Assembly (NCBI GenBank): GCA_965198165.1
Contig: OZ240244.1
Coordinates: 1,258,061-1,322,060, forward strand
Source: Candidatus Poribacteria bacterium
GTDB lineage: Bacteria > Poribacteria > WGA-4E > PCPOR2b
Reading direction: 5' to 3'
Length of the DNA: 64,000 nt
Shown here piece by piece: positions 1 to 64,000 of this stretch. Numbering within the stretch: position 1 is the first letter of the stretch; every line of letters begins with the position of its first letter. The position numbers were made by a program, and so were the translations under genes. Below the pieces are notes generated by a model. That model made no database searches, was not told the origin of the DNA, and saw only the letters and a list, made by a program, of their open reading frames with translations.

Positions 1-568
1 GCTCACGGGCAAACAGAGCAGCAAGGATGGCGTTGCCCGCAAACAGTGCGGTCGCAACATCCACGATGGCAACCCCTACCTTCATCGGCGTACCGTCACG
101 TTCCCCAGTGATAGACATGAAACCGCCGCGCCCCTGAATCAGGAAATCGTAGCCGGGCAGATTACGGTCAGGGCCTGTGTGCCCAAAGCCGCTGATCGAG
201 CAGTAAATCAGGCGCGGGTTCATTGATTTTAGCGTCTCATAGCCGAAACCGAGTTCGTCCAAACCGCCAATGCGAAAGTTCTCAATCAACACATCGCTCT
301 GCTGAACGAGTGCTCGGACAATATCGCCCCCGCGCTCATGCTTGAGGTTGAGCGTGAGGCTTCTCTTGTTACGATTGCAGCACAGATAGTACGCCGATTC
401 CCCCCCGACAAACGGCGGTCCCCACTGTCGCGTCTCATCCCCGACATCAGGTCGCTCGACCTTGACAACATCTGCCCCCAAATCGCCGAGCATCATCCCA
501 CAGTAGGGTCCGGCGAGGTGGCGGGATAGGTCAAGGACGCGAATGCCGGTTAATGCACCTGCCATCAT
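1..568 (-). CDS. CoA transferase family III (CaiB/BaiF-like), C-terminal part lies beyond the window edge
   Basis: Reverse translation from 568 reads MMAGALTGIRVLDLSRHLAGPYCGMMLGDLGADVVKVERP... The GIRVLDLS..AGP motif and length are typical of family III CoA transferases. The ORF continues past position 1. Confidence 0.75.
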   Translation of the reverse strand, partial: MMAGALTGIRVLDLSRHLAGPYCGMMLGDLGADVVKVERPDVGDETRQWGPPFVGGESAYYLCCNRNKRSLTLNLKHERGGDIVRALVQQSDVLIENFRIGGLDELGFGYETLKSMNPRLIYCSISGFGHTGPDRNLPGYDFLIQGRGGFMSITGERDGTPMKVGVAIVDVATALFAGNAILAALFARE

Positions 569-602
569 CCCCCTCCTCACAAATAAGGCGTACGATTGTC
601 AT

Positions 603-1799
603 TTAACACGATTCAAACGGATAGGGCGGCAGTGGATTGGTGACCGGTTTATCAACGCGGTAGCCAAGCGCATAATCCGCCTGAATCAACTGATGAATCT
701 CCTGGGTCCCCTCATAGATCAGTGTCCCGCGCGCATTGCGGAAATAGCGTTCAACAGGGTACTCGTCGCTGTAACCGTGTGCGCCATGAATCTGTATTGC
801 GTCATCTGCGGCGCGGAAGGCATTCTGGCAGTTCGTCCACTTTGCGAGACTCACCTCGCGGGTGCACCGGTGCCCCTGATTCTTCATCCATCCAACCTGA
901 TAACTGAGCAACCGCCCAATGTCGCGTCCAGCGACCATGTTAGCGATTTTTTGCTGGACAAGTTGATGCTTACCGATGGGTTGTCCAAAGGTCTCACGCT
1001 GTTTGGCATAAGCCACGCTCGCCTCAAGACACGCCACTATCAGGCCAACGGCACCGGAAGCAACGGTATAACGCCCATTGTCCAGGGCACTCATTGCGAT
1101 TTTGAAGCCTTCGCCCTCCGCACCGAGACGGTTCTCTACAGGTACGCGCACATCTTCGAGGCGAATATGCCCTACGTTTCCCATCCGCCCGCCTAACTTG
1201 TGGTCAATGCTCGATGTACTCACGCCATCAAAACGCCGCTCAACAATGAACGCAGAGATGCCGCGATGTTTTGCCGAACGGTCAGTGTAAGCAAATATCA
1301 GAAAGTTATCGGCGATATCGGCACAGCCAATCCACGTTTTCTCGCCGTTGAGCAGGTAGGTCTCACCATCACGCTGGGCGGTTGTGCGGATGCCTGCGAC
1401 ATCACTCCCCGCACCCGGTTCCGTGAGGCCAAACGCCGCAAGTTTTTCACCCCGCGCTTGCGGCACGAGATACGTTTGCTTCTGCGCTTCGCTCCCCCAC
1501 TGAAACAACGCCAGCGAATTGAGCGCGAGATGCACCGCAATCAGGACGCGAAATGCGCTGTCACCACGCTCCAACTCTTCCGAAACGATACCGAGGCTCA
1601 AGTAATCCAAACCCAATCCGCCATATTGACGGGGGATGCAGACCCCCAACAGTCCCTCCGCCGCCATCTTCCGCACAACCTCGGATGGTAGATGCTGTGC
1701 TCGGTCCCAGTCACGCACACTGGGTAGAATCTCGCGCTGACAAAATGCGCGTGTGCGCTGGCGGATGGCTTCATGGTCTGAGGTTAATGTGAAGTCCAT
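603..1799 (-). CDS. acyl-CoA dehydrogenase
   Basis: 398-aa ORF with ACAD hallmarks (..GAHGYSDEYPVERYFRNARGTLIYEGTQEIHQL..) and an N-terminal alpha domain. Confidence 0.9.
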   Translation of the reverse strand: MDFTLTSDHEAIRQRTRAFCQREILPSVRDWDRAQHLPSEVVRKMAAEGLLGVCIPRQYGGLGLDYLSLGIVSEELERGDSAFRVLIAVHLALNSLALFQWGSEAQKQTYLVPQARGEKLAAFGLTEPGAGSDVAGIRTTAQRDGETYLLNGEKTWIGCADIADNFLIFAYTDRSAKHRGISAFIVERRFDGVSTSSIDHKLGGRMGNVGHIRLEDVRVPVENRLGAEGEGFKIAMSALDNGRYTVASGAVGLIVACLEASVAYAKQRETFGQPIGKHQLVQQKIANMVAGRDIGRLLSYQVGWMKNQGHRCTREVSLAKWTNCQNAFRAADDAIQIHGAHGYSDEYPVERYFRNARGTLIYEGTQEIHQLIQADYALGYRVDKPVTNPLPPYPFESC

Positions 1800-1814
1800 A
1801 ATTTAGCTCTCTGA

Positions 1815-1870
1815 CCCCTTCTGCTCTGCTTTGCGCCTTTGCATCTTTGCGCCTTTGCGTTAAAATTCTA
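1815..1870. repeat. short tandem/dispersed repeat (ctttgcgcctttgc units); an inverted copy lies at 61657-61725
   Basis: Reverse complement of 1815-1870 matches ttaacgcaaaggcgcaaagatgcaaaggcgca found at 61657-61725. Confidence 0.5.
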
Positions 1871-1904
1871 CGTCTTTGCGTTTTGTGTAAAGTGGCAACT
1901 CGGA

Positions 1905-2807
1905 TTATTCCAATAAGCTTTCAACGTGCTCCCGTAGCCCCTGTTCAATTGACGTACTCGGCACTTTGAGGCCGCTAGATTCCAACCGATTTAGGTCATA
2001 GATTCGATGGCAGAGGAACGGTGCCGCTTCAGGATGTGCTACCAAGTGCTCAGTCACTGAGAGTTCCTCAACGTTGAGTTCAACGCCAAGCAACTCGGCG
2101 ATGATTCGGTAATATTCACGAGATTCGATGATGTCTGGACCGGCGGCACAGAAAATCTGATTGTAAGTGTTTTCATTACCGCCTATGCTCAAGAGGAGGT
2201 CAGCCAGATCTCTAGCGAGGATCGGTTGCTGCAAAAAGTGTCCTCCGCCGACAAGTTGTAGCACTTCCCCCGCCCTGAGCTTTGAAATGAGTTGCGCGTC
2301 ACGCCCGTGCAACGGTAGGCAACCGAGTAGCGACCCGGGCCCATAAATGTGGCATGGTCGAACAATCGTGCACTGCATATCCCCCGTATCGCTGCCGGTC
2401 AGGGCCAACTCGCAAAGTCTCTTTTTGCCGCCATATCCGCCTGAGAAGTAATAATCGCTCTCCTCACCTTGTGGGAACTGGCGATGCGAAGGGTCAAACA
2501 CAAAATCGGTTGATACAAATACCAGATGCGGTGTTAAGTAGCGGAACACAGCGATATCTTGTTCGGCATCCTCCTCCTCGTAGCCGATGCAATCAATGAC
2601 GAGGTCCCAATTCGTCCCCGCCTCAGCAACCACTTGGGCAAATATCGCCCGCTCCTGCCGGTCAGCAATCAGACCAATAACCCCATCAGGGAGTGGTCGT
2701 TGACCGCGTGTTATCGTCCAAACCGTATGCCCATCAGCAACCGCCCTCTGCGCTAAAGTACCGCTAACGAAGCCGCTGCCGCCGATGATGAGAATGTTAG
2801 ATGACAT
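1905..2807 (-). CDS. NAD-dependent epimerase/dehydratase (extended SDR)
   Basis: MSSNILIIGGSGFVSG Rossmann motif. AGGAG RBS lies 7 nt upstream of the internal ATG at 2807. The longer ORF start at 2855 lacks an RBS. Confidence 0.8.
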   Translation of the reverse strand: MSSNILIIGGSGFVSGTLAQRAVADGHTVWTITRGQRPLPDGVIGLIADRQERAIFAQVVAEAGTNWDLVIDCIGYEEEDAEQDIAVFRYLTPHLVFVSTDFVFDPSHRQFPQGEESDYYFSGGYGGKKRLCELALTGSDTGDMQCTIVRPCHIYGPGSLLGCLPLHGRDAQLISKLRAGEVLQLVGGGHFLQQPILARDLADLLLSIGGNENTYNQIFCAAGPDIIESREYYRIIAELLGVELNVEELSVTEHLVAHPEAAPFLCHRIYDLNRLESSGLKVPSTSIEQGLREHVESLLE

Positions 2808-3195
2808 TGAAATTTCTCCTAATTGGAAGTCGTGACCAGTTTCAGAACGCGACATGCCCCAATTCCCACGCTCCAGATGAAGTTTCAGAATTTAAACGGG
2901 TAACCCCAGTTCCCCCCGGATAACGGTCCCACCCCGGTAGGTGCGGTTTTGCGTCAAGTTGCGTCGAGTCATCTGAAGACAGATGGGCAGAGGAATTTTA
3001 ACGCCAGGGCGGCGTAGAAACCAAGTTTTTTGCGTCGCGTTCATCGCGCCACCCGTAGGGGCGGGGTCTCCCCGCCCGTTCTACGGCAACCAAACTCGGT
3101 TGCTCTGAACAGGTGCTCGCACGCTCTATCGCCCATCCTGAAAATTATAGCATATATCTTAACCAAGTTGCCACCTTGGTAATATAACGAGAAAG

Positions 3196-3267
3196 AAACC
3201 GAGTTTTTTGCGTCTCGTCATCGGGTTTCCATCCGCAAGGATCGGCAAAACTCGGTTTCTTGAATTG
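3196..3267. repeat. MITE-like inverted-repeat element (gaaaccgagtttt...aaaactcggtttc)
   Basis: About 13-bp terminal inverted repeats. The same about 65-bp unit occurs in opposite orientation at 16131-16195. Partial copies lie at 3003-3030, 28786-28812, 44256-44290 and 49836-49860. Confidence 0.6.
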
Positions 3268-3276
3268 GTAGCAACT

Positions 3277-3540
3277 TATACCATTTCTGAAAATTTATAT
3301 CGCGTTAGCGGTTTTGATGAAATATCAAACGCCTGTAATCCCGGCTACGGGGGTGCGGTTGATGACGCTTTCTTTGAAAGTGGCAACATGAGTTGACGCA
3401 CATCGTTATCCGATGGGGCAAGATGCCCCGGCTACGGGGGGCTGATGCGTTTTTGCTTATGACTTTCTTTGAAAGTGGCAACATGAGTTGACGCAAATCG
3501 GACTTCCATTAACGAGTGATTTATTATCGGAATTGGTATT
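3277..3540 (+). repeat. about 260-bp dispersed repeat, copy 1 (copy 2 at 54886-55150)
   Basis: Near-identical sequence at both loci. It contains two internal direct repeats of tttctttgaaagtggcaacatgagttgacgca. Confidence 0.8.
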
Positions 3541-3674
3541 ACGTTAGGTTATCTGAATCAAGCAACTTCCAATATAAAATATGCACATTGTACGTTGATG
3601 GAGGGCGGGGGAACCCCGCCCCTACAGTCTTTGCGCCTGATGAAAATCGAAACATTATTTTTGAAACTTGCTCA

Positions 3675-3806
3675 ATAAGCAGGTTTAAGAATAAAAGTTT
3701 CGATTCCGATTCCAAAGAAATCAAGTTTTTGCAAGGGACGGGCGGGGGGACTCCGCCCCTACGGGTTCAAGAATGTGAAAATTACTATTAAAACTTGCTT
3801 ACTGAA
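3675..3806 (+). repeat. about 130-bp dispersed repeat (second copy at 35786-35912), ending in the aatgtgaaaattactattaaaacttgctt motif
   Basis: Near-identical copies. The 3' motif also recurs at 16085-16120, 16196-16230 and 50063-50092. Both long copies abut the 5' end of a + strand ORF. Confidence 0.75.
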
Positions 3807-3839
3807 ATTTTTATTGATAGATTATTGCATATATCTACA

Positions 3840-4190
3840 GTGACCGTTGATGTGATGAATCTCGCCCTAGCGGAGTTTGCCGATGCCGTGAATCCTGAGG
3901 GCAAGAAACAGATATTGTTAGTGTTGGATTGTGCGGGGTTTCACACGAGCGATGCGCTGGAAGTGCCAGCGGGTATAGAGTTATTTTATTTGCCCCCTTA
4001 TTCTCCGGAGTTGCAACCTGCCGAGAGGCTTTGGCCGTTACTAAAGGAGGTGATTGCCAACCGTGTAATGAAGACACTTTGTGCGCTTGAGGAAGTGATT
4101 GTGAATCGGTGTCGCTGGTTTTTGAACAACTGCGAGATTGTGCAATCTCATGTCGGTTTTGAGTGGATTTGCAAAACCGATACACAATAA
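3840..4190 (+). pseudogene. IS630/Tc1-mariner family transposase, C-terminal DDE fragment only
   Basis: The LPPYSPELQPAERLW motif (canonical IS630 DDE region) is present. No N-terminal HTH part or intact start is visible. Confidence 0.65.
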
Positions 4191-4681
4191 AATTCCAGTT
4201 AATTTGGTATTAGAGGTTCCCGGCTGTTCAGCGTATCGCACACTTCTTGATGCGATCTATTCAGCAAGAGGCATAGAAACTGACGAAGCGGGAGAAAAAA
4301 ATGTCGTCATGCACTACGAGAAGCCTCTGAAAAACTATGGGAAGAATACCGAAAAAAAACCTGTAGTTTCGCCAGACTACTCAAAGGTTGAGTATCAATA
4401 GGCGTATTTGTTACGCTACTTGCTGCCATATTCCCAACCTGTTCCTTATATTCTCAATCGTCCGATACTAAAGAAGAGCTTCTTATTTCAACTGCCAGAA
4501 GATGGGGTCTTGACCGCCTCTTTCTTTGGGTGTGGTCCTGGGCCAGAACTCTTTGGACTCATGCGTTACTTGGGCGGACCTGAATCTCGCATTAATATTT
4601 CCGCCACTATGTTGGATCGCTGCGACTGGAAACCCGGCAGAAAAATTGTCCGTGAGCACTTATCAATCTTGCGTGTAAGCC

Positions 4682-6118
4682 CCCATCCCTTTAGGGTGGG
4701 GATGTAACACGCCGCAGCGCGCGCGTCTGAACCATTCAGACGCGCGTAAAAAACCTTGTAAATTTCGATGGGATATGCTATGCTCCTTCTACCGTTTCGA
4801 GGCAAGGGTTCACACTCGCAACCTAGCGGGTGCTTGCCTCACCTTCTGAAACAAGGCATAAACGGTGAAACGGAATCCCATGCGAACATTTAAATACAAA
4901 CTACAAAACCACAAGCGCAACAAACACTTACATCGCGACTTGGAAATCATCGCCCACGTTTACAACCACTTCGTGGCATTGTGTCGCCGCCACTATCGCA
5001 TCTATGGACAGTGCGAAGGCTACAAGCGTTTGACATTCAGTCGAATGTCCAAGCACCTCACGAAACTCAAACGGCTTGATAAGTTTGCCCACTGGCACAT
5101 CCCGTTTTCGTGGGCAGTCCAAAACGCTTTGAAACGGATTGAACTCGGGTATATCAACTTCTTTGAGAACCGTGCCAAACGGCCACCCAAATTCCGTAGC
5201 CGTAAAAAATACCGGTCAATGACGTTTGACGGTTCGCAAATCAAAATAGAACCCTTCGCCGATGCGGAATATGGCATCCGCCATGTCCCCGTTGCGAAAA
5301 TCCGCGTCCGTGGGCGTTGGTATCGGTTCTGGTATTCGAGACCGATTGAAGGCAACATCAAGCAAGTCACAGTCAAGCGTGACGGGCTTGGCGATTTCTA
5401 CATTACCATTACAACAGATTTGAATGGGTCGCTTGTCGATAGGCGACCCATTCAAGAAGGATTAACCCCTGAACCACTAACTGGTGAAACAGCAGGGTTT
5501 GATTTTGGGTTAAAAACCTTTCTCACTTGTTCTGATGAAACGAAATACGAATCGCCCCTGTTCTATAAACGCTCTGCCCGCCAGGTTGCCAAAGCCTCAC
5601 GGTCGCTGTCCAAAAAGAAACGGGACAGTAACAACCGTGAAAAAGCACGAAAGCACCTTGCCCGTGCCCACCGTAAAATTCAACGCCAGCGTGAAGATAA
5701 TCACTTCAAACTTGCCATCGACCTCGTCCGCAGGTTTGACTTCTGCTTTTTTGAGGACTTAAACCTCAAGGGTATGGCACGGCTTTGGGGCAAAAAAGTG
5801 CTTGACCTCGCCTTCGGTGACTTCATGTTGAAAATACGATGGCAAGCCCATAAGCGGTGCAAGCGTGTTGAAACCATTAACCGTTGGATTGCCACAACAA
5901 CGGTTTGCCACAGTTGCGGTCAAAAACACGCCTTCATAGACCTCAAAGTCCGTGAATGGCGTTGTTCATGTGGTATCAAACACGACCGCGATGTGAACGC
6001 CGCAAAAGTGGTTCACAAGGTTGGGACATCAACCTTTGCCGGAGAGAGTGTTAGACTCGCTACAGCGGGCTTCCCTCTATGATAGCAGAATCCCCATCCC
6101 TTTAGGGTGGGGAGTATG
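4682..6118 (+). mobile_element. IS200/IS605-family tnpB-only (IS1341-like) element
   Basis: The imperfect palindrome ccccatccctttagggtgggg occurs at 4682-4704 and 6094-6116, flanking a tnpB gene. This is consistent with LE/RE subterminal hairpins. No tnpA is present. Confidence 0.6.
4865..6082 (+). CDS. tnpB: TnpB (OrfB) RNA-guided endonuclease-like transposase-associated protein
   Basis: 405 aa. N-terminal FKYKLQ motif. RuvC-I (GFDFGLK), RuvC-II (FEDLNLKGM), zinc finger (CHSCG...CSCG) and RuvC-III (HDRDVNAA) are all present. Confidence 0.85.
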   Translation: MKRNPMRTFKYKLQNHKRNKHLHRDLEIIAHVYNHFVALCRRHYRIYGQCEGYKRLTFSRMSKHLTKLKRLDKFAHWHIPFSWAVQNALKRIELGYINFFENRAKRPPKFRSRKKYRSMTFDGSQIKIEPFADAEYGIRHVPVAKIRVRGRWYRFWYSRPIEGNIKQVTVKRDGLGDFYITITTDLNGSLVDRRPIQEGLTPEPLTGETAGFDFGLKTFLTCSDETKYESPLFYKRSARQVAKASRSLSKKKRDSNNREKARKHLARAHRKIQRQREDNHFKLAIDLVRRFDFCFFEDLNLKGMARLWGKKVLDLAFGDFMLKIRWQAHKRCKRVETINRWIATTTVCHSCGQKHAFIDLKVREWRCSCGIKHDRDVNAAKVVHKVGTSTFAGESVRLATAGFPL

Positions 6119-6135
6119 TCAATACCTGAATCTTA
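6000..6135 (+). ncRNA. putative omega-RNA (reRNA) for TnpB, spanning the tnpB 3' end and the RE hairpin
   Basis: Assigned by position, by analogy with characterised IS200/IS605 TnpB systems. The hairpin at 6094-6116 would be the scaffold 3' stem. The guide would extend into flanking DNA. Confidence 0.3.
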
Positions 6136-6416
6136 TGATATTCACGAGTTCACGTCAGACCTCGTGGGAAAAGAAGCTGACTTTTTACCTGATGATTCGG
6201 GAGAGTGGGTGAGCAAATCTGACTTAGTCGTCATGCAACACTAACAAAAGCCTGGCAGACTTTGGAAATTCCTAATGTTTTTCATTGCACAAATAGCTTG
6301 ATCTGTGATAAAGTGTTATTGGGTTAGAAATGAGTCTTTGGTGATAGAGCCCGAAGAGAGCAAATTGACTCTGCTGCTGGGCTATTACAAGTTCAATACA
6401 AATTAAGGAGGGACAG

Positions 6417-7613
6417 ATGAAAAATATCAGACACTTAACCGTAATTTCTCTGGTCGTATTTGTTGGGATGATCAGTTTGGCACTGGTGAGTTGCGAGCAG
6501 AAAAGCGGGCAGAAAGATGAAGTTAAAATTGCTGTTGCGGGCCCCTTTACCGGGAGTGTCGCGGCGTTTGGAGAAATGATCAAGCGGGGTGCGGAACTTA
6601 GGGCGAAGGAGATTAACGCCGCTGGCGGTGTCAACGGCAAAACGTTGAAGCTCATCTTTGAAGATGATACCGGAAAAGATAAGGAAGCGGGAAATGTCGC
6701 AACCAAAATTGCAACCAATCGGCAGATTCTAGCGGTGATTGGTCACTTCAATAGTTCCTGTTCATTAGCAGGGAAACCGATTTATAAGCAATACGGAATC
6801 GTTGAGCTGTCCCCCGGCTCTACCAACGTGCGTGTCTGCAAAGGGAGCGATTGGACATTCCGCAACCTATATCATGACGGTTTCCAGGGAAGATTCATTG
6901 CAAAGTATATCAAAGACGTGTTGACAGATGTTCAAAGTGTTGCAGTTTTCTTTGATAACGATGATTACGGACGTGGTCTCAGAGATACGTTCACAGAAGC
7001 GGCAGAAAAAATTGGACTCGAAATTGTTGCGTCAGAGGCGTATGACCGGGATAACACTGACTTTAAGGCACAATTAACCAGCATTAAAGGGAAAAACCCA
7101 GATATGATTTTTATCTCTGGCTTATACGCACAAGCGAGTTTAATCGTTTCACAGGCGCGCGAAACCGGCATAACCGTACCATTCTTCGGTGCAGATGGTG
7201 TTGATTCTCCCGATTTTCTGAAAAACGCTGGTCAAGCCGCCGAAGGCACATACATTACAACACCGTTTGCGTTTGAAATCGGCACCCCTGAAGCCCAAAG
7301 GGTTTATGAGGCATTTGAAGCAGACTACGGCAAAGCACCTGATACATGGGCGGCGTTGACTTATGATGCGCTCGGAATGATCGTCGAAGCCATTGAAAAA
7401 GTGGGAGAAAATCGAAAGGCTATCCGCGACTATTTGGCATCAATTGATACGCCAGAAGAGGGATATGCAGGAATCACCGGATTGACTTACTTCGACGAAA
7501 ATGGGGATTGCGTGAAGCCTGCTTATGTCAAAAGGGTCAAAGACGGTAAATTTGTCGCTGCCGAAAAACAGATGACTGACACTGAAGTAACGGAAAGCCT
7601 TTTCAAGCAATGA
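6417..7613 (+). CDS. branched-chain amino acid ABC transporter substrate-binding lipoprotein (LivK/LivJ family)
   Basis: Signal peptide with LVSC lipobox. Periplasmic-binding-protein type I fold motifs (KIAVAGPFTGS..INAAGGVNGK). AGGAGG RBS. Confidence 0.85.
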   Translation: MKNIRHLTVISLVVFVGMISLALVSCEQKSGQKDEVKIAVAGPFTGSVAAFGEMIKRGAELRAKEINAAGGVNGKTLKLIFEDDTGKDKEAGNVATKIATNRQILAVIGHFNSSCSLAGKPIYKQYGIVELSPGSTNVRVCKGSDWTFRNLYHDGFQGRFIAKYIKDVLTDVQSVAVFFDNDDYGRGLRDTFTEAAEKIGLEIVASEAYDRDNTDFKAQLTSIKGKNPDMIFISGLYAQASLIVSQARETGITVPFFGADGVDSPDFLKNAGQAAEGTYITTPFAFEIGTPEAQRVYEAFEADYGKAPDTWAALTYDALGMIVEAIEKVGENRKAIRDYLASIDTPEEGYAGITGLTYFDENGDCVKPAYVKRVKDGKFVAAEKQMTDTEVTESLFKQ

Positions 7614-7700
7614 AGTTACATACATTGGAACGAAACAGCATATCAAAATCGTGTGTAGCCTAACAATCGCTCGGTAGCCAAGGAGGATAATCAACATTTC

Positions 7701-8594
7701 ATGGCAGAACTGCTAGAACAGGTAATAAATGGTCTTATCCTTGGCGGCATCTATGCGCTGATTGCCGTCGGGTATACCATGGTGTATGGAATTATTCAAC
7801 TGATTAACTTTGCCCACGGTGAAATTTTCATGTTCGGGGCATATTTTGCGTTCCTATGCGTCACCACCTTTGGACTTCCATTTTGGGTCGCCCTACCAAT
7901 CAGCATGTTACTCTGCGCGACAATGGGCATGTTAATTGACTTCATCGCCTATCGCCCGCTTCGTAATGCACCCCGCCTATCTGCGCTAATCACCGCAATC
8001 GGCATATCACTCGTGCTGCAAAATCTCGCCCGAATGATTTGGGGTGCCGAATGGCGTGTATTCCCATCCGCAACCATACCGACTTTTCTGACCGAGAATT
8101 CCATTCCGTTGCCCGGGGGCGCCCAACTCCTATTTCGAGATATGTTTATTCTCGTACTGGCAGTCATCTTAATGGTGGGATTAAACCTAATTATTTACTT
8201 AACGAAAATCGGTAAAGCGATGCGGGCGTGTGCCCAGGACAAAGTTGCGGCACACCTGATGGGAATCAACACAAATTGGGTCATTTTGGTGACTTTCGCC
8301 ATTGGCTCTGCACTCGGAGCGGTTGCGGGTGTCATGGTCGGAGTGCGGGAGGTGATTGAGCCGACAATGGGGTATTACAAAGGAGTCGCGGCGTTTGCCG
8401 CAGCTGTGCTTGGCGGAATCGGCAATATCACAGGCGCAATGCTCGGCGGCCTGCTGCTCGGCATTGCTGAAACTCTCGGTGCAGGTTATATTTCGTCGGG
8501 CTATCGCCTTGCTATCGCCTATATTATCATGATTCTTGTGATTATCTTCCGTCCGTCTGGTCTGCTCGGTAAATCAACAGGGACACGGGCTTAA
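7701..8594 (+). CDS. branched-chain amino acid ABC transporter permease (LivH-like)
   Basis: 297 aa, polytopic. N-terminus INGLILGGIYALIAVGYTMVYG is typical of LivH. Confidence 0.85.
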   Translation: MAELLEQVINGLILGGIYALIAVGYTMVYGIIQLINFAHGEIFMFGAYFAFLCVTTFGLPFWVALPISMLLCATMGMLIDFIAYRPLRNAPRLSALITAIGISLVLQNLARMIWGAEWRVFPSATIPTFLTENSIPLPGGAQLLFRDMFILVLAVILMVGLNLIIYLTKIGKAMRACAQDKVAAHLMGINTNWVILVTFAIGSALGAVAGVMVGVREVIEPTMGYYKGVAAFAAAVLGGIGNITGAMLGGLLLGIAETLGAGYISSGYRLAIAYIIMILVIIFRPSGLLGKSTGTRA

Positions 8595-8681
8595 TGTTTC
8601 TCTATCCATTATCAAGGATTGGCGATTATAGTAAAGCCCATAATTACTGATACACCGTCGCCCCGCGTGCTTTGATGAAGA

Positions 8682-9030
8682 TTATCCGAGGACGGATGGT
8701 CGTCCGAAGACGGATGGCAACATGAGTTGACGCACGTGAGCGAGCGCAAAAAATAAGTAGGGTAATTTCATACGAGTGCCCGGTGTGGTTTCATGACGTT
8801 TATCCGAGGACGGATGGTCGTCCGAAGACGGATGGCAACATGAGTTGACGCACGTGAGCGAGCGCAAAAAATAAGTAGGGTAATAGCATACGGACACCCG
8901 GTGCGGTTGCATGACGTTTATCCGAGGACGGATGGTCGTCCGAAGACGGATGGCAACATGAGTTGACGCACGTGAGCGAGCGCAAAAAATAAATGGGGTA
9001 ATGGCATACGGGCGGTGCGGTAAACCGCAC
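8682..9030. repeat. three tandem copies of an about 118-bp satellite-like repeat
   Basis: Units begin at 8690, 8807 and 8925. Copies differ by point changes, not by unique spacers. Related copies lie at 20462-20600 and, inverted, at 49862-50040. Confidence 0.85.
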
Positions 9031-9119
9031 CTACCGGGCCTGGGAAAAACCTGGGTTACCCGATTAAATACTTAAACTTCATTAAACCGCACCTACCTTG
9101 GTTGGGGTGCCCCGTTTAA

Positions 9120-9190
9120 GTTCTTAAACTTCATCGAAGTACGCCTACCGGTAAATGTCACCATATTTTTGGATTTCACTACAAATTCAC
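9120..9190 (+). promoter_or_regulatory. conserved upstream element (cgcctaccggtaaatgtcaccatat...gatttcact), candidate promoter/leader
   Basis: The same about 40-bp block lies immediately 5' of a + strand gene at 15000-15043. It could be a promoter or operator carried on a repeat. Confidence 0.3.
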
Positions 9191-9207
9191 AATTGGAGCA
9201 TCGCATC

Positions 9208-10638
9208 ATGATACACCTCCCGATTCTGAGAGGCGGACGTACGTACAAAAGTCTAAATACCGCTCGTGTGGTGCATATCAAAACGGGCGAACCGGTTGCG
9301 GTCGTTAGCCAAGCCAATCAAGGGTTAATTGCCAAAGACTTACTCGACGTTGCGGACAACAAACGCGCATTCGACGCACTCTCCGTCTCAGATCTCTTGA
9401 GCATCTGCAAAAAAGCGGCGCGTTTTTTTATGGAATCCGATTTGCCGCTGGACAGCACCCTGCAATCGCCTGACGATTACATCCAACAGTTGTCTGCAAC
9501 CACGGGGATGCCAGAAACTCTCTGCCGAAAGAATATGAATAAAATTCAACGGGCACTGGAAGAGATGGAAACAATCTTGAGTGGATTGACGCACAATTTA
9601 GACCTCTCCATTCTCGATACCGGTTGGGGTGTGCAAGACGAACGCGTTCTGAGCTATGTTTGTCAAACCAACGCATTGGGGGCTGTGTTGCCGAATAATT
9701 CCCCGGGCGTACATTCCCTCTGGCTTCCAGCGATCCCGCTCAAAGTGCCAGTCGTGCTCAAGCCAGGGAGTCAGGAACCGTGGACACCGTTTCGCATCGC
9801 ACAAGCTTTTATTGAGGCAGGTTGTCCCTCTGAAGGGTTCGGATTTTATCCAACGGATTATTCGGGTGCCGCGGAGATACTGCTCCGTTGCGGTCGAACG
9901 ATGCTCTTTGGAGGGGGCTCGACGGTAGCCCCATGGCAAACTGACCCGCGTGTGGAAATTCACGGCCCTGGACAGAGCAAAATTATCATCGCAGAAGACA
10001 AGATTGATGGGTGGAGGAACTCTCTTGATGTGATGGTCACTTCGATTGCTGAAAACGGTGGGCGGTCTTGTATCAATGCTTCCGGTGTCTGGGTACCGAT
10101 GCACAGTCGTGAAATTGCGGAGGCGTTGGCGAGAGAATTGGTCAAAATTAATGCGCGACCTCTGGATGACCCAAACGCTCAGATTGCGGCTTTTACGGAC
10201 GCAACGTTTGCCCATCGTCTCTCGGCAATAATTGATAGCCAGCTTAAAGTCCCCGGTGCAATGGATGTGACGGCCGAGCTGCGTGGCGGGGAACGGGTGG
10301 TGAAAAAAGATGGCTGTACATTCCTGCTTCCAACTGTCATTTGGTGTGAAACCCCGGAGCATCCACTCGCAAACACTGAATTTCTGTTCCCATTCGTCAG
10401 TGTGGTCGGAGTGCCGCAAAGGGAGATATTGGAACACATCGGGCCCAGCTTAGTGGTCACGGCCATCACGGAAGACGAACAATTTACCCGCACCCTGCTC
10501 GCCTCGCCTGATGTGGAACGTTTGAATTTGGGACCCATTCCCACGAACCAGATCTCCTGGGATGACCCGCACGAAGGAAATCTGTTTGAACACCTCTATC
10601 AGCAACGCGCATTGCAGGTCAGCACTTCGATTCGCTAG
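9208..10638 (+). CDS. aldehyde dehydrogenase superfamily protein (acyl-CoA reductase-like)
   Basis: Catalytic Cys context GGRSCINASGVWV. NAD-binding region LKPGSQEPWT. GGAG RBS lies before the ATG at 9208. The ORF is open from 9169. Confidence 0.75.
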   Translation: MIHLPILRGGRTYKSLNTARVVHIKTGEPVAVVSQANQGLIAKDLLDVADNKRAFDALSVSDLLSICKKAARFFMESDLPLDSTLQSPDDYIQQLSATTGMPETLCRKNMNKIQRALEEMETILSGLTHNLDLSILDTGWGVQDERVLSYVCQTNALGAVLPNNSPGVHSLWLPAIPLKVPVVLKPGSQEPWTPFRIAQAFIEAGCPSEGFGFYPTDYSGAAEILLRCGRTMLFGGGSTVAPWQTDPRVEIHGPGQSKIIIAEDKIDGWRNSLDVMVTSIAENGGRSCINASGVWVPMHSREIAEALARELVKINARPLDDPNAQIAAFTDATFAHRLSAIIDSQLKVPGAMDVTAELRGGERVVKKDGCTFLLPTVIWCETPEHPLANTEFLFPFVSVVGVPQREILEHIGPSLVVTAITEDEQFTRTLLASPDVERLNLGPIPTNQISWDDPHEGNLFEHLYQQRALQVSTSIR

Positions 10639-10649
10639 GAGGGACATAT

Positions 10650-11855
10650 ATGACTACGGTTAATACGCCATCTATCAGCAAGGAACAGGTCGATTTTTAC
10701 AATGAGAACGGCTTTCTGATTGTTCGCAATGTACTGTCCACTGACGAAGCGGGTGAACTTCGTAGTATCGTCCAACAGGAGGTACAACGTGACGCATACC
10801 CATCGTCGCTGAAGTATCCTGAGCCATCGAAGTACACGGTTAGCGGCAATCGGATGGCTGATGCCGGTATGGCATCCATTGTTGAACATCCGACGGTTGT
10901 TGATGCCGTTGAGGGCTTGCTGGGTCAACCAGCGCATCTGACCGCTTTCGTCGCATATCTGCGTACCCCGGGCGATAAAGGCTCTGGCGCGCATTGTGAC
11001 TATAAACGGTGGCGGCCTGTCGGTTCATCAATGAATTGGCTGTTTGCCATCATTCCACTGACCGATTTTGATCCGGCGTATGGGCCGTTTCTGGTGTCGC
11101 CGAAATCCCATAAACTGCCCCAGGTTATCGACGAAGAGGCGCACATATTAGATCTCACCCGTCCGGATGCCGCGCAACTGCCCCCCTTTATTGACCCTGA
11201 ACTCAAGGCGGGCGACCTACTGCTTGCCAACGAGCACACTTGGCATAAAGCACCGGCGGGCACGACCACAGAAGACCGTTGCGGTATTTTCAATAAGTAT
11301 TGTGCGGTCAACGCTCCCCCCGCGGCGGGCTACTATTCGTACAATCACGCCGCCCTTGATTCATTGAGTGATGCGGGCAAACGGTTGTTGCCCGCCTGTT
11401 TTGATAAGCCTATCACGACAGCACATTTGCTCATCGAGTGCCCGAACGGCGAGGAATCGAAATTCCTGCTTCTGCACGACAAGGAGAACGGCCGGTGGGA
11501 GTTGCCCGGCGGCGAAGCGTGGGAAGAAGAGACGGTCAGTTGGGATGTCGGGGCCCGGATCGGTTCGCTGCAAGCCCTGACCAAAGCGCAACTCGGGTTA
11601 GACATTCCTTGGATGTCCTATATCGCGGATGTTGAAGCGGAAAACGGTATCTGCCGTACGTACGGATACTCGGATGCGAATCTGACCGCCGACTCACTGG
11701 CCAATGGATACTGCGAGTGGTTCACCAAAGACCGCCTGCAACGGATGCTGGGTGAGAGCAACCCTATCTGTCGCACAATTGATACATGGAACCGAGCTGA
11801 TATAATCCGTGGCAAGGGCAAAGCGTGCAGTCAGAGTAAAACGCAATTTGAGTGA
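10650..11855 (+). CDS. phytanoyl-CoA dioxygenase (PhyH) family Fe(II)/2OG oxygenase with a C-terminal Nudix-like extension
   Basis: N-terminal YNENGFLIVRNVLS, then HCD...H(WHKA) facial-triad spacing. C-terminal 150 aa contain FLLLHDKENGRWELPGGEAWEEET, a degenerate Nudix box. Confidence 0.7.
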   Translation: MTTVNTPSISKEQVDFYNENGFLIVRNVLSTDEAGELRSIVQQEVQRDAYPSSLKYPEPSKYTVSGNRMADAGMASIVEHPTVVDAVEGLLGQPAHLTAFVAYLRTPGDKGSGAHCDYKRWRPVGSSMNWLFAIIPLTDFDPAYGPFLVSPKSHKLPQVIDEEAHILDLTRPDAAQLPPFIDPELKAGDLLLANEHTWHKAPAGTTTEDRCGIFNKYCAVNAPPAAGYYSYNHAALDSLSDAGKRLLPACFDKPITTAHLLIECPNGEESKFLLLHDKENGRWELPGGEAWEEETVSWDVGARIGSLQALTKAQLGLDIPWMSYIADVEAENGICRTYGYSDANLTADSLANGYCEWFTKDRLQRMLGESNPICRTIDTWNRADIIRGKGKACSQSKTQFE

Positions 11856-11906
11856 CCGATTCCCGCGAATCTCACAGTATCGGGAGTGGGAACTCCCTCC
11901 CACACA

Positions 11907-12950
11907 TCAGGTAGACACGTAAAGCGGAAGCGAAACTGCTGTGCCAGACACCATGCTCCGGGTGACGGCTTCCGTAAATTCCATATATTTCGCACCTGTA
12001 TCAAAGTCAGTGTGGGTGATAACCTCATTCCCGAGAATGGCATTGATAAATTCCTCTTCCACCCGCCAACCGCCTTCTTCTTCAGCAGGAATGTCGAGCT
12101 CGGCGAGTTCAGCATCGCCCTTCTGCCCGCCATAAAGTTTGTTGCCCGAAAAGCGAAGTGTGCCTGAACTGCCAAACAGTAACCCTTCTGGCGTGCCCGC
12201 TAAGCCAGCGACGTTGGATACTTGGACGTGCATCTGTGCGCCACACGCCATGTCCGCGATGATGTCAATGTGTTCGGGGATACGCACAGGACGCATGATT
12301 CCATTATCATCCTTACGCATCTTGACGAAGGTTTTGCCCATCGCCACCACCCGCGTTGCCTCACCGACCCAGCGTATCAACGCCTCGTACCAGATGCCCA
12401 TACTCATTATGTTCAAACCGCTCAGGTCGAAGTTTTCTCGCCAGTGCAAGGGGGTATCGGGGTCAAGAAATTCACCGCCTGCTCGCACTTCGATTGCCAG
12501 TAGGTCGCCGATATATCCCTCGGCAATGAGCCGTTTCACCGTGTTGTCCACACGCAGGGTGAACGGGGACGGAACGATCTGGGTAACGAGGTGCGGTTTT
12601 GCGCGAGCGGCATCACGCATGGCGTGAGCATCTTGGGCGTTCATCGCCATTCGTGCTTCACACATCACATGCTTGTCCGCTTCCAAAGCCGCGACTGTAC
12701 CGAGACAGTGCATATACGGCCACGTCCCGATGACGATAGCTCCTGTATCTGGGTCATCAATGGCTTCGCGCCAGTTATCGTAAATTTTCGGAATCCCAAA
12801 CTCCTGTGCGACCCGTCCCGATGATTCGCGGCTGCGATTGCAAACGCCAACAACTTCGACACCATCAATTTCTTGCAATCCCGGAATGTGACGGGACGTT
12901 GTGTTTTGACCCGCACCGATAATGCCGACGCGAATTGTCTCGTTGCTCAT
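11907..12950 (-). CDS. Gfo/Idh/MocA family oxidoreductase
   Basis: N-terminal Rossmann motif IRVGIIGAGQNTTSRHIPGL and the fold-typical C-terminal alpha/beta domain. Confidence 0.85.
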   Translation of the reverse strand: MSNETIRVGIIGAGQNTTSRHIPGLQEIDGVEVVGVCNRSRESSGRVAQEFGIPKIYDNWREAIDDPDTGAIVIGTWPYMHCLGTVAALEADKHVMCEARMAMNAQDAHAMRDAARAKPHLVTQIVPSPFTLRVDNTVKRLIAEGYIGDLLAIEVRAGGEFLDPDTPLHWRENFDLSGLNIMSMGIWYEALIRWVGEATRVVAMGKTFVKMRKDDNGIMRPVRIPEHIDIIADMACGAQMHVQVSNVAGLAGTPEGLLFGSSGTLRFSGNKLYGGQKGDAELAELDIPAEEEGGWRVEEEFINAILGNEVITHTDFDTGAKYMEFTEAVTRSMVSGTAVSLPLYVST

Positions 12951-13267
12951 ATTTATATCTCCCTCATAGATGTAGTTATGCCAAATTAACCAGATTCACA
13001 TTGTTTTTCCAGCTTGTATCTCTACTCTTTTTGTCCGAATCGCGGATTATAGGCTTTACTATAATATGCCAAAATCTCCAGCTCTCATTTTAGCCGAAAA
13101 CACCAATTGAGTCGATCCTTTTTTGCTCTGGTCAAAAAAAAGCATTTGACAGATTTCTGACTTTTCGGTATGATGAGAGTATACCATACACGACAAATGC
13201 TTCCGTTGGATTGCCAACCCCAACGGAATAACGAACATCGTCTAGCCTTTTAAGGAGGCAAGCCTAA

Positions 13268-14008
13268 ATGAACATCCTGATTACAGGCGCGTCGAGTCAG
13301 CTCGCAGATGCTATTGCCGATGAACTCGGCGAAGATCATAATTTGCGTCTTATGGATAGTGTGCCGCTTGATAAGGAGGGCAAATTTGAAGTGATACAGG
13401 GGAGCATCCTAGATGCTGGTGATTCATCGAGGGCAGTGCGTGAGATGGATGTCCTCATTCATACCAGCGAACCGCCGACTGAACTCCCCACAGATACGCT
13501 GGAGCGGGAACAGACAATCCTTGACCTCGCCACAAGAGGGACGCACGTCATCTTTACCGCTGGGGTGAACGCTGGTATCAAGCGATTCATCTATGCCAGC
13601 TCCTTGGCAATTTTTCACGAATACCCTGACGATATCTATATTAGCGAGTTGTGGAAACCGCTTCCATCGCCAGAAATCATAGAGATGACGAAGTATTTGG
13701 GTGAATTGACGTGTCGAGAGTTTGCACGCGTGAACAGGGTTACTGTGACTGCATTGCGGCTCGGGGAACTTGTGCGAGAGGAAGCGGTTCAGGGAGAAAC
13801 GCCGAATGCCTCATGGCTTGATATTAGGGATGCCGCTCAAGCGTTTCGTTGTGCCTTGAGTCGCGATAGTAGTGAGCAGATTGGATGGCAACAGCGGTGG
13901 GACTTCTATCATGTCTGTGCGGATATTCCGAATCCGAGGTTTCTGATTGATAAAGCCCGCGGTATTGGGTATCACCCCACGCACAATTTTGAGGCGCACT
14001 ACCAATAG
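13268..14008 (+). CDS. NAD(P)-dependent epimerase/dehydratase-like SDR
   Basis: MNILITGASSQLADAIADEL Rossmann motif. Preceded by AGGAGG. Confidence 0.7.
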   Translation: MNILITGASSQLADAIADELGEDHNLRLMDSVPLDKEGKFEVIQGSILDAGDSSRAVREMDVLIHTSEPPTELPTDTLEREQTILDLATRGTHVIFTAGVNAGIKRFIYASSLAIFHEYPDDIYISELWKPLPSPEIIEMTKYLGELTCREFARVNRVTVTALRLGELVREEAVQGETPNASWLDIRDAAQAFRCALSRDSSEQIGWQQRWDFYHVCADIPNPRFLIDKARGIGYHPTHNFEAHYQ

Positions 14009-14075
14009 AGATTCGCCCATTCGCAAATTCATCTGCTCATTTTAACACCGTTTCACGCATAAGGAGGATTCACCG

Positions 14076-14792
14076 GTGAAAAAAGTTCTCGTCCTCGGCG
14101 CGTCTGGTAACATTGCCCCCTACATCACGCCGGGGCTGGCAAAAGACTATGAGCTACACCTTACGGATATCGTCCCGCATCCAGCAGGCACACCGACTAC
14201 GACGGTTGATATAACCTGCTACGACCAAGTTTTAGAGGCATCTCGTGGGATGGATGCCATTATGAATTTCACTGTCATCCGCGACAACCCGACTGTAAGT
14301 TTTGACGTGAATGTAAAAGGCGCGCTGCATGTCATGAAAGCCGCCGTTGAGCATAATATAAAAAAAGTGATTCACACAGGCCCTCAACTGGTTCGTAGCG
14401 GATACGACCACGAGTTTGATGTTGATGACGTGCCGCGAATACCGGGGACGAATTATTACGGGATTACCAAGTTCCTCAGCATGGAAATCTGCAAAATCTA
14501 CTCGCGGGTCTATGATATTCAAACGGTCTGTTTTGTCTTTAACGGACTCGGCCCAAAGCCAACTGTCCCGGTGACCAAGCAGGATTTCCCGACCTTTACG
14601 GTGGTCTGGGAAGACCTAGAACACGCCTGTCGGCTCGCGTTGGAGATTGAGTCTGTTCCCGATAATTTCCAAGATTTTAATTTGCTCAGTTACCTCGCAC
14701 ACGGAAAATATCAGGTCGAGAAAGCGAAGCGAATCTTGGGATTTGAACCGTTGGAACGGGTTGAAGATTATTTCAAGCGACCAACCGATTAG
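14076..14792 (+). CDS. NAD(P)-dependent epimerase/dehydratase-like SDR (paralog of the previous gene)
   Basis: MKKVLVLGASGNIAPYITPGL motif. AGGAGG RBS. Confidence 0.7.
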   Translation: MKKVLVLGASGNIAPYITPGLAKDYELHLTDIVPHPAGTPTTTVDITCYDQVLEASRGMDAIMNFTVIRDNPTVSFDVNVKGALHVMKAAVEHNIKKVIHTGPQLVRSGYDHEFDVDDVPRIPGTNYYGITKFLSMEICKIYSRVYDIQTVCFVFNGLGPKPTVPVTKQDFPTFTVVWEDLEHACRLALEIESVPDNFQDFNLLSYLAHGKYQVEKAKRILGFEPLERVEDYFKRPTD

Positions 14793-14994
14793 GAACCTGT
14801 TTGAAAAGTCATCACGTATTAGGAGAAGGCGGGGCAAGATGCCCTGCCTACGGTATTATACCAAATTGCTTTAAATATTATTGCGTTATATCGGTTTTCA
14901 ATGGATTCGCAAAACCGAAAAACAATACCAATCAGGTTAATTTGGTATTATAGTAAAGCCCATAATTACTAATACACCGCGACCAGCGCGCTTA

Positions 14995-15043
14995 CAAAGC
15001 GCGCCTACCGGTAAATGTCACCATATAGATTTCACTATAAAAA
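14995..15043 (+). promoter_or_regulatory. second copy of the conserved upstream element (cgcctaccggtaaatgtcaccatat...gatttcact)
   Basis: Matches 9140-9185. Preceded by the shared gtaaagcccataattact module, also at 8625-8660. Confidence 0.3.
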
Positions 15044-16015
15044 ATGATTTTTTCATCTGCCGAGATTCTTGAGAGTGATTTTGCCAACCACAAACCGCGT
15101 TTAGCGTTTGACGGAGATACATTCGATGCGTGGCAGGAGTGGCGGAGGCGATTGTTGCCGGAATTGCGGCAGTTGCTCGGCCCTGTTCCCGACGCAATCG
15201 CTCCGTTGAACCCTCAGATTCTCTCCACACAGACGTTTGAGAAGTTTACTCTGCACAAAGTGATCTATTCGTCACGACCGAATGTTCCCATCCCGGCTTA
15301 TCTGCTAATTCCGAAAGGCGCGACCGAAAAAACGCCTGCCGTGCTATGCATCCACGGGCATGTCCCAAACGGCAAGGAGGATGTCGTCTTCAGTGAGGGC
15401 GAATACGGTGCCGCGTATGGGCGGACGCTTGCGGAGCAGGGCATGGTGACCTTGTGCCCCGATAACGCTGGGATGGGAGAGCGGACTCATCCCTCTGGTG
15501 GATGCGATTTCCTTTGGCGCAGGCTCAACCTACTCGGTGAAGACCTCACCGGGTATAGGGTTTATGACCTGATGCGCGGAATGGATTACCTCCAAAGCCT
15601 TCCAGAGGTCGATGAAACACGGATCGGAATTGCAGGTCTGTCTGGCGGTTGCTGGCTCGGAATCGTTCACGCGGCGTTTGATGCTCGTGTCAAGGCGGGG
15701 GTGCTGAGCGGTTATTTCACGACGTTCGCGCAAACGTCATGGTTCGGACATTGCATCTGCCATCATCCGCGCGGTATCGGAGCGCTCTGTGAGATGCCAG
15801 ATATCGCGGGGTTGATTGCGCCACGCCCAATCTTTGTCGAATGGGGAACGGAGGACGTAAGTCGCCCTGTACAACCCGCTTTTGAGATGGCACAGAAAAT
15901 CTATCGTGCTGCTGGTGCCGAGGATAGTATCCACCTGCACCAATTTGATGCAGGGCACCTCTTTTCGGGTGAGCGGTCGCTACCTTGGCTCGTTGAGACT
16001 TTGTCGGCACTGTGA
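15044..16015 (+). CDS. alpha/beta hydrolase (acetyl-xylan-esterase / dienelactone-hydrolase-like)
   Basis: GLSGG nucleophile elbow. CIHGH and the Asp/His region are consistent with an AXE1-like fold. Confidence 0.7.
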   Translation: MIFSSAEILESDFANHKPRLAFDGDTFDAWQEWRRRLLPELRQLLGPVPDAIAPLNPQILSTQTFEKFTLHKVIYSSRPNVPIPAYLLIPKGATEKTPAVLCIHGHVPNGKEDVVFSEGEYGAAYGRTLAEQGMVTLCPDNAGMGERTHPSGGCDFLWRRLNLLGEDLTGYRVYDLMRGMDYLQSLPEVDETRIGIAGLSGGCWLGIVHAAFDARVKAGVLSGYFTTFAQTSWFGHCICHHPRGIGALCEMPDIAGLIAPRPIFVEWGTEDVSRPVQPAFEMAQKIYRAAGAEDSIHLHQFDAGHLFSGERSLPWLVETLSAL

Positions 16016-16029
16016 CCAGCAGATTAGAT

Positions 16030-16053
16030 CTGCTGGATTTGTCAATCGAGCAG
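16030..16053. repeat. REP-like palindrome ctgctggatttgtcaat(c/g)cagcag
   Basis: Perfect or near-perfect inverted repeat with a 4-bp spacer. Recurs at 44214-44245, 44296-44316, 50111-50142 and 54611-54642. Confidence 0.7.
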
Positions 16054-16130
16054 GAGCGGCGGGGCCCAGGCGCGTCATGGTCTTTGTCAAAATGTAAAAT
16101 TTATTATTGAAAGTTGCTTATCCGCGAGAA

Positions 16131-16195
16131 ACCGAGTTTTGCCGATCCTTGCGGATGGAAACCCGATGACGAGACGCAAAAAACTCGGTTTCTAA
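16131..16195. repeat. MITE-like inverted-repeat element, inverted copy of 3196-3267
   Basis: Exact reverse-complement match to the 3196-3267 unit. Confidence 0.7.
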
Positions 16196-16246
16196 AATGT
16201 GAAGTTTATTATTAAAACTGATGACCGAATGTCAGGGAGTTCTATA

Positions 16247-17056
16247 ATGACCCCCAAACAACGCTACCAGTTTGATGTTACCGGCTACCTCCATTTGGAG
16301 AACGTCCTGAGTGCTGAAGAGTTAGCGGCGGCGCGAGAGGCCGCTTTTCGCTATATCAATACCCCTACGGAAGAACTGCCGCCCGGCTTCCGCTCAAATG
16401 GGAAAGGGTTTGAAAATGGCTTTGCGTTTGATAAGGCATTAGAGGCACTGGCGGTGCATCCGGTGACTTGGCCTATTGTCAAGGAGCTGACCAACAACAA
16501 GCCGCAGCTTATGCGGGGTACAATGATGGCTGACAGAGCCGGTGTGTCAGAGTCTGAAGCACCGCTATACCTGCATTGCGCTCGGGAAGATTTCGGGTGG
16601 GAGAGTACCCGTTACCTTGTAAAGGATGAGCGAATCTTCTGCAATGATTTTGTTATTTTCCCGTATTTGACCGATGTGTACCCGGGAGATGGAGGACTAT
16701 TGGTTGTGCCGGGGTCACACAAGGCTGAGTTTCCACGTCCCGAAACGCTGTTTAATCACGGCGTGGTCGAAGACAAAGACAGCCTTCCACCGGGCGTTGT
16801 CAACATCACGCCGAAAGCGGGGGATATGGTGATTATCTCCGAATTGCTGACGCACGGCGCATTGCCGTGGAAACCGAAAGACCGGTATCGTTGCTTTTTG
16901 GTGCTGCGCTATGGCCCACAGTATCGCGGAGAAAGCCGTGTATCCCAAGAGGTCAGAGCGCGTCTATCGCCTGAAACGTTGGAATTGATCGCCCGAGAAC
17001 ACTACACGCACCCGAAGGAAATCATCAAGATGGATGTCATCACTTTGACCACCTGA
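16247..17056 (+). CDS. phytanoyl-CoA dioxygenase (PhyH) family oxygenase
   Basis: PhyH-type N-terminus QRYQFDVTGYLHLENVLS. HxD...H spacing. GGGAG RBS lies before the ATG at 16247. Confidence 0.75.
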   Translation: MTPKQRYQFDVTGYLHLENVLSAEELAAAREAAFRYINTPTEELPPGFRSNGKGFENGFAFDKALEALAVHPVTWPIVKELTNNKPQLMRGTMMADRAGVSESEAPLYLHCAREDFGWESTRYLVKDERIFCNDFVIFPYLTDVYPGDGGLLVVPGSHKAEFPRPETLFNHGVVEDKDSLPPGVVNITPKAGDMVIISELLTHGALPWKPKDRYRCFLVLRYGPQYRGESRVSQEVRARLSPETLELIAREHYTHPKEIIKMDVITLTT

Positions 17057-17153
17057 GCAGGGTTTGGTATTAAAGCGTTCTGACCACACAATGCAGAAAG
17101 GAAGATTGGAAGATTGGGAGATTGGAAGAAGAGAAGGTTAAAAGAAAGGGAGG

Positions 17154-18206
17154 ATGGAAATGAGCAACGTTAAAATTGCTGTTGTCGGTATGGGGATTGG
17201 TCGCCCTAACGGCCGTGCGCTGGCAAAGCATCCGCGGGGCGTGGTCGTGGCACTATGTGACCTCGTCGAAGAGCGGATGCAGGCTTTTGCCAAGGAATTG
17301 CCGAATCCGGTGAAGCTTTATACGGACTACAAAGAGATGTGTCAAGACCCCGAAATTGATGCGGTCTTTGTTGGTACACCGAACCAGTGGCACGCGCCAA
17401 TCGGACGTGAAGCAGTGCGGAACGGCAAGCATGTCCTGATCACGAAACCGCTTGCTGACTCTGAGGGGGCGGCGGGACAGCTCGTCGCGGATGCAGAGTC
17501 GGCTGGTGTTGTCAACATGATGTCTTTGGCGATGCGCTTTAGTGATGCCTGCCAGCATCTTGGCGGTCTAGCGCGGGAGGATTATTTCGGCGAACTCTAC
17601 TATGCAAAGGCGCGCAGTATTCGCCGAAACGGGATACCCGTCTGGAGAGGTTCCAACCAATTGCGATTGGAATTCATTCAAAAAGGGGGCGGTGCTTTTA
17701 GAGATATGGGAGTGCATGTCCTCGATGCGGTCTGGTGGCTCTTGGGAAAACCTAAGCCGTTGCATGTCCTCGGAACCGGAGGGGCAAAGTTTGGACCGCA
17801 CGGTGCGGGGTATACGCAGGAAACGCCCAAAGATATCTACGAACAATTTGCTGTGGACGATTATGCCGGAGGGTTTATCGCTTTTGAAGGCGGGATTGGT
17901 TTACAGGTGGAGAGTTTCTGGGCATCGCATCAGCCAACGGAACGCCAGATTGAGCTCTTCGGCACGGACGGAGGCGCGCAACTATCGCCGTTGATAATCT
18001 ATCGGATGGAGAATGGGGTGGAGCAAAACCTCACTCCTGAACCGATCGAAAAAATGGAGGGGTTCGACCGCATTGCGAATCACTTCATTGGATCCATTCT
18101 TGACGGTGAACCGTGCAAAGCCCCTCTTCGAGATGGTCTAATTGTGCAACAGATGATGGAGGCGGTATTGAACAGTGCCGAGACGGGGCAACCTGTTGCG
18201 CTCTGA
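17154..18206 (+). CDS. Gfo/Idh/MocA family oxidoreductase
   Basis: VKIAVVGMGIGRPNGRALAKHP Rossmann motif. Classic EKPLA-like region (ITKPLADS). Confidence 0.85.
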   Translation: MEMSNVKIAVVGMGIGRPNGRALAKHPRGVVVALCDLVEERMQAFAKELPNPVKLYTDYKEMCQDPEIDAVFVGTPNQWHAPIGREAVRNGKHVLITKPLADSEGAAGQLVADAESAGVVNMMSLAMRFSDACQHLGGLAREDYFGELYYAKARSIRRNGIPVWRGSNQLRLEFIQKGGGAFRDMGVHVLDAVWWLLGKPKPLHVLGTGGAKFGPHGAGYTQETPKDIYEQFAVDDYAGGFIAFEGGIGLQVESFWASHQPTERQIELFGTDGGAQLSPLIIYRMENGVEQNLTPEPIEKMEGFDRIANHFIGSILDGEPCKAPLRDGLIVQQMMEAVLNSAETGQPVAL

Positions 18207-18211
18207 TTGCC

Positions 18212-18262
18212 AAAAAGGAAACGGACCGCCGCAAACCGCCGGTCCGTTCCCGATACGGTTTG
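18212..18262. terminator. bidirectional rho-independent terminator between convergent genes
   Basis: aaacggaccgccgcaaaccgccggtccgtt hairpin flanked by A-run and T-run (gccaaaaagg...ttcc). It serves 17154..18206 (+) and 18286..19035 (-). Confidence 0.55.
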
Positions 18263-18285
18263 ATACAAACTTGTAGAATGAAGTC

Positions 18286-19035
18286 CTAATACCCTGCCTT
18301 GATGAGGCCCCAAGCAATAGGCAGTTTTCCTGACGCTTCGACGGATAAAATGTTCCCCTCCATCGCCATTGTGACCTCTTCTTCCGATAAGGCTTTCTGC
18401 CACAGGCGAAGTTCGTCAAGAATGCCATCCCAATACCGCTCTGCCCGATATCGCCCAATTTCCAAAGGCGCGCCGTTGTCCGTTTTACCGGGACCGGCGG
18501 CGTTTTTGTCGTCTAGGTCAAGTTTGCCATCAAGATAGATCTGAATCGTAGTCTTATCCTTGCGAACCGAGACGACATGGTGCCACTTGTCATCGGCGAT
18601 AGGGGTTTTGCCGGGCACCTCTCCGCCTGCCGCACCGTCATGATAGCGGGTGTAAAGCAAGCCATCTCTCAGTTTGATGTAGTATCCAGGGCCGTCCCAC
18701 TTGATAAACATGAACCCTTGCCCAGTTTTCTTACCTGTCTTAAACCAAGCTTCCAGGCTCACGTCAGCCGTGCCCATGTCTAATATTTTATTTGCCGGCA
18801 CTGAGGCTCCCATTGATTTGCCGTCTGTGAACGCAACACCGCCCTTTACTTTCCCTTGCACCCACTTGGGTTTATTCTCAAGTTTTGCCACGAATTTGTT
18901 CGGAGAGATATCCGTAATTTTATCTCCGCTTCCTTCGTCTAGTGGAAAGTAGAACACCAAATTGGCGAAATCCGCGCTATATCCAGATGTGACCATGAGA
19001 CTCAAACCAACAGAAAACAGAACAACACATCGCAA
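18286..19035 (-). CDS. secreted LamG (concanavalin-A-like lectin) domain protein with conserved C-terminal tag ...SVEASGKLPIAWGLIKAGY
   Basis: Signal peptide MRCVVLFSVGLSLMVTSGYSA. Laminin_G_3 end motif LDELRLWQKALSEEEV. The frame starts at TTG, while an AGGAGG-ATGATG at 19054 is offset by 1 nt (see findings). Confidence 0.7.
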   Translation of the reverse strand: MRCVVLFSVGLSLMVTSGYSADFANLVFYFPLDEGSGDKITDISPNKFVAKLENKPKWVQGKVKGGVAFTDGKSMGASVPANKILDMGTADVSLEAWFKTGKKTGQGFMFIKWDGPGYYIKLRDGLLYTRYHDGAAGGEVPGKTPIADDKWHHVVSVRKDKTTIQIYLDGKLDLDDKNAAGPGKTDNGAPLEIGRYRAERYWDGILDELRLWQKALSEEEVTMAMEGNILSVEASGKLPIAWGLIKAGY

Positions 19036-19192
19036 ATCGTTTCAATTGCATCATTTTATTTTCCTCCTGTACAAGATTTAGAGTCTGGACGTATCTTTAC
19101 GCCCACAAGTTCAAGAAGGGTAGGAAAGGGATTTCCTACCCACGGGGCCAGGGTGGGGAAGGGATTTCCCACCTACGGAAGTTTTGTGCATA

Positions 19193-20434
19193 CTACTGCT
19201 GTCTCTTGAGCGTCCCCCAAAGCGTTGATAGTTTCCGTTTGGGTGTTACGGATAATCCCTTTTTGAATCTTTCCGCTTCCTCCTGTGTTTCAGGGAAAAC
19301 CGGATTTTGGGTCGCAGAAATTAGGATTCCGTCCAATTCCGTGCCGTCCTCCCGTTGAATGATATTTAACGTATATTCTCCCCTTCTGATGTCAACGGCG
19401 AGTTGTTGCTGTCCCGGTGCGCCAGCGCAGTTTCTGCTGTCCATCTTCGACCATCTCCACGTCGCGATTGGTTGACCTGTGTCCCAGATATGCGTCTGAT
19501 CTCCCGGCATTTTTCCGCCGCAGTTCTCACCAGACCGGGGTTTGGGATTATCAATGCTCCAAAAGAATGAGTCATTTCCCCCATCAGTGGCGATTACCCG
19601 GCCCCAAAAGTAATATGTTCCTGTCTTAGGGATAACGATTTCAAAGTTCGCAAGGCCGTTGCCATCGTTGCCTGCTCCCTGCGGTGCGACCACATATTTT
19701 CCACCGAAAGCGGTTTTTTTATCTTTTTTTATCTCAAAGGGGGCAGTGACTTTAGCCGCGTCTTCGGCATCAATGTAGATGGTGAAAACGGTAATCCTTT
19801 TAACTATCGGTGGCACAACGAGGTCTCTGTCTTTGAGATTGTTGGCACCCCGTTCTGTTTCAGGAAACTTTGGATTTTTCGTATCAGTAACCAGAATGCC
19901 GTCCAATTCTGTGCCATCCTCTCGTTGAATAATATTCAACGTATATATGCCTTTTTTCAGTTTAACGGCAAGTTGGTCTTGGCCGGCTGCTCCGTCACAG
20001 TTTCTGCTATCCATTTTAGACCATTCCCAATCGAGGCGAGGATTGCCGGTGTCCCAAATGTGTACCTGATCCCCTGGGATTTTCCCACCGCAATTCTCCG
20101 CTGACCTTGGAGCGGGATCATCAATGCTCCAAAAAAAAGAATCGTTGCCGCCATCGGTTGCAATCACACGCCCCCAAAAATAGTAGGTGTCATTTTTGGG
20201 CACCTCGAAGGCATACCGAACAAAACCGTTGCCATCATTCCCGGCTCCCTGCGGTGCCACAACATACTTCCCACCGAACGCTCCCTTTTTTTCTCTGACC
20301 TCAAGCGGTGCACTCAGGTCACCGGCATCTTCCGCGTCAATGTAGACCATAAAGGCGGAACTTATCCCACTCGTTGTGCTTAGGAGAAATAGAGTTAATA
20401 TTAGTTTTCTGAATGCCATGTTTGCTCTTTGCAT
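19193..20434 (-). CDS. secreted protein with two tandem CBM-like jelly-roll domains and conserved C-terminal tag ...RKLSTLWGTLKRQQ
   Basis: Signal peptide. Two about 180-aa repeats (YIDAEDA...GGKYVVAPQGAGNDGNG...YYFWGRVIATDGGNDSFFWSID...IIQREDGTELDGIL) resembling the CBM6/35-type xEAED sugar-binding fold. Confidence 0.75.
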   Translation of the reverse strand: MQRANMAFRKLILTLFLLSTTSGISSAFMVYIDAEDAGDLSAPLEVREKKGAFGGKYVVAPQGAGNDGNGFVRYAFEVPKNDTYYFWGRVIATDGGNDSFFWSIDDPAPRSAENCGGKIPGDQVHIWDTGNPRLDWEWSKMDSRNCDGAAGQDQLAVKLKKGIYTLNIIQREDGTELDGILVTDTKNPKFPETERGANNLKDRDLVVPPIVKRITVFTIYIDAEDAAKVTAPFEIKKDKKTAFGGKYVVAPQGAGNDGNGLANFEIVIPKTGTYYFWGRVIATDGGNDSFFWSIDNPKPRSGENCGGKMPGDQTHIWDTGQPIATWRWSKMDSRNCAGAPGQQQLAVDIRRGEYTLNIIQREDGTELDGILISATQNPVFPETQEEAERFKKGLSVTPKRKLSTLWGTLKRQQ

Positions 20435-20461
20435 AGAATATAGGTCAATATATGAAGATTA

Positions 20462-20600
20462 AAAAATAAGTTGGGTAATTTCATACGGATGGCCGGTGCG
20501 GTTGCATGACGTTTATCCGAGGACGGATGGTCGCGTGAGCGAGCGCAAAAAATAAATGGGGTAATTGCATACGGACGACCGGTGCGGTTACCCGTTTAAT
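20462..20600. repeat. dispersed copy of the 118-bp satellite family
   Basis: Shares aataagt(t/a)gggtaat..catacgga..ccggtgcggtt..gacgtttatccgaggacggatggtcg and gtgagcgagcgcaaaaaataaatggggtaat with 8690-9030. Confidence 0.7.
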
Positions 20601-20726
20601 TCTTAAGGTTAATATGAATGTAGGCCGAGATTCCAAAATGGACGAATTGCATACGTCAAGCTAGGAATCTCGAGCTACAATCAAATCAATGAACCTTCGG
20701 AAGTCGCAGGTTCAAATATCAACTGA

Positions 20727-21395
20727 TTAGCGTTGTGCCTTAATTGCTCCCCAAGCAGTCGCTAATTTGTCTTTCGCTTCGACAGCGACTATGGCTCGTG
20801 CTTCCGCATTCGTTTTCGGCAATTGATCGGCTTGCAGGTCTTCATCCGTGACGAGGATACCATCCAATTCTGTGCCATCCTCGCGTTGGATGATGTACAG
20901 CGTGTATGTTCCTTTCGTCAGGTCAACAACGAGCTGGTCTGCTCCATCGGTGCCAGCGCAATTTCTGCTGTCCATCTTTGACCATCCCCACGTTGTGATT
21001 GGTTGACCTGTGTCCCAGATATGCTTCTGATCTCCTGGGATTTTTCCACTACAGTTTTCGCCGGACTTCTGCTCGGCGGCGGAAACGTTAATGCCCCAGA
21101 AGAAGGAATCGTTACCGCCATCGAGCGCAACTACCCGTCCCCAGAACCGGTACTTGCCACCGGGGACAGAAAATTCATACGTCGCAATGGCATTTCCATC
21201 ATTTCCGCTCCCCTGTGGGGCCAGGATATACCCATCGCCGAACGCATCTGCCTTATCCTTTTTGACCTCAAACGGTTTCGTAATCGGTGTGGAAGTGTTC
21301 TCTGCATCAATGTAATGCTTGAAAGCCGATGCGATCCCAACGCATGTCAAGACCATGGCCAAAATAGCAATTAGTGAGCAAATTCTTGCAAACAT
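20727..21395 (-). CDS. secreted single-domain CBM-like protein with conserved C-terminal tag ...AKDKLATAWGAIKAQR
   Basis: Signal peptide MFARICSLIAILAMVLTCVGIASA. Same domain as the 19193..20434 repeats. AAGGAG RBS. Confidence 0.8.
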   Translation of the reverse strand: MFARICSLIAILAMVLTCVGIASAFKHYIDAENTSTPITKPFEVKKDKADAFGDGYILAPQGSGNDGNAIATYEFSVPGGKYRFWGRVVALDGGNDSFFWGINVSAAEQKSGENCSGKIPGDQKHIWDTGQPITTWGWSKMDSRNCAGTDGADQLVVDLTKGTYTLYIIQREDGTELDGILVTDEDLQADQLPKTNAEARAIVAVEAKDKLATAWGAIKAQR

Positions 21396-21534
21396 AGAAA
21401 ATTATCTCCTTAGTTTAGTTTTTCTGAATACAGCCTAAAGCTGTTTGTGTTGTGAATTATTATCAGGATGAACGACTCAACTTGTCGCATCCGGATTTCG
21501 AGGATAGCTGGCTACTGTAGCGTTCTGTGGGGCT

Positions 21535-22260
21535 TCACCGCTTAGCTTTGATGTTTCCCCAAATTTCAGCAAGTTTGCCAGTCGCCTCGACCGATTCCGC
21601 AGTCTTTTCCTTGGCCTTTTCATAGTCGTCATCGGTAGGACGGTATTGGGAGCTGTCTGTCCACACGAAGACATCCATGAACCGGGTAGAATTCCCTTGT
21701 CTGTGGTAGATATACATCCAGTTTTCGCCATTCTGAAGTTCCTTCTTATGCCCCTCGCGGCCGCCACCATCCCATCCCCAAGCGGCAACATTTGCCTCAA
21801 AAATTCGGTCAAGCGCATTGACGAATGGTGCGACTCCATCGCCCCCGGGAAAGGGTGCTTTGTCAGGAATCTTCTTGTTCGCCCCCTTGACAAGCAGGTA
21901 ATCCGATTGGTTACTTGGATTGACGACGCGCCCCCAGAAGTACCATAGACCTTTCTTGCCGCCATCCGTTTTACTGATGTCGAATGAATAGACAAGCCTC
22001 CCCCCTACACCACCGGTTCGAGTAACCGTTTTTCCGAATGCACCTTTCGGGGGGGCAGGCGTACCGCCTTCCTCTCCGGCGATCGGGAAGAATTGATGGC
22101 CTTTGGGTTCTCGTGCATCATACGCTTCGGCTTCAAACCAGATTTGAACTCCACCGCCGACTTTTGAGACTTTGAAGACATCGACGGCATCCGCTGGCAT
22201 CGTCACCAACAACAGCACCAGGGTAACGCAGAGTAGTGCTCGCTGATACCATTGAGACAT
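21535..22260 (-). CDS. secreted CBM-like (divergent subfamily) protein with conserved C-terminal tag ...ATGKLAEIWGNIKAKR
   Basis: AAGGAG RBS before the ATG at 22260. Signal peptide MSQWYQRALLCVTLVLLLVTMPADA. Domain motifs QIWFEAEAYD...WYFWGRVVNPSNQSDYLLV...IYHRQGN. Confidence 0.8.
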   Translation of the reverse strand: MSQWYQRALLCVTLVLLLVTMPADAVDVFKVSKVGGGVQIWFEAEAYDAREPKGHQFFPIAGEEGGTPAPPKGAFGKTVTRTGGVGGRLVYSFDISKTDGGKKGLWYFWGRVVNPSNQSDYLLVKGANKKIPDKAPFPGGDGVAPFVNALDRIFEANVAAWGWDGGGREGHKKELQNGENWMYIYHRQGNSTRFMDVFVWTDSSQYRPTDDDYEKAKEKTAESVEATGKLAEIWGNIKAKR

Positions 22261-22307
22261 GATGATTTTCTCCTTTCCATCATTTGAGGAGTGTATCGAG
22301 ATGCGAC

Positions 22308-23021
22308 TTAACGCCTCGATTTGATTCGTCCCCAAACGGTAGCAAGTTTGCCGGCGCGCTCAACTGCTACTGCGGCTGTGGCACTGTTATAATCGGCATC
22401 GGTAGGCGTATAATCAGGGCTGTCTGCCCACACGAAAACATCCATCTTCTTGGAATCATTTCCCTGTCGGTGGTATATGTGCATGGTGTTCACGCCATCT
22501 TGAAGGTCTTTGGTATGCCCTTCTCCATGGTCAGCTCTCCCCCAGTCCCAGGCACCTACGTCACCGATATTTTGTTCAAAAATCCGGTCATCGTCGTTGA
22601 CAAAGGGTGGGGTATCGTTGTCGCCCGGATATGGTGGACCACCAGGGATCTCTGCATCGTCCGGATCGCCCTCTACGAGCATATAATCCGAATTATTGGC
22701 AGGATTCACAACTCGCCCCCAGAAATACCATGTGCCACCCTTGCCACCGGCCGCACCGACATTAAATTTGTAGGTCAGCCGGCCGCCCGCGGCACCCGCA
22801 CGAGTAAGTGCTTTACCTATCGCACCAGCTTCGTCAACAAGCAGGAAAAACTCATCGGTATCGGGATCTCGTACATCCCAATCTTCCGCTTCAAACCAGA
22901 CTTGACTTCCGCCTCCATGGTTCGATATTTTGAGATTCTTGACCGCATGGGCGGGTATTGTCAACAGCAACAACGCAACAAAAATGGTAAGCGTTAGTTG
23001 CACATACCAACGATGTAACAT
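22308..23021 (-). CDS. secreted CBM-like protein (paralog of 21535..22260) with conserved C-terminal tag ...RAGKLATVWGRIKSRR
   Basis: AAGGAG RBS before the ATG at 23021. Signal peptide MLHRWYVQLTLTIFVALLLLTIPAHA. Motifs QVWFEAEDWD...WYFWGRVVNPANNSDYMLV. Confidence 0.8.
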   Translation of the reverse strand: MLHRWYVQLTLTIFVALLLLTIPAHAVKNLKISNHGGGSQVWFEAEDWDVRDPDTDEFFLLVDEAGAIGKALTRAGAAGGRLTYKFNVGAAGGKGGTWYFWGRVVNPANNSDYMLVEGDPDDAEIPGGPPYPGDNDTPPFVNDDDRIFEQNIGDVGAWDWGRADHGEGHTKDLQDGVNTMHIYHRQGNDSKKMDVFVWADSPDYTPTDADYNSATAAVAVERAGKLATVWGRIKSRR

Positions 23022-23697
23022 ATTAATCTTCTCCTTATTGAGAGTTTGCCTATAGAGCCGCAGATTTTGTAGGATCATGCGGATTTCCACTTCGTGAATC
23101 CGGATTTTCAGAATGTTGCGGAAGTATAGGTCGGTTTTGAAAGTTAAAATGTGATACGTGCTTCGGCCAAAACACCTTGGCCTTCAAACACGTTTTGGAT
23201 AACGGATGATGCACTTATACGGATTCAATTTGATCGGTTGAGAATCCGTGAAACACCCATCCGCTTTCTGCCCACTTGGGCTTGAATCGTTCCAGTCAAA
23301 TTTATGGAACGAAACGTCATTCCGATCCCCTAGTGCTTTGTCACGTCAAAGTTGATGGGTATAGAAGTCGCGAGCACAGCTCGCTCCTACAAGAAGATAA
23401 GCGCAGCGCGGAATCCAGACGCGCTCTAAATACTTTTCACCCATCATTTTAATGTGGACAGAACACTAGAGTGGAAGATTAGGGGAAAAACTTCTACCCA
23501 ACCTTCCATTCTTCCAACCTTCCATTCTTTTTCATCATATATGCAATTGCGATTTATGTCCAGTGAAATTTTCCCTTTTTCTATAATCAACCAGATCAGG
23601 ACATCTTGCTTGAATCCGACATACTCCCCTTGACGCGCTGCGTCGAAAATCGGACGCAGCGCATCATGGGAGCGAGTTGTGGGTGAACTGACCAAGG

Positions 23698-24480
23698 CTA
23701 TTGTTTAATGTCGCCCCAAACGGTGGCTAATTTCCCTTTTGGAGAAACAGCGAGAACGGAGCTAAATCCCTTACTCATAATCTGCTTAATATCCTTCTCA
23801 TCAACAGCGACATTAAAGATGGCAACCTCGTCAATCTTACCGCCGAAAAAGAGTGTGTGGTCGCCGAGGTTTCCAATCAAAACTTTTTTCGGGGTCACCA
23901 TAACGTCGTAGTCAATTTTTTTCTCACTCTCTTTGACCCCATTGACATAAATCGCAACCGTTTTCCCGTCTCTATCGTGAACGCCGGCAAGGTGGGACCA
24001 GGCGTTCTTCTTTATGTCGGTTGTGCCTTTCACATTAGATTGGGCCGTATTCCCGGGGTCTCGGTGTGATACAAATGCCTTCCCCTGCAAAATACTCATG
24101 TAATACGACCTCTCTGTTCCTGACCAACCCTTTCCCACAATCATTTCATGCGTGGCGAGATTAATGACCGTAGGAAATACCCATACGGACAATGTAAAAC
24201 TGTTGACATCTAGGCTTTTATCGTTTCCGCAATCCACAAAAGTCTTGCTGTCATCAAATTCCAAACTCTTGCCGAACTTCCCATTAGTCCATTTCGGACC
24301 ATCCAGTTTTCCGTCATTGCCATTCCCGGAGAGATCTTCGGCGACATTGCCTGAGCCCTGGTCAAAGAGCCACAGCCCGGCAAGCGTTTTGGGGTCAATC
24401 TCGGCATTACTTATGCTGGTGAACATCAGGCTTAGGATGACTATGCTGATGCTGAATACAGAATATCTTGCCCTTAACAT
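23698..24480 (-). CDS. secreted LamG domain protein with conserved C-terminal tag ...SPKGKLATVWGDIKQ
   Basis: GGGAGG RBS before the ATG at 24480. Signal peptide MLRARYSVFSISIVILSLMFTSISNA. Laminin_G_3 end motif IDEVAIFNVAVDEKDIKQIM. Confidence 0.8.
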   Translation of the reverse strand: MLRARYSVFSISIVILSLMFTSISNAEIDPKTLAGLWLFDQGSGNVAEDLSGNGNDGKLDGPKWTNGKFGKSLEFDDSKTFVDCGNDKSLDVNSFTLSVWVFPTVINLATHEMIVGKGWSGTERSYYMSILQGKAFVSHRDPGNTAQSNVKGTTDIKKNAWSHLAGVHDRDGKTVAIYVNGVKESEKKIDYDVMVTPKKVLIGNLGDHTLFFGGKIDEVAIFNVAVDEKDIKQIMSKGFSSVLAVSPKGKLATVWGDIKQ

Positions 24481-24596
24481 CTTAATGTCCTCCCTTTGCG
24501 TTTGGTGATAAAGTTCCGACAATTTTCCAATAATTTCATTCTAACAGAATCGCATAAAGATGTCAAGCAGTCTTTTTTCGCCTTCCCCCCTCTCAA

Positions 24597-25448
24597 TTAC
24601 CCACGCGAAGGCTCTGTCATCCGCTCTCGCGCTTGGCGGGACAGTTCGGCGAGATGCCCATCGTTCGCCATCACCTGTTCTAAATGCCGCATTCGCTGTG
24701 GGCCCGCGGTGCGAACCATTTTCTCACCGTATTTCCGGTCAATCCAAAAACGCGCCGAGTTGCCGATATATTTGCGTAAATCCTCCAAACGGTCTTCCGG
24801 GTAGCGTTGGCAGAGGTTCATCGTGAACATGCGTCGGTGGGTTCCACCCCCAAATGCCGCATGTTTGGTATTGTGGTTGAACAACACAACATCACCCGGC
24901 CCGGTTTCAAAGGCGACCGCGGGCACGTCTCTGCCGTGAACGCTCCATCGCTCTTGACTTTCTCGAATCTGCTGGGAAAGCACATCGGCATAACCATCCC
25001 CGAAGATATGACTGCCCGGAATCACGCGAAGGCTTCCGGTGTCGCGGGTCAACCGGTCAAGGTAAAACGCGATTTTGATGTGCATCGGGTCTTCCGGCTT
25101 ATGGCCCCCATCGGAATGCCAACCTGTGTCACCGACGTAGAAATTCCCATCGCTTCCCATATAGTTGAAGTCGTCGCCCAATAAAGAGGTTGCGATGTCT
25201 AAAATACGAGGGTCGTCTAGCAGAGCAGAGAGGACCTCGCTCTGATCAATAAATGGGACAATACAGGAACGGGCTTGTCCGTTGTGGGGTTTCCCGTCGT
25301 GTCCCCCGCCACGCTCTGCCCAAACTGCTTCAAACGCGCTATCAATTTCATCAATACGGTTTGCCATCAGCCCGGGGAAACTCAGATAACCGAAGGTCTG
25401 AAAGAAATTCATCTGCTGGTCTGTCAGTTTGAAATCTTGGTCGTTCAT
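24597..25448 (-). CDS. phytanoyl-CoA dioxygenase (PhyH) family oxygenase
   Basis: Motifs FFQTFGYLSFPGLM, GWHSDG (HxD) and the distal His (HNTKHAA). Confidence 0.8.
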   Translation of the reverse strand: MNDQDFKLTDQQMNFFQTFGYLSFPGLMANRIDEIDSAFEAVWAERGGGHDGKPHNGQARSCIVPFIDQSEVLSALLDDPRILDIATSLLGDDFNYMGSDGNFYVGDTGWHSDGGHKPEDPMHIKIAFYLDRLTRDTGSLRVIPGSHIFGDGYADVLSQQIRESQERWSVHGRDVPAVAFETGPGDVVLFNHNTKHAAFGGGTHRRMFTMNLCQRYPEDRLEDLRKYIGNSARFWIDRKYGEKMVRTAGPQRMRHLEQVMANDGHLAELSRQARERMTEPSRG

Positions 25449-25463
25449 TTTTTCCTCCTGTAT

Positions 25464-26525
25464 TTAGAAAAATCCGGATATCGAAATCCTCTGTGAATTG
25501 CCGAGGTCATGGGCGTTGAACGCATAATCTACAAATAGCGTCGCTTTGTCGATGCGAAGGCGCAGGCCGCTTCCTGCTGCAAGTCTGTCTCCGTCTGCAC
25601 CGACGCGAAACGCAACCACCTTGAATAACCGATACTCCGCCCCGATGCGAAAAAGGGTCTCGCTACCCTTACCTTCGGCGAGGTCTTTTGCACCTGTTTC
25701 TAGGTCTGCTCCGACTGTCACATCTCCAATTATCGGGGGGGTAACGTCGTAGGATACGCCGAGCCGCATTCGTCGGTTGCGAGTGAACGTCGGACGGGCG
25801 GGGGTGTTCCAGCGAATCTGTGTGCCCGTGGCATCCTGTAGCATCGCCCCAATCCGAAGTCCGTGCAGTGGCTCTACCATTAAACCGAGGTCAATGCCGA
25901 AACCGCTTCCGCTGTTTACGAAAATTGATTGGCGGAGTAGCTTGAGATTTCCACCGACCGCGAGTTCGGGGTTGATTTGACGAGCATAGGAGATTAATAC
26001 GGCATTGTCGGTGTTGCTGAAAAACTCTTCGATTGTAGGGCGGTCAATGTATAACTCCCCTTCATCTTTAATGCCGTTACCATTTTTGTCTTGGAAATCC
26101 CCCAAAATGCCGTTCTCGTTGGTATCAATGAAGGTTGTTTTCGGAATATCGTCCACACCGAGCCGAATCCAACTCACGCCGACAGTTCCGATGTCTTCAA
26201 TCTGCTGGACATAATTGACGAAATTGTACGTTACCAATCCCTTGCTCAAGAAACTGCCCCCTTCCACGCCGAAGGAGTCTGAGTACATCGCAGAGAAGGC
26301 GTGTTTTTGAACTCGCGTTAGCCCCGCTGGATTCCAGTAGGCCGCTGTCGCATCATCCGCGACCGATACAAACGCACTTCCCATCCCCAATGCTCGTGCA
26401 CCGACACCGTGACTGAGAAATTCCGCTGCGTGACTTCCTTCTTCGGCAGAGGTTCCCGCTGGTATGGAGACACAACCGATACATAGAAGGAGGAATACAA
26501 TATGATATTTGGATATTTTTCCCAC
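25464..26525 (-). CDS. PorV/PorQ-family-like outer-membrane beta-barrel protein
   Basis: Signal peptide. Hallmark N-terminal GARALGMGSAFVSVADDATAAYWNPAGL. Beta-barrel-like alternating pattern. C-terminal ...ISISGFF (aromatic terminal residue). Confidence 0.65.
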   Translation of the reverse strand: MGKISKYHIVFLLLCIGCVSIPAGTSAEEGSHAAEFLSHGVGARALGMGSAFVSVADDATAAYWNPAGLTRVQKHAFSAMYSDSFGVEGGSFLSKGLVTYNFVNYVQQIEDIGTVGVSWIRLGVDDIPKTTFIDTNENGILGDFQDKNGNGIKDEGELYIDRPTIEEFFSNTDNAVLISYARQINPELAVGGNLKLLRQSIFVNSGSGFGIDLGLMVEPLHGLRIGAMLQDATGTQIRWNTPARPTFTRNRRMRLGVSYDVTPPIIGDVTVGADLETGAKDLAEGKGSETLFRIGAEYRLFKVVAFRVGADGDRLAAGSGLRLRIDKATLFVDYAFNAHDLGNSQRISISGFF

Positions 26526-26624
26526 CAGTTTACCTCAACTGCCAAATGACTTTGTAAGACGTTTCTGTTATGTGCTCTAGTCGCATTCAATTCTTCAGAC
26601 AATTCACATGAACCGTCGAACTGG

Positions 26625-28598
26625 CTATCCCGGTGCAAAATCATAAATCGGTGTACGGATAATAACGCTCAACACGCTCCAGAATGCCCCAACGCAGTAT
26701 TCGCCTAGAATCACACCGAAGAAGAAACCGACCGCTTTTCTATACAACGCCGGCCCGCCGAACCTGAGAACAAACCATTTGATAGTTGTACTGATTACCA
26801 AGCAGGTCCAGAAATACCCGACACCACCGGTCATCGAGAGCGCGTAGCCAGCGGGGTGTAGCGGCCACCAGATAAATCGCATCCGCATCAACATTAACAG
26901 AAACGTAAAGCCCATGCTCCCTGCCATAAATCCCATCGCAGTTGGGTCTGGGTCACGCGGATATGCAAGCAAGCCCGCCAGCCACCGGAATTGATAAATG
27001 TGCCCGATTGAAGGGCCGACTCCGCCGCCCGCACCTGTGATGGCTCCACCGAGACGGTAGAGTTCACTCACAGTCGCCCAAAAGGATGCCAGCGCACCAA
27101 ACAGCACGGCAATCATCATCGCTGCCACAAGCCGCTTTGTATTCATCCCGGTTCTCTCGGCGATTTTGAACGCTTCCAACTGATGCGGCATAATGTGTTC
27201 CCGATAACCACGTCCACTGAAGAACCAGAAGTAGGGAAAGACTGTTAGGTTATTTGGCCCGATTCGGCGTGTTCCCAAAATATTAATTAGGAACTGTTGA
27301 CCGTTGACCATACCCGCCATCTCATGAGCAGGAGGCCCTATCTCCGCACGTACCCGGGTTATCGCCACGGAAAGGGCGTAGAAAAACGCAAAGTACGGCA
27401 GAATGATTAGGAGCGTCATCCCCGCTTTCAGGCAGAACCAAGTAATAAACAGCGCGGAGAGAATTATCAGCACAAGGCATGTTCGGTAGCGAATCGGTTC
27501 ATCAGAATCGTCAAGCCCATTCGGCCTTCCCAAAATCGTCCGTGCAACGTTGAGCAGATGCCTCCGTGTTATGACTAACGTTGCGACAAATATTGCCAGC
27601 CACGCCCCGATGGATTGTTCGCTGAAGTAAGGAAAAGGGGGTGGAATTGCAACGGCACTCCCAAAAACACGTTGGAGTTTTTCGACAATGTAGAAGAACC
27701 AGATCGAGAATGAGAGATCAAGTGGCAACAAAAATCCGAGCCCAATCACAAACGGATAGAGCGGGACAGTGATAGTTCCAACGGCGTTCCACGGTTTTTC
27801 AGTGAAGAACGTCCCCCAATTCCGGGCATTATGCCGGACGCTGAAATCTGGAAGGATGGGATAGAAATGGGCGAGACCGTGCCAGACATCGAGAGTCGCC
27901 GCGCTGATAAACCCTATCCACAGAATCCGATTTCGGAAAAAACTAGCAGACCCACCCCGCTCGGTAATCGCCAGCGGCAGTTGAATAATCGGGTAAGCGA
28001 GTTTTTCATGCTCTGTCCACTGCTTGCGAACAATCACGTTCAAACAGATCATGATTGTACCCCACGGGAGGATGAACGCTGTCCACCACAGTGTCGGCCA
28101 GAGCCATGCCCGGAGAAGTTTTTCTGTGTAGAACGGCGTATCGCCTTCGTAGAAGCCGCGGATGAGCTCCTTGTCCGCAACAACGAGATGTTTTGGAATA
28201 TGGTTGTGAAACAGGCCTGCCCAATCGTTTTCGAGCGTGGCGAACCAGAACGCATGGGGAATCGCGGGGATAGTCAGCGCCAGCGTATCGTGTCCCGCTA
28301 GGCCAGAGGCGATTGAGAGCATCGCGTAAATTGTAACCATTTCGCCTTGGGTCAAGGCCGCCCTCGGAGCGAACCGCTTGATAATTAGATTAAGCAGAAT
28401 GAGAAAAAACAGATTCAGGACAACATTCCAGAACAACGAAATCGTGGTTGGATGCCCAGAATGCCAGACGCATTCAACTTCGATAATCCAAAAAACGTTG
28501 GGCGGAATGAGAAGTAAGGCAATTAAAATCGCACGCCAGGTTACCCCTGATGTTTGGTGCGCGCGCTCTTTTTCAATGGCAACCATTGATGACCTCAA
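26625..28598 (-). CDS. large (657 aa) polytopic integral membrane protein of unknown function
   Basis: At least 12 hydrophobic helices. Trp/Phe-rich loops. No recognisable catalytic motif by eye. Co-oriented with, and 100 bp upstream of, the PorV-like gene. Confidence 0.6.
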   Translation of the reverse strand: MRSSMVAIEKERAHQTSGVTWRAILIALLLIPPNVFWIIEVECVWHSGHPTTISLFWNVVLNLFFLILLNLIIKRFAPRAALTQGEMVTIYAMLSIASGLAGHDTLALTIPAIPHAFWFATLENDWAGLFHNHIPKHLVVADKELIRGFYEGDTPFYTEKLLRAWLWPTLWWTAFILPWGTIMICLNVIVRKQWTEHEKLAYPIIQLPLAITERGGSASFFRNRILWIGFISAATLDVWHGLAHFYPILPDFSVRHNARNWGTFFTEKPWNAVGTITVPLYPFVIGLGFLLPLDLSFSIWFFYIVEKLQRVFGSAVAIPPPFPYFSEQSIGAWLAIFVATLVITRRHLLNVARTILGRPNGLDDSDEPIRYRTCLVLIILSALFITWFCLKAGMTLLIILPYFAFFYALSVAITRVRAEIGPPAHEMAGMVNGQQFLINILGTRRIGPNNLTVFPYFWFFSGRGYREHIMPHQLEAFKIAERTGMNTKRLVAAMMIAVLFGALASFWATVSELYRLGGAITGAGGGVGPSIGHIYQFRWLAGLLAYPRDPDPTAMGFMAGSMGFTFLLMLMRMRFIWWPLHPAGYALSMTGGVGYFWTCLVISTTIKWFVLRFGGPALYRKAVGFFFGVILGEYCVGAFWSVLSVIIRTPIYDFAPG

Positions 28599-28964
28599 GC
28601 CGAAATGATTGGCACATTATAGCACAGATACCCAAATCTCGCAAGCGTAAAACACAACATTGAGGTTGACAAAGCCAGCATGTTAGAGTAAACTAAAATC
28701 TAATTATTTGGGAAAAATCGTAAAAGCAGGTTTAATATAAAATTTGTAGTATTGTGGGCTATACCCGTTCTAGTTATCTGCGAGCAACCGAGTTTTGCCG
28801 ATCCTTGCAGGTGGAATTTTGTTTTCTCAGTTCCCTCCGCTGCAAAAGGCGTTGCGTTAGGATGGCGCGGGGATACGCCCTCTGTTGGTTTCCGTGCGTC
28901 AGTGGTATAAAACCCGTTTCAATATAAAAATTAAGCCAATTTCAGCATAAAGGGTCACGGTTGT

Positions 28965-29080
28965 GAAGCCAGGTCAGGCTGGGAAGCCAGGTCACGGCTG
29001 GGAAGCCGTTCCTACGGGGTCACGGCTGGGAAGCCGTTCCTACAAGGTCACGGCTGGGAAGCCGTTCCTACAAGGTTGCT
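28965..29080. repeat. tandem repeat, about 28-bp unit (ccgttcctaca(a/g)ggtcacggctgggaag) x3-4, plus 17-bp x2 at 29145-29180
   Basis: Direct inspection. No unique spacers. Confidence 0.8.
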
Positions 29081-29211
29081 TATTCTTAAAAATTGTCCAA
29101 AGGTTAGTAGGGATGGATAGTAGCTGTCCCGTGTAGTAACTTTCAGAGGTAGAATGCCGTTCAGAGGTAGAACGTTAGGTTTTCTCAACGACTGATAATC
29201 AGGAGATTGAC

Positions 29212-31545
29212 ATGCACATAAAGCGAGCCGTTCTCAAATTTGCGATAATGCTATTCTATTTGATTCCTGTTGTCTCTGCTCAACAAGCGGATATAAGTAC
29301 GCACCTCCAACAACTTAATCATAAAGATGTCCCCGTGCGCCTCTACGGTGCGTATGCGTTGGGCGTAATTGGAGATGAACAAGCCGTTCAACCGTTGATT
29401 AAACTGCTCAACGACTCCGACCTATACGTGCGCGTGGCGGCCATTGATGCACTCGGTGAAATCGGTCATTCTACTGCGGTTAAGTCTCTGAACGGCTTGC
29501 TAGAAGATGAGAATTATCTCATCCGTGCCCATGCGGCGAGGGCGTTGACGAAAATCGTACCCGAAGCGGAGCAAACGCACCAGATCAAACGTTACACCAA
29601 AGATCTCAGCGACCCTGCGCGCAGTATTAGATTGCGGGCCTTGAAGGCATTGATATCGCTTCAGCCAGATCTGGCAACGGTCTATCGGCGGCGGCTCGCA
29701 ATCATCGACCTCACTGATGCGGATGAAACGATTCGCGCAAACAGTGCCGTTGAGCTGGCGAGCATCGGCGATGAGGATGCTGTTGAACCGTTAAGCGGCA
29801 TCCTCACAGACCAGAGCCGTATGGTCCGCAGAACTGCGGTGATAGCACTGAGACAGATTGCCACACGTCTCGGTAGCAGGACGATAGCCGCCGCTACCCA
29901 ACTGCTTGTTGACGCTTTGCAGGATGAGGACAATCAGGTTCGTAGTCACGCAAGCGATGCGGTTGTACTAATTGGCCCTGATGTGGTGCAACGGTTAGTC
30001 GCTGCCTTGATGACCCCGGATGGGACGGCCAATTCAGCTGTTGTCAATACGCTGGTACAGATTGGCGAACCGGCAGTTCAGCCGTTGACCGCGTTGCTTG
30101 GAGCAGACAGTGTGACGACCCGCGCTGTTGCCGTAGGGGTACTGAGCCAAATTCAACCGGATAAGGCGGCGAGCTACCAGATTCTACGGAGTCTCACGGA
30201 GCTCAAAGACCCAGAGGTCTCGGTTCGGATATTGGCACTCAATCGTTTGGGCGCCATTGGGCATCTGCCGGATTCGAGAGGGTTGGTCGCTGCCCTCTCT
30301 GACCCAGATGCACGGGTTCGCCGAAGTGCGGCTCTCACGCTCGGCAAAATTGACCAACCTCCGCTCGGTGAACTTATCCTGCTCTTGAGCGATGAGAACC
30401 CTTCAACCCGGTGGAATGCGATGATGGCGATAGGAATCATCGCATCGCAACTGGAGACGCAGGAGCAACTGCAACCGGCGATTAATCCGTTGGTGAATGC
30501 ACTGATAGGTTCAGATGCCTCAAGTCGTTTAAGGGCGGCGGATACCTTAAAACGGATTGGCTCGTCAGCAAGTGACGCGATTGCAACACTGCTCAATGAT
30601 GAAAACGCGATGGCCCGTGCCGTAGCAGCAACCCTACTGACTGAAATTGAACCAGAGATGGCGATGACCTATCAACGAACCCGCTATCTCGCCGACTTAC
30701 AGGACGCAGATGCCACCATCCGTGCAGCGGCTATTGGTCCCCTGGGAAGGGGTGGCACCCCTGACACGGCGGAACTCTTGGTCGAAGTGCTTAAAGACAG
30801 AAACCCAATCGTGCGCCAACATGCGGCGACAGCGTTGGTACAGATTGGTGAATCGGCGATTTCGGCACTTTCAACACAGCTCAGTGCTCAAGCCTCAAAC
30901 ACACGTCTGAGTGCCATTCGCATTCTCGGCGAGATTGCGGAAACGCTTCCAAACACTACCCCAATGTCGTCCGTTGTGAACATGCTTATCGAGCGACTTC
31001 AGGATTCGGATGACGCGGTTCGACTTGCCTCCATCAATACACTGGTGAAGTGTGGGGTACCAGCTATTGATGCCCTTATCGCTCAAATGGGTGCTCCTGA
31101 TACCGTGGTGCGGTCAGCGGCAACGAAGGCGTTGGGTCGGATGGGAGATACGGCAAAGGAAGCGTTGATTAGGACATTGTCAAACCCCAAAAGCACCGTT
31201 CGGCAGAATGCCGCGGCTGCGCTTGGACAGATAGTTCCTGATGAGGCGCAATTCTACCAAGTGACGCGATACATCAACGATCTCAGGGATACAGATGAAA
31301 CGGTGCGAGCAAGCGCGGCAAGAATGTTAGGACACATCGGTGCCCCTCGTGCATTTGAACAGTTGGTTGCGACGTTGGGCGACACAGATTATCGGGTCAG
31401 ACTCCATGCAGCGGAAGCATTGGGCAAGCTCAATGACAAACGAGCGATGCCTGCACTGGAGGCGGCAAAGAACGACAAAGACGATGTGAAAGCCGTTGAG
31501 GAAGCGGCTAAAAATTCGTTTAATTGGCTCAAACGCCTTCCGTGA
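29212..31545 (+). CDS. HEAT/PBS-lyase repeat protein (secreted)
   Basis: 777 aa. Signal peptide. About 20 tandem HEAT_2-like repeats (VR..A..ALG.IG...AV..L...L.D). Confidence 0.8.
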   Translation: MHIKRAVLKFAIMLFYLIPVVSAQQADISTHLQQLNHKDVPVRLYGAYALGVIGDEQAVQPLIKLLNDSDLYVRVAAIDALGEIGHSTAVKSLNGLLEDENYLIRAHAARALTKIVPEAEQTHQIKRYTKDLSDPARSIRLRALKALISLQPDLATVYRRRLAIIDLTDADETIRANSAVELASIGDEDAVEPLSGILTDQSRMVRRTAVIALRQIATRLGSRTIAAATQLLVDALQDEDNQVRSHASDAVVLIGPDVVQRLVAALMTPDGTANSAVVNTLVQIGEPAVQPLTALLGADSVTTRAVAVGVLSQIQPDKAASYQILRSLTELKDPEVSVRILALNRLGAIGHLPDSRGLVAALSDPDARVRRSAALTLGKIDQPPLGELILLLSDENPSTRWNAMMAIGIIASQLETQEQLQPAINPLVNALIGSDASSRLRAADTLKRIGSSASDAIATLLNDENAMARAVAATLLTEIEPEMAMTYQRTRYLADLQDADATIRAAAIGPLGRGGTPDTAELLVEVLKDRNPIVRQHAATALVQIGESAISALSTQLSAQASNTRLSAIRILGEIAETLPNTTPMSSVVNMLIERLQDSDDAVRLASINTLVKCGVPAIDALIAQMGAPDTVVRSAATKALGRMGDTAKEALIRTLSNPKSTVRQNAAAALGQIVPDEAQFYQVTRYINDLRDTDETVRASAARMLGHIGAPRAFEQLVATLGDTDYRVRLHAAEALGKLNDKRAMPALEAAKNDKDDVKAVEEAAKNSFNWLKRLP

Positions 31546-31610
31546 TGCGCCTTCCGTGATGGAAGAGTTTGGGCATGAGTAGTCAAAAATTTAAATAAGG
31601 AGATATGTGA

Positions 31611-32390
31611 ATGCCACAAATACCACCAGTATGGGTAGGAGTTGCTATCGTTGTTTTTATCGTTTTCATGATGACCGTTGTGCGGATTTTGAAGGAGTAC
31701 GAGCGTGCGGTTGTCTTTCGGTTCGGGCGATTAAGTCGCGTGGGAGGTCCCGGGCTCGTCTGGCTGATTCCATTCTGGATTGAGCGAATAGAGCGGATAA
31801 GTCTCCGCGTTATCGTCCAAGACGTTACCCCCCAAGATGTCATTACGAAAGACAACGTTTCTGTGAGTGTGAACGCTGTGCTCTCCTTTCGGGTGATTGC
31901 CGCTGATAAGGCGGTCATTGAGGTTGAAGACTTTGGATTCGCAATCGGTCAGGTTGCTCAGACGACGCTTCGGAGTGTGCTCGGAAGGGCGGAACTCGAT
32001 GACCTGCTCTCAGAGCGGGAAAAGTTGAACCAAGACCTTGAGAATATCATCGCCCAACACTGCGAACCGTGGGGTGTCGAGGTACTTGCGATGGAAATCA
32101 AACACGTCGACCTGCCTGTGGAGATGCAACGTGCGATGGCAAAACAGGCGGAGGCGGAGCGGGAACGGCGAGCAAAAGTGGTTCATGCGGACGGGGAATT
32201 AGAATCTGCCCGAGCTTTAACGGATGCCGCCGCGATGCTCAGCTCCACACCCGCCGCTGTGCAACTCCGATTTCTCCAAGCCCTAATCGAAGTCTCTGCG
32301 AATTCCAAGAATTCTACGCTGGTCTTCCCACTTCCAATTGAGCTCCTGAAGGGATTGGTAAAGCTTGGCGACGATTCAGCAACATCATAA
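31611..32390 (+). CDS. SPFH/band-7 (stomatin-like) membrane protein
   Basis: N-terminal TM helix. [16 protein letters not shown]...[11 protein letters not shown]-terminal coiled coil ([11 protein letters not shown]). Confidence 0.85.
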
Positions 32391-32623
32391 GTTGCCTGAA
32401 TTGCGTCAAGTCATCTTGCCACCCGTTAGGGCAGGATTCACAGGATTAAGAAATCGGTTTAATATTCTGCGATTTTGTTGCCTCAGGTCACCCCGCAGAA
32501 AAAGGGCGTAGCGTTAGCATCGAGCGGCGATACGCCCTCTGTCGGTTTCCGTGCGTCAGTGCTATTATTCTTACAAAATTGTCCAAAGCTTAGGGGGTAG
32601 TCAATATCAGGGGGATTAAGACA

Positions 32624-33892
32624 ATGAAAAGCCTATATCTTTCTTCACTACGAGGAATTATCGGCGATTGGGAGTACTTTCCGTGTTTAATGAAATTCAG
32701 AGATATTGCTGAAAGAGTAAACTTAGCAGAAGAAATCTATGAGAGCAAAACCCTAAGTGAGCTAGTGGAGCGGGAGCTCCGTCAAAATCGCGGCAAAGAG
32801 ATAAAAGCATATCTGATTCAACAAGAACAACGCTTTGTCAATTCCTTAATCGTTGCAGTTTACGAAGGGGCCCCCAATTGGTATGGAATAACCAACCTGA
32901 AGCCAAACAGCATATTAGAGGTCAATACAATACCTGATGAGATCGTCGAAAATGTTGGATTTCTATGCTTGAGTGGTGGCGAGAGGCTTTTTACACTGGA
33001 CGGACAAGACAGGTTGGTGGGCATTAAAGACGCTGTGAAAGAGAATCCTGAGCTGGGTGACGACGAATTGACAGTCATCTTTATCGCTCATAATACAGAT
33101 TCGGCGGGCAAAGAGAGAAGTCGGAGGCTTTTCACAACATTAAACAAGAACGATAAACTTGTTTCAAAAGGGGGGATTATTGCTCTTGACGAGGATGATA
33201 CAATGGCTATTATCGCCCGGCGGTTGGTTATGGAAAATCCCATGTTTATGGAAAAACGCATCTTGAACAATGCCACCAATAATATACCACCTAGCAATTC
33301 TACTTGCCTAACAACGATTGGGAATCTGTACGATCTGCTCGGAATCCTTTTTACGAAAATCTATGTTATATCGAAAAAAAAGAGACAAGCAGATATAAAA
33401 GAGGAATTGACGAAAACGAGGTTAAGTGATAAAATTCTTGATAAGCACTACAAAAACGCTGGCGATTATTTTACGAGACTCGCATATAGCTTCGCTCCGT
33501 TGACCGAGTTTTGCACCGCCTCCGATTATTCTGCGGTCGTCAAAAAATACAGAAATCCAGAGGGTGGCAGTATTCTGTTTCGCCCAATCGGATTGACAAT
33601 TATCACTGAAATTGTTTCAACGCTGGTCAAGAAATACCCATTGGATAGGTGCTTCGAGTTGGTTTCAAAATTGCCTACTGATCTGACAGCAGAACCTTAT
33701 AACGGTGTTATCTGGCATCTAACGCGAAAGCGGATGACGGGTGGGAAAACTCTCGTCAGAAATCTTTTGCTGTATATGTTGGATGCGTATGATGGGGATG
33801 AAGATAAACTGCACCAAGATTACGCAAAAGCATTAGGGGTAGAACAGAACAAAATCCAGCTTCCTGTATCTGTGATTAAGTGTGTGTCCTGA
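32624..33892 (+). CDS. DGQHR domain protein (DndB/DpdB-like, ParB/Srx-fold), paralog 1
   Basis: FTLDGQDRLVGIK motif. 422 aa. The C-terminal two-thirds are near-identical at DNA level to paralog 2. Confidence 0.8.
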   Translation: MKSLYLSSLRGIIGDWEYFPCLMKFRDIAERVNLAEEIYESKTLSELVERELRQNRGKEIKAYLIQQEQRFVNSLIVAVYEGAPNWYGITNLKPNSILEVNTIPDEIVENVGFLCLSGGERLFTLDGQDRLVGIKDAVKENPELGDDELTVIFIAHNTDSAGKERSRRLFTTLNKNDKLVSKGGIIALDEDDTMAIIARRLVMENPMFMEKRILNNATNNIPPSNSTCLTTIGNLYDLLGILFTKIYVISKKKRQADIKEELTKTRLSDKILDKHYKNAGDYFTRLAYSFAPLTEFCTASDYSAVVKKYRNPEGGSILFRPIGLTIITEIVSTLVKKYPLDRCFELVSKLPTDLTAEPYNGVIWHLTRKRMTGGKTLVRNLLLYMLDAYDGDEDKLHQDYAKALGVEQNKIQLPVSVIKCVS

Positions 33893-33983
33893 GAATCACT
33901 ACCCAGGAGCAGGTCACCAAAATGCGCGGCAACAGGATAGGGAATCTGGTAGACTTGTTGTAGGAGTAGATACGGATTAGGCA

Positions 33984-34493
33984 GTGACAGGAAATGCTAT
34001 GGCACATTATGATGTGGTGAGTCAGCAAAAAGAGGTAAGAATCTATCAGACGAATTTCCTTCTTTGGAAAACACAATGGGATGCTTACACTGACCCGCCG
34101 ATTCCATTGGATTGGAAATGCGTGAAGTTTGAAGAAAATAACATAAACCAGGTTCCTACCGAGAAAGGAGTTTATGCTTTTTTCATTGAGCCAAGACTTG
34201 CCAAATTTCCATCGCACGGCTATTTAGCATATATCGGACAGACAGGATATAAGAGCGAGCGTAACTTGCGAAAGAGATTTGGGGATTATCTCCAAGACAA
34301 AAAGAGATCCAAAAGAGTACGAGTCAATTTAATGTTGAATACATGGGAAGACTATCTGTATTTTTATTACGCTGAAGTTGATCCGGCTCTGGATTTAAGA
34401 CAACTAGAACAAATGCTGTTAGATACTTTCACGCCCCCTTTCGTTGAGCGAGGACATTCAACGCACATAAGTGACATAATCAAAGGAATATGA
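33984..34493 (+). CDS. GIY-YIG nuclease family protein
   Basis: EKGVYAFF...GYLAYIGQTG...NLRKRFGDY matches GIY-(10-11)-YIG plus the conserved Arg. Its stop overlaps the next start (ATGA). Confidence 0.7.
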   Translation: MTGNAMAHYDVVSQQKEVRIYQTNFLLWKTQWDAYTDPPIPLDWKCVKFEENNINQVPTEKGVYAFFIEPRLAKFPSHGYLAYIGQTGYKSERNLRKRFGDYLQDKKRSKRVRVNLMLNTWEDYLYFYYAEVDPALDLRQLEQMLLDTFTPPFVERGHSTHISDIIKGI

Positions 34494-35758
34494 TGATGGA
34501 AAGACTATATCTTTCTTCGCTAAGAGGTCTAATCGGTGATTGGGTGTATTATCCTGCCCTAGTGAAACTCAAGGTTATTGCTGAACGGGTGAGTATCGCT
34601 GAAGAGATTTATCAAAGCCCAGCCTTGAGCAAAATGGTACAGAGATGGATAAAAAGGAATGGTGGTAGGGAGATAAAAAATTATCTCCTCAAACAAAAAG
34701 AGCGTTTCTTTAATTCACTAATCGTAGCAGTCTATGAAGGAGAGCCCGATTGGCATGCGATTACTCGTGTTGACAGCAACAATCCATTGGTAGATGCCGA
34801 GGACATCCCCGACGATGTAGTTGCTGGAATTGGATTTCTCAGTTTGAGCGGCGACGAAAAACTATTCACACTTGATGGGCAACACCGACTTATAGGAATT
34901 AAGGAAGCTGTGGAGGAAGACCCTGAACTGGGCGAAGAAGAATTGACGGTAATATTTATCGCCCATCGCACAGATGAAGCAGGAATGGAAAGAAGTCGGA
35001 GGCTTTTCACAACATTAAACAAGAACGATAAACTTGTTTCAAAAGGGGAGATTATTGCTCTTGACGAGGATGATACAATGGCTATCATTGCTCGGCGGTT
35101 GGTTATGGAAAATCCCATGTTTATGGAAGACCGCATCTTGAACAATGCCACCAGTAATATACCACCCAGCAATTCTACTTGCCTTACGACCATTGGGAAT
35201 CTGTACGATCTGCTCGGAATCCTATTCACAAAAATCTATGTTGTATCGAAAAACAAGCGGCTGGCAAAGATAAAAGAGGAATTGACCCAAACGCGGTTAA
35301 GCGATGAAATCCTTGGTCAGCACTACAAAAACGCTTGCGATTATTTTACGAGACTCGCATATAGCTTCGTTCCGTTGACCGAGTTTTGCACCGCCTCCGA
35401 TTATTCTGCGGTCGTCAAAAAATACAGAAATCCAGAGGGTGGCAGTATTCTTTTTCGCCCAATCGGATTGACAATTATCACTGAAATTGTTTCAACGCTG
35501 GTCAAGAAATACCCATTGGATAGGTGCTTCGAGTTGGTTTCAAAATTGCCTACTGATCTGACAGCAGAACCTTATAAGGGTGTTATCTGGCATCCAACGC
35601 GAAAGCGGATGACGGGTGGGAAAACTCTCGTCAGAAATCTTTTGCTCTATATGTTAGATGCGTATGATGGGGATGAAGATAAACTACATCAAGATTACGC
35701 GAAAGCATTAGGGGCACCCCAGTTGCTACCTGTTCCATACAAACTAAAACAGGGTTGA
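34490..35758 (+). CDS. DGQHR domain protein, paralog 2
   Basis: FTLDGQHRLIGIK. 422 aa. Translationally coupled to the GIY-YIG gene. Confidence 0.8.
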   Translation: MMMERLYLSSLRGLIGDWVYYPALVKLKVIAERVSIAEEIYQSPALSKMVQRWIKRNGGREIKNYLLKQKERFFNSLIVAVYEGEPDWHAITRVDSNNPLVDAEDIPDDVVAGIGFLSLSGDEKLFTLDGQHRLIGIKEAVEEDPELGEEELTVIFIAHRTDEAGMERSRRLFTTLNKNDKLVSKGEIIALDEDDTMAIIARRLVMENPMFMEDRILNNATSNIPPSNSTCLTTIGNLYDLLGILFTKIYVVSKNKRLAKIKEELTQTRLSDEILGQHYKNACDYFTRLAYSFVPLTEFCTASDYSAVVKKYRNPEGGSILFRPIGLTIITEIVSTLVKKYPLDRCFELVSKLPTDLTAEPYKGVIWHPTRKRMTGGKTLVRNLLLYMLDAYDGDEDKLHQDYAKALGAPQLLPVPYKLKQG

Positions 35759-35904
35759 TATAACCGACAACCTCACATATAATATTAAGCAGGTTTAAGA
35801 ATAAAAGTTTCGATTCCGATTCCAAAGAAATCAAGTTTTTGCAAGGGACGGGCGGGGGGACCCCGCCCCTACGGGTTCAAGAATGTGAAAATTACTATTA
35901 AAAC

Positions 35905-36777
35905 TTGCTTATTATGGCACAACAATATGATAGCGTCTCAAAATATATCATCTCGGCGTATCCGCAAGCGATGGCAAAACTGGTCTTCAGCAGTCAAACC
36001 GTCGAAGTGCAGGAAACCCTCTCTACTGAGCAGATTATTGTCGATGTCGGCTACACCGATATCACCCTCAGGGTGAAACGTCCTGATGGCACATTAGCTA
36101 CGCTCCACATTGAGGTGCAAACCCGCGATAGCCAGGAACCGATGCCGTTGCGGATGGCAGCGTATCATGGATACCTGCTTAGAGAGTATAAGATGCCCGT
36201 CTGCGGCTGTGTTATTTATCTTGCCCCGAATGCTGGCAAAACCGACCCCGGTCACTATACCTATGAATGGGACGGGTACCAGTATCTGATGCAGTACAAG
36301 GTGATACGATTGATTGAGATAGATGGGCAAGCGATTTTGGAAACGCAGGACCCCGGTTTACTACCACTCACGCCTTTGATGAAACGGCCTAATGATATGG
36401 ATGCCGATCGCTGGTTGGACGAATGTGTTAAAGCGACCAAGGCGGCAGCCGTGGCACCGGAGGTTTTGCCCAATTTATTGGCGGTTTTGAGTATCTTTAG
36501 CAGTTTGGTTTATGACTCTGAACAGATTAACCAACACATCCCGGAGGTCATGATGCACGAATTTCCGTTAGTCCAACACTTTATTGAACAAGGGATTAAG
36601 CAAGGGCGTCAAGAAGGGCATCAAGAAGGGCGCCAAGAAGGTACTGAGCAAGCCCTGACAGCAATTGCGATTGCCATGCTGAACGATAATCAACCGATTG
36701 ATACGATTGTCAAATACACCGGCTTATCTGAAGCGGAGATTAAACAATTAACCGAATCGGTTGATTCAACGACCTAA
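35905..36777 (+). CDS. Rpn/YhgA-like PD-(D/E)XK recombination-promoting nuclease / putative transposase
   Basis: C-terminal QGRQEGHQEGRQEG repeat. Family-typical tail ...IDTIVKYTGLSEAEIKQL. The likely start is the ATG at 35914; the ORF track uses TTG at 35905. Confidence 0.7.
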   Translation: MLIMAQQYDSVSKYIISAYPQAMAKLVFSSQTVEVQETLSTEQIIVDVGYTDITLRVKRPDGTLATLHIEVQTRDSQEPMPLRMAAYHGYLLREYKMPVCGCVIYLAPNAGKTDPGHYTYEWDGYQYLMQYKVIRLIEIDGQAILETQDPGLLPLTPLMKRPNDMDADRWLDECVKATKAAAVAPEVLPNLLAVLSIFSSLVYDSEQINQHIPEVMMHEFPLVQHFIEQGIKQGRQEGHQEGRQEGTEQALTAIAIAMLNDNQPIDTIVKYTGLSEAEIKQLTESVDSTT

Positions 36778-36872
36778 GCCTAACCCCTTTTCAAACAGAC
36801 TCTGAACACAGGTGCGAATAGTATGCAAGGGCTTGGATTGGGCGATCCAACCCGAACGACTGGCAGATCAGA

Positions 36873-36908
36873 AAAGCCCCAACCATATCAAATGGCTGGG
36901 GCTTTTTG
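36873..36908 (+). terminator. rho-independent terminator
   Basis: aaaagccccaaccatatcaaatggctggggctttttg is a GC stem plus T-run. A duplicate lies at 37344-37380. Confidence 0.7.
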
Positions 36909-36960
36909 AATAACGGGTTCGACCCGGGTTGCCCTCTACACGGTAGATTATCGCTTAGGT

Positions 36961-37248
36961 ATGTACGAAAATGACTCTGAACAGATTAACCAACACATCC
37001 CGGAGGTCATGATGCACGAATTTCCGTTAGTCCAACACTTTATTGAGCAAGGTATTGAACAAGGGATTAAGCAAGGGCGTCAAGAAGGGCATCAAGAAGG
37101 GCGCCAAGAAGGTACTGAGCAAGCCCTGACAGCAATTGCGATTGCCATGCTGAACGATAATCAACCGCTTGATACGATTGTCAAATACACCGGCTTATCT
37201 GAAGCGGAGATTGAACAATTAACCGAATCGGTTGATTCAACGACCTAA
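36961..37248 (+). CDS. free-standing Rpn C-terminal fragment ORF (95 aa), possibly an RpnS-like small protein or a pseudogene
   Basis: Near-identical to the last about 90 aa of the 35905..36777 protein. Preceded by the duplicated terminator block. Confidence 0.4.
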   Translation: MYENDSEQINQHIPEVMMHEFPLVQHFIEQGIEQGIKQGRQEGHQEGRQEGTEQALTAIAIAMLNDNQPLDTIVKYTGLSEAEIEQLTESVDSTT

Positions 37249-37489
37249 GCCTAACCCCTTTTCAAACAGACTCCGAACACAGGTGCGAATAGTATGCAAG
37301 GGCTTGGATTGGGCAATCCAATCCGAACGACTGGCAGATCAGAAAAGCCCCAACCATATCAAATGGCTAGGGCTTTTTGAATAACGGGTTCAACCCGGGT
37401 TGCCCTCTACACGGTAGATTATCGCTTAGGTATGTACGAAAATCTATGCTCCCTCCGCAAAAAAGAACGCAGCGGACATAAAAGATGGA

Positions 37490-37966
37490 TTGACTAAAAC
37501 ACGATTCAGTGATAAAATTCTTGATACGCACTACAAAAACGCTTGCGATTATTTTACGAGACTCACAGATAGCTTCGCTCCGTTGACCGAGTTTTGCACC
37601 GCCTCCGATTATTCTGCGGTCGTTAAAAAATACAGAAATCCAGAGGGTGGCAGTATTCTTTTTCGCCCAATCGGATTGACAATTATCACTGAAATTGTTT
37701 CAACGCTGGTCAAGAAATACCCATTGGATAGGTGCTTTGAGTTGGTTTCAAAATTGCCTACTGATTTGACAGCAGAACCTTATAACGGTGTTATCTGGCA
37801 TCCAACGCGAAAGCGGATGACGGGTGGGAAAACTCTCGTCAGAAATCTTTTGCTCTATATGTTAGATGCGTATGATGGGGATGAAGATAAACTGCACCAA
37901 GATTACGCAAAAGCATTAGGGGCACCCCAGTTGCTACCTGTTCCATACAAACTAAAACAGGGTTGA
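37490..37966 (+). pseudogene. DGQHR paralog-2 C-terminal fragment (158 aa)
   Basis: Near-identical to the C-terminus of 34490..35758. The N-terminal DGQHR motif region is absent. Confidence 0.6.
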
Positions 37967-37988
37967 TATAACCGACAATCAGTATCTG

Positions 37989-38501
37989 ATGCAGTACAAG
38001 GTGATACGATTGATTGAGATAGATGGGCAAGCGATTCTGGAAACGCAGGACCCCGGTTTACTACCACTCACGCCTTTGATGAAACGGCCTAATGATATGG
38101 ATGCCGATCGCTGGTTGGACGAATGTGTTAAAGCGACCAAGGCGGCAGACGTGGCACCGGAGGTTTTGCCCAATTTATTGGCGGTTTTGAGTATCTTTAG
38201 CAGTTTGGTTTATGACTCTGAACAGATTAACCAACACATCCCGGAGGTCATGATGCACGAATTTCCGTTAGTCCAACACTTTATTGAGCAAGGTATTGAA
38301 CAAGGGATTAAGCAAGGGCGTCAAGAAGGGCATCAAGAAGGGCACCAAGAAGGGCGCCAAGAAGGTACTGAGCAAGCCCTGACAGCAATTGCGATTGCCA
38401 TGCTGAACGATAATCAACCGATTGATACGATTGTCAAATACACCGGCTTATCTGAAGCGGAGATTAAACAATTAACCGAATCGGTTGATTCAACGACCTA
38501 A
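37989..38501 (+). CDS. Rpn C-terminal half fragment ORF (170 aa) with one extra HQEG repeat unit
   Basis: Matches residues about 125-290 of the 35905..36777 protein. The junction at 37966-37990 fuses the DGQHR 3' end to Rpn internal sequence. Confidence 0.4.
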   Translation: MQYKVIRLIEIDGQAILETQDPGLLPLTPLMKRPNDMDADRWLDECVKATKAADVAPEVLPNLLAVLSIFSSLVYDSEQINQHIPEVMMHEFPLVQHFIEQGIEQGIKQGRQEGHQEGHQEGRQEGTEQALTAIAIAMLNDNQPIDTIVKYTGLSEAEIKQLTESVDSTT

Positions 38502-38632
38502 GCCTAACCCCTTTTCAAACAGACTCCGAACACAGGTGCGAATAGTATGCAAGGGCTTGGATTGGGCAATCCAATCCGAACGACTCGGGGTGGAAAAGAA
38601 TCAAATCCATCTTCCTGTATCTGTGATTAAGT

Positions 38633-39625
38633 GTGTGTCCTAAGAATCACTGCCAAAGTATCACGAAAAATATGTCCCCCGATATCCTACAAAACTATGT
38701 CCAAAGGATGGAACGCTTGCGAATAGACAGGGCGCACGGAGACGCTCCTCACAAGCCTCTCCTCCTGTTGGCAGTCATTGAACTGATTGAGCAAGGACAG
38801 ATTCACGAAAATAGGATCCACCTCTCCCCAGATTTGGCTGAGACCTTCATGAAATATTGGTCAACAGTAACGAATCGAAGGACCAATATCGCCTTGCCAT
38901 TTTTCCACTTAAGAGGTGATGAATTCTGGCATCTCCATCCAAATCCTGGATACGAAACAGCCTTGAACGTCGCCAGTCGAATCAGAGGGATTTCTCGCCT
39001 TCGCGAAGTTATTGCGTATGCGAGTTTGGATGACGACCTTTTTGTTTTACTCACTAATCCCCTGCATCGAGAAGTCATCCGCCAAACCCTTATCCAAACC
39101 TATCTTTCGGATTTCGAGCAAGAGATCGAAAGTCTCCTTGCAGAAGAACAGCAGATTGGAGAATATAGGGCTTTGCTAATCCGACAAAGCGAACTTCCCT
39201 TTTCATCTCAGGAACCAACAGCACCAATCCAAGCAGAAACTTCAATTCGTGACGCGGGTTTCCGTCAAGCAATCATGGGATTGTACAATTACACCTGCGC
39301 TGTCTGTGAGTTGCGTATTGTCACAATGGACGGAGAAAGTGCGACTGACGCTGCCCACATCATTCCCTTTAGTCTTTCGCAGAATGACGATGTACGAAAT
39401 GGAATTTCTCTGTGCAAATTGCACCATTGGGCTTTTGACAAAGGATTAATTTCCTTGAGCGAGACCTATCAAGTTATTGTTTCGGTGCTTATGTCCGATC
39501 AGCGTCCAACGGAGGACAGGCTAACTGAACTGCGCGATAGATCTATATTGTTGCCCGAACACAATCAACTATACCCTGCCCAAGATGCCTTGGAGTGGCA
39601 TCGTGAGGAAGTGCTTAGACAGTAA
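38633..39625 (+). CDS. HNH endonuclease with an N-terminal recognition-like domain
   Basis: HNH core CAVCEL...AHIIPF...NGISLCKLHHWAFDKG. The N-terminal 230 aa, uncharacterised, contain GDAPHKPLLLLAVIELIEQG. Confidence 0.75.
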   Translation: MCPKNHCQSITKNMSPDILQNYVQRMERLRIDRAHGDAPHKPLLLLAVIELIEQGQIHENRIHLSPDLAETFMKYWSTVTNRRTNIALPFFHLRGDEFWHLHPNPGYETALNVASRIRGISRLREVIAYASLDDDLFVLLTNPLHREVIRQTLIQTYLSDFEQEIESLLAEEQQIGEYRALLIRQSELPFSSQEPTAPIQAETSIRDAGFRQAIMGLYNYTCAVCELRIVTMDGESATDAAHIIPFSLSQNDDVRNGISLCKLHHWAFDKGLISLSETYQVIVSVLMSDQRPTEDRLTELRDRSILLPEHNQLYPAQDALEWHREEVLRQ

Positions 39626-39678
39626 CTTAATACGATCCTCAATGAAGCTCTTAACCACTAAAATAGATGAGGTGCTCT

Positions 39679-41265
39679 ATGGGTAACTGGCACAAAATTA
39701 AGGTCAGTTCAAAAATATTGGGGCACATTAGTGGAGGCATATATCGTAGCCCCGCTGATGCGATAAAAGAATTAGTCAGTAATGCGTTTGATGCCGATGC
39801 GACTCGTGTTGCGATTACCACGAATTGGCCGAGCTTCGATATCATCACATGCCGTGACAATGGCAGTGGGATGGAGCAAGAGAAGTTTGAAAGGATAATG
39901 ACTCAGGAAATCGGCGAAAGCACGAAGCGGGTTGCAACTGATGGGAACCCTAATGATGTGACAGAGCTGGGTAGACCAATAATTGGGTGGTTAGGGATTG
40001 GTATGTTGGGAATTGCTCAAATTTGTCGCGAGTTCAGAGTTATATCGCATCATAAGGAGACTCAAACGGCTTTTAGGGCAAGGGTACGTTTGGAGGATTT
40101 CCTCCGTGAAAAAGTGAGTGATATTCCACCAGACCCCGTCGTCCAGCAGTCAATCAACGTTGGGGAATTTATGGTCGAACCGATTGACTATGAACCGGAC
40201 AACGCAGGCACTTATGTGATTGCCTCGCGGGTGCGCTCGGCTTTTCTGAGGCAATTTCGAGCAACTGTAGGCGAAGAGCGGTTGCCATCAAAATTTTCAG
40301 CATTTTTGAAGACCATCCACCGCGCCAGATCTGTGAAAGCTCTCGGTGACTATTGGCAGATGGTTTGGGAGCTAACTGTGGCATGTCCAGTTCCCTACGC
40401 CGAGGCAGGTCCCTTTGATTGGGATAAAATTGAGGTAGAACCGAAACTCAAAAAACGGTTAATTGACCTGCAAGAAACATTAAGAGCGTACCAATTTCAG
40501 GTAGTTGTTGATGGTTTATCGTTACGCAAGCCGAATCAATATCCACTTGCCGCTCCGCAAATACCAAAGCATAAACAAACAACAGGAAAGTTATTCTCTG
40601 TCAATAAAGAGGGAGAAGTATATGGGCAGACTTTCAAATTATCTGGCTACATTTACTTGCAAAATGGTCACGCAGTTGAACCGATGGAACTACGTGGCTT
40701 GTTGGTAAGAATACGAAACACCGCTATCGGGACTTACGACCCAACTCTCTTTACATACCCGAGCATTCCGGCACCGTGTTTCAATTGGTTATCCGGTGAA
40801 ATCTATGTTGAAAAGGGCTTGGAATTCGCGCTAAACATAGACAGGGACAGTTTCAATGAGATGCATCCTCACTTCGTGAAACTCAAAGAGATTATCCACA
40901 ATTTGCTCAAGCAGGAAGTTTTTCCCGAAGCACACCGAGGCCAAAGAAAAAGGTCTCAAGGAATACATGAGGATAGGGAAAATACAAAACGAGCCATCCT
41001 CAAATCTTTAATTCGTCAAGAGCTCGGCGGCGATTATGTACTCACTCGAACAGATGAAAAACCATTTCCCCTGACAATTGATACAGTTCAAGACATGATA
41101 TTCGAGAACAATCAAAGCCCCTTATTACCTAACGCTAAAAGCAAACGGGAACTCATACAACGCATCGCGTATGCCTTTGAAATTTCTATGGAAGCTCCAG
41201 AGGACAAACGTAGGGAAAAATTTTACCTGCTACTATCAGAGTTCGTAAAGTTAGGTTTGTTGTAA
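39679..41265 (+). CDS. GHKL-superfamily ATPase (HATPase_c_3-like)
   Basis: N-box ELVSNAFDADAT. G1 box CRDNGSGM. Length and architecture are typical of defence-associated MORC/HATPase proteins. The ATG at 39679 (MGNWHK) is likelier than the one at 39667. Confidence 0.7.
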   Translation: MGNWHKIKVSSKILGHISGGIYRSPADAIKELVSNAFDADATRVAITTNWPSFDIITCRDNGSGMEQEKFERIMTQEIGESTKRVATDGNPNDVTELGRPIIGWLGIGMLGIAQICREFRVISHHKETQTAFRARVRLEDFLREKVSDIPPDPVVQQSINVGEFMVEPIDYEPDNAGTYVIASRVRSAFLRQFRATVGEERLPSKFSAFLKTIHRARSVKALGDYWQMVWELTVACPVPYAEAGPFDWDKIEVEPKLKKRLIDLQETLRAYQFQVVVDGLSLRKPNQYPLAAPQIPKHKQTTGKLFSVNKEGEVYGQTFKLSGYIYLQNGHAVEPMELRGLLVRIRNTAIGTYDPTLFTYPSIPAPCFNWLSGEIYVEKGLEFALNIDRDSFNEMHPHFVKLKEIIHNLLKQEVFPEAHRGQRKRSQGIHEDRENTKRAILKSLIRQELGGDYVLTRTDEKPFPLTIDTVQDMIFENNQSPLLPNAKSKRELIQRIAYAFEISMEAPEDKRREKFYLLLSEFVKLGLL

Positions 41266-41286
41266 ACTCTATAGGAGCCTGCATAG

Positions 41287-42396
41287 ATGAATCACATCAA
41301 TTTTGAAACAGATCTTCCCAAACATTACGTCAGAAGATACGGATGGTTGCGGGCTATTCAGCAACAAAAACAGGCAATCAGAAAACGGTCAAAAAGGATT
41401 CCCTTGCGCTATTTTACGTTCTGTGCAGAAGATGCAATTGATGTCTTTATGTTAGAACGCGAGGAAATTCTTAAAAGGTCAGAGGAAACAGGGTACCTAG
41501 AAGGTGTCTACTTTTGTGAGGAGGACCTTGAGAAGTTCGGGAAAATAGCTAATTTAATAGGCTCCGCTGAACAAGGGTTTCAAGGCGCATTTGAAAAGAT
41601 TGTACTGTTTGAGGACGATGAAGAAACAACGGGGAAAACATTGGAAGATGAGGATTCTTATCCACCTGAGATCCACGAAAAGCTTATATTCAAAGATGCA
41701 CATCATCGCTTACATGAAGCGTTCCCATTCGATATTATCAACCTTGACGTGTTTGGTGTCATGTTTCCCGCCAGAAAGGGGATTATAACACCCCTTCTGG
41801 AATCAATTATTCAAATTTTAGAGTGGCAAACGGAATCAAGGTTTTCAATCAACAATCGCGAATGCGACCAATTCACGTTATTTCTTACCTCTCACATTGA
41901 TCCAGATCTGACAGATCAAACCGCAATACAACAACTTGAAAATCGAGTCATTGACAATATCAGTACGAGTGTGGATTTTGAATCTGCTTTTGTCAAGCAA
42001 TATGGACACAATCAAGTTCAGAAACTCGTAAGTGAGAATTTCGCCGAATTTTTCTGCGTCGCCCTTCCGAAATTTATGATTTATCAGGCCCTATTTGAGC
42101 TCGGGTGGCAAGTCACCTGTGGCCCGACATATTTGTATAATCGTGATGACAGGTGGATGGAAAATAAGCAGTATCAAATTATGCACACGGTTTCAGTTTA
42201 TGAACGTATTCCCAACTTTCAAAAACGTCTTGATGCTCCCAGTGCAGGTCAATATATTCAGTTAGTCACCCAACTTGTCAATGATGGCGTTGAATGGGTG
42301 GATGATGTTATAGCAAATCCTGATATCAACCGGGAATTAAAGGAAGATCTGGAAGGGATTGTCGAATTGAGAAATCGGTATCAGAGACCGCAATAG
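41287..42396 (+). CDS. hypothetical protein (369 aa), probable partner of the GHKL ATPase
   Basis: Long ORF, 22 bp after the ATPase stop. No motif I can assign with confidence. Confidence 0.5.
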   Translation: MNHINFETDLPKHYVRRYGWLRAIQQQKQAIRKRSKRIPLRYFTFCAEDAIDVFMLEREEILKRSEETGYLEGVYFCEEDLEKFGKIANLIGSAEQGFQGAFEKIVLFEDDEETTGKTLEDEDSYPPEIHEKLIFKDAHHRLHEAFPFDIINLDVFGVMFPARKGIITPLLESIIQILEWQTESRFSINNRECDQFTLFLTSHIDPDLTDQTAIQQLENRVIDNISTSVDFESAFVKQYGHNQVQKLVSENFAEFFCVALPKFMIYQALFELGWQVTCGPTYLYNRDDRWMENKQYQIMHTVSVYERIPNFQKRLDAPSAGQYIQLVTQLVNDGVEWVDDVIANPDINRELKEDLEGIVELRNRYQRPQ

Positions 42397-42415
42397 TTTC
42401 AGTCGCAAGACTTAA

Positions 42416-43099
42416 TCACTCTCCACGTTTTTCCAACCCCACCTCAATCAATTTTGCCGTTGAGGTTGGGATGCCGACCACTTCAATCTGGGCGGTCTGA
42501 TATGCCTCCTTTTTAACCGTGACAATTGAAGCGAGATCTGCCCAGATTGTAACTTCAAATTTTCCTTCCGAATTTGAGATACTCTCCAGGATGCTACAGA
42601 TACCCTCTGTACACTCGACACGAATTGATGCGCCAGCAATCGGGGCTCCGCTGTCGGCATCAAACACGGTTCCGATGAGGCGGGTTGGAATATATTTCCC
42701 GGTCTCTTGGGGGTAGATAATCGCACGGCCTACGTCGGTTGTTTCGCCTGCTATAACTTCTACGTTTTTGAGGGCACTGTTCGTCGTGTAACCGGGTGCC
42801 GTGACGTGAAGTTGATAGGTGCCAGCGGTGAGATTGTCAATCTCAAAGACCCCGTCTTTAACCCTGACAACGGTGATAACTTCCCCGTCTTGTAACACTG
42901 TTACTTCTGCGTCGGTAACGGTGATTGGTGAAATATTGCCGAAAATTGAGCCTGTCGCGTGTTGCGCCTCAAGATGCTCATCTGTTCTTTCACCTTCCGC
43001 GCAACCAATGACCCATACCATCCCGATCAGTCCGCTCAAAGTACAACAGCACACCAACCGATCCCAGCCTTGAGGTTGCGAATGTGACGTACGGTTCAA
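42416..43099 (-). CDS. lipoprotein with carboxypeptidase-regulatory-like (CarbopepD_reg) beta-sandwich domains
   Basis: Lipobox VIGC. Two NLTAGTYQL-type transthyretin-like repeats. Confidence 0.6.
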   Translation of the reverse strand: MNRTSHSQPQGWDRLVCCCTLSGLIGMVWVIGCAEGERTDEHLEAQHATGSIFGNISPITVTDAEVTVLQDGEVITVVRVKDGVFEIDNLTAGTYQLHVTAPGYTTNSALKNVEVIAGETTDVGRAIIYPQETGKYIPTRLIGTVFDADSGAPIAGASIRVECTEGICSILESISNSEGKFEVTIWADLASIVTVKKEAYQTAQIEVVGIPTSTAKLIEVGLEKRGE

Positions 43100-44187
43100 A
43101 ACTGAATTACTCCTCGTGCCACTTCTCCGTTCAGCATGGCGGTAAAGGCTTCGTTGACTTCCTCCAGTTGATAGGTTCGTGTGACCAGTTCATCTAACTT
43201 GAGCACACCGGCACGATAGAGCGCAAGCAAACGGGGCATGTCGTAGCGCGGACGTGCGGAGCCGTAATTACTGCCCATCACGGTTTTTTCGCCCCAAAAG
43301 ACGATGCTGGCATCAAGGGAAATCGGTTCACGGGGTGGAGCACCAATCCAGATTGCCTTCCCGCGATTCCGAATGGCACGCACTGTCTGTTCGTAGGTTA
43401 TCTTTGTACCAATTGCCTCGAACGCGTAATCCGCCCCTAAGCCATCGGTCAAGTCTTGAATCTCGGCGATGACATCCCCTTCGCTGGCATTAATCGTATG
43501 GGTTGCCCCGAACTGCCGTGCGAATTCCAATTTCGAGTCCATTATATCCACAGCGATGATTCTCTCTGCCCCAGCGATGACCGCGCCTTGAAGCACATTC
43601 AAGCCAATCCCGCCCGCACCGAAAACGACGACACTGCTTCCCGGTCGGACTTGGGCGGTATTCGTCGCTGCACAAACTCCTGTCGTGACACTACATCCGA
43701 CTAGAGCTGCCTTATCCAACGGCATCTCTTTATCGATCGGAATCGCGCATTCTTGCGGGATTACGCTGTACTCGGCGAAGGACGCAACCATCCCAAAATG
43801 GTGGATAGCCACTCCGTTCTTGCTGTAGCGGGTCGTGCCGTCGGGAAGGTTTCCGCGTCCGCCCTTTCTCGAATTGAGGCAGATATTGGCGTAGCCTTGC
43901 GTACAGTATATACAGTGACCGCAGGATGGCACCCACGAGAGAATGACGTGGTCACCGGGCTTGACCAGAGTAACCCCTTTTCCAACTTCCGCAACGACCC
44001 CGGCACCCTCGTCGCCCAATACGACGGGAAGAGGTATATCGAGTTTGCCGGTGACAGCGTGGTAACAACTATGACAAACGCCTGTCGCCGCTACTTTCAC
44101 AACGATTTCGCCTGCTTTGGGGGCTTGCATTTCAATGTCTTCAACGACAACAGGTTGATTTAATTCATACAGAACAGCAGCTTTCAT
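43096..44187 (-). CDS. zinc-dependent alcohol dehydrogenase (MDR family)
   Basis: GVCHSCYH..GDEGAGVV zinc motif and a GAGGIGL Rossmann motif. Confidence 0.9.
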   Translation of the reverse strand: MKAAVLYELNQPVVVEDIEMQAPKAGEIVVKVAATGVCHSCYHAVTGKLDIPLPVVLGDEGAGVVAEVGKGVTLVKPGDHVILSWVPSCGHCIYCTQGYANICLNSRKGGRGNLPDGTTRYSKNGVAIHHFGMVASFAEYSVIPQECAIPIDKEMPLDKAALVGCSVTTGVCAATNTAQVRPGSSVVVFGAGGIGLNVLQGAVIAGAERIIAVDIMDSKLEFARQFGATHTINASEGDVIAEIQDLTDGLGADYAFEAIGTKITYEQTVRAIRNRGKAIWIGAPPREPISLDASIVFWGEKTVMGSNYGSARPRYDMPRLLALYRAGVLKLDELVTRTYQLEEVNEAFTAMLNGEVARGVIQF

Positions 44188-44213
44188 AGCTCCTCCTTGT
44201 CTAGTTTCTCAGG

Positions 44214-44245
44214 GATCTGCTGGATTTGTCAATCCAGCAGGAGCA
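44214..44245. repeat. 32-bp perfect palindrome (gctcctgctggatt-tgtc-aatccagcaggagc family)
   Basis: See 16030-16053. A degenerate second copy lies at 44296-44316. Confidence 0.7.
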
Positions 44246-44332
44246 CTATGGGGGATTAGAAACCGAGTTTTGAGGAAAAAACTTGGTTTCTCACAGGGAT
44301 TTGGCAATCTAGCAGGAGCGGTGTGGAGAATG

Positions 44333-45139
44333 TTACTCTTCCGCTTCTTCGCCCAAGAGTTCCGCTAACTCCCCTAAGAGGTCTCGCTCTTCGTCCTCAT
44401 CCGTTTCATCTACGTCATCGTCGTGACGGTTTCTGCGTTGTTCCAATCCCTCCTCCACTGATTCAAGGTCTGACCGAAATTCGATTAGGTTGCTCAGATA
44501 CCGTTCGCGTGTGATATTCTCTGCCTCGCCGTAGCCTTCGCGTAGACATTCGCCACAAAATTGTCCGATGCGTTGAATTCCCAAATCGATCTGCCTTAAC
44601 GCTTCCTCCTCGTCGCCTTCCCTGAGACTGAGTTCGGCATTCGCAATCCCACTCATCATTAGCATGTAGCCTTTGTATTGGTAGTGTTGCCACGCGATGG
44701 CTGGAGGCGCGTATTTGCGGGCGAAATCCGTAGCGGCAATGTTGGTCTCGGTATCCCGCTTGACATCAGTCCAGCGTTTGATTGATGCGAAATGTAAATA
44801 CCTAATGTATCGGTCAGTGGATTCATCAAATAGAGAACGCCAATCCTCTGGCGTTAATCGAAATCCTTCATCGCTACCGTGCTGATTTTTATAATCCGCA
44901 AGTTGGTCGTGAAAGTATTCATAGTAGGACTCGCGCCCGTGCGGTTTTGTGCCATCTGGACGGCCGGAGGCGTAAAGACGCATGAGCGTAAACGCATTCG
45001 CCTGTATAATAACGACCTCCCTGCCATCTGCAAGTGATAAGACTTGAACAGGTTGGACAGCATCAAATGACAGACTCTCCAGAACTTTATCTAGCGTTTG
45101 CATTAGATGTGTGTTTCTTTCAATAACATTGTTTGGCAT
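44333..45139 (-). CDS. hypothetical protein with an acidic C-terminal tail
   Basis: 268-aa ORF. The C-terminus is D/E-rich (DDDVDETDEDEERD). No assignable family. Confidence 0.5.
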   Translation of the reverse strand: MPNNVIERNTHLMQTLDKVLESLSFDAVQPVQVLSLADGREVVIIQANAFTLMRLYASGRPDGTKPHGRESYYEYFHDQLADYKNQHGSDEGFRLTPEDWRSLFDESTDRYIRYLHFASIKRWTDVKRDTETNIAATDFARKYAPPAIAWQHYQYKGYMLMMSGIANAELSLREGDEEEALRQIDLGIQRIGQFCGECLREGYGEAENITRERYLSNLIEFRSDLESVEEGLEQRRNRHDDDVDETDEDEERDLLGELAELLGEEAEE

Positions 45140-45249
45140 TTCTCACCTCTCCTGAAAAAAATGATATATGTGAACGGAAAATGAATTCCTCCAACAGATA
45201 GCCCGCAAATTCTCCCATTCACAGCTTCGTAAATTCTCTGATTTGTGAA

Positions 45250-48200
45250 TCACACCTCCTGATAATAATCTTGAACGGGTACGACGGAAGCCTTACCACG
45301 ACGGAGCGCGTCAATGCCGTTGACAGCGGCCGCCGCGCCTGAAATCGTCGTAAAAATTGGGATGTTGTGTTCTATTGAAAGCTTCCGAATCAACTGTTCG
45401 CTCGGTTGGTGTGCATATCCCGTTGGGGTGTTGATGATAATATCTATCGCGTTATTTTTGACGTAATCTTGAATTGTCGGTCGTCCTTTTCCGATGCTAT
45501 GGACTAATCCAACCTTCAGACCGTTTCGGCGAAGTACCCTCGCTGTCCCGTGGGTCGCGATGAGTTGAAATCCCATATCATGCAGTTTTTGGGCGATAAA
45601 GATAACGGTGCGCTTGTCCTTGTTCTTTACGCTGATAAAGGCACGTCCCTCGAATGGTAGCCCGGAGCCAATCGCTTTTTGGGCTTTCGTGAAGGCGATG
45701 CTGAGGTCTGAATCAATGCCCATGACTTCACCCGTTGATTTCATTTCAGGGCCGAGTTGCGAATCCGCGCCCGGAAAGCGGTTGAATGGGAAAACGGGGG
45801 CTTTCACACTGAAATAATCGGGTTCGATCTCTTTGGTAAATCCAAGTTCTGTAAGGGACTTCCCTGCCATGATGCGCGCCGCAAGTTTTGCCAATGGCAC
45901 ACCAATCGCTTTGCTGACAAAAGGAATTGTCCGTGATGCCCGCGGGTTGACTTCAAGCACATAGATCTGGTCATTTTTAATTGCATACTGGACATTCATC
46001 AGTCCACAGACGTTCAGTGCCTTCGCGAGGGCGTAGGTATACTCTTTTAGGGCATCGAGCTGCTCCTCAACGAGGGTATACGGGGGTAGAACGCAGTCGC
46101 TGTCACCAGAGTGGATGCCGGCTTCCTCAATATGCTCCATAATACCGCCCACCACGGTAATTTCTCCATCGGAGATCGCGTCCACATCAACCTCAATGGC
46201 ATCCTCGACATATTTGTCAATCAGTACCGGATGCGCTGGCGAAACGGCAACCGCTGAACGCATGTATTCAGCCAAGCCCGTATCATCGTAAACGATTTGC
46301 ATCGCTCTGCCGCCGAGCACATACGACGGCCGCACCATGACAGGGTATCCAACGGACTCGGCAATCGGCTTTGCCTCTTCGAGGCAGGTCGCTGTACCAT
46401 TCGGCGGTTGCGTCAATCCGATTTTGTCTAGCACCTCCTTAAATAACTTCCGGTCCTCACTTCGGGCAATGTCATCCGACCCCGTTCCGATAATTGGAAC
46501 GCCTGCGTCTTTAAGGGCCATTGCGAGATTCAGCGGTGTTTGCCCCCCGAACTGAACAATGACACCCATCGGCTGTTCGCGGTCAACGATGTTGAGGACA
46601 TCTTCATAAGTCAGCGGTTCAAAATAGAGTCGGTCGGAGGTATCGTAGTCTGTACTGACGGTCTCAGGGTTGCTGTTGACCATGATTGTTTCATAGCCAT
46701 CCTCTTTCAGCGCGAGGGTTGCGTGAACGCAACAGTAATCAAATTCAATTCCCTGACCGATCCGATTCGGGCCACCGCCCAATATCATGATTTTCTGCTT
46801 ATTGGTCGGACGAACCTCATCCTCGCTGCTGTAGGTCGCGTAGTAATACGGCGTTTCGGCTTCAAACTCAGCCGCACAGGTGTCTACGGTCTTAAAAGTC
46901 GCTTCGAGCCCGTGCGCGTTCCGTTGCCTCCTCACATCTTCCTCTGAAGCATTCCACATTTCGGCAATTTGCCGGTCTGAAAAGCCGAGCTGTTTTGCGT
47001 TCCGAAGCGTTGACAGTATCTCGTGGTCCCACTCGCCTTCGATCGGATAGTTTTGAAGGTCAGCCGCAAGTGCCTCCTCAGCATCAACCAGTTCTTTGAT
47101 ATTATACAGGAAAAATGGGTCAATATGTGTATAATTATAAATCTGTTCAACACTCATTGCACGTTGCAACGCCTGCTTAATGTAAAAGATTCGTTCAACG
47201 TTTGGAATCGTCAGTTTCTGGGGGAGTTCAGAGAGCGGCAATGTTTCGAGTGGGTGATTATCAAGCCCGTACCACCCCGCTTCTAGTGACCGCAAGCCCT
47301 TCTGCAAGGCTTCCTTGAACGTTCTGCCAATCGCCATTGCCTCACCTACGGACTTCATCTGGGTCGTTAGGGTTTGGTCTGTGCCATTAAATTTCTGGAA
47401 ATCCCAACGCGGGATTTTGACAACGACGTAGTCGATAGTCGGCTCAAAGCTGGCAGGGGTCTGGCGGGTAATATCGTTAGGGATTTCATCAAGGGTGTAC
47501 CCAACCGCCAGTTTCGCTGCGATTTTCGCAATCGGGAATCCGGTGGCTTTGGAGGCGAGTGCGGAGCTCCGGGAGACGCGCGGGTTCATTTCAATGACAA
47601 CCTGCTGTCCCGTATCTGGGTTGACAGCGAATTGGATGTTGGAGCCGCCGGTGTCAACCCCAATCTCACGGATAATCTGGATGGCCGCGTCTCGCATCTG
47701 TTGATACTCTTTGTCGGTCAAGGTTTGGGCGGGTGCGACCGTTATGCTATCACCGGTATGAACTCCCATCGCATCAACATTTTCAATCGAGCAGATGATG
47801 ACGACGTTATCGGCATGGTCGCGCATCACCTCAAGCTCATACTCTTTCCACCCGATTACCGATTCCTCAATGAGCACCTCATTGACCGGACTTAACGCCA
47901 CCCCGTGTGCGACCATCTGTCGAAATTCCTCGATATTATACGCAATCCCACCGCCCGTGCCGCCAAGGGTAAACGCCGGACGGATAATCGCCGGGTAACC
48001 GATCATTGTGATGAATGCCACCGCGTCTTCAACGGAATGAGCAATGCCGCTCTTAGGTACAGCCAACCCGATTTCCTGCATCGCCTTTTTGAACAACTCC
48101 CGGTCTTCTGCCTTCTTAATCGCATCCAGCTTCGCGCCAATCAGCTCCACATCGTATTTGTCAAGCACCCCCGCCTCTGCGACCTCGACAGAGACATTGA

Positions 48201-48486
48201 GGCCCGTCTGCCCCCCTATAGTTGGGAGCAACGCCTGCGGACGCTCTTGGGCGATAATCTGTTCAACCACATCTGCGGAGATCGGCTCGATGTACGTCCG
48301 ATCCGAGAATTCGGGGTCTGTCATGATTGTAGCGGGGTTGCTGTTGACAAGCACCACCTGATAGCCTTCTTCTTTCAGGGCTTTACAGGCTTGAGTCCCG
48401 GAATAATCAAACTCACACGCTTGACCGATAATAATCGGCCCGGAGCCGATAATCAAGATCTTTTCGATGTCAGTTCGTTTTGGCAT
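45250..48486 (-). CDS. carB: carbamoyl-phosphate synthase large subunit
   Basis: 1078 aa. Duplicated ATP-grasp halves. N-terminus [33 protein letters not shown]. Confidence 0.95.
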
Positions 48487-48685
48487 AATATGTCATAATG
48501 AGTCAACCCTGATTTTCGTGGAATCCTTCAATCGGAAATTGAAAGAATTGAAGATAGGAAGGGGAATCCGTTACCCTTGTGTGTCGAGTCATCCTGCCAC
48601 CCGAAGGACGGGTGATTCGGAAGCCTGTTCACGCCCCAAATGCAAAGTTTCCTCCTGAAGCTTGCTTAAAAAAACTTGGGATAAC

Positions 48686-49816
48686 TCACGCTTCTCCCTT
48701 CATCAGATTGGTGAATTTTGCGAAGAGGTAGCTTGCGTCGTGTGGGCCCGGGGCTGCCTCTGGATGATATTGCACAGAAAAGACCGGGTGTTCCTTGTGT
48801 TCAAAACCTTCGAGCGTTTGGTCGTTTAAGTTGATGTGGGTAATTTCTACAGCATTCGGGAGCGAATCAATATCCACGCAGAACCCGTGATTTTGCGAGG
48901 TAATCTCTACTTGGTCAGTTTCAAATCGTTTGACAGGTTGGTTCACCCCCCGATGTCCGAATTTCAGTTTGAAAGTCTTTCCACCTAAAGCAAGCCCTAA
49001 GAATTGGTGCCCCAAGCAGATACCGAAGAGCGGCTTTTTACCGATGAGTTGCCGCACGGTCTCTATTGCGTATCGAACAGGGGCCGGATCTCCGGGGCCA
49101 TTTGATAAGAAGATACCATCGGGATTGGCGGCAAGGATGTCTTGGACAGATGTGTGCGCCGGTACAACCTGCACCTGACACCCGTGTTGCGTTAACTGAC
49201 GGAGGATATTATATTTCACGCCGAAGTCCATTGCGATGACACGAAATCGCGGTTTGGGCGGTGTCTCAACGGATGTTAGCAGTTGCCCATTGAGCACATC
49301 TGCCCCCGGCTGATTCCACGCATAGGGACTGGGACAGGTGACATATTGAACAAGGTCGTGCCCGACCAATCCGTGCCACGCCTGCGCTTTGGCGACGAGC
49401 CGTTCAGCGTCAAGGCTCTCTGTTGAGAGCACACCATCCATCACCCCATGCACCCTAAGCCGCTTCGTCAACGCACGGGTATCAATCCCCTGGATACCGA
49501 TGATTCGATTTTCTTCAAGATAGTCGCCCAAGCTCCAATTGGCGCGCCAGTTGCTGTGATGGCCACTGTATTCCCGCACGACGAACCCTTCAACCTGAAC
49601 CTGCATTGATTCAACATCAATCGTGTTGCAACCGTAGTTTCCAATCAACGGATAGGTCATTGTCACAATCTGTCCTTTGTAGGACGGATCGGTGAGCACT
49701 TCCTGATAGCCGGTCATGCTTGTATTGAAAACCACTTCGCCTTCCGTTTCGCCCGTTGCGCCGAAGTGTTCGCCTTCAAAAATTGTCCCGTCTGCTAATG
49801 CTAGAATTGCTTTCAT
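48686..49816 (-). CDS. carA: carbamoyl-phosphate synthase small subunit (glutamine amidotransferase)
   Basis: CarA-type N-terminus [23 protein letters not shown]. GATase catalytic Cys (GICLGHQ). The ORF is open upstream to 49909, but the conserved start is at 49816. Confidence 0.9.
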
Positions 49817-49835
49817 ACGTTTTATTGAGATTAGA

Positions 49836-50040
49836 AACCGAGTTTTTTGCGTCAAGTCATCTGAAGACAGATGGGCAGATGACTGCGCGCATCTTGTGCG
49901 CTCGCTCACGCGATGCGCTCGCTCACGTGCGTCAAGTCATCTTGTGCGCTCGCTCACGCGATGCGCTCGCTCACGTGCGTCAAGTCATCTTGTGCGCTCG
50001 CTCACGCGACCATCCGTCCTCGGACCACCCGCAAGGGTCG
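49836..50040. repeat. composite repeat: MITE fragment plus inverted 118-bp-family sequence plus 48-bp tandem (tgcgctcgctcacgcgatgcgctcgctcacgtgcgtcaagtcatcttg x2)
   Basis: Direct inspection. Shares gcgctcgctcac and ccatccgtcctcgga with the 8690-9030 satellite, in reverse complement. Confidence 0.75.
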
Positions 50041-50110
50041 GCAAGACTTGGTTTCTGCCGAAATGTAATTGATTTATTCAAAGTTGCTTGGATCCGAAGA
50101 AGCTTGGGTG

Positions 50111-50142
50111 AAGCTCTGCTGGATTTGTCAATCCAGCAGGAG
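50111..50142. repeat. REP-like palindrome copy
   Basis: ctgctggatttgtcaatccagcag. Confidence 0.7.
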
Positions 50143-50152
50143 CCGCCTGGGT

Positions 50153-50698
50153 TTAGACTTCATTTCTTAAAATTGAATACAACTTCATGTCGTGAAATTG
50201 GCCTTTTGCATAGGAATGCTTCCGTAAGATGCCCTCGAATGTCATACCCGCTTTTTCCAGCACGCGAGCGGAAGCGATATTTTCAACCATGCAGGTTCCC
50301 TCAATTCGGTTCAGACACCAATACTCGAAGCCGAATAGAATCAACGCTTGAGCGACTTCTGTCCCGTATCCGCTCCCCCAATATTTTCGTGCGAGATTGA
50401 ACGCAATTTCTGCTCTCCGATTTTTAAAGTCAAAGGAGTGTAGAAAGGTGGTTCCAATGACCTTATCGGTTCCTTTATGGATAATACCCCAACAGGCAAA
50501 GTTATCGCTAATCAGCCATGAAATAAACGCTTTGCTGTCCTGTATTGATTTATGGTGATACCAAAAAGTGTGTTTTGTGACCTCCGGGTCTGAAGTGTAT
50601 TCAAATGTATCTGCGGCATCACTCAGCTTCAGTGCTCTGAGCAATAATCGTGCTGTTTCTATTGAGGGTAAATCCTTCAGCCTTGGGTCTTTCCTCAT
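50153..50698 (-). CDS. GNAT family N-acetyltransferase (RimJ/RimL-like)
   Basis: Acetyl-CoA-binding motif RKYWGSGYGTEVAQALI. 181 aa. Confidence 0.8.
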   Translation of the reverse strand: MRKDPRLKDLPSIETARLLLRALKLSDAADTFEYTSDPEVTKHTFWYHHKSIQDSKAFISWLISDNFACWGIIHKGTDKVIGTTFLHSFDFKNRRAEIAFNLARKYWGSGYGTEVAQALILFGFEYWCLNRIEGTCMVENIASARVLEKAGMTFEGILRKHSYAKGQFHDMKLYSILRNEV

Positions 50699-52017
50699 TT
50701 TGCGGTTCTCTCGCTCAGTTCATATCGGATTATGCCGTTGCGGATGGTCATCACCGGCCAGCCCTTCAAGGTCGCGCCATCAAAAGGCGTGTTGCGACTT
50801 TTGGATTTAGAACGGGTGGCATCAACAGTGGCACCCTTTTCGGGATGGATTAATGCGACATCCGCAACGGCACCGATTGAGAGTGTGCCCCGGTCAATTC
50901 CCAAGAGCTCCGCAGGCACACACGTCAGCTTGGCAATTGCGTCTGATAAAGTGAGCCGACCAGTATGAACCAAATGTGTAAACACGAGTGGGACACAGGT
51001 TTCTAAGCCAATGATGCCGGGCGGTGCCTCAAGCATCCCCCATTCTTTTTCAAACGGGGCGTGAGGAGCATGGTCGGTAGCGATGGCATCAATCGTACCG
51101 TCGCTCAACCCTTCGATGATGGCATCAACGTCAGTCTGTGACCGTAGAGGCGGGTGCATCTTTGCGTTCGTGCCGTGTTTTTCGACCGCTATATCTGTTA
51201 ACGCAAAATGATGCGGCATGGCCTCAGCGGTCACACGAATCCCCTTCTGCTTTCCCCATCGGACGAGTTCAACTGCGCCAGCGGTACTAACATGCAGGAT
51301 ATGGATATGTCCACCGGTTAGCTCCGCCAGCATAATCTCACGGGCGACGATGATGTCCTCGGCGGCGTTTGGACTGCCCGGTAGGTTTAGTTTGGCTGAA
51401 GTTTCGCCAAGATTCATGACTGTTCCGGCGTTCAGGTTGTGCTCTTCACAATGGACTACGACCGGAAAACCGAGTTCGGCACTGAACGCCAAAGCATCCC
51501 GCATCAAGGCGGCGTTCATGACCGTTTTTCCATCATCGCTTAGTGCGACAGCCCCCGCTTCAATCAATGCAGGCACATCTGTCAATTCTTCCCCAATCAG
51601 GCCTTTGGTAATACTGCCGATTGGGAATACATTCGTCGCGCCGTATTTTCCCGCCTGCGCTCGGATAAATGCGATGACCTCCGGCGAATCCGCCACCGGT
51701 TGGGTATTCGCCATACATGCGACCGATGTAAATCCACCGGCGACTGCTGCACGGGTTCCGGTAGCGATTGTCTCTTTATACTCGAATCCCGGCTCCCGCA
51801 GGTGAACGTGCATATCAACGAGCCCAGGCGTAACAACTAATCCCGTTGCGTCAATTTCATTTACGGTTGAAGCTCCTCCTGCCTCAATTCGTTCACCAAT
51901 CCGACCGATTTTCCCATCATCAATCAGCACATCCTGAATCGCATCAATTCGATTCGCTGGGTCAACTACATGGCCGCCACGGATAAGCAATTGACTCACG
52001 GTGCACCCTCCTCGCAA
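50695..52017 (-). CDS. pyrC: dihydroorotase (multifunctional-complex type)
   Basis: [13 protein letters not shown] metal-binding motif. The likely start is the GTG at 51999, overlapping the pyrR stop (GTGA coupling). Confidence 0.9.
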
Positions 52018-52523
52018 ATCACGGCGCAGTCAACCCCTTGTTCCTCAATCAACTGGACACGGACAATCTCTTTCCGCGAAGTGGGCAGGTTTTTGCCGAC
52101 GTAATCGGCATCAATCGGTAGTTCACGGTGTCCCCGATCGATTAAGACTGCCAACTGGATGGCAGCCGGGCGTCCGAAATCGGTGATTGCGTCCATCGCC
52201 GCGCGGGTTGTGCGCCCTGTGTAAAGCACCTCGTCAACCAAGATAATGCGTTTTCCCGTCACATCAAAAGGGATATCCGTGCGGTTCACTTTGGCCGCGT
52301 GATGGTAGAGGTTTACATCGTCCCGATACAGGTACACATCAACTGCCCCAACAGGAATTTCGATGTTTTCAATTTGCTCTAGATTTTTGGCAATTCGTTG
52401 GGCGAGATGGTCACCTCGGCTCTTAATTCCGATGAGTGCCAGATTGTCGAGTGCTTGATGATTTCGTTCCAAAATCTCGTGTGAAATCCGGATTAAGGCC
52501 CGTCGAATATCCTCTGCTGTCAT
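51996..52523 (-). CDS. pyrR: bifunctional pyrimidine operon regulator / uracil phosphoribosyltransferase
   Basis: PRTase motif [20 protein letters not shown] and a PyrR-type N-terminus. The start at MTAEDI (52523) abuts the upstream gene. Confidence 0.9.
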
Positions 52524-53125
52524 AACTTGGGCTTTTTCGCGCATCTGCCTAGCTCCTCTTTTCTTCTTTCAAGCAGGACATCCATAATTTCCCGAATCTG
52601 TGGATAAGCGTCGAATCCTAACTGATTCCAGTCATTTTCCCAGAATTTATCCAAAGATCGATAACCAATTTTCTCATACTCAAATGCTTGAATCATCAAT
52701 TCCAACTTGTCAGCCGCCCGGACCAATTTTGCCTCAAGGGAAGTGCCTTTCTCAAATTCCTCCCAAAGCAGGGTGTATTGCTCCCCAAGGCTTCCAAAGT
52801 CGGCAAGCATTGCACTGACCGCTGCTTGTTCCGCATCCGCCTTTACCACCTCTGGAATATATTCGAGAGCGGGAAACGGCACGTCACCAATCCGCGCTTC
52901 GGCAATTTCGTGGAGTAGTGCCAACCGCATCACCTTTTCCGCATCCAGTGGGATATCCTCCGCTTTCAACACATCGGCGAGAATCATCGACAGCAGTGAG
53001 ACCCGATAGCAGTGGTCTGCAACACTCTCCGCATCTTTGATTCCTCGGAATCGCCACCCCGTGCGCGGGATATTTTTCAGCACACCAATCTCTTGAATGA
53101 AATCCAATATCACTTTTGCGTTCAT
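52520..53125 (-). CDS. HD-domain phosphohydrolase (YfbR-like 5'-deoxynucleotidase family)
   Basis: [15 protein letters not shown] and [15 protein letters not shown] (H..HD...D motif). Confidence 0.8.
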
Positions 53126-53171
53126 ATCTGCTAAAGCACACTTAAAGAATAAGAGCCTGTTTGAAAAGTCA

Positions 53172-54275
53172 TTATGTGGATGAGCTAACCGATTCCGTTA
53201 ACTGTTCAATCGCCTCCTCAGACAATCCTGTATATTTCGCAATCGCATCAATCGGTTGATTATCATTCAACATCGAAATCGCAATTGTCGTAAGAGTTTG
53301 CTCAGTACCGCGTTCAATACCGCGTTCAATACCTTCTTCACGACCGCGTTCAATACCTTCTTCACGACCGCGTTCAATACCTTCTTCACGACCGCGTTCA
53401 ATACCGCGTTTTTCGCCTTGTTTAATGAGGCGATCTGCCATTGTATATACCATGTCTGTCACATCCTTTCTACGTGAAAGTGGAATTTGGTCCTGAACGA
53501 CTGCTTTCAAGTCCTCGTGTTGGTCAACCGGACGGCGATGTAGGATTAGCAACAGCAGATAGGAAATCGCCTTCTCCCACTGTTGCCTTTGTGCTTCACC
53601 AAGGGTGTTGATCTGCGAGAGGGCTTCTATCAACGCGCCCCTTATCTCTGCCTCGCTCGCATTTTCCTTTTTCAAGACGGTCAGCAACCACCCCAACGGA
53701 TGACCGCTTTGCGTTAGGATGGCATCATCTGTCCCCTTTACGTCTAGGAGCAGTATTTTGAATTGCGGAACAAACTCAGAGAGCACATCCGGGATGTCCA
53801 TTATGGCATCGAGGGTCAGCGGGGCATTCCATCCCTGCTCGCCGGTGTAAAACACAATCGGGATTATCGGACGCAAACGTTGCTGACTGGCGGGAACGTC
53901 GTTCGATTCCCACTCCCGGCTTTGCAAATCCAAAATATGGTTCATGTAAGAATTGACTCGAAGTGCCATTTTCACATCCACCGTGGATTGGTGTTCTATG
54001 AGAATATAGATGAACAGCTCTTTGGGACCCGATTCGCTACGAAGTGGCACCTTAAATACGATGTCTGCGAACCGCTCTCGCAGGTCGTCGGCAAGAAAAC
54101 TCGTGTTGATGAGTTCGAGTCGACTAAAATCAATGAGGGGCACCAGTCTGTAGGCGAGGATTTCAAACAATCCTCGGACGTACTCTCTGTCTTGGAGCAA
54201 CCATCGGGCACTTCGGTCTGAGAAGCGCCCAATCGGCATGTCGAAAAATTTAATTATTTCTGTTACGTTTGCCAT
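53172..54275 (-). CDS. Rpn/YhgA-like PD-(D/E)XK nuclease / putative transposase, second copy
   Basis: Tail ...IDAIAKYTGLSEEAIEQL. The (EEGIERGRE)x3 amino-acid repeat is encoded by perfect 27-bp DNA tandem repeats at about 53300-53400. The N-terminal core FADIVFKV...ELFIYILIEHQSTVD is family-typical. Confidence 0.7.
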   Translation of the reverse strand: MANVTEIIKFFDMPIGRFSDRSARWLLQDREYVRGLFEILAYRLVPLIDFSRLELINTSFLADDLRERFADIVFKVPLRSESGPKELFIYILIEHQSTVDVKMALRVNSYMNHILDLQSREWESNDVPASQQRLRPIIPIVFYTGEQGWNAPLTLDAIMDIPDVLSEFVPQFKILLLDVKGTDDAILTQSGHPLGWLLTVLKKENASEAEIRGALIEALSQINTLGEAQRQQWEKAISYLLLLILHRRPVDQHEDLKAVVQDQIPLSRRKDVTDMVYTMADRLIKQGEKRGIERGREEGIERGREEGIERGREEGIERGIERGTEQTLTTIAISMLNDNQPIDAIAKYTGLSEEAIEQLTESVSSST

Positions 54276-54610
54276 AATTCCGCAGATTTGCAAAAAGGTT
54301 CTAAATCCATATACCGTAGGCGGGCAATCCCTTTCCCTCCCACAGGTACCGCTTAAAATCGAGCATAAAAAAACCCCACCCATGGAAATGGAAGAGGCTC
54401 TAAGTCAATAACAGTACAATAAGAGTAGAAGTCGTTTATTTTCAGCATTCCTTTCCCAACCTCTCTGGATCAGATTAAAAGGATAGTTTGAAAGTAGGAT
54501 TAAGTGTAACACACAATCACTCTCTTTCGCAAGAAAAATCTTAAATTTACATTCTGAAGCAAGGCCCACACCGCTGTAGATGCCCCCGGCCGCTCCCGAT
54601 CGTCCCTGTT

Positions 54611-54642
54611 GCTCCTGCTGGATTGCCAAATCCAGCAGAGAT
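54611..54642. repeat. REP-like palindrome copy
   Basis: gctcctgctggattgccaaatccagcag. Confidence 0.7.
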
Positions 54643-54885
54643 TATGAATGAACATTCGGTGTCACCTGTTGAGTTGCTAAAAAGCCCCACCCCGAATGGT
54701 CGGGATGGGGCTCTTAGGGGTTGGCGCGCTGTTGATTACTCAAAGCGATATTCTCCTCATCGCACGATGAACTGCGTATGCTCGATAAGCTATTCGAGTT
54801 TTACGCTTATATACCACAGAAGAATTTGAATGGCGGTGCCGTAGATTAACAGAATGCTTGCCCAATTCGGCATCCTCTGCGAAAA

Positions 54886-55150
54886 CTTATACCATTTCTG
54901 AAAATTTATATCGCGTTAGCGGTTTTGATGAAATATCAAACGCCTGTAATCCCGGCTACGGGGGTGCGGTTGATGACGCTTTCTTTGAAAGTGGCAACAT
55001 GAGTTGACGCATATCGTTATCCGATGGGGCAAGATGCCCTGGCTACGGGGGGCTGATGCGTTTTTGCTTATGACTTTCTTTGAAAGTGGCAACATGAGTT
55101 GACGCAAATCGGACTTCCATTAACGAGTGATTTATTATCGGAATTGGTAT
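54886..55150 (+). repeat. about 260-bp dispersed repeat, copy 2 (copy 1 at 3277-3540)
   Basis: Near-identical over about 260 bp, in the same orientation. Confidence 0.8.
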
Positions 55151-55382
55151 TAGGAACCCTCTGCGGATCCGCCGATTCCATAACGATAACCGACAACGAG
55201 AAGCTTCCCCATAAAAAACCATGTAGGGCCATCGTCTTTAAAAGATCGTCGGGTAGCAATAACCAGACCGCAAACAAACCAAATGTTGCGACCATTGCAA
55301 GCGACTTGTTGCGTGTAAGAATGTCCCAATTCTTCATGGAAAATATTCGCTTCATGTTATTCATCCTGACTTTGGATGCGTT

Positions 55383-56165
55383 TTATTCATCCTGAACCGC
55401 ACTAATTTCGTCCTCGGAGATTTTATGCACACTCTTGGGATTAAAGGTCTGCTGCGTGTCCACCCTGAGCGCAACTTCAATCCGACCGCCGGTTAGGACG
55501 AAGAACTGGATGAGAAAACCGTCGCCCTGCATAGATTCAACCTGATACTGGTCGGCATCCAATCCATCAAACCACTCCGCCGACGCTGAATCGAAATCTG
55601 GGTGCTCAATAACCGCTTGCGGTAAGGCAGTAATCAGCGTCCCAGGTGCATCGCCAATGACCGACCCGATTTGCTCCCGCGTCTCAACCATAAACGGCAC
55701 AACTCGGTTCGCGTACTCAAAATCGTCGTCACTGGTGCGTTCAGGCGCGACGATTCCCCACGTCAGATGGTGGATAAACGGATTCCCGTAACCCTGACTC
55801 AACATGTGCTCCCGCGCATCCGTGTCAACGGGATGCACAACGGCGACGTAATCAAACCAGCCACCCTCCTTTGCACGGCTATCGTCGGGCAATCGGGCGG
55901 ATACATTGATATAATCACAGCCATCCACAGGTGACGGATAGCATCGCGTATCCCAACCGGAGATGTAACCGAGCTGTTTCAACGGGCCAGCCACAAGATA
56001 CGGTGGGTCGGTGAAAATGGCGGCGTGGTCAAGGTTCGGCAACAGGCCGATTTGCGCCGCTGTTACCTTTTCGGCGACTTCTGTCGCTTCCCCAAAGCGT
56101 TGGGGTGCGTTTTTGATCTTCAGATAATTTGCGAAATCATCCGGTAATCGGATTGAACTTGCCAT
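55383..56165 (-). CDS. hypothetical protein (possibly VOC/cupin-like small-molecule-binding fold)
   Basis: GGAGGG RBS before the ATG at 56165. About 260 aa. The fold assignment is uncertain. Confidence 0.45.
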   Translation of the reverse strand: MASSIRLPDDFANYLKIKNAPQRFGEATEVAEKVTAAQIGLLPNLDHAAIFTDPPYLVAGPLKQLGYISGWDTRCYPSPVDGCDYINVSARLPDDSRAKEGGWFDYVAVVHPVDTDAREHMLSQGYGNPFIHHLTWGIVAPERTSDDDFEYANRVVPFMVETREQIGSVIGDAPGTLITALPQAVIEHPDFDSASAEWFDGLDADQYQVESMQGDGFLIQFFVLTGGRIEVALRVDTQQTFNPKSVHKISEDEISAVQDE

Positions 56166-56368
56166 GATGAACCCTCCAATTTCAAAGTTACTTTCGATTC
56201 GGTTTTGATTTAAGTTTAACAGAGATTGCACCATGTATCAAGACAAATTTATGCCCTCCAACCGATCTAACGGAATTGCACCGTTTCCTGCTTGACAGCA
56301 AATCGTGCTTGTGCTAAACTAGATTTTAATTTTAACCACCGATACGCGTTCTCTGAGGAGGGAAAAAC

Positions 56369-56989
56369 ATGAAAAACGGTTCGGTCTATTTGATTACGGC
56401 TTATGTGGTACTATGTCTCATTTTTACAGGCTGTGTGGCTTCGACACAGAAAGAGGAAGGGGCAACTGCGAGTTCGCCAACCCCAACGCCCCCGAAAGCC
56501 ACTTCAACCTCATCTGCTAAAGACCCAACTCTGCCAGAAGCGGGTCGGATCGATATGAGGGGGTTAACCCTGTTACGGATAATTTTTAGAACCCAACTTA
56601 ACGTCAACCAACTGGATTCACTCTACGCCACAACGCGGGGACAGGTTGCGCATATCTGCATCGTCTCTAACGGTGAACTCGATGTATTAAAAGCATTTGT
56701 GGCGCAACGCTGGTCTCCGCTCGTTCTGCTTCGATACGGGAATAAAGTCCATCTGTGGAGCATGATGGGTTATGATAACGCGGCACAGCAATTTCAGTTA
56801 GGAAACCCCGTAACGGGTGCTATTCGCCTCATTTCGTATGCAGAATTTGAGAAAGAATGGCGCACTGGCTCCAGAAAGAAATGCGCCATTGTTACACCGT
56901 TGAGACTGACCCAAGCCAAAGTGCATTCGGTTTTGGGAAAATATCTTCCAACATCGAAAGTCTCTCAAGTTACGGTTAGAGGCCGGTAA
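56369..56989 (+). CDS. lipoprotein of unknown function
   Basis: Lipobox LIFTGC. Ser/Thr/Pro-rich linker. RBS GGAGGG. Confidence 0.6.
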   Translation: MKNGSVYLITAYVVLCLIFTGCVASTQKEEGATASSPTPTPPKATSTSSAKDPTLPEAGRIDMRGLTLLRIIFRTQLNVNQLDSLYATTRGQVAHICIVSNGELDVLKAFVAQRWSPLVLLRYGNKVHLWSMMGYDNAAQQFQLGNPVTGAIRLISYAEFEKEWRTGSRKKCAIVTPLRLTQAKVHSVLGKYLPTSKVSQVTVRGR

Positions 56990-57013
56990 CACGCCACGCC
57001 GAGGAGCAATGCC

Positions 57014-57820
57014 GTGATACTCGCCATCGACATCGGAAATACGACGATTGAGGTCGGCATCTTAGACGAGGAAAAAATAAAAACAAGCTGGCGATTACGG
57101 ACAGACCGGCACAGGCTTGCCGACGAGTACGGCGTTCAGATTTGCGAGTTGTTACGGATTAGCGAAATCCCACGACACAGTTTTGAGGGAATCGTTATCT
57201 CATCGGTCGTTCCTTCTGTCCGACGCGAGTTTGTCACGATGTGTGATCGGTATTTCCAGATTTCACCGACCATCGTTTCTACTGACGAGGAACTCGGTAT
57301 CGAACTGCGATGCGACTACCCCGAAGAGGTGGGATCAGACCGTATTACAACTGTGGTGGGAGCATATCATGAATATGGCGGTCCCCTTATCGTTGTGGAC
57401 TTCGGCACAGCAACCACATTCGATGCGGTTTCGGATGATGGTGCTTATCTCGGGGGCGTGATTGCCCCCGGTATCCACATCTCAATGGATGCCCTATTTG
57501 ACCGCACGGCACTCATTAGACGGATTGGCCTCTCGCAACCACCGAACATCATCGGCAGAAACACGAATGATTGTGTTCGATCTGGATTCTACTACGGATT
57601 TCTCGGACAGATGGAAGGCATCATTCACCGCATGAAAGCGGAACTCGGAATAAATGTGAAGGTCATCGCAACAGGTGGGCTCGCAGACCTGATTGCCAAA
57701 GATTCAGAACTGGTTGACCGGATTGATCCGGAATTGATGTTAAAAGGGCTTCAAATCCTGTATCACCGGATAAAGAGTGGAAGAATGGAAGGGAAGGAAG
57801 GTTGGAAGGGTGGAAGGTGA
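57014..57820 (+). CDS. coaX: type III pantothenate kinase
   Basis: GTG start after GAGGAG. ILAIDIGNTTIEVG and VVDFGTATTFD motifs. Unusual G/K/E-rich tail encoded by a ggaagg simple repeat. Confidence 0.85.
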   Translation: MILAIDIGNTTIEVGILDEEKIKTSWRLRTDRHRLADEYGVQICELLRISEIPRHSFEGIVISSVVPSVRREFVTMCDRYFQISPTIVSTDEELGIELRCDYPEEVGSDRITTVVGAYHEYGGPLIVVDFGTATTFDAVSDDGAYLGGVIAPGIHISMDALFDRTALIRRIGLSQPPNIIGRNTNDCVRSGFYYGFLGQMEGIIHRMKAELGINVKVIATGGLADLIAKDSELVDRIDPELMLKGLQILYHRIKSGRMEGKEGWKGGR

Positions 57821-57875
57821 ACACCCATTCTTGCACTCTTCCAGATCTCGCTTTTTTTGGAGGTGACGGTAAACA

Positions 57876-58670
57876 ATGACGCAAAAACAGCTATATATGA
57901 TTGGCGGTGGGGTGGGGTTGATTCTGATTATCCTCGTTACACTGGTCAGTTACTACAACGTGAAGTACAGGAAAACATACAAGGATTTCCTCGCGGAACA
58001 AACGGATCGGATGAAGTACGCGGGAGAATCCGCAACGCGACTCCGGCAGTTGAACCAGACAAAGGAAGAACTTGCGGCAAAAGTCAGCAAGATTGAGTAT
58101 TTGCAAGGCCTTATAGACGAAGAGCAACAGCGGTCGGCGAAGTTGAGCGAGGCTAAAAAGCAGATTGAGGCGGAAAAGGCAAGACTTGAAGCCGAAAAGC
58201 GGAAACGGGAGGAAGAGTCTCGCGACTTGATTAACAGCTTGCAAAAGGAAATTCAAAACAAAGAAATCAAGATTACCGAGCTCAGAGGGATGCTGACAGT
58301 GAACCTGATGGACAAAATTCTCTTTGACTCTGGGAGGTCAGAGATTAAGCCTGCGGGGAAACGTGTACTGGATAAAATTGCGAAGACCTTCTTAAATCGC
58401 TATCCCGACCGGGAGATTCGCGTCGAAGGGCATTCGGACAACGTACCGTACAAAGGCTCACGGTTAAACAATTGGGGGTTATCCACTGCACGGGCAATCT
58501 CGGCGGTGCGCTATCTACAAGAACACGCCAGCGTCGCTCCCGCCCGTCTCGCCGCTGTTGGCTATGCTCATTATCGACCCATTGACACAAACGATACCTC
58601 GGATGGCAGAGCGAGAAATCGCCGTATTGAGATTATTGTCATGCCGCCGAAGAAAGCGGATTCACAATAG
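57876..58670 (+). CDS. OmpA/MotB-family peptidoglycan-binding protein with N-terminal TM and coiled coil
   Basis: OmpA_C motif RVEGHSDNVPY...NWGLSTARA...NRRIEI. Confidence 0.85.
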   Translation: MTQKQLYMIGGGVGLILIILVTLVSYYNVKYRKTYKDFLAEQTDRMKYAGESATRLRQLNQTKEELAAKVSKIEYLQGLIDEEQQRSAKLSEAKKQIEAEKARLEAEKRKREEESRDLINSLQKEIQNKEIKITELRGMLTVNLMDKILFDSGRSEIKPAGKRVLDKIAKTFLNRYPDREIRVEGHSDNVPYKGSRLNNWGLSTARAISAVRYLQEHASVAPARLAAVGYAHYRPIDTNDTSDGRARNRRIEIIVMPPKKADSQ

Positions 58671-58733
58671 AATAGGCTACCAGCCGATTCACCAATGATG
58701 CACCGCGCATCATCTTCAAAAAGGATTTTTCTG

Positions 58734-59516
58734 ATGCGAGTCACTACATTTGGACCAGAAGAACATGAACAGTTTATGGAACAAGGTTACCTGCGTCTCG
58801 GAAAGTTGCTGTCAGACGACGAGTTGACAGCTTTGCAAGGTCGTATTGACGACATCATGCTTGGGCGAGTGCCTTATGAGAACATGAGATTTCAACTGGA
58901 TGGCACAACCAGCGTTTATCGCGAGATGCCCCGCGAGTCAGTTGGCCACAAGGGGGCAACGCTCAAATACCGAAAAATTATGGATCTTGAGCAAGACCCG
59001 TTGTTCCTCACGTACATGCAACACCCGCTGTTCCGGGAGCTCACGCTCCGCTACATTGGTGAGAATGTCTCAATTTTTCGCTCCATGTTCATGAACAAAC
59101 CCGCCGACCAAGGAACGGTGTTACCGTGGCATCAGGATGTCGGTGTGGGATGGGGGCTTGACCGCAACCCGACTACGACCGTTTGGACAGCGTTGGACAA
59201 AGCCACGACAATCAACGGATGTATGCAGATTGTGCCGGGATGCCATAAATTCGGGGTGCTCAGCGAAGGGCATTTCATCTCGGATACAGACATCGAAAAG
59301 TACGCGCCGGAGGAAAAGGTCATCAATTTGGAGGCAGAGGCAGGGGAAGCTATCCTGATACATAATTTCATGATGCACCGATCTGGCGTGAACCATACCG
59401 GACACCCCCGACGTGCATTCAGTGCCGCCTATATGGATGCCGAAACCCGGTCCGTGTCTACAGGTAAGACGTTTTCCGTGATTTTCGGTGAAAACTGCTT
59501 GAAACCTGCGAACTAA
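58734..59516 (+). CDS. phytanoyl-CoA dioxygenase (PhyH) family oxygenase
   Basis: LPWHQDVG (HxD)...distal HNFMMHRSG. PhyH-type N-terminus. Confidence 0.8.
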   Translation: MRVTTFGPEEHEQFMEQGYLRLGKLLSDDELTALQGRIDDIMLGRVPYENMRFQLDGTTSVYREMPRESVGHKGATLKYRKIMDLEQDPLFLTYMQHPLFRELTLRYIGENVSIFRSMFMNKPADQGTVLPWHQDVGVGWGLDRNPTTTVWTALDKATTINGCMQIVPGCHKFGVLSEGHFISDTDIEKYAPEEKVINLEAEAGEAILIHNFMMHRSGVNHTGHPRRAFSAAYMDAETRSVSTGKTFSVIFGENCLKPAN

Positions 59517-59526
59517 GGAGCAACCT

Positions 59527-60231
59527 ATGCTAACCCTGAAACCGACACCCGGCACAGTCATCGCTGACCTGCCGACAATCAACTGCGTTATGACCGAGTG
59601 CGAGCCGGGACAAGACACCCCACTGTATAGCTATCCCGACTCCGATGCGGTCTACTTCTTTCTTGAAGGGAGTGGTGAGATTGTCGCGATGGATGGCGGC
59701 GAACAGGTGGAGCGATTTACTGCACCGATGCAAGCCTACATCCCCGCTGGTACACCTTATATGTTAAAAAACGTTGGTGCCGCTTCGCTTAAATTTGTAT
59801 CGGGCGTGACCCCAAACTACCCTTCTGAGGAGGGCGTGTCATCTGCGCCATCCGAGATGGAACCTGTCGTCATGCTGGGGACAGAGAACGGAGAACGCTT
59901 CCCAGAATCGGGAAAGATTCGGGGTGGGATGCTGACATTTCCGCCAAACATTGAATGCGATTATCATAGCCACGATGAAGCGGATGAGGTCTTTCTGTTC
60001 TTGAGTGGGAGTGGTCTGGTCACCGAGGAGGGCGAAGTTGCCCCCGTTGGCCCGGGCGATGTCGTGGTCACACTTGCCGAACGGAAGCACAAAATCAAGT
60101 CTTTCGATGGCCCTCTCGTAATGTGGCTCACAGTAACCCCCAACCTCGTGCCGAGCCATACGCACTACAAGCAGTTGGAAGATGGCACATGGGAGCGGAT
60201 TACACCGCGCGGAGGCATAAAATATGGCTGA
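59527..60231 (+). CDS. bicupin domain protein
   Basis: Two cupin-like beta-barrel halves (..YFFLEGSGEI.. and ..HSHDEADEVFLFLSGSG..). Confidence 0.65.
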   Translation: MLTLKPTPGTVIADLPTINCVMTECEPGQDTPLYSYPDSDAVYFFLEGSGEIVAMDGGEQVERFTAPMQAYIPAGTPYMLKNVGAASLKFVSGVTPNYPSEEGVSSAPSEMEPVVMLGTENGERFPESGKIRGGMLTFPPNIECDYHSHDEADEVFLFLSGSGLVTEEGEVAPVGPGDVVVTLAERKHKIKSFDGPLVMWLTVTPNLVPSHTHYKQLEDGTWERITPRGGIKYG

Positions 60232-61657
60232 TACACGACCAAACATCCTTTTTATCTTAACAGACCAACAACGCGGCGATTGCCTCGGCATTGAGGGGCA
60301 TCCCGTCCTCCAGACCCCTAACCTCGACTGGCTGGCGCGTTCAGGGACGCATTTTCGACGGGGTTACTCCGAGTGTCCAAGTTGCATCCCGGCTAGACGC
60401 ACACTGATGAGCGGACAAGCACCCGCGGTCAATGGAATGGTCGGATATAAGGGTGGGGTACAGTGGAATCCAGCCCATACGCTCGCCGGTGAGCTTGCGA
60501 AAGCGGGCTATCAGACGGAAATGGTCGGGAAACTCCACCTGTTCCCCTCCCGCAAACGGTATGGCTTCGATCACATTCGGCTGGCGGAATCCACACGAGG
60601 CGGAAATAACGATTACACCGACTGGCTCATGGAAGGCGGCGCAGTGCCACTTGAGGGAGGTGCCTCACATGCGGGTGTAGCGCACGGCGTTTCAGCGAAT
60701 GGGTGGGTTGGCAGACCCCACTACCTCCCCGAAGATCGAACCCATACCTTCTGGTGTGCCACGCAGGCGATAGACTTCCTTCGCAAGCGCGACCCTTCTG
60801 CTCCGTTTTGTCTCAATGTTTCGTTCATTGACCCACACCCGCCGCTCACTCCGCCGCAATTTTACTACGACCGCTACATCACCCAAGACCTACCCATGCC
60901 GGTTGTTGGCGATTGGGCACCCCCGTTTGACGGCCCAGAGAAAGGGTTGGATATCAACGCCTCAATTCTGTGTCTCGACGAAGACGCGATGCGTTGCGCC
61001 CGTGCGGCTTACTACGGGATGATTAATCACATTGACGACCAAGTGGGACGGTTGGTTAACTTCATGAGTGATACCGGGCTTCTTAACAACACGTTCATTC
61101 TGTTCACCTCCGACCACGGCGAAATGCTCGGGGACCACAATATGTTCCGCAAAACCTTCGCGTACGAGGCTTCAGCGCGAGTGCCGTTCTTCGCTCGGGC
61201 ACCGAGGGGATGGGGATATCCACAGGAGGTAATAACCCGCGCCGCAGTTGGATTGCAGGACATCATGCCTACCTTTTTGGAAGCGGCTGACGTACAGATT
61301 CCTGAGACCGTTACCGGAAGCAGTTTGCTCCCTCTGATGCGGGGCGAGGAGGATGGCTGGCGCGAAGTTTTACACGGCGAGCACTCCGGCTGCTACCGCT
61401 ATGAAGACGGTGTGCACTACCTGACTGACGGTCACACAAAGTATGTCTGGTATAGCCAGACCGGTCAAGAGCACCTTTTCAACCTTGACGAAGACTCAAA
61501 CGAACTGCACGACATCGCTTTGGAGACAGACCGCGATGCACACCTGTCACCGTGGCGTACGCGTTTGATCCAAGCCCTCAAGGACCGGCCAGAAGGGTTC
61601 ACTGATGGTGAGCGATTAATTGCAGGCAAACGGCATGACCAGTTGGTGCCCAATTAA
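60224..61657 (+). CDS. Cys-type (formylglycine-dependent) sulfatase
   Basis: N-terminal ILFILTDQQRGD. Sulfatase signature [14 protein letters not shown] (C-x-P-x-R). The start overlaps the upstream gene (ATGGCTGA). Confidence 0.85.
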   Translation: MADTRPNILFILTDQQRGDCLGIEGHPVLQTPNLDWLARSGTHFRRGYSECPSCIPARRTLMSGQAPAVNGMVGYKGGVQWNPAHTLAGELAKAGYQTEMVGKLHLFPSRKRYGFDHIRLAESTRGGNNDYTDWLMEGGAVPLEGGASHAGVAHGVSANGWVGRPHYLPEDRTHTFWCATQAIDFLRKRDPSAPFCLNVSFIDPHPPLTPPQFYYDRYITQDLPMPVVGDWAPPFDGPEKGLDINASILCLDEDAMRCARAAYYGMINHIDDQVGRLVNFMSDTGLLNNTFILFTSDHGEMLGDHNMFRKTFAYEASARVPFFARAPRGWGYPQEVITRAAVGLQDIMPTFLEAADVQIPETVTGSSLLPLMRGEEDGWREVLHGEHSGCYRYEDGVHYLTDGHTKYVWYSQTGQEHLFNLDEDSNELHDIALETDRDAHLSPWRTRLIQALKDRPEGFTDGERLIAGKRHDQLVPN

Positions 61658-61725
61658 AAATTTAACGCAAAGGCGCAGAGAAATTTAACGCAAAGGCGCA
61701 AAGATGCAAAGGCGCAAGGCAGAGA
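61657..61725. repeat. tandem cgcaaaggcgca-type repeat, inverted copy of 1815-1870
   Basis: Direct comparison. Confidence 0.5.
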
Positions 61726-61858
61726 AGAGAAGATAAGCAGGTTTTAATAGACATTATAATGATTTAATCAACAGTTGTCTGATAACACCAAGGTCGGAAG
61801 TTGAGCCGGAGTGTAAACCGCAACACGTTTCCATCACAAGATCGCTGAACCCTTTTTT

Positions 61859-62161
61859 CTAGTTCCGTAGCTTATCTTTTACGATGCGGTATCTTTTGAT
61901 GCCTCCAATCGCATGTTCAATTCTTATGCGGATCGACGAAATGGCCCGATTCTTCGCTTTGTCCGAGACCGTGAGCACCCGGCCCTTCGGTTTCTTTTTC
62001 GGTTGAATGATGGTTATGCCGGGAAGACGAAACCCTTGAAAACCGGTATCTTGATACAACACGCTTCCCCTTGGCAACAGATCATATCCGGTTGAGCCCG
62101 CAATGCGTTTGTCGTGTGTGCGCCCTTCAAACGAAGGGGTCAATAACACCACTTTCGGCAA
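61859..62161 (-). pseudogene. IS5/IS1182-type DDE transposase C-terminal fragment
   Basis: ...DTGFQGF...IIQPKKKPKG...KNRAISSIRIRIEHAIGGIKRYRIVKD is the canonical IS5-family C-terminus. No intact N-terminal part is in frame. Confidence 0.6.
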
Positions 62162-62375
62162 TGGACTATTTTTGTACGTGGTATATGCCAGTTTTTTCCG
62201 CGTGTTTCTTCTTCAAGGGTATGTCCTGTGAGGGAGAGGAATTTTCTCGGTTTTTGCTTTAGATTTTGATATCGTGTCATCGATGGGTATCCAAAATTCA
62301 GATTTTAAGAGTCTACCATACACCAACAATGACTCGCAATTAAATTGTTATAATGTCTAATCCTACACTCCGCAG

Positions 62376-64000
62376 TTACAAATCAGGAATATAACATTTT
62401 TTGACTTCTCCACCGAATAGGTCGAGAATTTGATAATGAATCGGTTTGAGATTCAATACCACGCGATGGATTTGACCCTCTTGTTCGGTCAATAACACAT
62501 CAATCCCTTCAAACACTTGAAAAATGCGCCGTAGCGTCGGGCGTTGGGTGCGCTTACCCACTTGGTTCTCAATCGTTTGTTCGCACTTGACCAATGCAGC
62601 GCGCACAAACCGTTCTGCCAGCGCATAAACGAGTAATGAAAGCCCCATCACCATTAACAAAGCCATGATTCGTTGCGGTTTTTCTAAAAATAGACTTGAC
62701 GCAAAGAATAACGGATCTTTGAGAAACCTAAATCCTCGTTCAACAGAGACGTTCTGCGATTTGTAAGCGGAAAGGAGCGTCTCTTCATCAAGCACCGTGG
62801 TATCTAATTCATTCGTCGCTAGAACAAACTTCCCTTTACTTTGCTTTGCGGCTTGTATGGCCTGATCGTCTTCAACCACCTCACCTGCAACGCGAAAGCC
62901 GAACCGGGTGGGCATCGCCGTTTTGCCGGGTCTGCCCCGGGTGCCGTAATGCGGGACAGAGCGAATTTCGGCACCCGGCTTATGATACCGCCATTGACCG
63001 GAAAGGGTGTCAACCGCTTCGCGCGCACTCTGTGCGGTGTCAAATTCTTTGTGGCTTAATTGCTTGAGTGATTTTGCCGCCTCTTGGTGTGCTTTAGCAA
63101 TCTGTTTCTCCAAAGTGGCAACTTCCCGACGATACGCCGATTCGGAGTGCACAACTAACCATCTTTGCTCAACATCACCGTAGATGCTACCAACGGAGAG
63201 GTAACGATAGCCGGGGGGCTTTGAGACCGCCATCGCTTCAATTCAGAGGCGTTCATAGAGGGCTTTGACCGCCTTAATCGTCTCGGGGACTCGAGTGATG
63301 AATCGGACATTTGATAATGTGGCGATGTTGGCAGTGGTGTATAGGGCACTATCGGCAATAAAATAGGGCGTTTGCGCTCCCTGAAGTTGTGTGGTATACG
63401 CCTTAATCGTCTGAGGGAAACTGGTTTTGTCTCCTGTGTTGCCATCAAGGGCTTCTAACCAAATCGGAATCTGAGACCGATACGAACAAATCATCTGTAC
63501 CACCACTTGTTTGAGATCGGGACGAGAATCCCGACTATACCCATGAGTGACTTCAATGACGTTTTGATTGTCGCTGTCCGCATCATACGCCCCATGGAGA
63601 CTAAAGGGGGTGCTATCGAGATGAACAAAGCGATGGTGTATCTCAAAAGTGGCTAACGCCTTGGAGGCGACGGTAGCGAAGAGTGCGGTGATTCCATTTT
63701 CATAGAGGGTATCTAATGCGCGTCCAAGACTGTCATCGGTGAAATCGGTGGCTTGGAGATGTGGGTTAATCAAGAGATTGACCGGTTTATTTGAAAAGAA
63801 CTCGGTTGTCAAATAGAGGGGTCGTGAGACAAAGCCCAAAGCGTTGAGTATCATAGCCATAACGGCTTCTCCAACAGTGATGTTGCGTTTGGTTTTCCCG
63901 ATGAATGTATCAATGGTGTCAATCAAGTCAATGCGATGGCAAATGCCGGCAACAATTCCGAGATGGTCTAATCGTTGTGTAGTAAAGGTGGGTTGTGTCA
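62376..64000 (-). pseudogene. IS1634-family (IS4 superfamily) transposase, interrupted by an in-frame TGA at 63243-63245; the 5' part runs off the window
   Basis: C-terminal ...RIFQVFEGIDVLL...LNLKPIHYQILDLFG and N-terminal LDHLGIVAGICHRIDLIDTIDTFIGK are typical of IS1634. The two ORFs, 63243..>64000 and 62376..63233, are in the same frame, separated by a single stop. Confidence 0.6.

Follow-up and report, generated by a model that had tools for sequence, protein, structure and literature searches.

A predicted phosphorothioate-reading HNH nuclease gene linked to a MORC-type ATPase and a methyltransferase-fold partner in a defence hotspot of Candidatus Poribacteria

The DNA analysed here is a 64-kb window of the genome of a Candidatus Poribacteria sponge symbiont, in which three open reading frames follow one another on the plus strand at 38633-39625 (330 aa), 39667-41265 (532 aa) and 41287-42396 (369 aa). 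They lie where a first-pass annotation, made from the letters alone, had placed them, and every motif quoted there is found in the translations. Just 41 and 21 nt separate the genes; a scan of these gaps found no terminator-like site, and a promoter/terminator scan of the region gave a signal no higher than the shuffled expectation. The trio belongs to a low-GC island (~32.5-42.4 kb; GC 0.42-0.46 versus 0.50-0.53 in the flanks), in a hotspot bordered on one side by an SPFH/Band_7 gene and on the other by a CarboxypepD_reg-ADH-carB block. The hotspot is hypervariable and of the defence type, and the defence setting previously supposed for the locus is upheld. The upstream part of the island (32624-38501, plus strand throughout), as resolved by Pfam, NCBIfam, phmmer and repeat families, holds a DGQHR protein (32624-33892), a GIY-YIG-like protein (33984-34493), a second DGQHR protein (34490-35758), an Rpn-like protein (35905-36777) and duplicated Rpn and DGQHR fragments (36961-38501; repeat families D1-D4), the DGQHR proteins scoring 57-69 bits against a DndB equivalog cut-off of 328. 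This part differs between strains L036, L037, L034 and L123, and we regard it as context that is not obligatory for the module. Synteny with the window was seen only in its closest relatives; in a first synteny test the window's flank genes were absent from 30 loci.

The first gene (38633-39625, plus strand) encodes a two-domain, SprMcrA-like protein in which a sulfur-binding domain (SBD; 38690-39103, plus strand, residues 20-157 of the 330-aa frame) precedes an HNH nuclease core (39296-39457, plus strand, residues 222-275; CAVC ... AHIIPF ... NGISLCKLHH) with the Cys/His metal site and the catalytic His/Asn of such nucleases. Its translation carries GDAPHKPLLLLAVIELIEQG, CAVCEL at residue 222, AHIIPF at 241 and NGISLCKLHHWAFDKG at 256; Pfam HNH_2 covers residues 222-275 (E 9.6e-13), and the PADLOC HNH model matches at 1.2e-20. 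The N-terminal domain had been taken for a modification reader, and it can now be named more specifically as a phosphorothioate (PT)-binding SBD, matching SBDHga1 (PDB 8H0L) with an E value of 1.2e-21 in phmmer. The sulfur cavity of SBDHga is lined by H25, K26, L75, P76 and H79, and its backbone contacts are R70 and N72 (PMC10602919); in the alignment the five cavity positions correspond to H40, K41, L88, P89 and H92 (5/5 identical), and the two contacts to R83 and N85, likewise identical. On account of the 8H0L match and the five identical cavity residues, the gene product is shown by homology to be a predicted PT-dependent type IV restriction endonuclease of known family, whose SBD would bury the sulfur of the phosphorothioate linkage while the HNH domain would cleave the DNA close by. 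Characterised SBD-HNH enzymes cleave PT-DNA unaided in vitro. Although NCBIfam NF045808 (PT-DNA_restrict) aligns over the full length of the protein (8e-41), the score of 140 bits lies below the cut-off of 180, and by this measure the protein is placed in a divergent Poribacteria subfamily that is still within the superfamily. As in SBD-HNH enzymes of the ScoMcrA/SprMcrA/SBDHga type, an N-terminal sulfur-binding winged-helix domain is joined to a C-terminal HNH_2 domain; ScoMcrA, unlike the window protein, has an SRA domain, and the window protein is set apart from the known class by the tightly linked gene for a MORC-like ATPase, a linkage that we did not find described in searchable papers. 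Viral contigs contain just distant relatives.

The second gene (39667-41265, plus strand) specifies a MORC/MutL-type GHKL+S5 ATPase, paraMORC-like, with a Bergerat-fold GHKL domain bearing the N-box, G1 and G2 motifs, an S5-fold transducer domain after it, and a C-terminal ~130 aa to which no domain could be assigned. The original call of a GHKL ATPase is confirmed by Pfam HATPase_c_3 on residues 29-150 (E 2.2e-14), with ELVSNAFDADAT at residue 35 and DNGSGM at 64, and 35 homologues show no variation at residues E35, D42, D64, G66, G68, G107, G110 and G112. The N-terminus also weakly matches the model of the BbrUII/HgiDII restriction enzymes, itself GHKL-containing. Nuclease, helicase and translocase domains were detected neither in this protein nor in its partner, and viral contigs yielded no relatives of the ATPase. 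Where the gene stands beside SBD-HNH it is under purifying selection (dN/dS 0.14-0.20). ParaMORC1 is noted to co-occur with HNH endonucleases and to extend beyond S5 (Iyer, Abhiman, Aravind 2008; PMC2292703), and the window protein shares with the prokaryotic MORC/paraMORC proteins of restriction-modification (R-M) operons both the GHKL+S5 module and an association with DNA methylases. Those operons, however, feature SFII helicase and RE-fold nuclease partners, none of which accompanies the window-type GHKL; its constant partner is a methyltransferase-fold protein of the PP_RS20740 family, and its modifier can be DndC or DndCDE. Two candidate identities were rejected, the HEF_HK/Response_reg_2 paraMORC relatives (PMC8011034) for their different architecture and the VcSduA-type GHKL-Shedu for want of the DUF4263 nuclease.

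The third gene (41287-42396, plus strand), the downstream partner of the ATPase gene, had been left without a family; its homologues, however, carry the newer Pfam entry PF28273 'PP_RS20740', with a precomputed match on all of the at least 120 homologues listed, including the identical protein P0001. Local Pfam and PADLOC copies gave no match, nor did the PDB sequences, a tblastn search of plasmids returned no relatives, and P0001 looked up by exact sequence led to no contig. The NCBIfam model NF047698 scores 73 bits (2e-20) against an equivalog cut-off of 200, and from these profile matches we place the protein as a PF28273 member outside the narrow NF047698 equivalog. It has the Rossmann-like seven-strand fold of class-I SAM-dependent methyltransferases and is Trm1-like, with sequence identity to Trm1 and RsmD-type N-methyltransferases of just 12-14%. 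Across the family, a motif I-like YFTFCA..A.D and a motif IV-like FD..NLD are kept in 93-100% of sequences; the Trm1-like motif IV region reads FDIINLDVFG, where Trm1 has DLDPFG. The class-I fold and this region are shared with the Trm1 and RsmD-type enzymes, whereas the aromatic residue of motif IV is not conserved family-wide, and neither is the putative SAM-ribose acidic residue after beta2 (E78), which differs in the soil clade. PP_RS20740 was also considered as a characterised gene and rejected, the only paper found being a furfural-tolerance screen in which it is a hypothetical protein.

The association of the 369-aa protein with GHKL ATPases, offered earlier as a point to check, proved nearly constant: in a survey of 25 partner-centred genome loci and 80 GHKL-centred metagenome loci, the ATPase gene is directly followed by the partner gene in 24/24 genome and 62/63 metagenome loci with room for it. 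Homology and gene context together show genes 2 and 3 to be a MORC/MutL-type ATPase and a methyltransferase-fold protein. In 51/62 loci a SPPY N6_N4 methylase of the alpha class lies upstream of the pair and shares its strand, in five more such a gene adjoins it on the opposite strand, and the full methylase-GHKL-partner triad is present in 42/52. Beside the pair in L028 and L106 stands a DndC above the TIGR03183 cut-off, with neither DndD nor DndE, and Poribacteria loci place dndCDE there, some with PbeABCD in addition. Elsewhere, then, the pair almost always adjoins a DNA modifier and not an HNH nuclease (SBD-HNH in 0/25 genome and 0/80 metagenome loci). The first-pass annotation had missed that the pair mostly travels with a methylase, DndC or DndCDE, and that SBD-HNH is often alone; because of these two habits, the three-gene unit is a lineage-restricted combination of two modules. 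We found no description of the pair in the literature searched, and GHKL and MORC proteins go unmentioned in a wide-ranging reappraisal of Dnd neighbourhoods (PMC10853773). Neither protein matches the Dnd, Pbe or Ssp models in PADLOC and NCBIfam, where homology to DndFGH, PbeABCD, SspE and DndI was likewise absent.

The nearest sequenced relatives carry at the same hotspot either dndCDE-GHKL-partner-pbe or SBD-HNH-GHKL followed by the partner, a trypsin-like gene or nothing. The order in L031 is CarbReg, dndCDE-GHKL-PP and pbeDCBA, and that in the window, L123 and L033-L037 is SBD-HNH-GHKL-X and then CarbReg. Like the window, the Dnd/PbeABCD islands of Poribacteria hold the GHKL-partner pair, there between dndCDE and pbeDCBA, and the window island occupies the same hotspot and has kept DndB-like and URI-like genes; unlike them, it has no dndC, dndD, dndE or pbe genes, and homologues of DndC, DndD and DndE are absent from the whole 64-kb window, the part of the genome to which the search was confined. 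Among strain assemblies that come from the same samples, some have a PT-writing island and others a PT-reading nuclease at the same hotspots. Where SBD-HNH does abut dnd genes, dndE is missing (L033, L118, L120; in L119 dndD is also split), which fits the idea that the nuclease and self PT modification are incompatible and lends indirect support to the predicted PT-dependent DNA binding and cleavage. The HNH and GHKL genes are linked in seven loci, with an 8-nt overlap between the HNH stop and the GHKL start in L036 and L037. Conservation of all three genes together, on which the earlier proposal had been staked, is seen in the same order in one close strain, L123, and as GHKL-PP-SBD-HNH (intergenic distances 35 and 18 nt, 63-72% identity, unrelated genomic context) in L124 and L125, which are 100% identical and counted as one arrangement.

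The third gene occupies a swappable slot (41266-42402, strand undefined), delimited by blastn and junction alignment: homology to L036, L037, L033 and L034 ends at the GHKL stop codon and restarts at 42403-42413. The slot contains the PP gene in the window and L123 and a Trypsin_2-like gene in L033, L036 and L037, and is empty in L034; the partner appears dispensable in the SBD-HNH context. Since the window PP is closest to that of the dnd-type cassette L031 (83% aa) and the window GHKL to SBD-HNH-type cassettes (95%), the alignments indicate that recombination took place recently, with its junction at the stop codon of GHKL.

The locus is a PT-centred defence mosaic. We read the segment, set in its hypervariable defence hotspot, as a restriction module of three genes, operon-like and centred on PT, with the ATPase coupled to the nuclease, and give this reading a probability of roughly one half; the joint working of the nuclease and the GHKL-partner pair is what we infer. 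In this lineage the PT writer would have been swapped for a PT reader-nuclease, and by virtue of that proposed replacement the module would restrict incoming PT-marked DNA, such as that of phage propagated on sister strains with dnd genes. The ATPase dimer may serve whichever DNA enzyme is encoded next to it, either as an ATP-gated clamp on DNA or as a matchmaker, the MORC-like ATPase licensing or extending cleavage much as MutL does for MutH or Vsr, and the methyltransferase-fold partner would be an accessory. MutL-MutH, MutL-Vsr and McrBC are invoked as functional analogies of logic and not of membership, the window having neither a MutS-like sensor nor an AAA+ GTPase. Several observations weigh against coupling: L118-L121 have SBD-HNH with no GHKL, and characterised enzymes of this class act unaided in vitro; SBD-HNH is present in none of the 25 partner-centred genome and 80 GHKL-centred metagenome loci; the partner is lost (L034) or a trypsin-like gene takes its place (L033, L036, L037) in modules that are otherwise identical; and no nuclease, helicase or translocase domain was found in the pair, with E78 not conserved in the soil clade.

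If the coupling is real, it would for the first time give a bacterial MORC-type ATPase a role open to testing, next to a defined mark-reading nuclease, and would bear on what prokaryotic MORCs contribute to R-M-like systems, a question that has stood since 2008. The modifier-GHKL-PP_RS20740 arrangement would be a new three-gene system with no recognisable nuclease and absent from PADLOC, DndC-GHKL-partner without DndD and DndE would have implications for the targeting of PT to DNA, and the writer/reader alternatives with dndE loss would be the signature expected of an arms race fought over one common epigenetic mark. More broadly, and with the odds slightly against it, GHKL and PP_RS20740 could constitute an undescribed two-protein engine for interchangeable DNA enzymes, a new MORC-based, modification-linked immune class whose writer and reader alleles segregate. 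Such an engine would serve an N6/N4 methylase, a lone DndC, a full DndCDE or a PT-reading HNH nuclease; beside a lone DndC, GHKL and its partner would replace DndD and DndE as the scanning pair, and the PT-writer and PT-reader versions would be alternative alleles at the same hotspots in sponge-symbiont populations.

The alternative that survives best, which we consider rather unlikely, holds that the genes are two independent neighbours, an autonomous type IV SBD-HNH enzyme and a separate GHKL-partner module or a remnant of a Dnd/Pbe island left by recombination. The solitary SBD-HNH genes of L118-L121, the 105 other loci in which GHKL-PP is attached to methylase or Dnd genes instead of HNH, the patchwork of duplications and swaps that makes up the island, and the differing affinities of the window PP (L031, 83% aa) and GHKL (SBD-HNH type, 95%) all argue for it; yet the tight HNH-GHKL linkage of seven loci, which in L036 and L037 extends to overlapping codons, speaks against it, as do the purifying selection on the GHKL gene with no modifier nearby and the independent recurrence of the trio with another gene order in another genomic context. 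It is improbable that the GHKL-partner pair is instead a restriction half attacking DNA that lacks its neighbour's modification, in the manner of DndFGH, SspE and DndI, with an unrelated type IV enzyme alongside. A layout of modifier, ATPase and third protein does resemble R-M and BREX logic, paraMORC ATPases have been predicted to be R-M components (PMC2292703), and the GHKL N-terminus resembles the BbrUII/HgiDII model, if weakly. However, no modifier gene adjoins the pair in the window, L123 or L034-L037, and the PT-dependent nuclease there should preclude self PT modification, so that an attack on unmodified DNA would be autoimmune, yet the GHKL gene is under purifying selection; moreover, neither protein has a detectable nuclease domain, and the DndC-only triads without DndD/DndE suggest that the pair aids the modifier and does not oppose unmodified DNA. 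Least probable is the earlier model of one modification-sensing restriction complex made of DGQHR (DndB/DpdB-like), HNH, GHKL and partner proteins, for which it may be said that all the genes share one strand and one low-GC island, that GIY-YIG-like and DGQHR genes also flank the dnd/pbe/GHKL-PP island in L014 and that DndB-like and URI nucleases are known in Dnd neighbourhoods (PMC10853773), but full-length DGQHR genes number none in L123 and L034, one in L036 and two each in the window and L037, the 8 kb on either side of the L124 trio gave no call of a DndB/DGQHR family, no DGQHR gene adjoins GHKL-PP in at least 100 other loci, and Rpn-like genes and pseudogene fragments stand between the DGQHR and HNH genes.

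Of the restriction-like module first envisaged, the reader and the pair are thus retained, and the obligatory link to DGQHR is given up, L123 and L034 having no full-length DGQHR gene. The likeness to BREX or DISARM also fell away: PADLOC found no PglZ, BrxC, PglX, DrmA, DrmB or DrmC among seven island proteins, its only matches being HNH and weak N-terminal ones to REase_II/MzaB, with nothing for the partner. Two gene starts merit a minor correction on the lengths of homologues. The 1081 homologues of the SBD-HNH protein, with PF26340 (DNA-SBD_ScoMcrA) and PF13391, are mostly 317 aa, and as more than 100 measure exactly this, the true start is probably Met14 at 38672, giving 317 aa; the GHKL gene probably starts at 39679, giving 528 aa, because most homologues have that length and GAGGTG precedes the second ATG.

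Translation of the three open reading frames places an SBD-HNH protein (an N-terminal sulfur-binding domain joined to an HNH nuclease) at 38633-39625, a GHKL ATPase at 39667-41265 and a 369-residue partner at 41287-42396, all on the + strand, in exact agreement with the first-pass annotation, whose quoted motifs were all recovered in the translations. The genes are separated by gaps of 41 nt and then 21 nt, with no terminator-like site between them, a consensus scan having returned no more than the shuffled background. Homologue lengths suggest that the HNH protein truly starts at Met14 (38672; 317 aa) and the ATPase at Met5 (39679; 528 aa), the latter with GAGGTG upstream. The trio lies at the right-hand edge of an island of low GC (~32.5-42.4 kb; GC 0.42-0.46, versus 0.50-0.53 in the flanks).

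The identities of the three proteins are firm. The N-terminal domain of the HNH protein, previously suspected to be a DNA or modification reader, is indeed one, and can be specified as a phosphorothioate (PT) reader: residues 20-157 match the sulfur-binding domain SBDHga1 (PDB 8H0L, E 1.2e-21); the protein aligns over its full length with NCBIfam NF045808, 'phosphorothioated DNA-binding restriction endonuclease' (E 8e-41; 140 bits, below the curated cut-off of 180); and the cavity residues are identical. In the SBDHga structure the sulfur cavity is formed by H25, K26, L75, P76 and H79, with backbone contacts from R70 and N72 (PMC10602919), and a HMMER alignment finds all seven in the window protein as H40, K41, L88, P89, H92, R83 and N85, respectively. 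The C-terminus is an HNH_2 domain, and close homologues bear the Pfam pair PF26340 (DNA-SBD_ScoMcrA) and PF13391. Judged by its sequence, the HNH protein is a type IV enzyme of the SBD-HNH class, with two domains and no SRA domain, and adds a further member to an already known family.

The ATPase, for which 786 homologues were found, bears the Pfam domain HATPase_c_3, and its N-box, G1 and G2 positions do not vary among 35 of the homologues. Its matches in PADLOC and NCBIfam, to GHKL-containing type II enzymes (BbrUII/HgiDII), MutL and MzaB, are N-terminal only; its final ~130 residues have no match, and no part of it shows a nuclease domain. Versions shortened at the C-terminus (~450 aa) are common, occurring in several GHKL protein clusters (P0322-P0329) of up to 32 members, and in one such gene (locus L124, 8001-9356) the ancestral 3' end survives as a relic (AAGTTTGTTGTAG) past the new stop codon. 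The partner had been considered to belong to no assignable family; its homologues do carry a newer Pfam entry, PF28273 'PP_RS20740', and PADLOC holds no model for it. This small family comprises 440 clusters at the 50% identity level (E<=1e-3). Of 73 diverse sequences, 93-100% keep a motif I-like YFTFCA..A.D and a motif IV-like PFD..NLD; the beta2 acidic and motif IV aromatic residues are not conserved, which makes the partner at most a possible active methyltransferase.

Pairing of the ATPase with this partner is near-obligate, and the pair is associated with DNA modifiers. A scan centred on the partner, taking a single genome from each species, returned 25 loci (20 from Candidatus Poribacteria, one from an uncultured-bacterium MAG and one each from Acidobacteriota, Trueperaceae, Anaerolineales and Ignavibacteria). 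In 24/24 of those with room, the gene directly upstream of the partner encodes the ATPase. All except the Trueperaceae locus (24/25), which has a PAPS_reduct-SMC-DUF87 cluster instead, have a DndC homologue no more than 10 kb away. A PbeA/PbeC/PbeD-like cluster also accompanies most of the Poribacteria loci. In a variant Poribacteria island (L008:4202-8193), genes for an SNF2 helicase, ParB_N, HTH_ParB and an unassigned 339-aa protein lie between dndE and the pair, in the position held by pbeABCD in other islands; two further loci (L017, L027) have the same 4.3-kb dndE-GHKL gap, the gene content having been read in L008 only.

An ATPase-centred scan of metagenome contigs added 80 more distant loci (32-58% identical), with the partner directly following the ATPase in 62 of the 63 with room; the co-occurrence that the first-pass annotation suggested testing holds across both scans. 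Upstream of the ATPase, 51 of 62 metagenome loci have a same-strand methylase of ~410-440 aa (DPFCGTGT and SPPYP motifs; Pfam N6_N4_Mtase, 3.4e-9), adjacent on the other strand in 5 more, and the full methylase-GHKL-partner triad is found in 42 of 52 with room. This unit, with its alpha-class SPPY N6/N4 methylase, is widespread in soil, peat and sediment metagenomes (L042-L117; e.g. L088:4062-8066). No other gene around the metagenome triad is common to more than four loci, and the conserved unit therefore includes no nuclease gene. Two loci, L028 (7120-11026) and L106 (4736-8648), each carry DndC, GHKL and PP_RS20740 genes as a self-contained operon, in that order and with start and stop codons that overlap, between housekeeping genes; the DndC exceeds the TIGR03183 cut-off (399-413 bits versus 290) and overlaps the ATPase start codon. 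Neither DndD nor DndE is present at these operons, where the pair might take over the scanning role of DndD-DndE. Taken together, the methylase, DndC and Dnd contexts give the general pattern [DNA modifier]-GHKL-partner.

The comparative pattern as a whole is clear. The closest relatives have the window's flanks in common, and writers and readers of the modification alternate at two chromosomal hotspots. At the first, L031 (partner 83% identical) has CarbReg, dndC-dndD-dndE-GHKL-partner, pbeD-C-B-A and then Rpn/DGQHR fragments, and L123 (97.4% identical over 37988-49913) has the window's same three genes. L036 and L037, with flanks 98-99% identical to the window, read SPFH-DGQHR(-GIY-DGQHR)-Rpn-SBD-HNH-GHKL followed by a Trypsin_2-like gene in the partner position, their homology to the window breaking off at the stop codon of GHKL (41266) and restarting at 42403. 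L033 (97% identical over 37994-41266) has SBD-HNH-GHKL-trypsin-like and then convergent dndD and dndC, without dndE; in L034 the slot after GHKL is empty. At the second hotspot L002, L003 and L032 carry dndCDE-GHKL-partner-pbe, and L118-L120 carry SBD-HNH in place of the dndE-to-pbeA stretch, with dndC-dndD remaining (dndD is split in L119). dndE is thus missing from L118-L120 and L033 alike, at two different hotspots. DndE is needed for PT modification. We infer from homology, and from the disappearance of dndE at every site where the nuclease gene adjoins dnd genes, that the SBD-HNH protein restricts PT-marked DNA. In L118-L120 (8001-12473) and L033 (682-7681) 17-26 nt separate the end of the SBD-HNH cassette from the stop codon of the convergent dndD, and the dndD-dndE spacer may be a recurrent recombination junction.

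The trio itself recurs in two gene orders: that of the window in L123, and GHKL (72% identical, C-terminally shortened)-partner (70%)-SBD-HNH (63%, cavity residues kept) in L124, with gaps of 35 and 18 nt, in a genomic context unrelated to the window's and without a modifier. L125 is identical to L124, and the two were counted as one arrangement. An SBD-HNH homologue (P0239) and a shortened GHKL homologue (P0338) both give a longest contig of 2,537,461 bp, perhaps a third genome with linked genes; no other large-contig identifier was common to the dnd-type GHKL/partner lists and the best 120 of 1081 SBD-HNH matches.

By analogy with MutL-MutH/Vsr and following the 2008 paraMORC proposal (PMC2292703), the MORC-like ATPase would serve as an ATP-gated clamp or matchmaker for the enzyme whose gene adjoins its own. 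That 2008 study predicted MORC-like ATPases in R-M contexts, one family co-occurring with HNH genes. A strong alternative is that the SBD-HNH nuclease and the GHKL-partner pair are independent neighbours, since SBD-HNH frequently occurs by itself and the third gene can be exchanged. The solitary SBD-HNH of L121 (8001-8957; 67% identical) lies among mostly unannotated genes with a weak P22_portal match ~2.5 kb off and may sit in a prophage, in which case mobile elements would probably carry the nuclease too. The 247-aa Trypsin_2-like protein found in place of PP_RS20740 (L033:3425-4165; L036 and L037:12684-13427), encoded after a 150-nt gap, is perhaps an alternative effector, or else cargo with no link to the module. 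That the pair is instead a module attacking unmodified DNA is argued against by its maintenance under purifying selection in strains that lack an adjacent modifier and carry the PT-dependent nuclease, by the absence of a detectable nuclease domain in the pair, and by the occurrence of DndC-only triads. Against nearest relatives, dN/dS is 0.14-0.25 for GHKL, 0.33-0.38 for HNH, 0.26-0.27 for the partner and 0.01-0.04 for the flanking ADH and carB.

In the bounded set of literature searched we found no description of the constant PP_RS20740 partner (named in one paper, as a hypothetical protein), the methylase-GHKL-partner triad, the DndC/DndCDE-linked GHKL-partner versions or any linkage of a GHKL ATPase to SBD-HNH, and nothing relevant on phosphorothioate together with GHKL/MORC. 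The words MORC, GHKL and HATPase are absent from a broad reappraisal of Dnd neighbourhoods (PMC10853773). An enrichment of phosphorothioation genes in sponge metagenomes is already on record (PMC5099237).

The upstream DndB/DpdB-like DGQHR genes, to which the first-pass annotation tentatively coupled the trio, are variable island residents rather than constant partners, full copies being absent in L123. Between 32624 and 38501 a GIY-YIG-like gene lies between two full DGQHR paralogues, followed by an Rpn-like gene and duplicated fragments of both; the repeats fall into families D1-D4, with a 471-bp unit repeated twice at 36512-37443, and copy number varies among the near-identical strains L036, L037, L034 and L123. 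Elsewhere in the window, tandem repeats occur at 8659-9010 (118-bp unit x3), at 28953-29076 (19- and 28-bp units, upstream of a HEAT-repeat gene) and at 53302-53410 (24-bp unit x3.6), the last inside an ORF (53175-54404, - strand) with weak resemblance to the Rpn-like protein. A perfect 48-bp tandem repeat of 2.5 copies (49890-50009) is located immediately upstream of carA (opposite strand) and translates as repeated 16-letter peptides in spurious ORFs.
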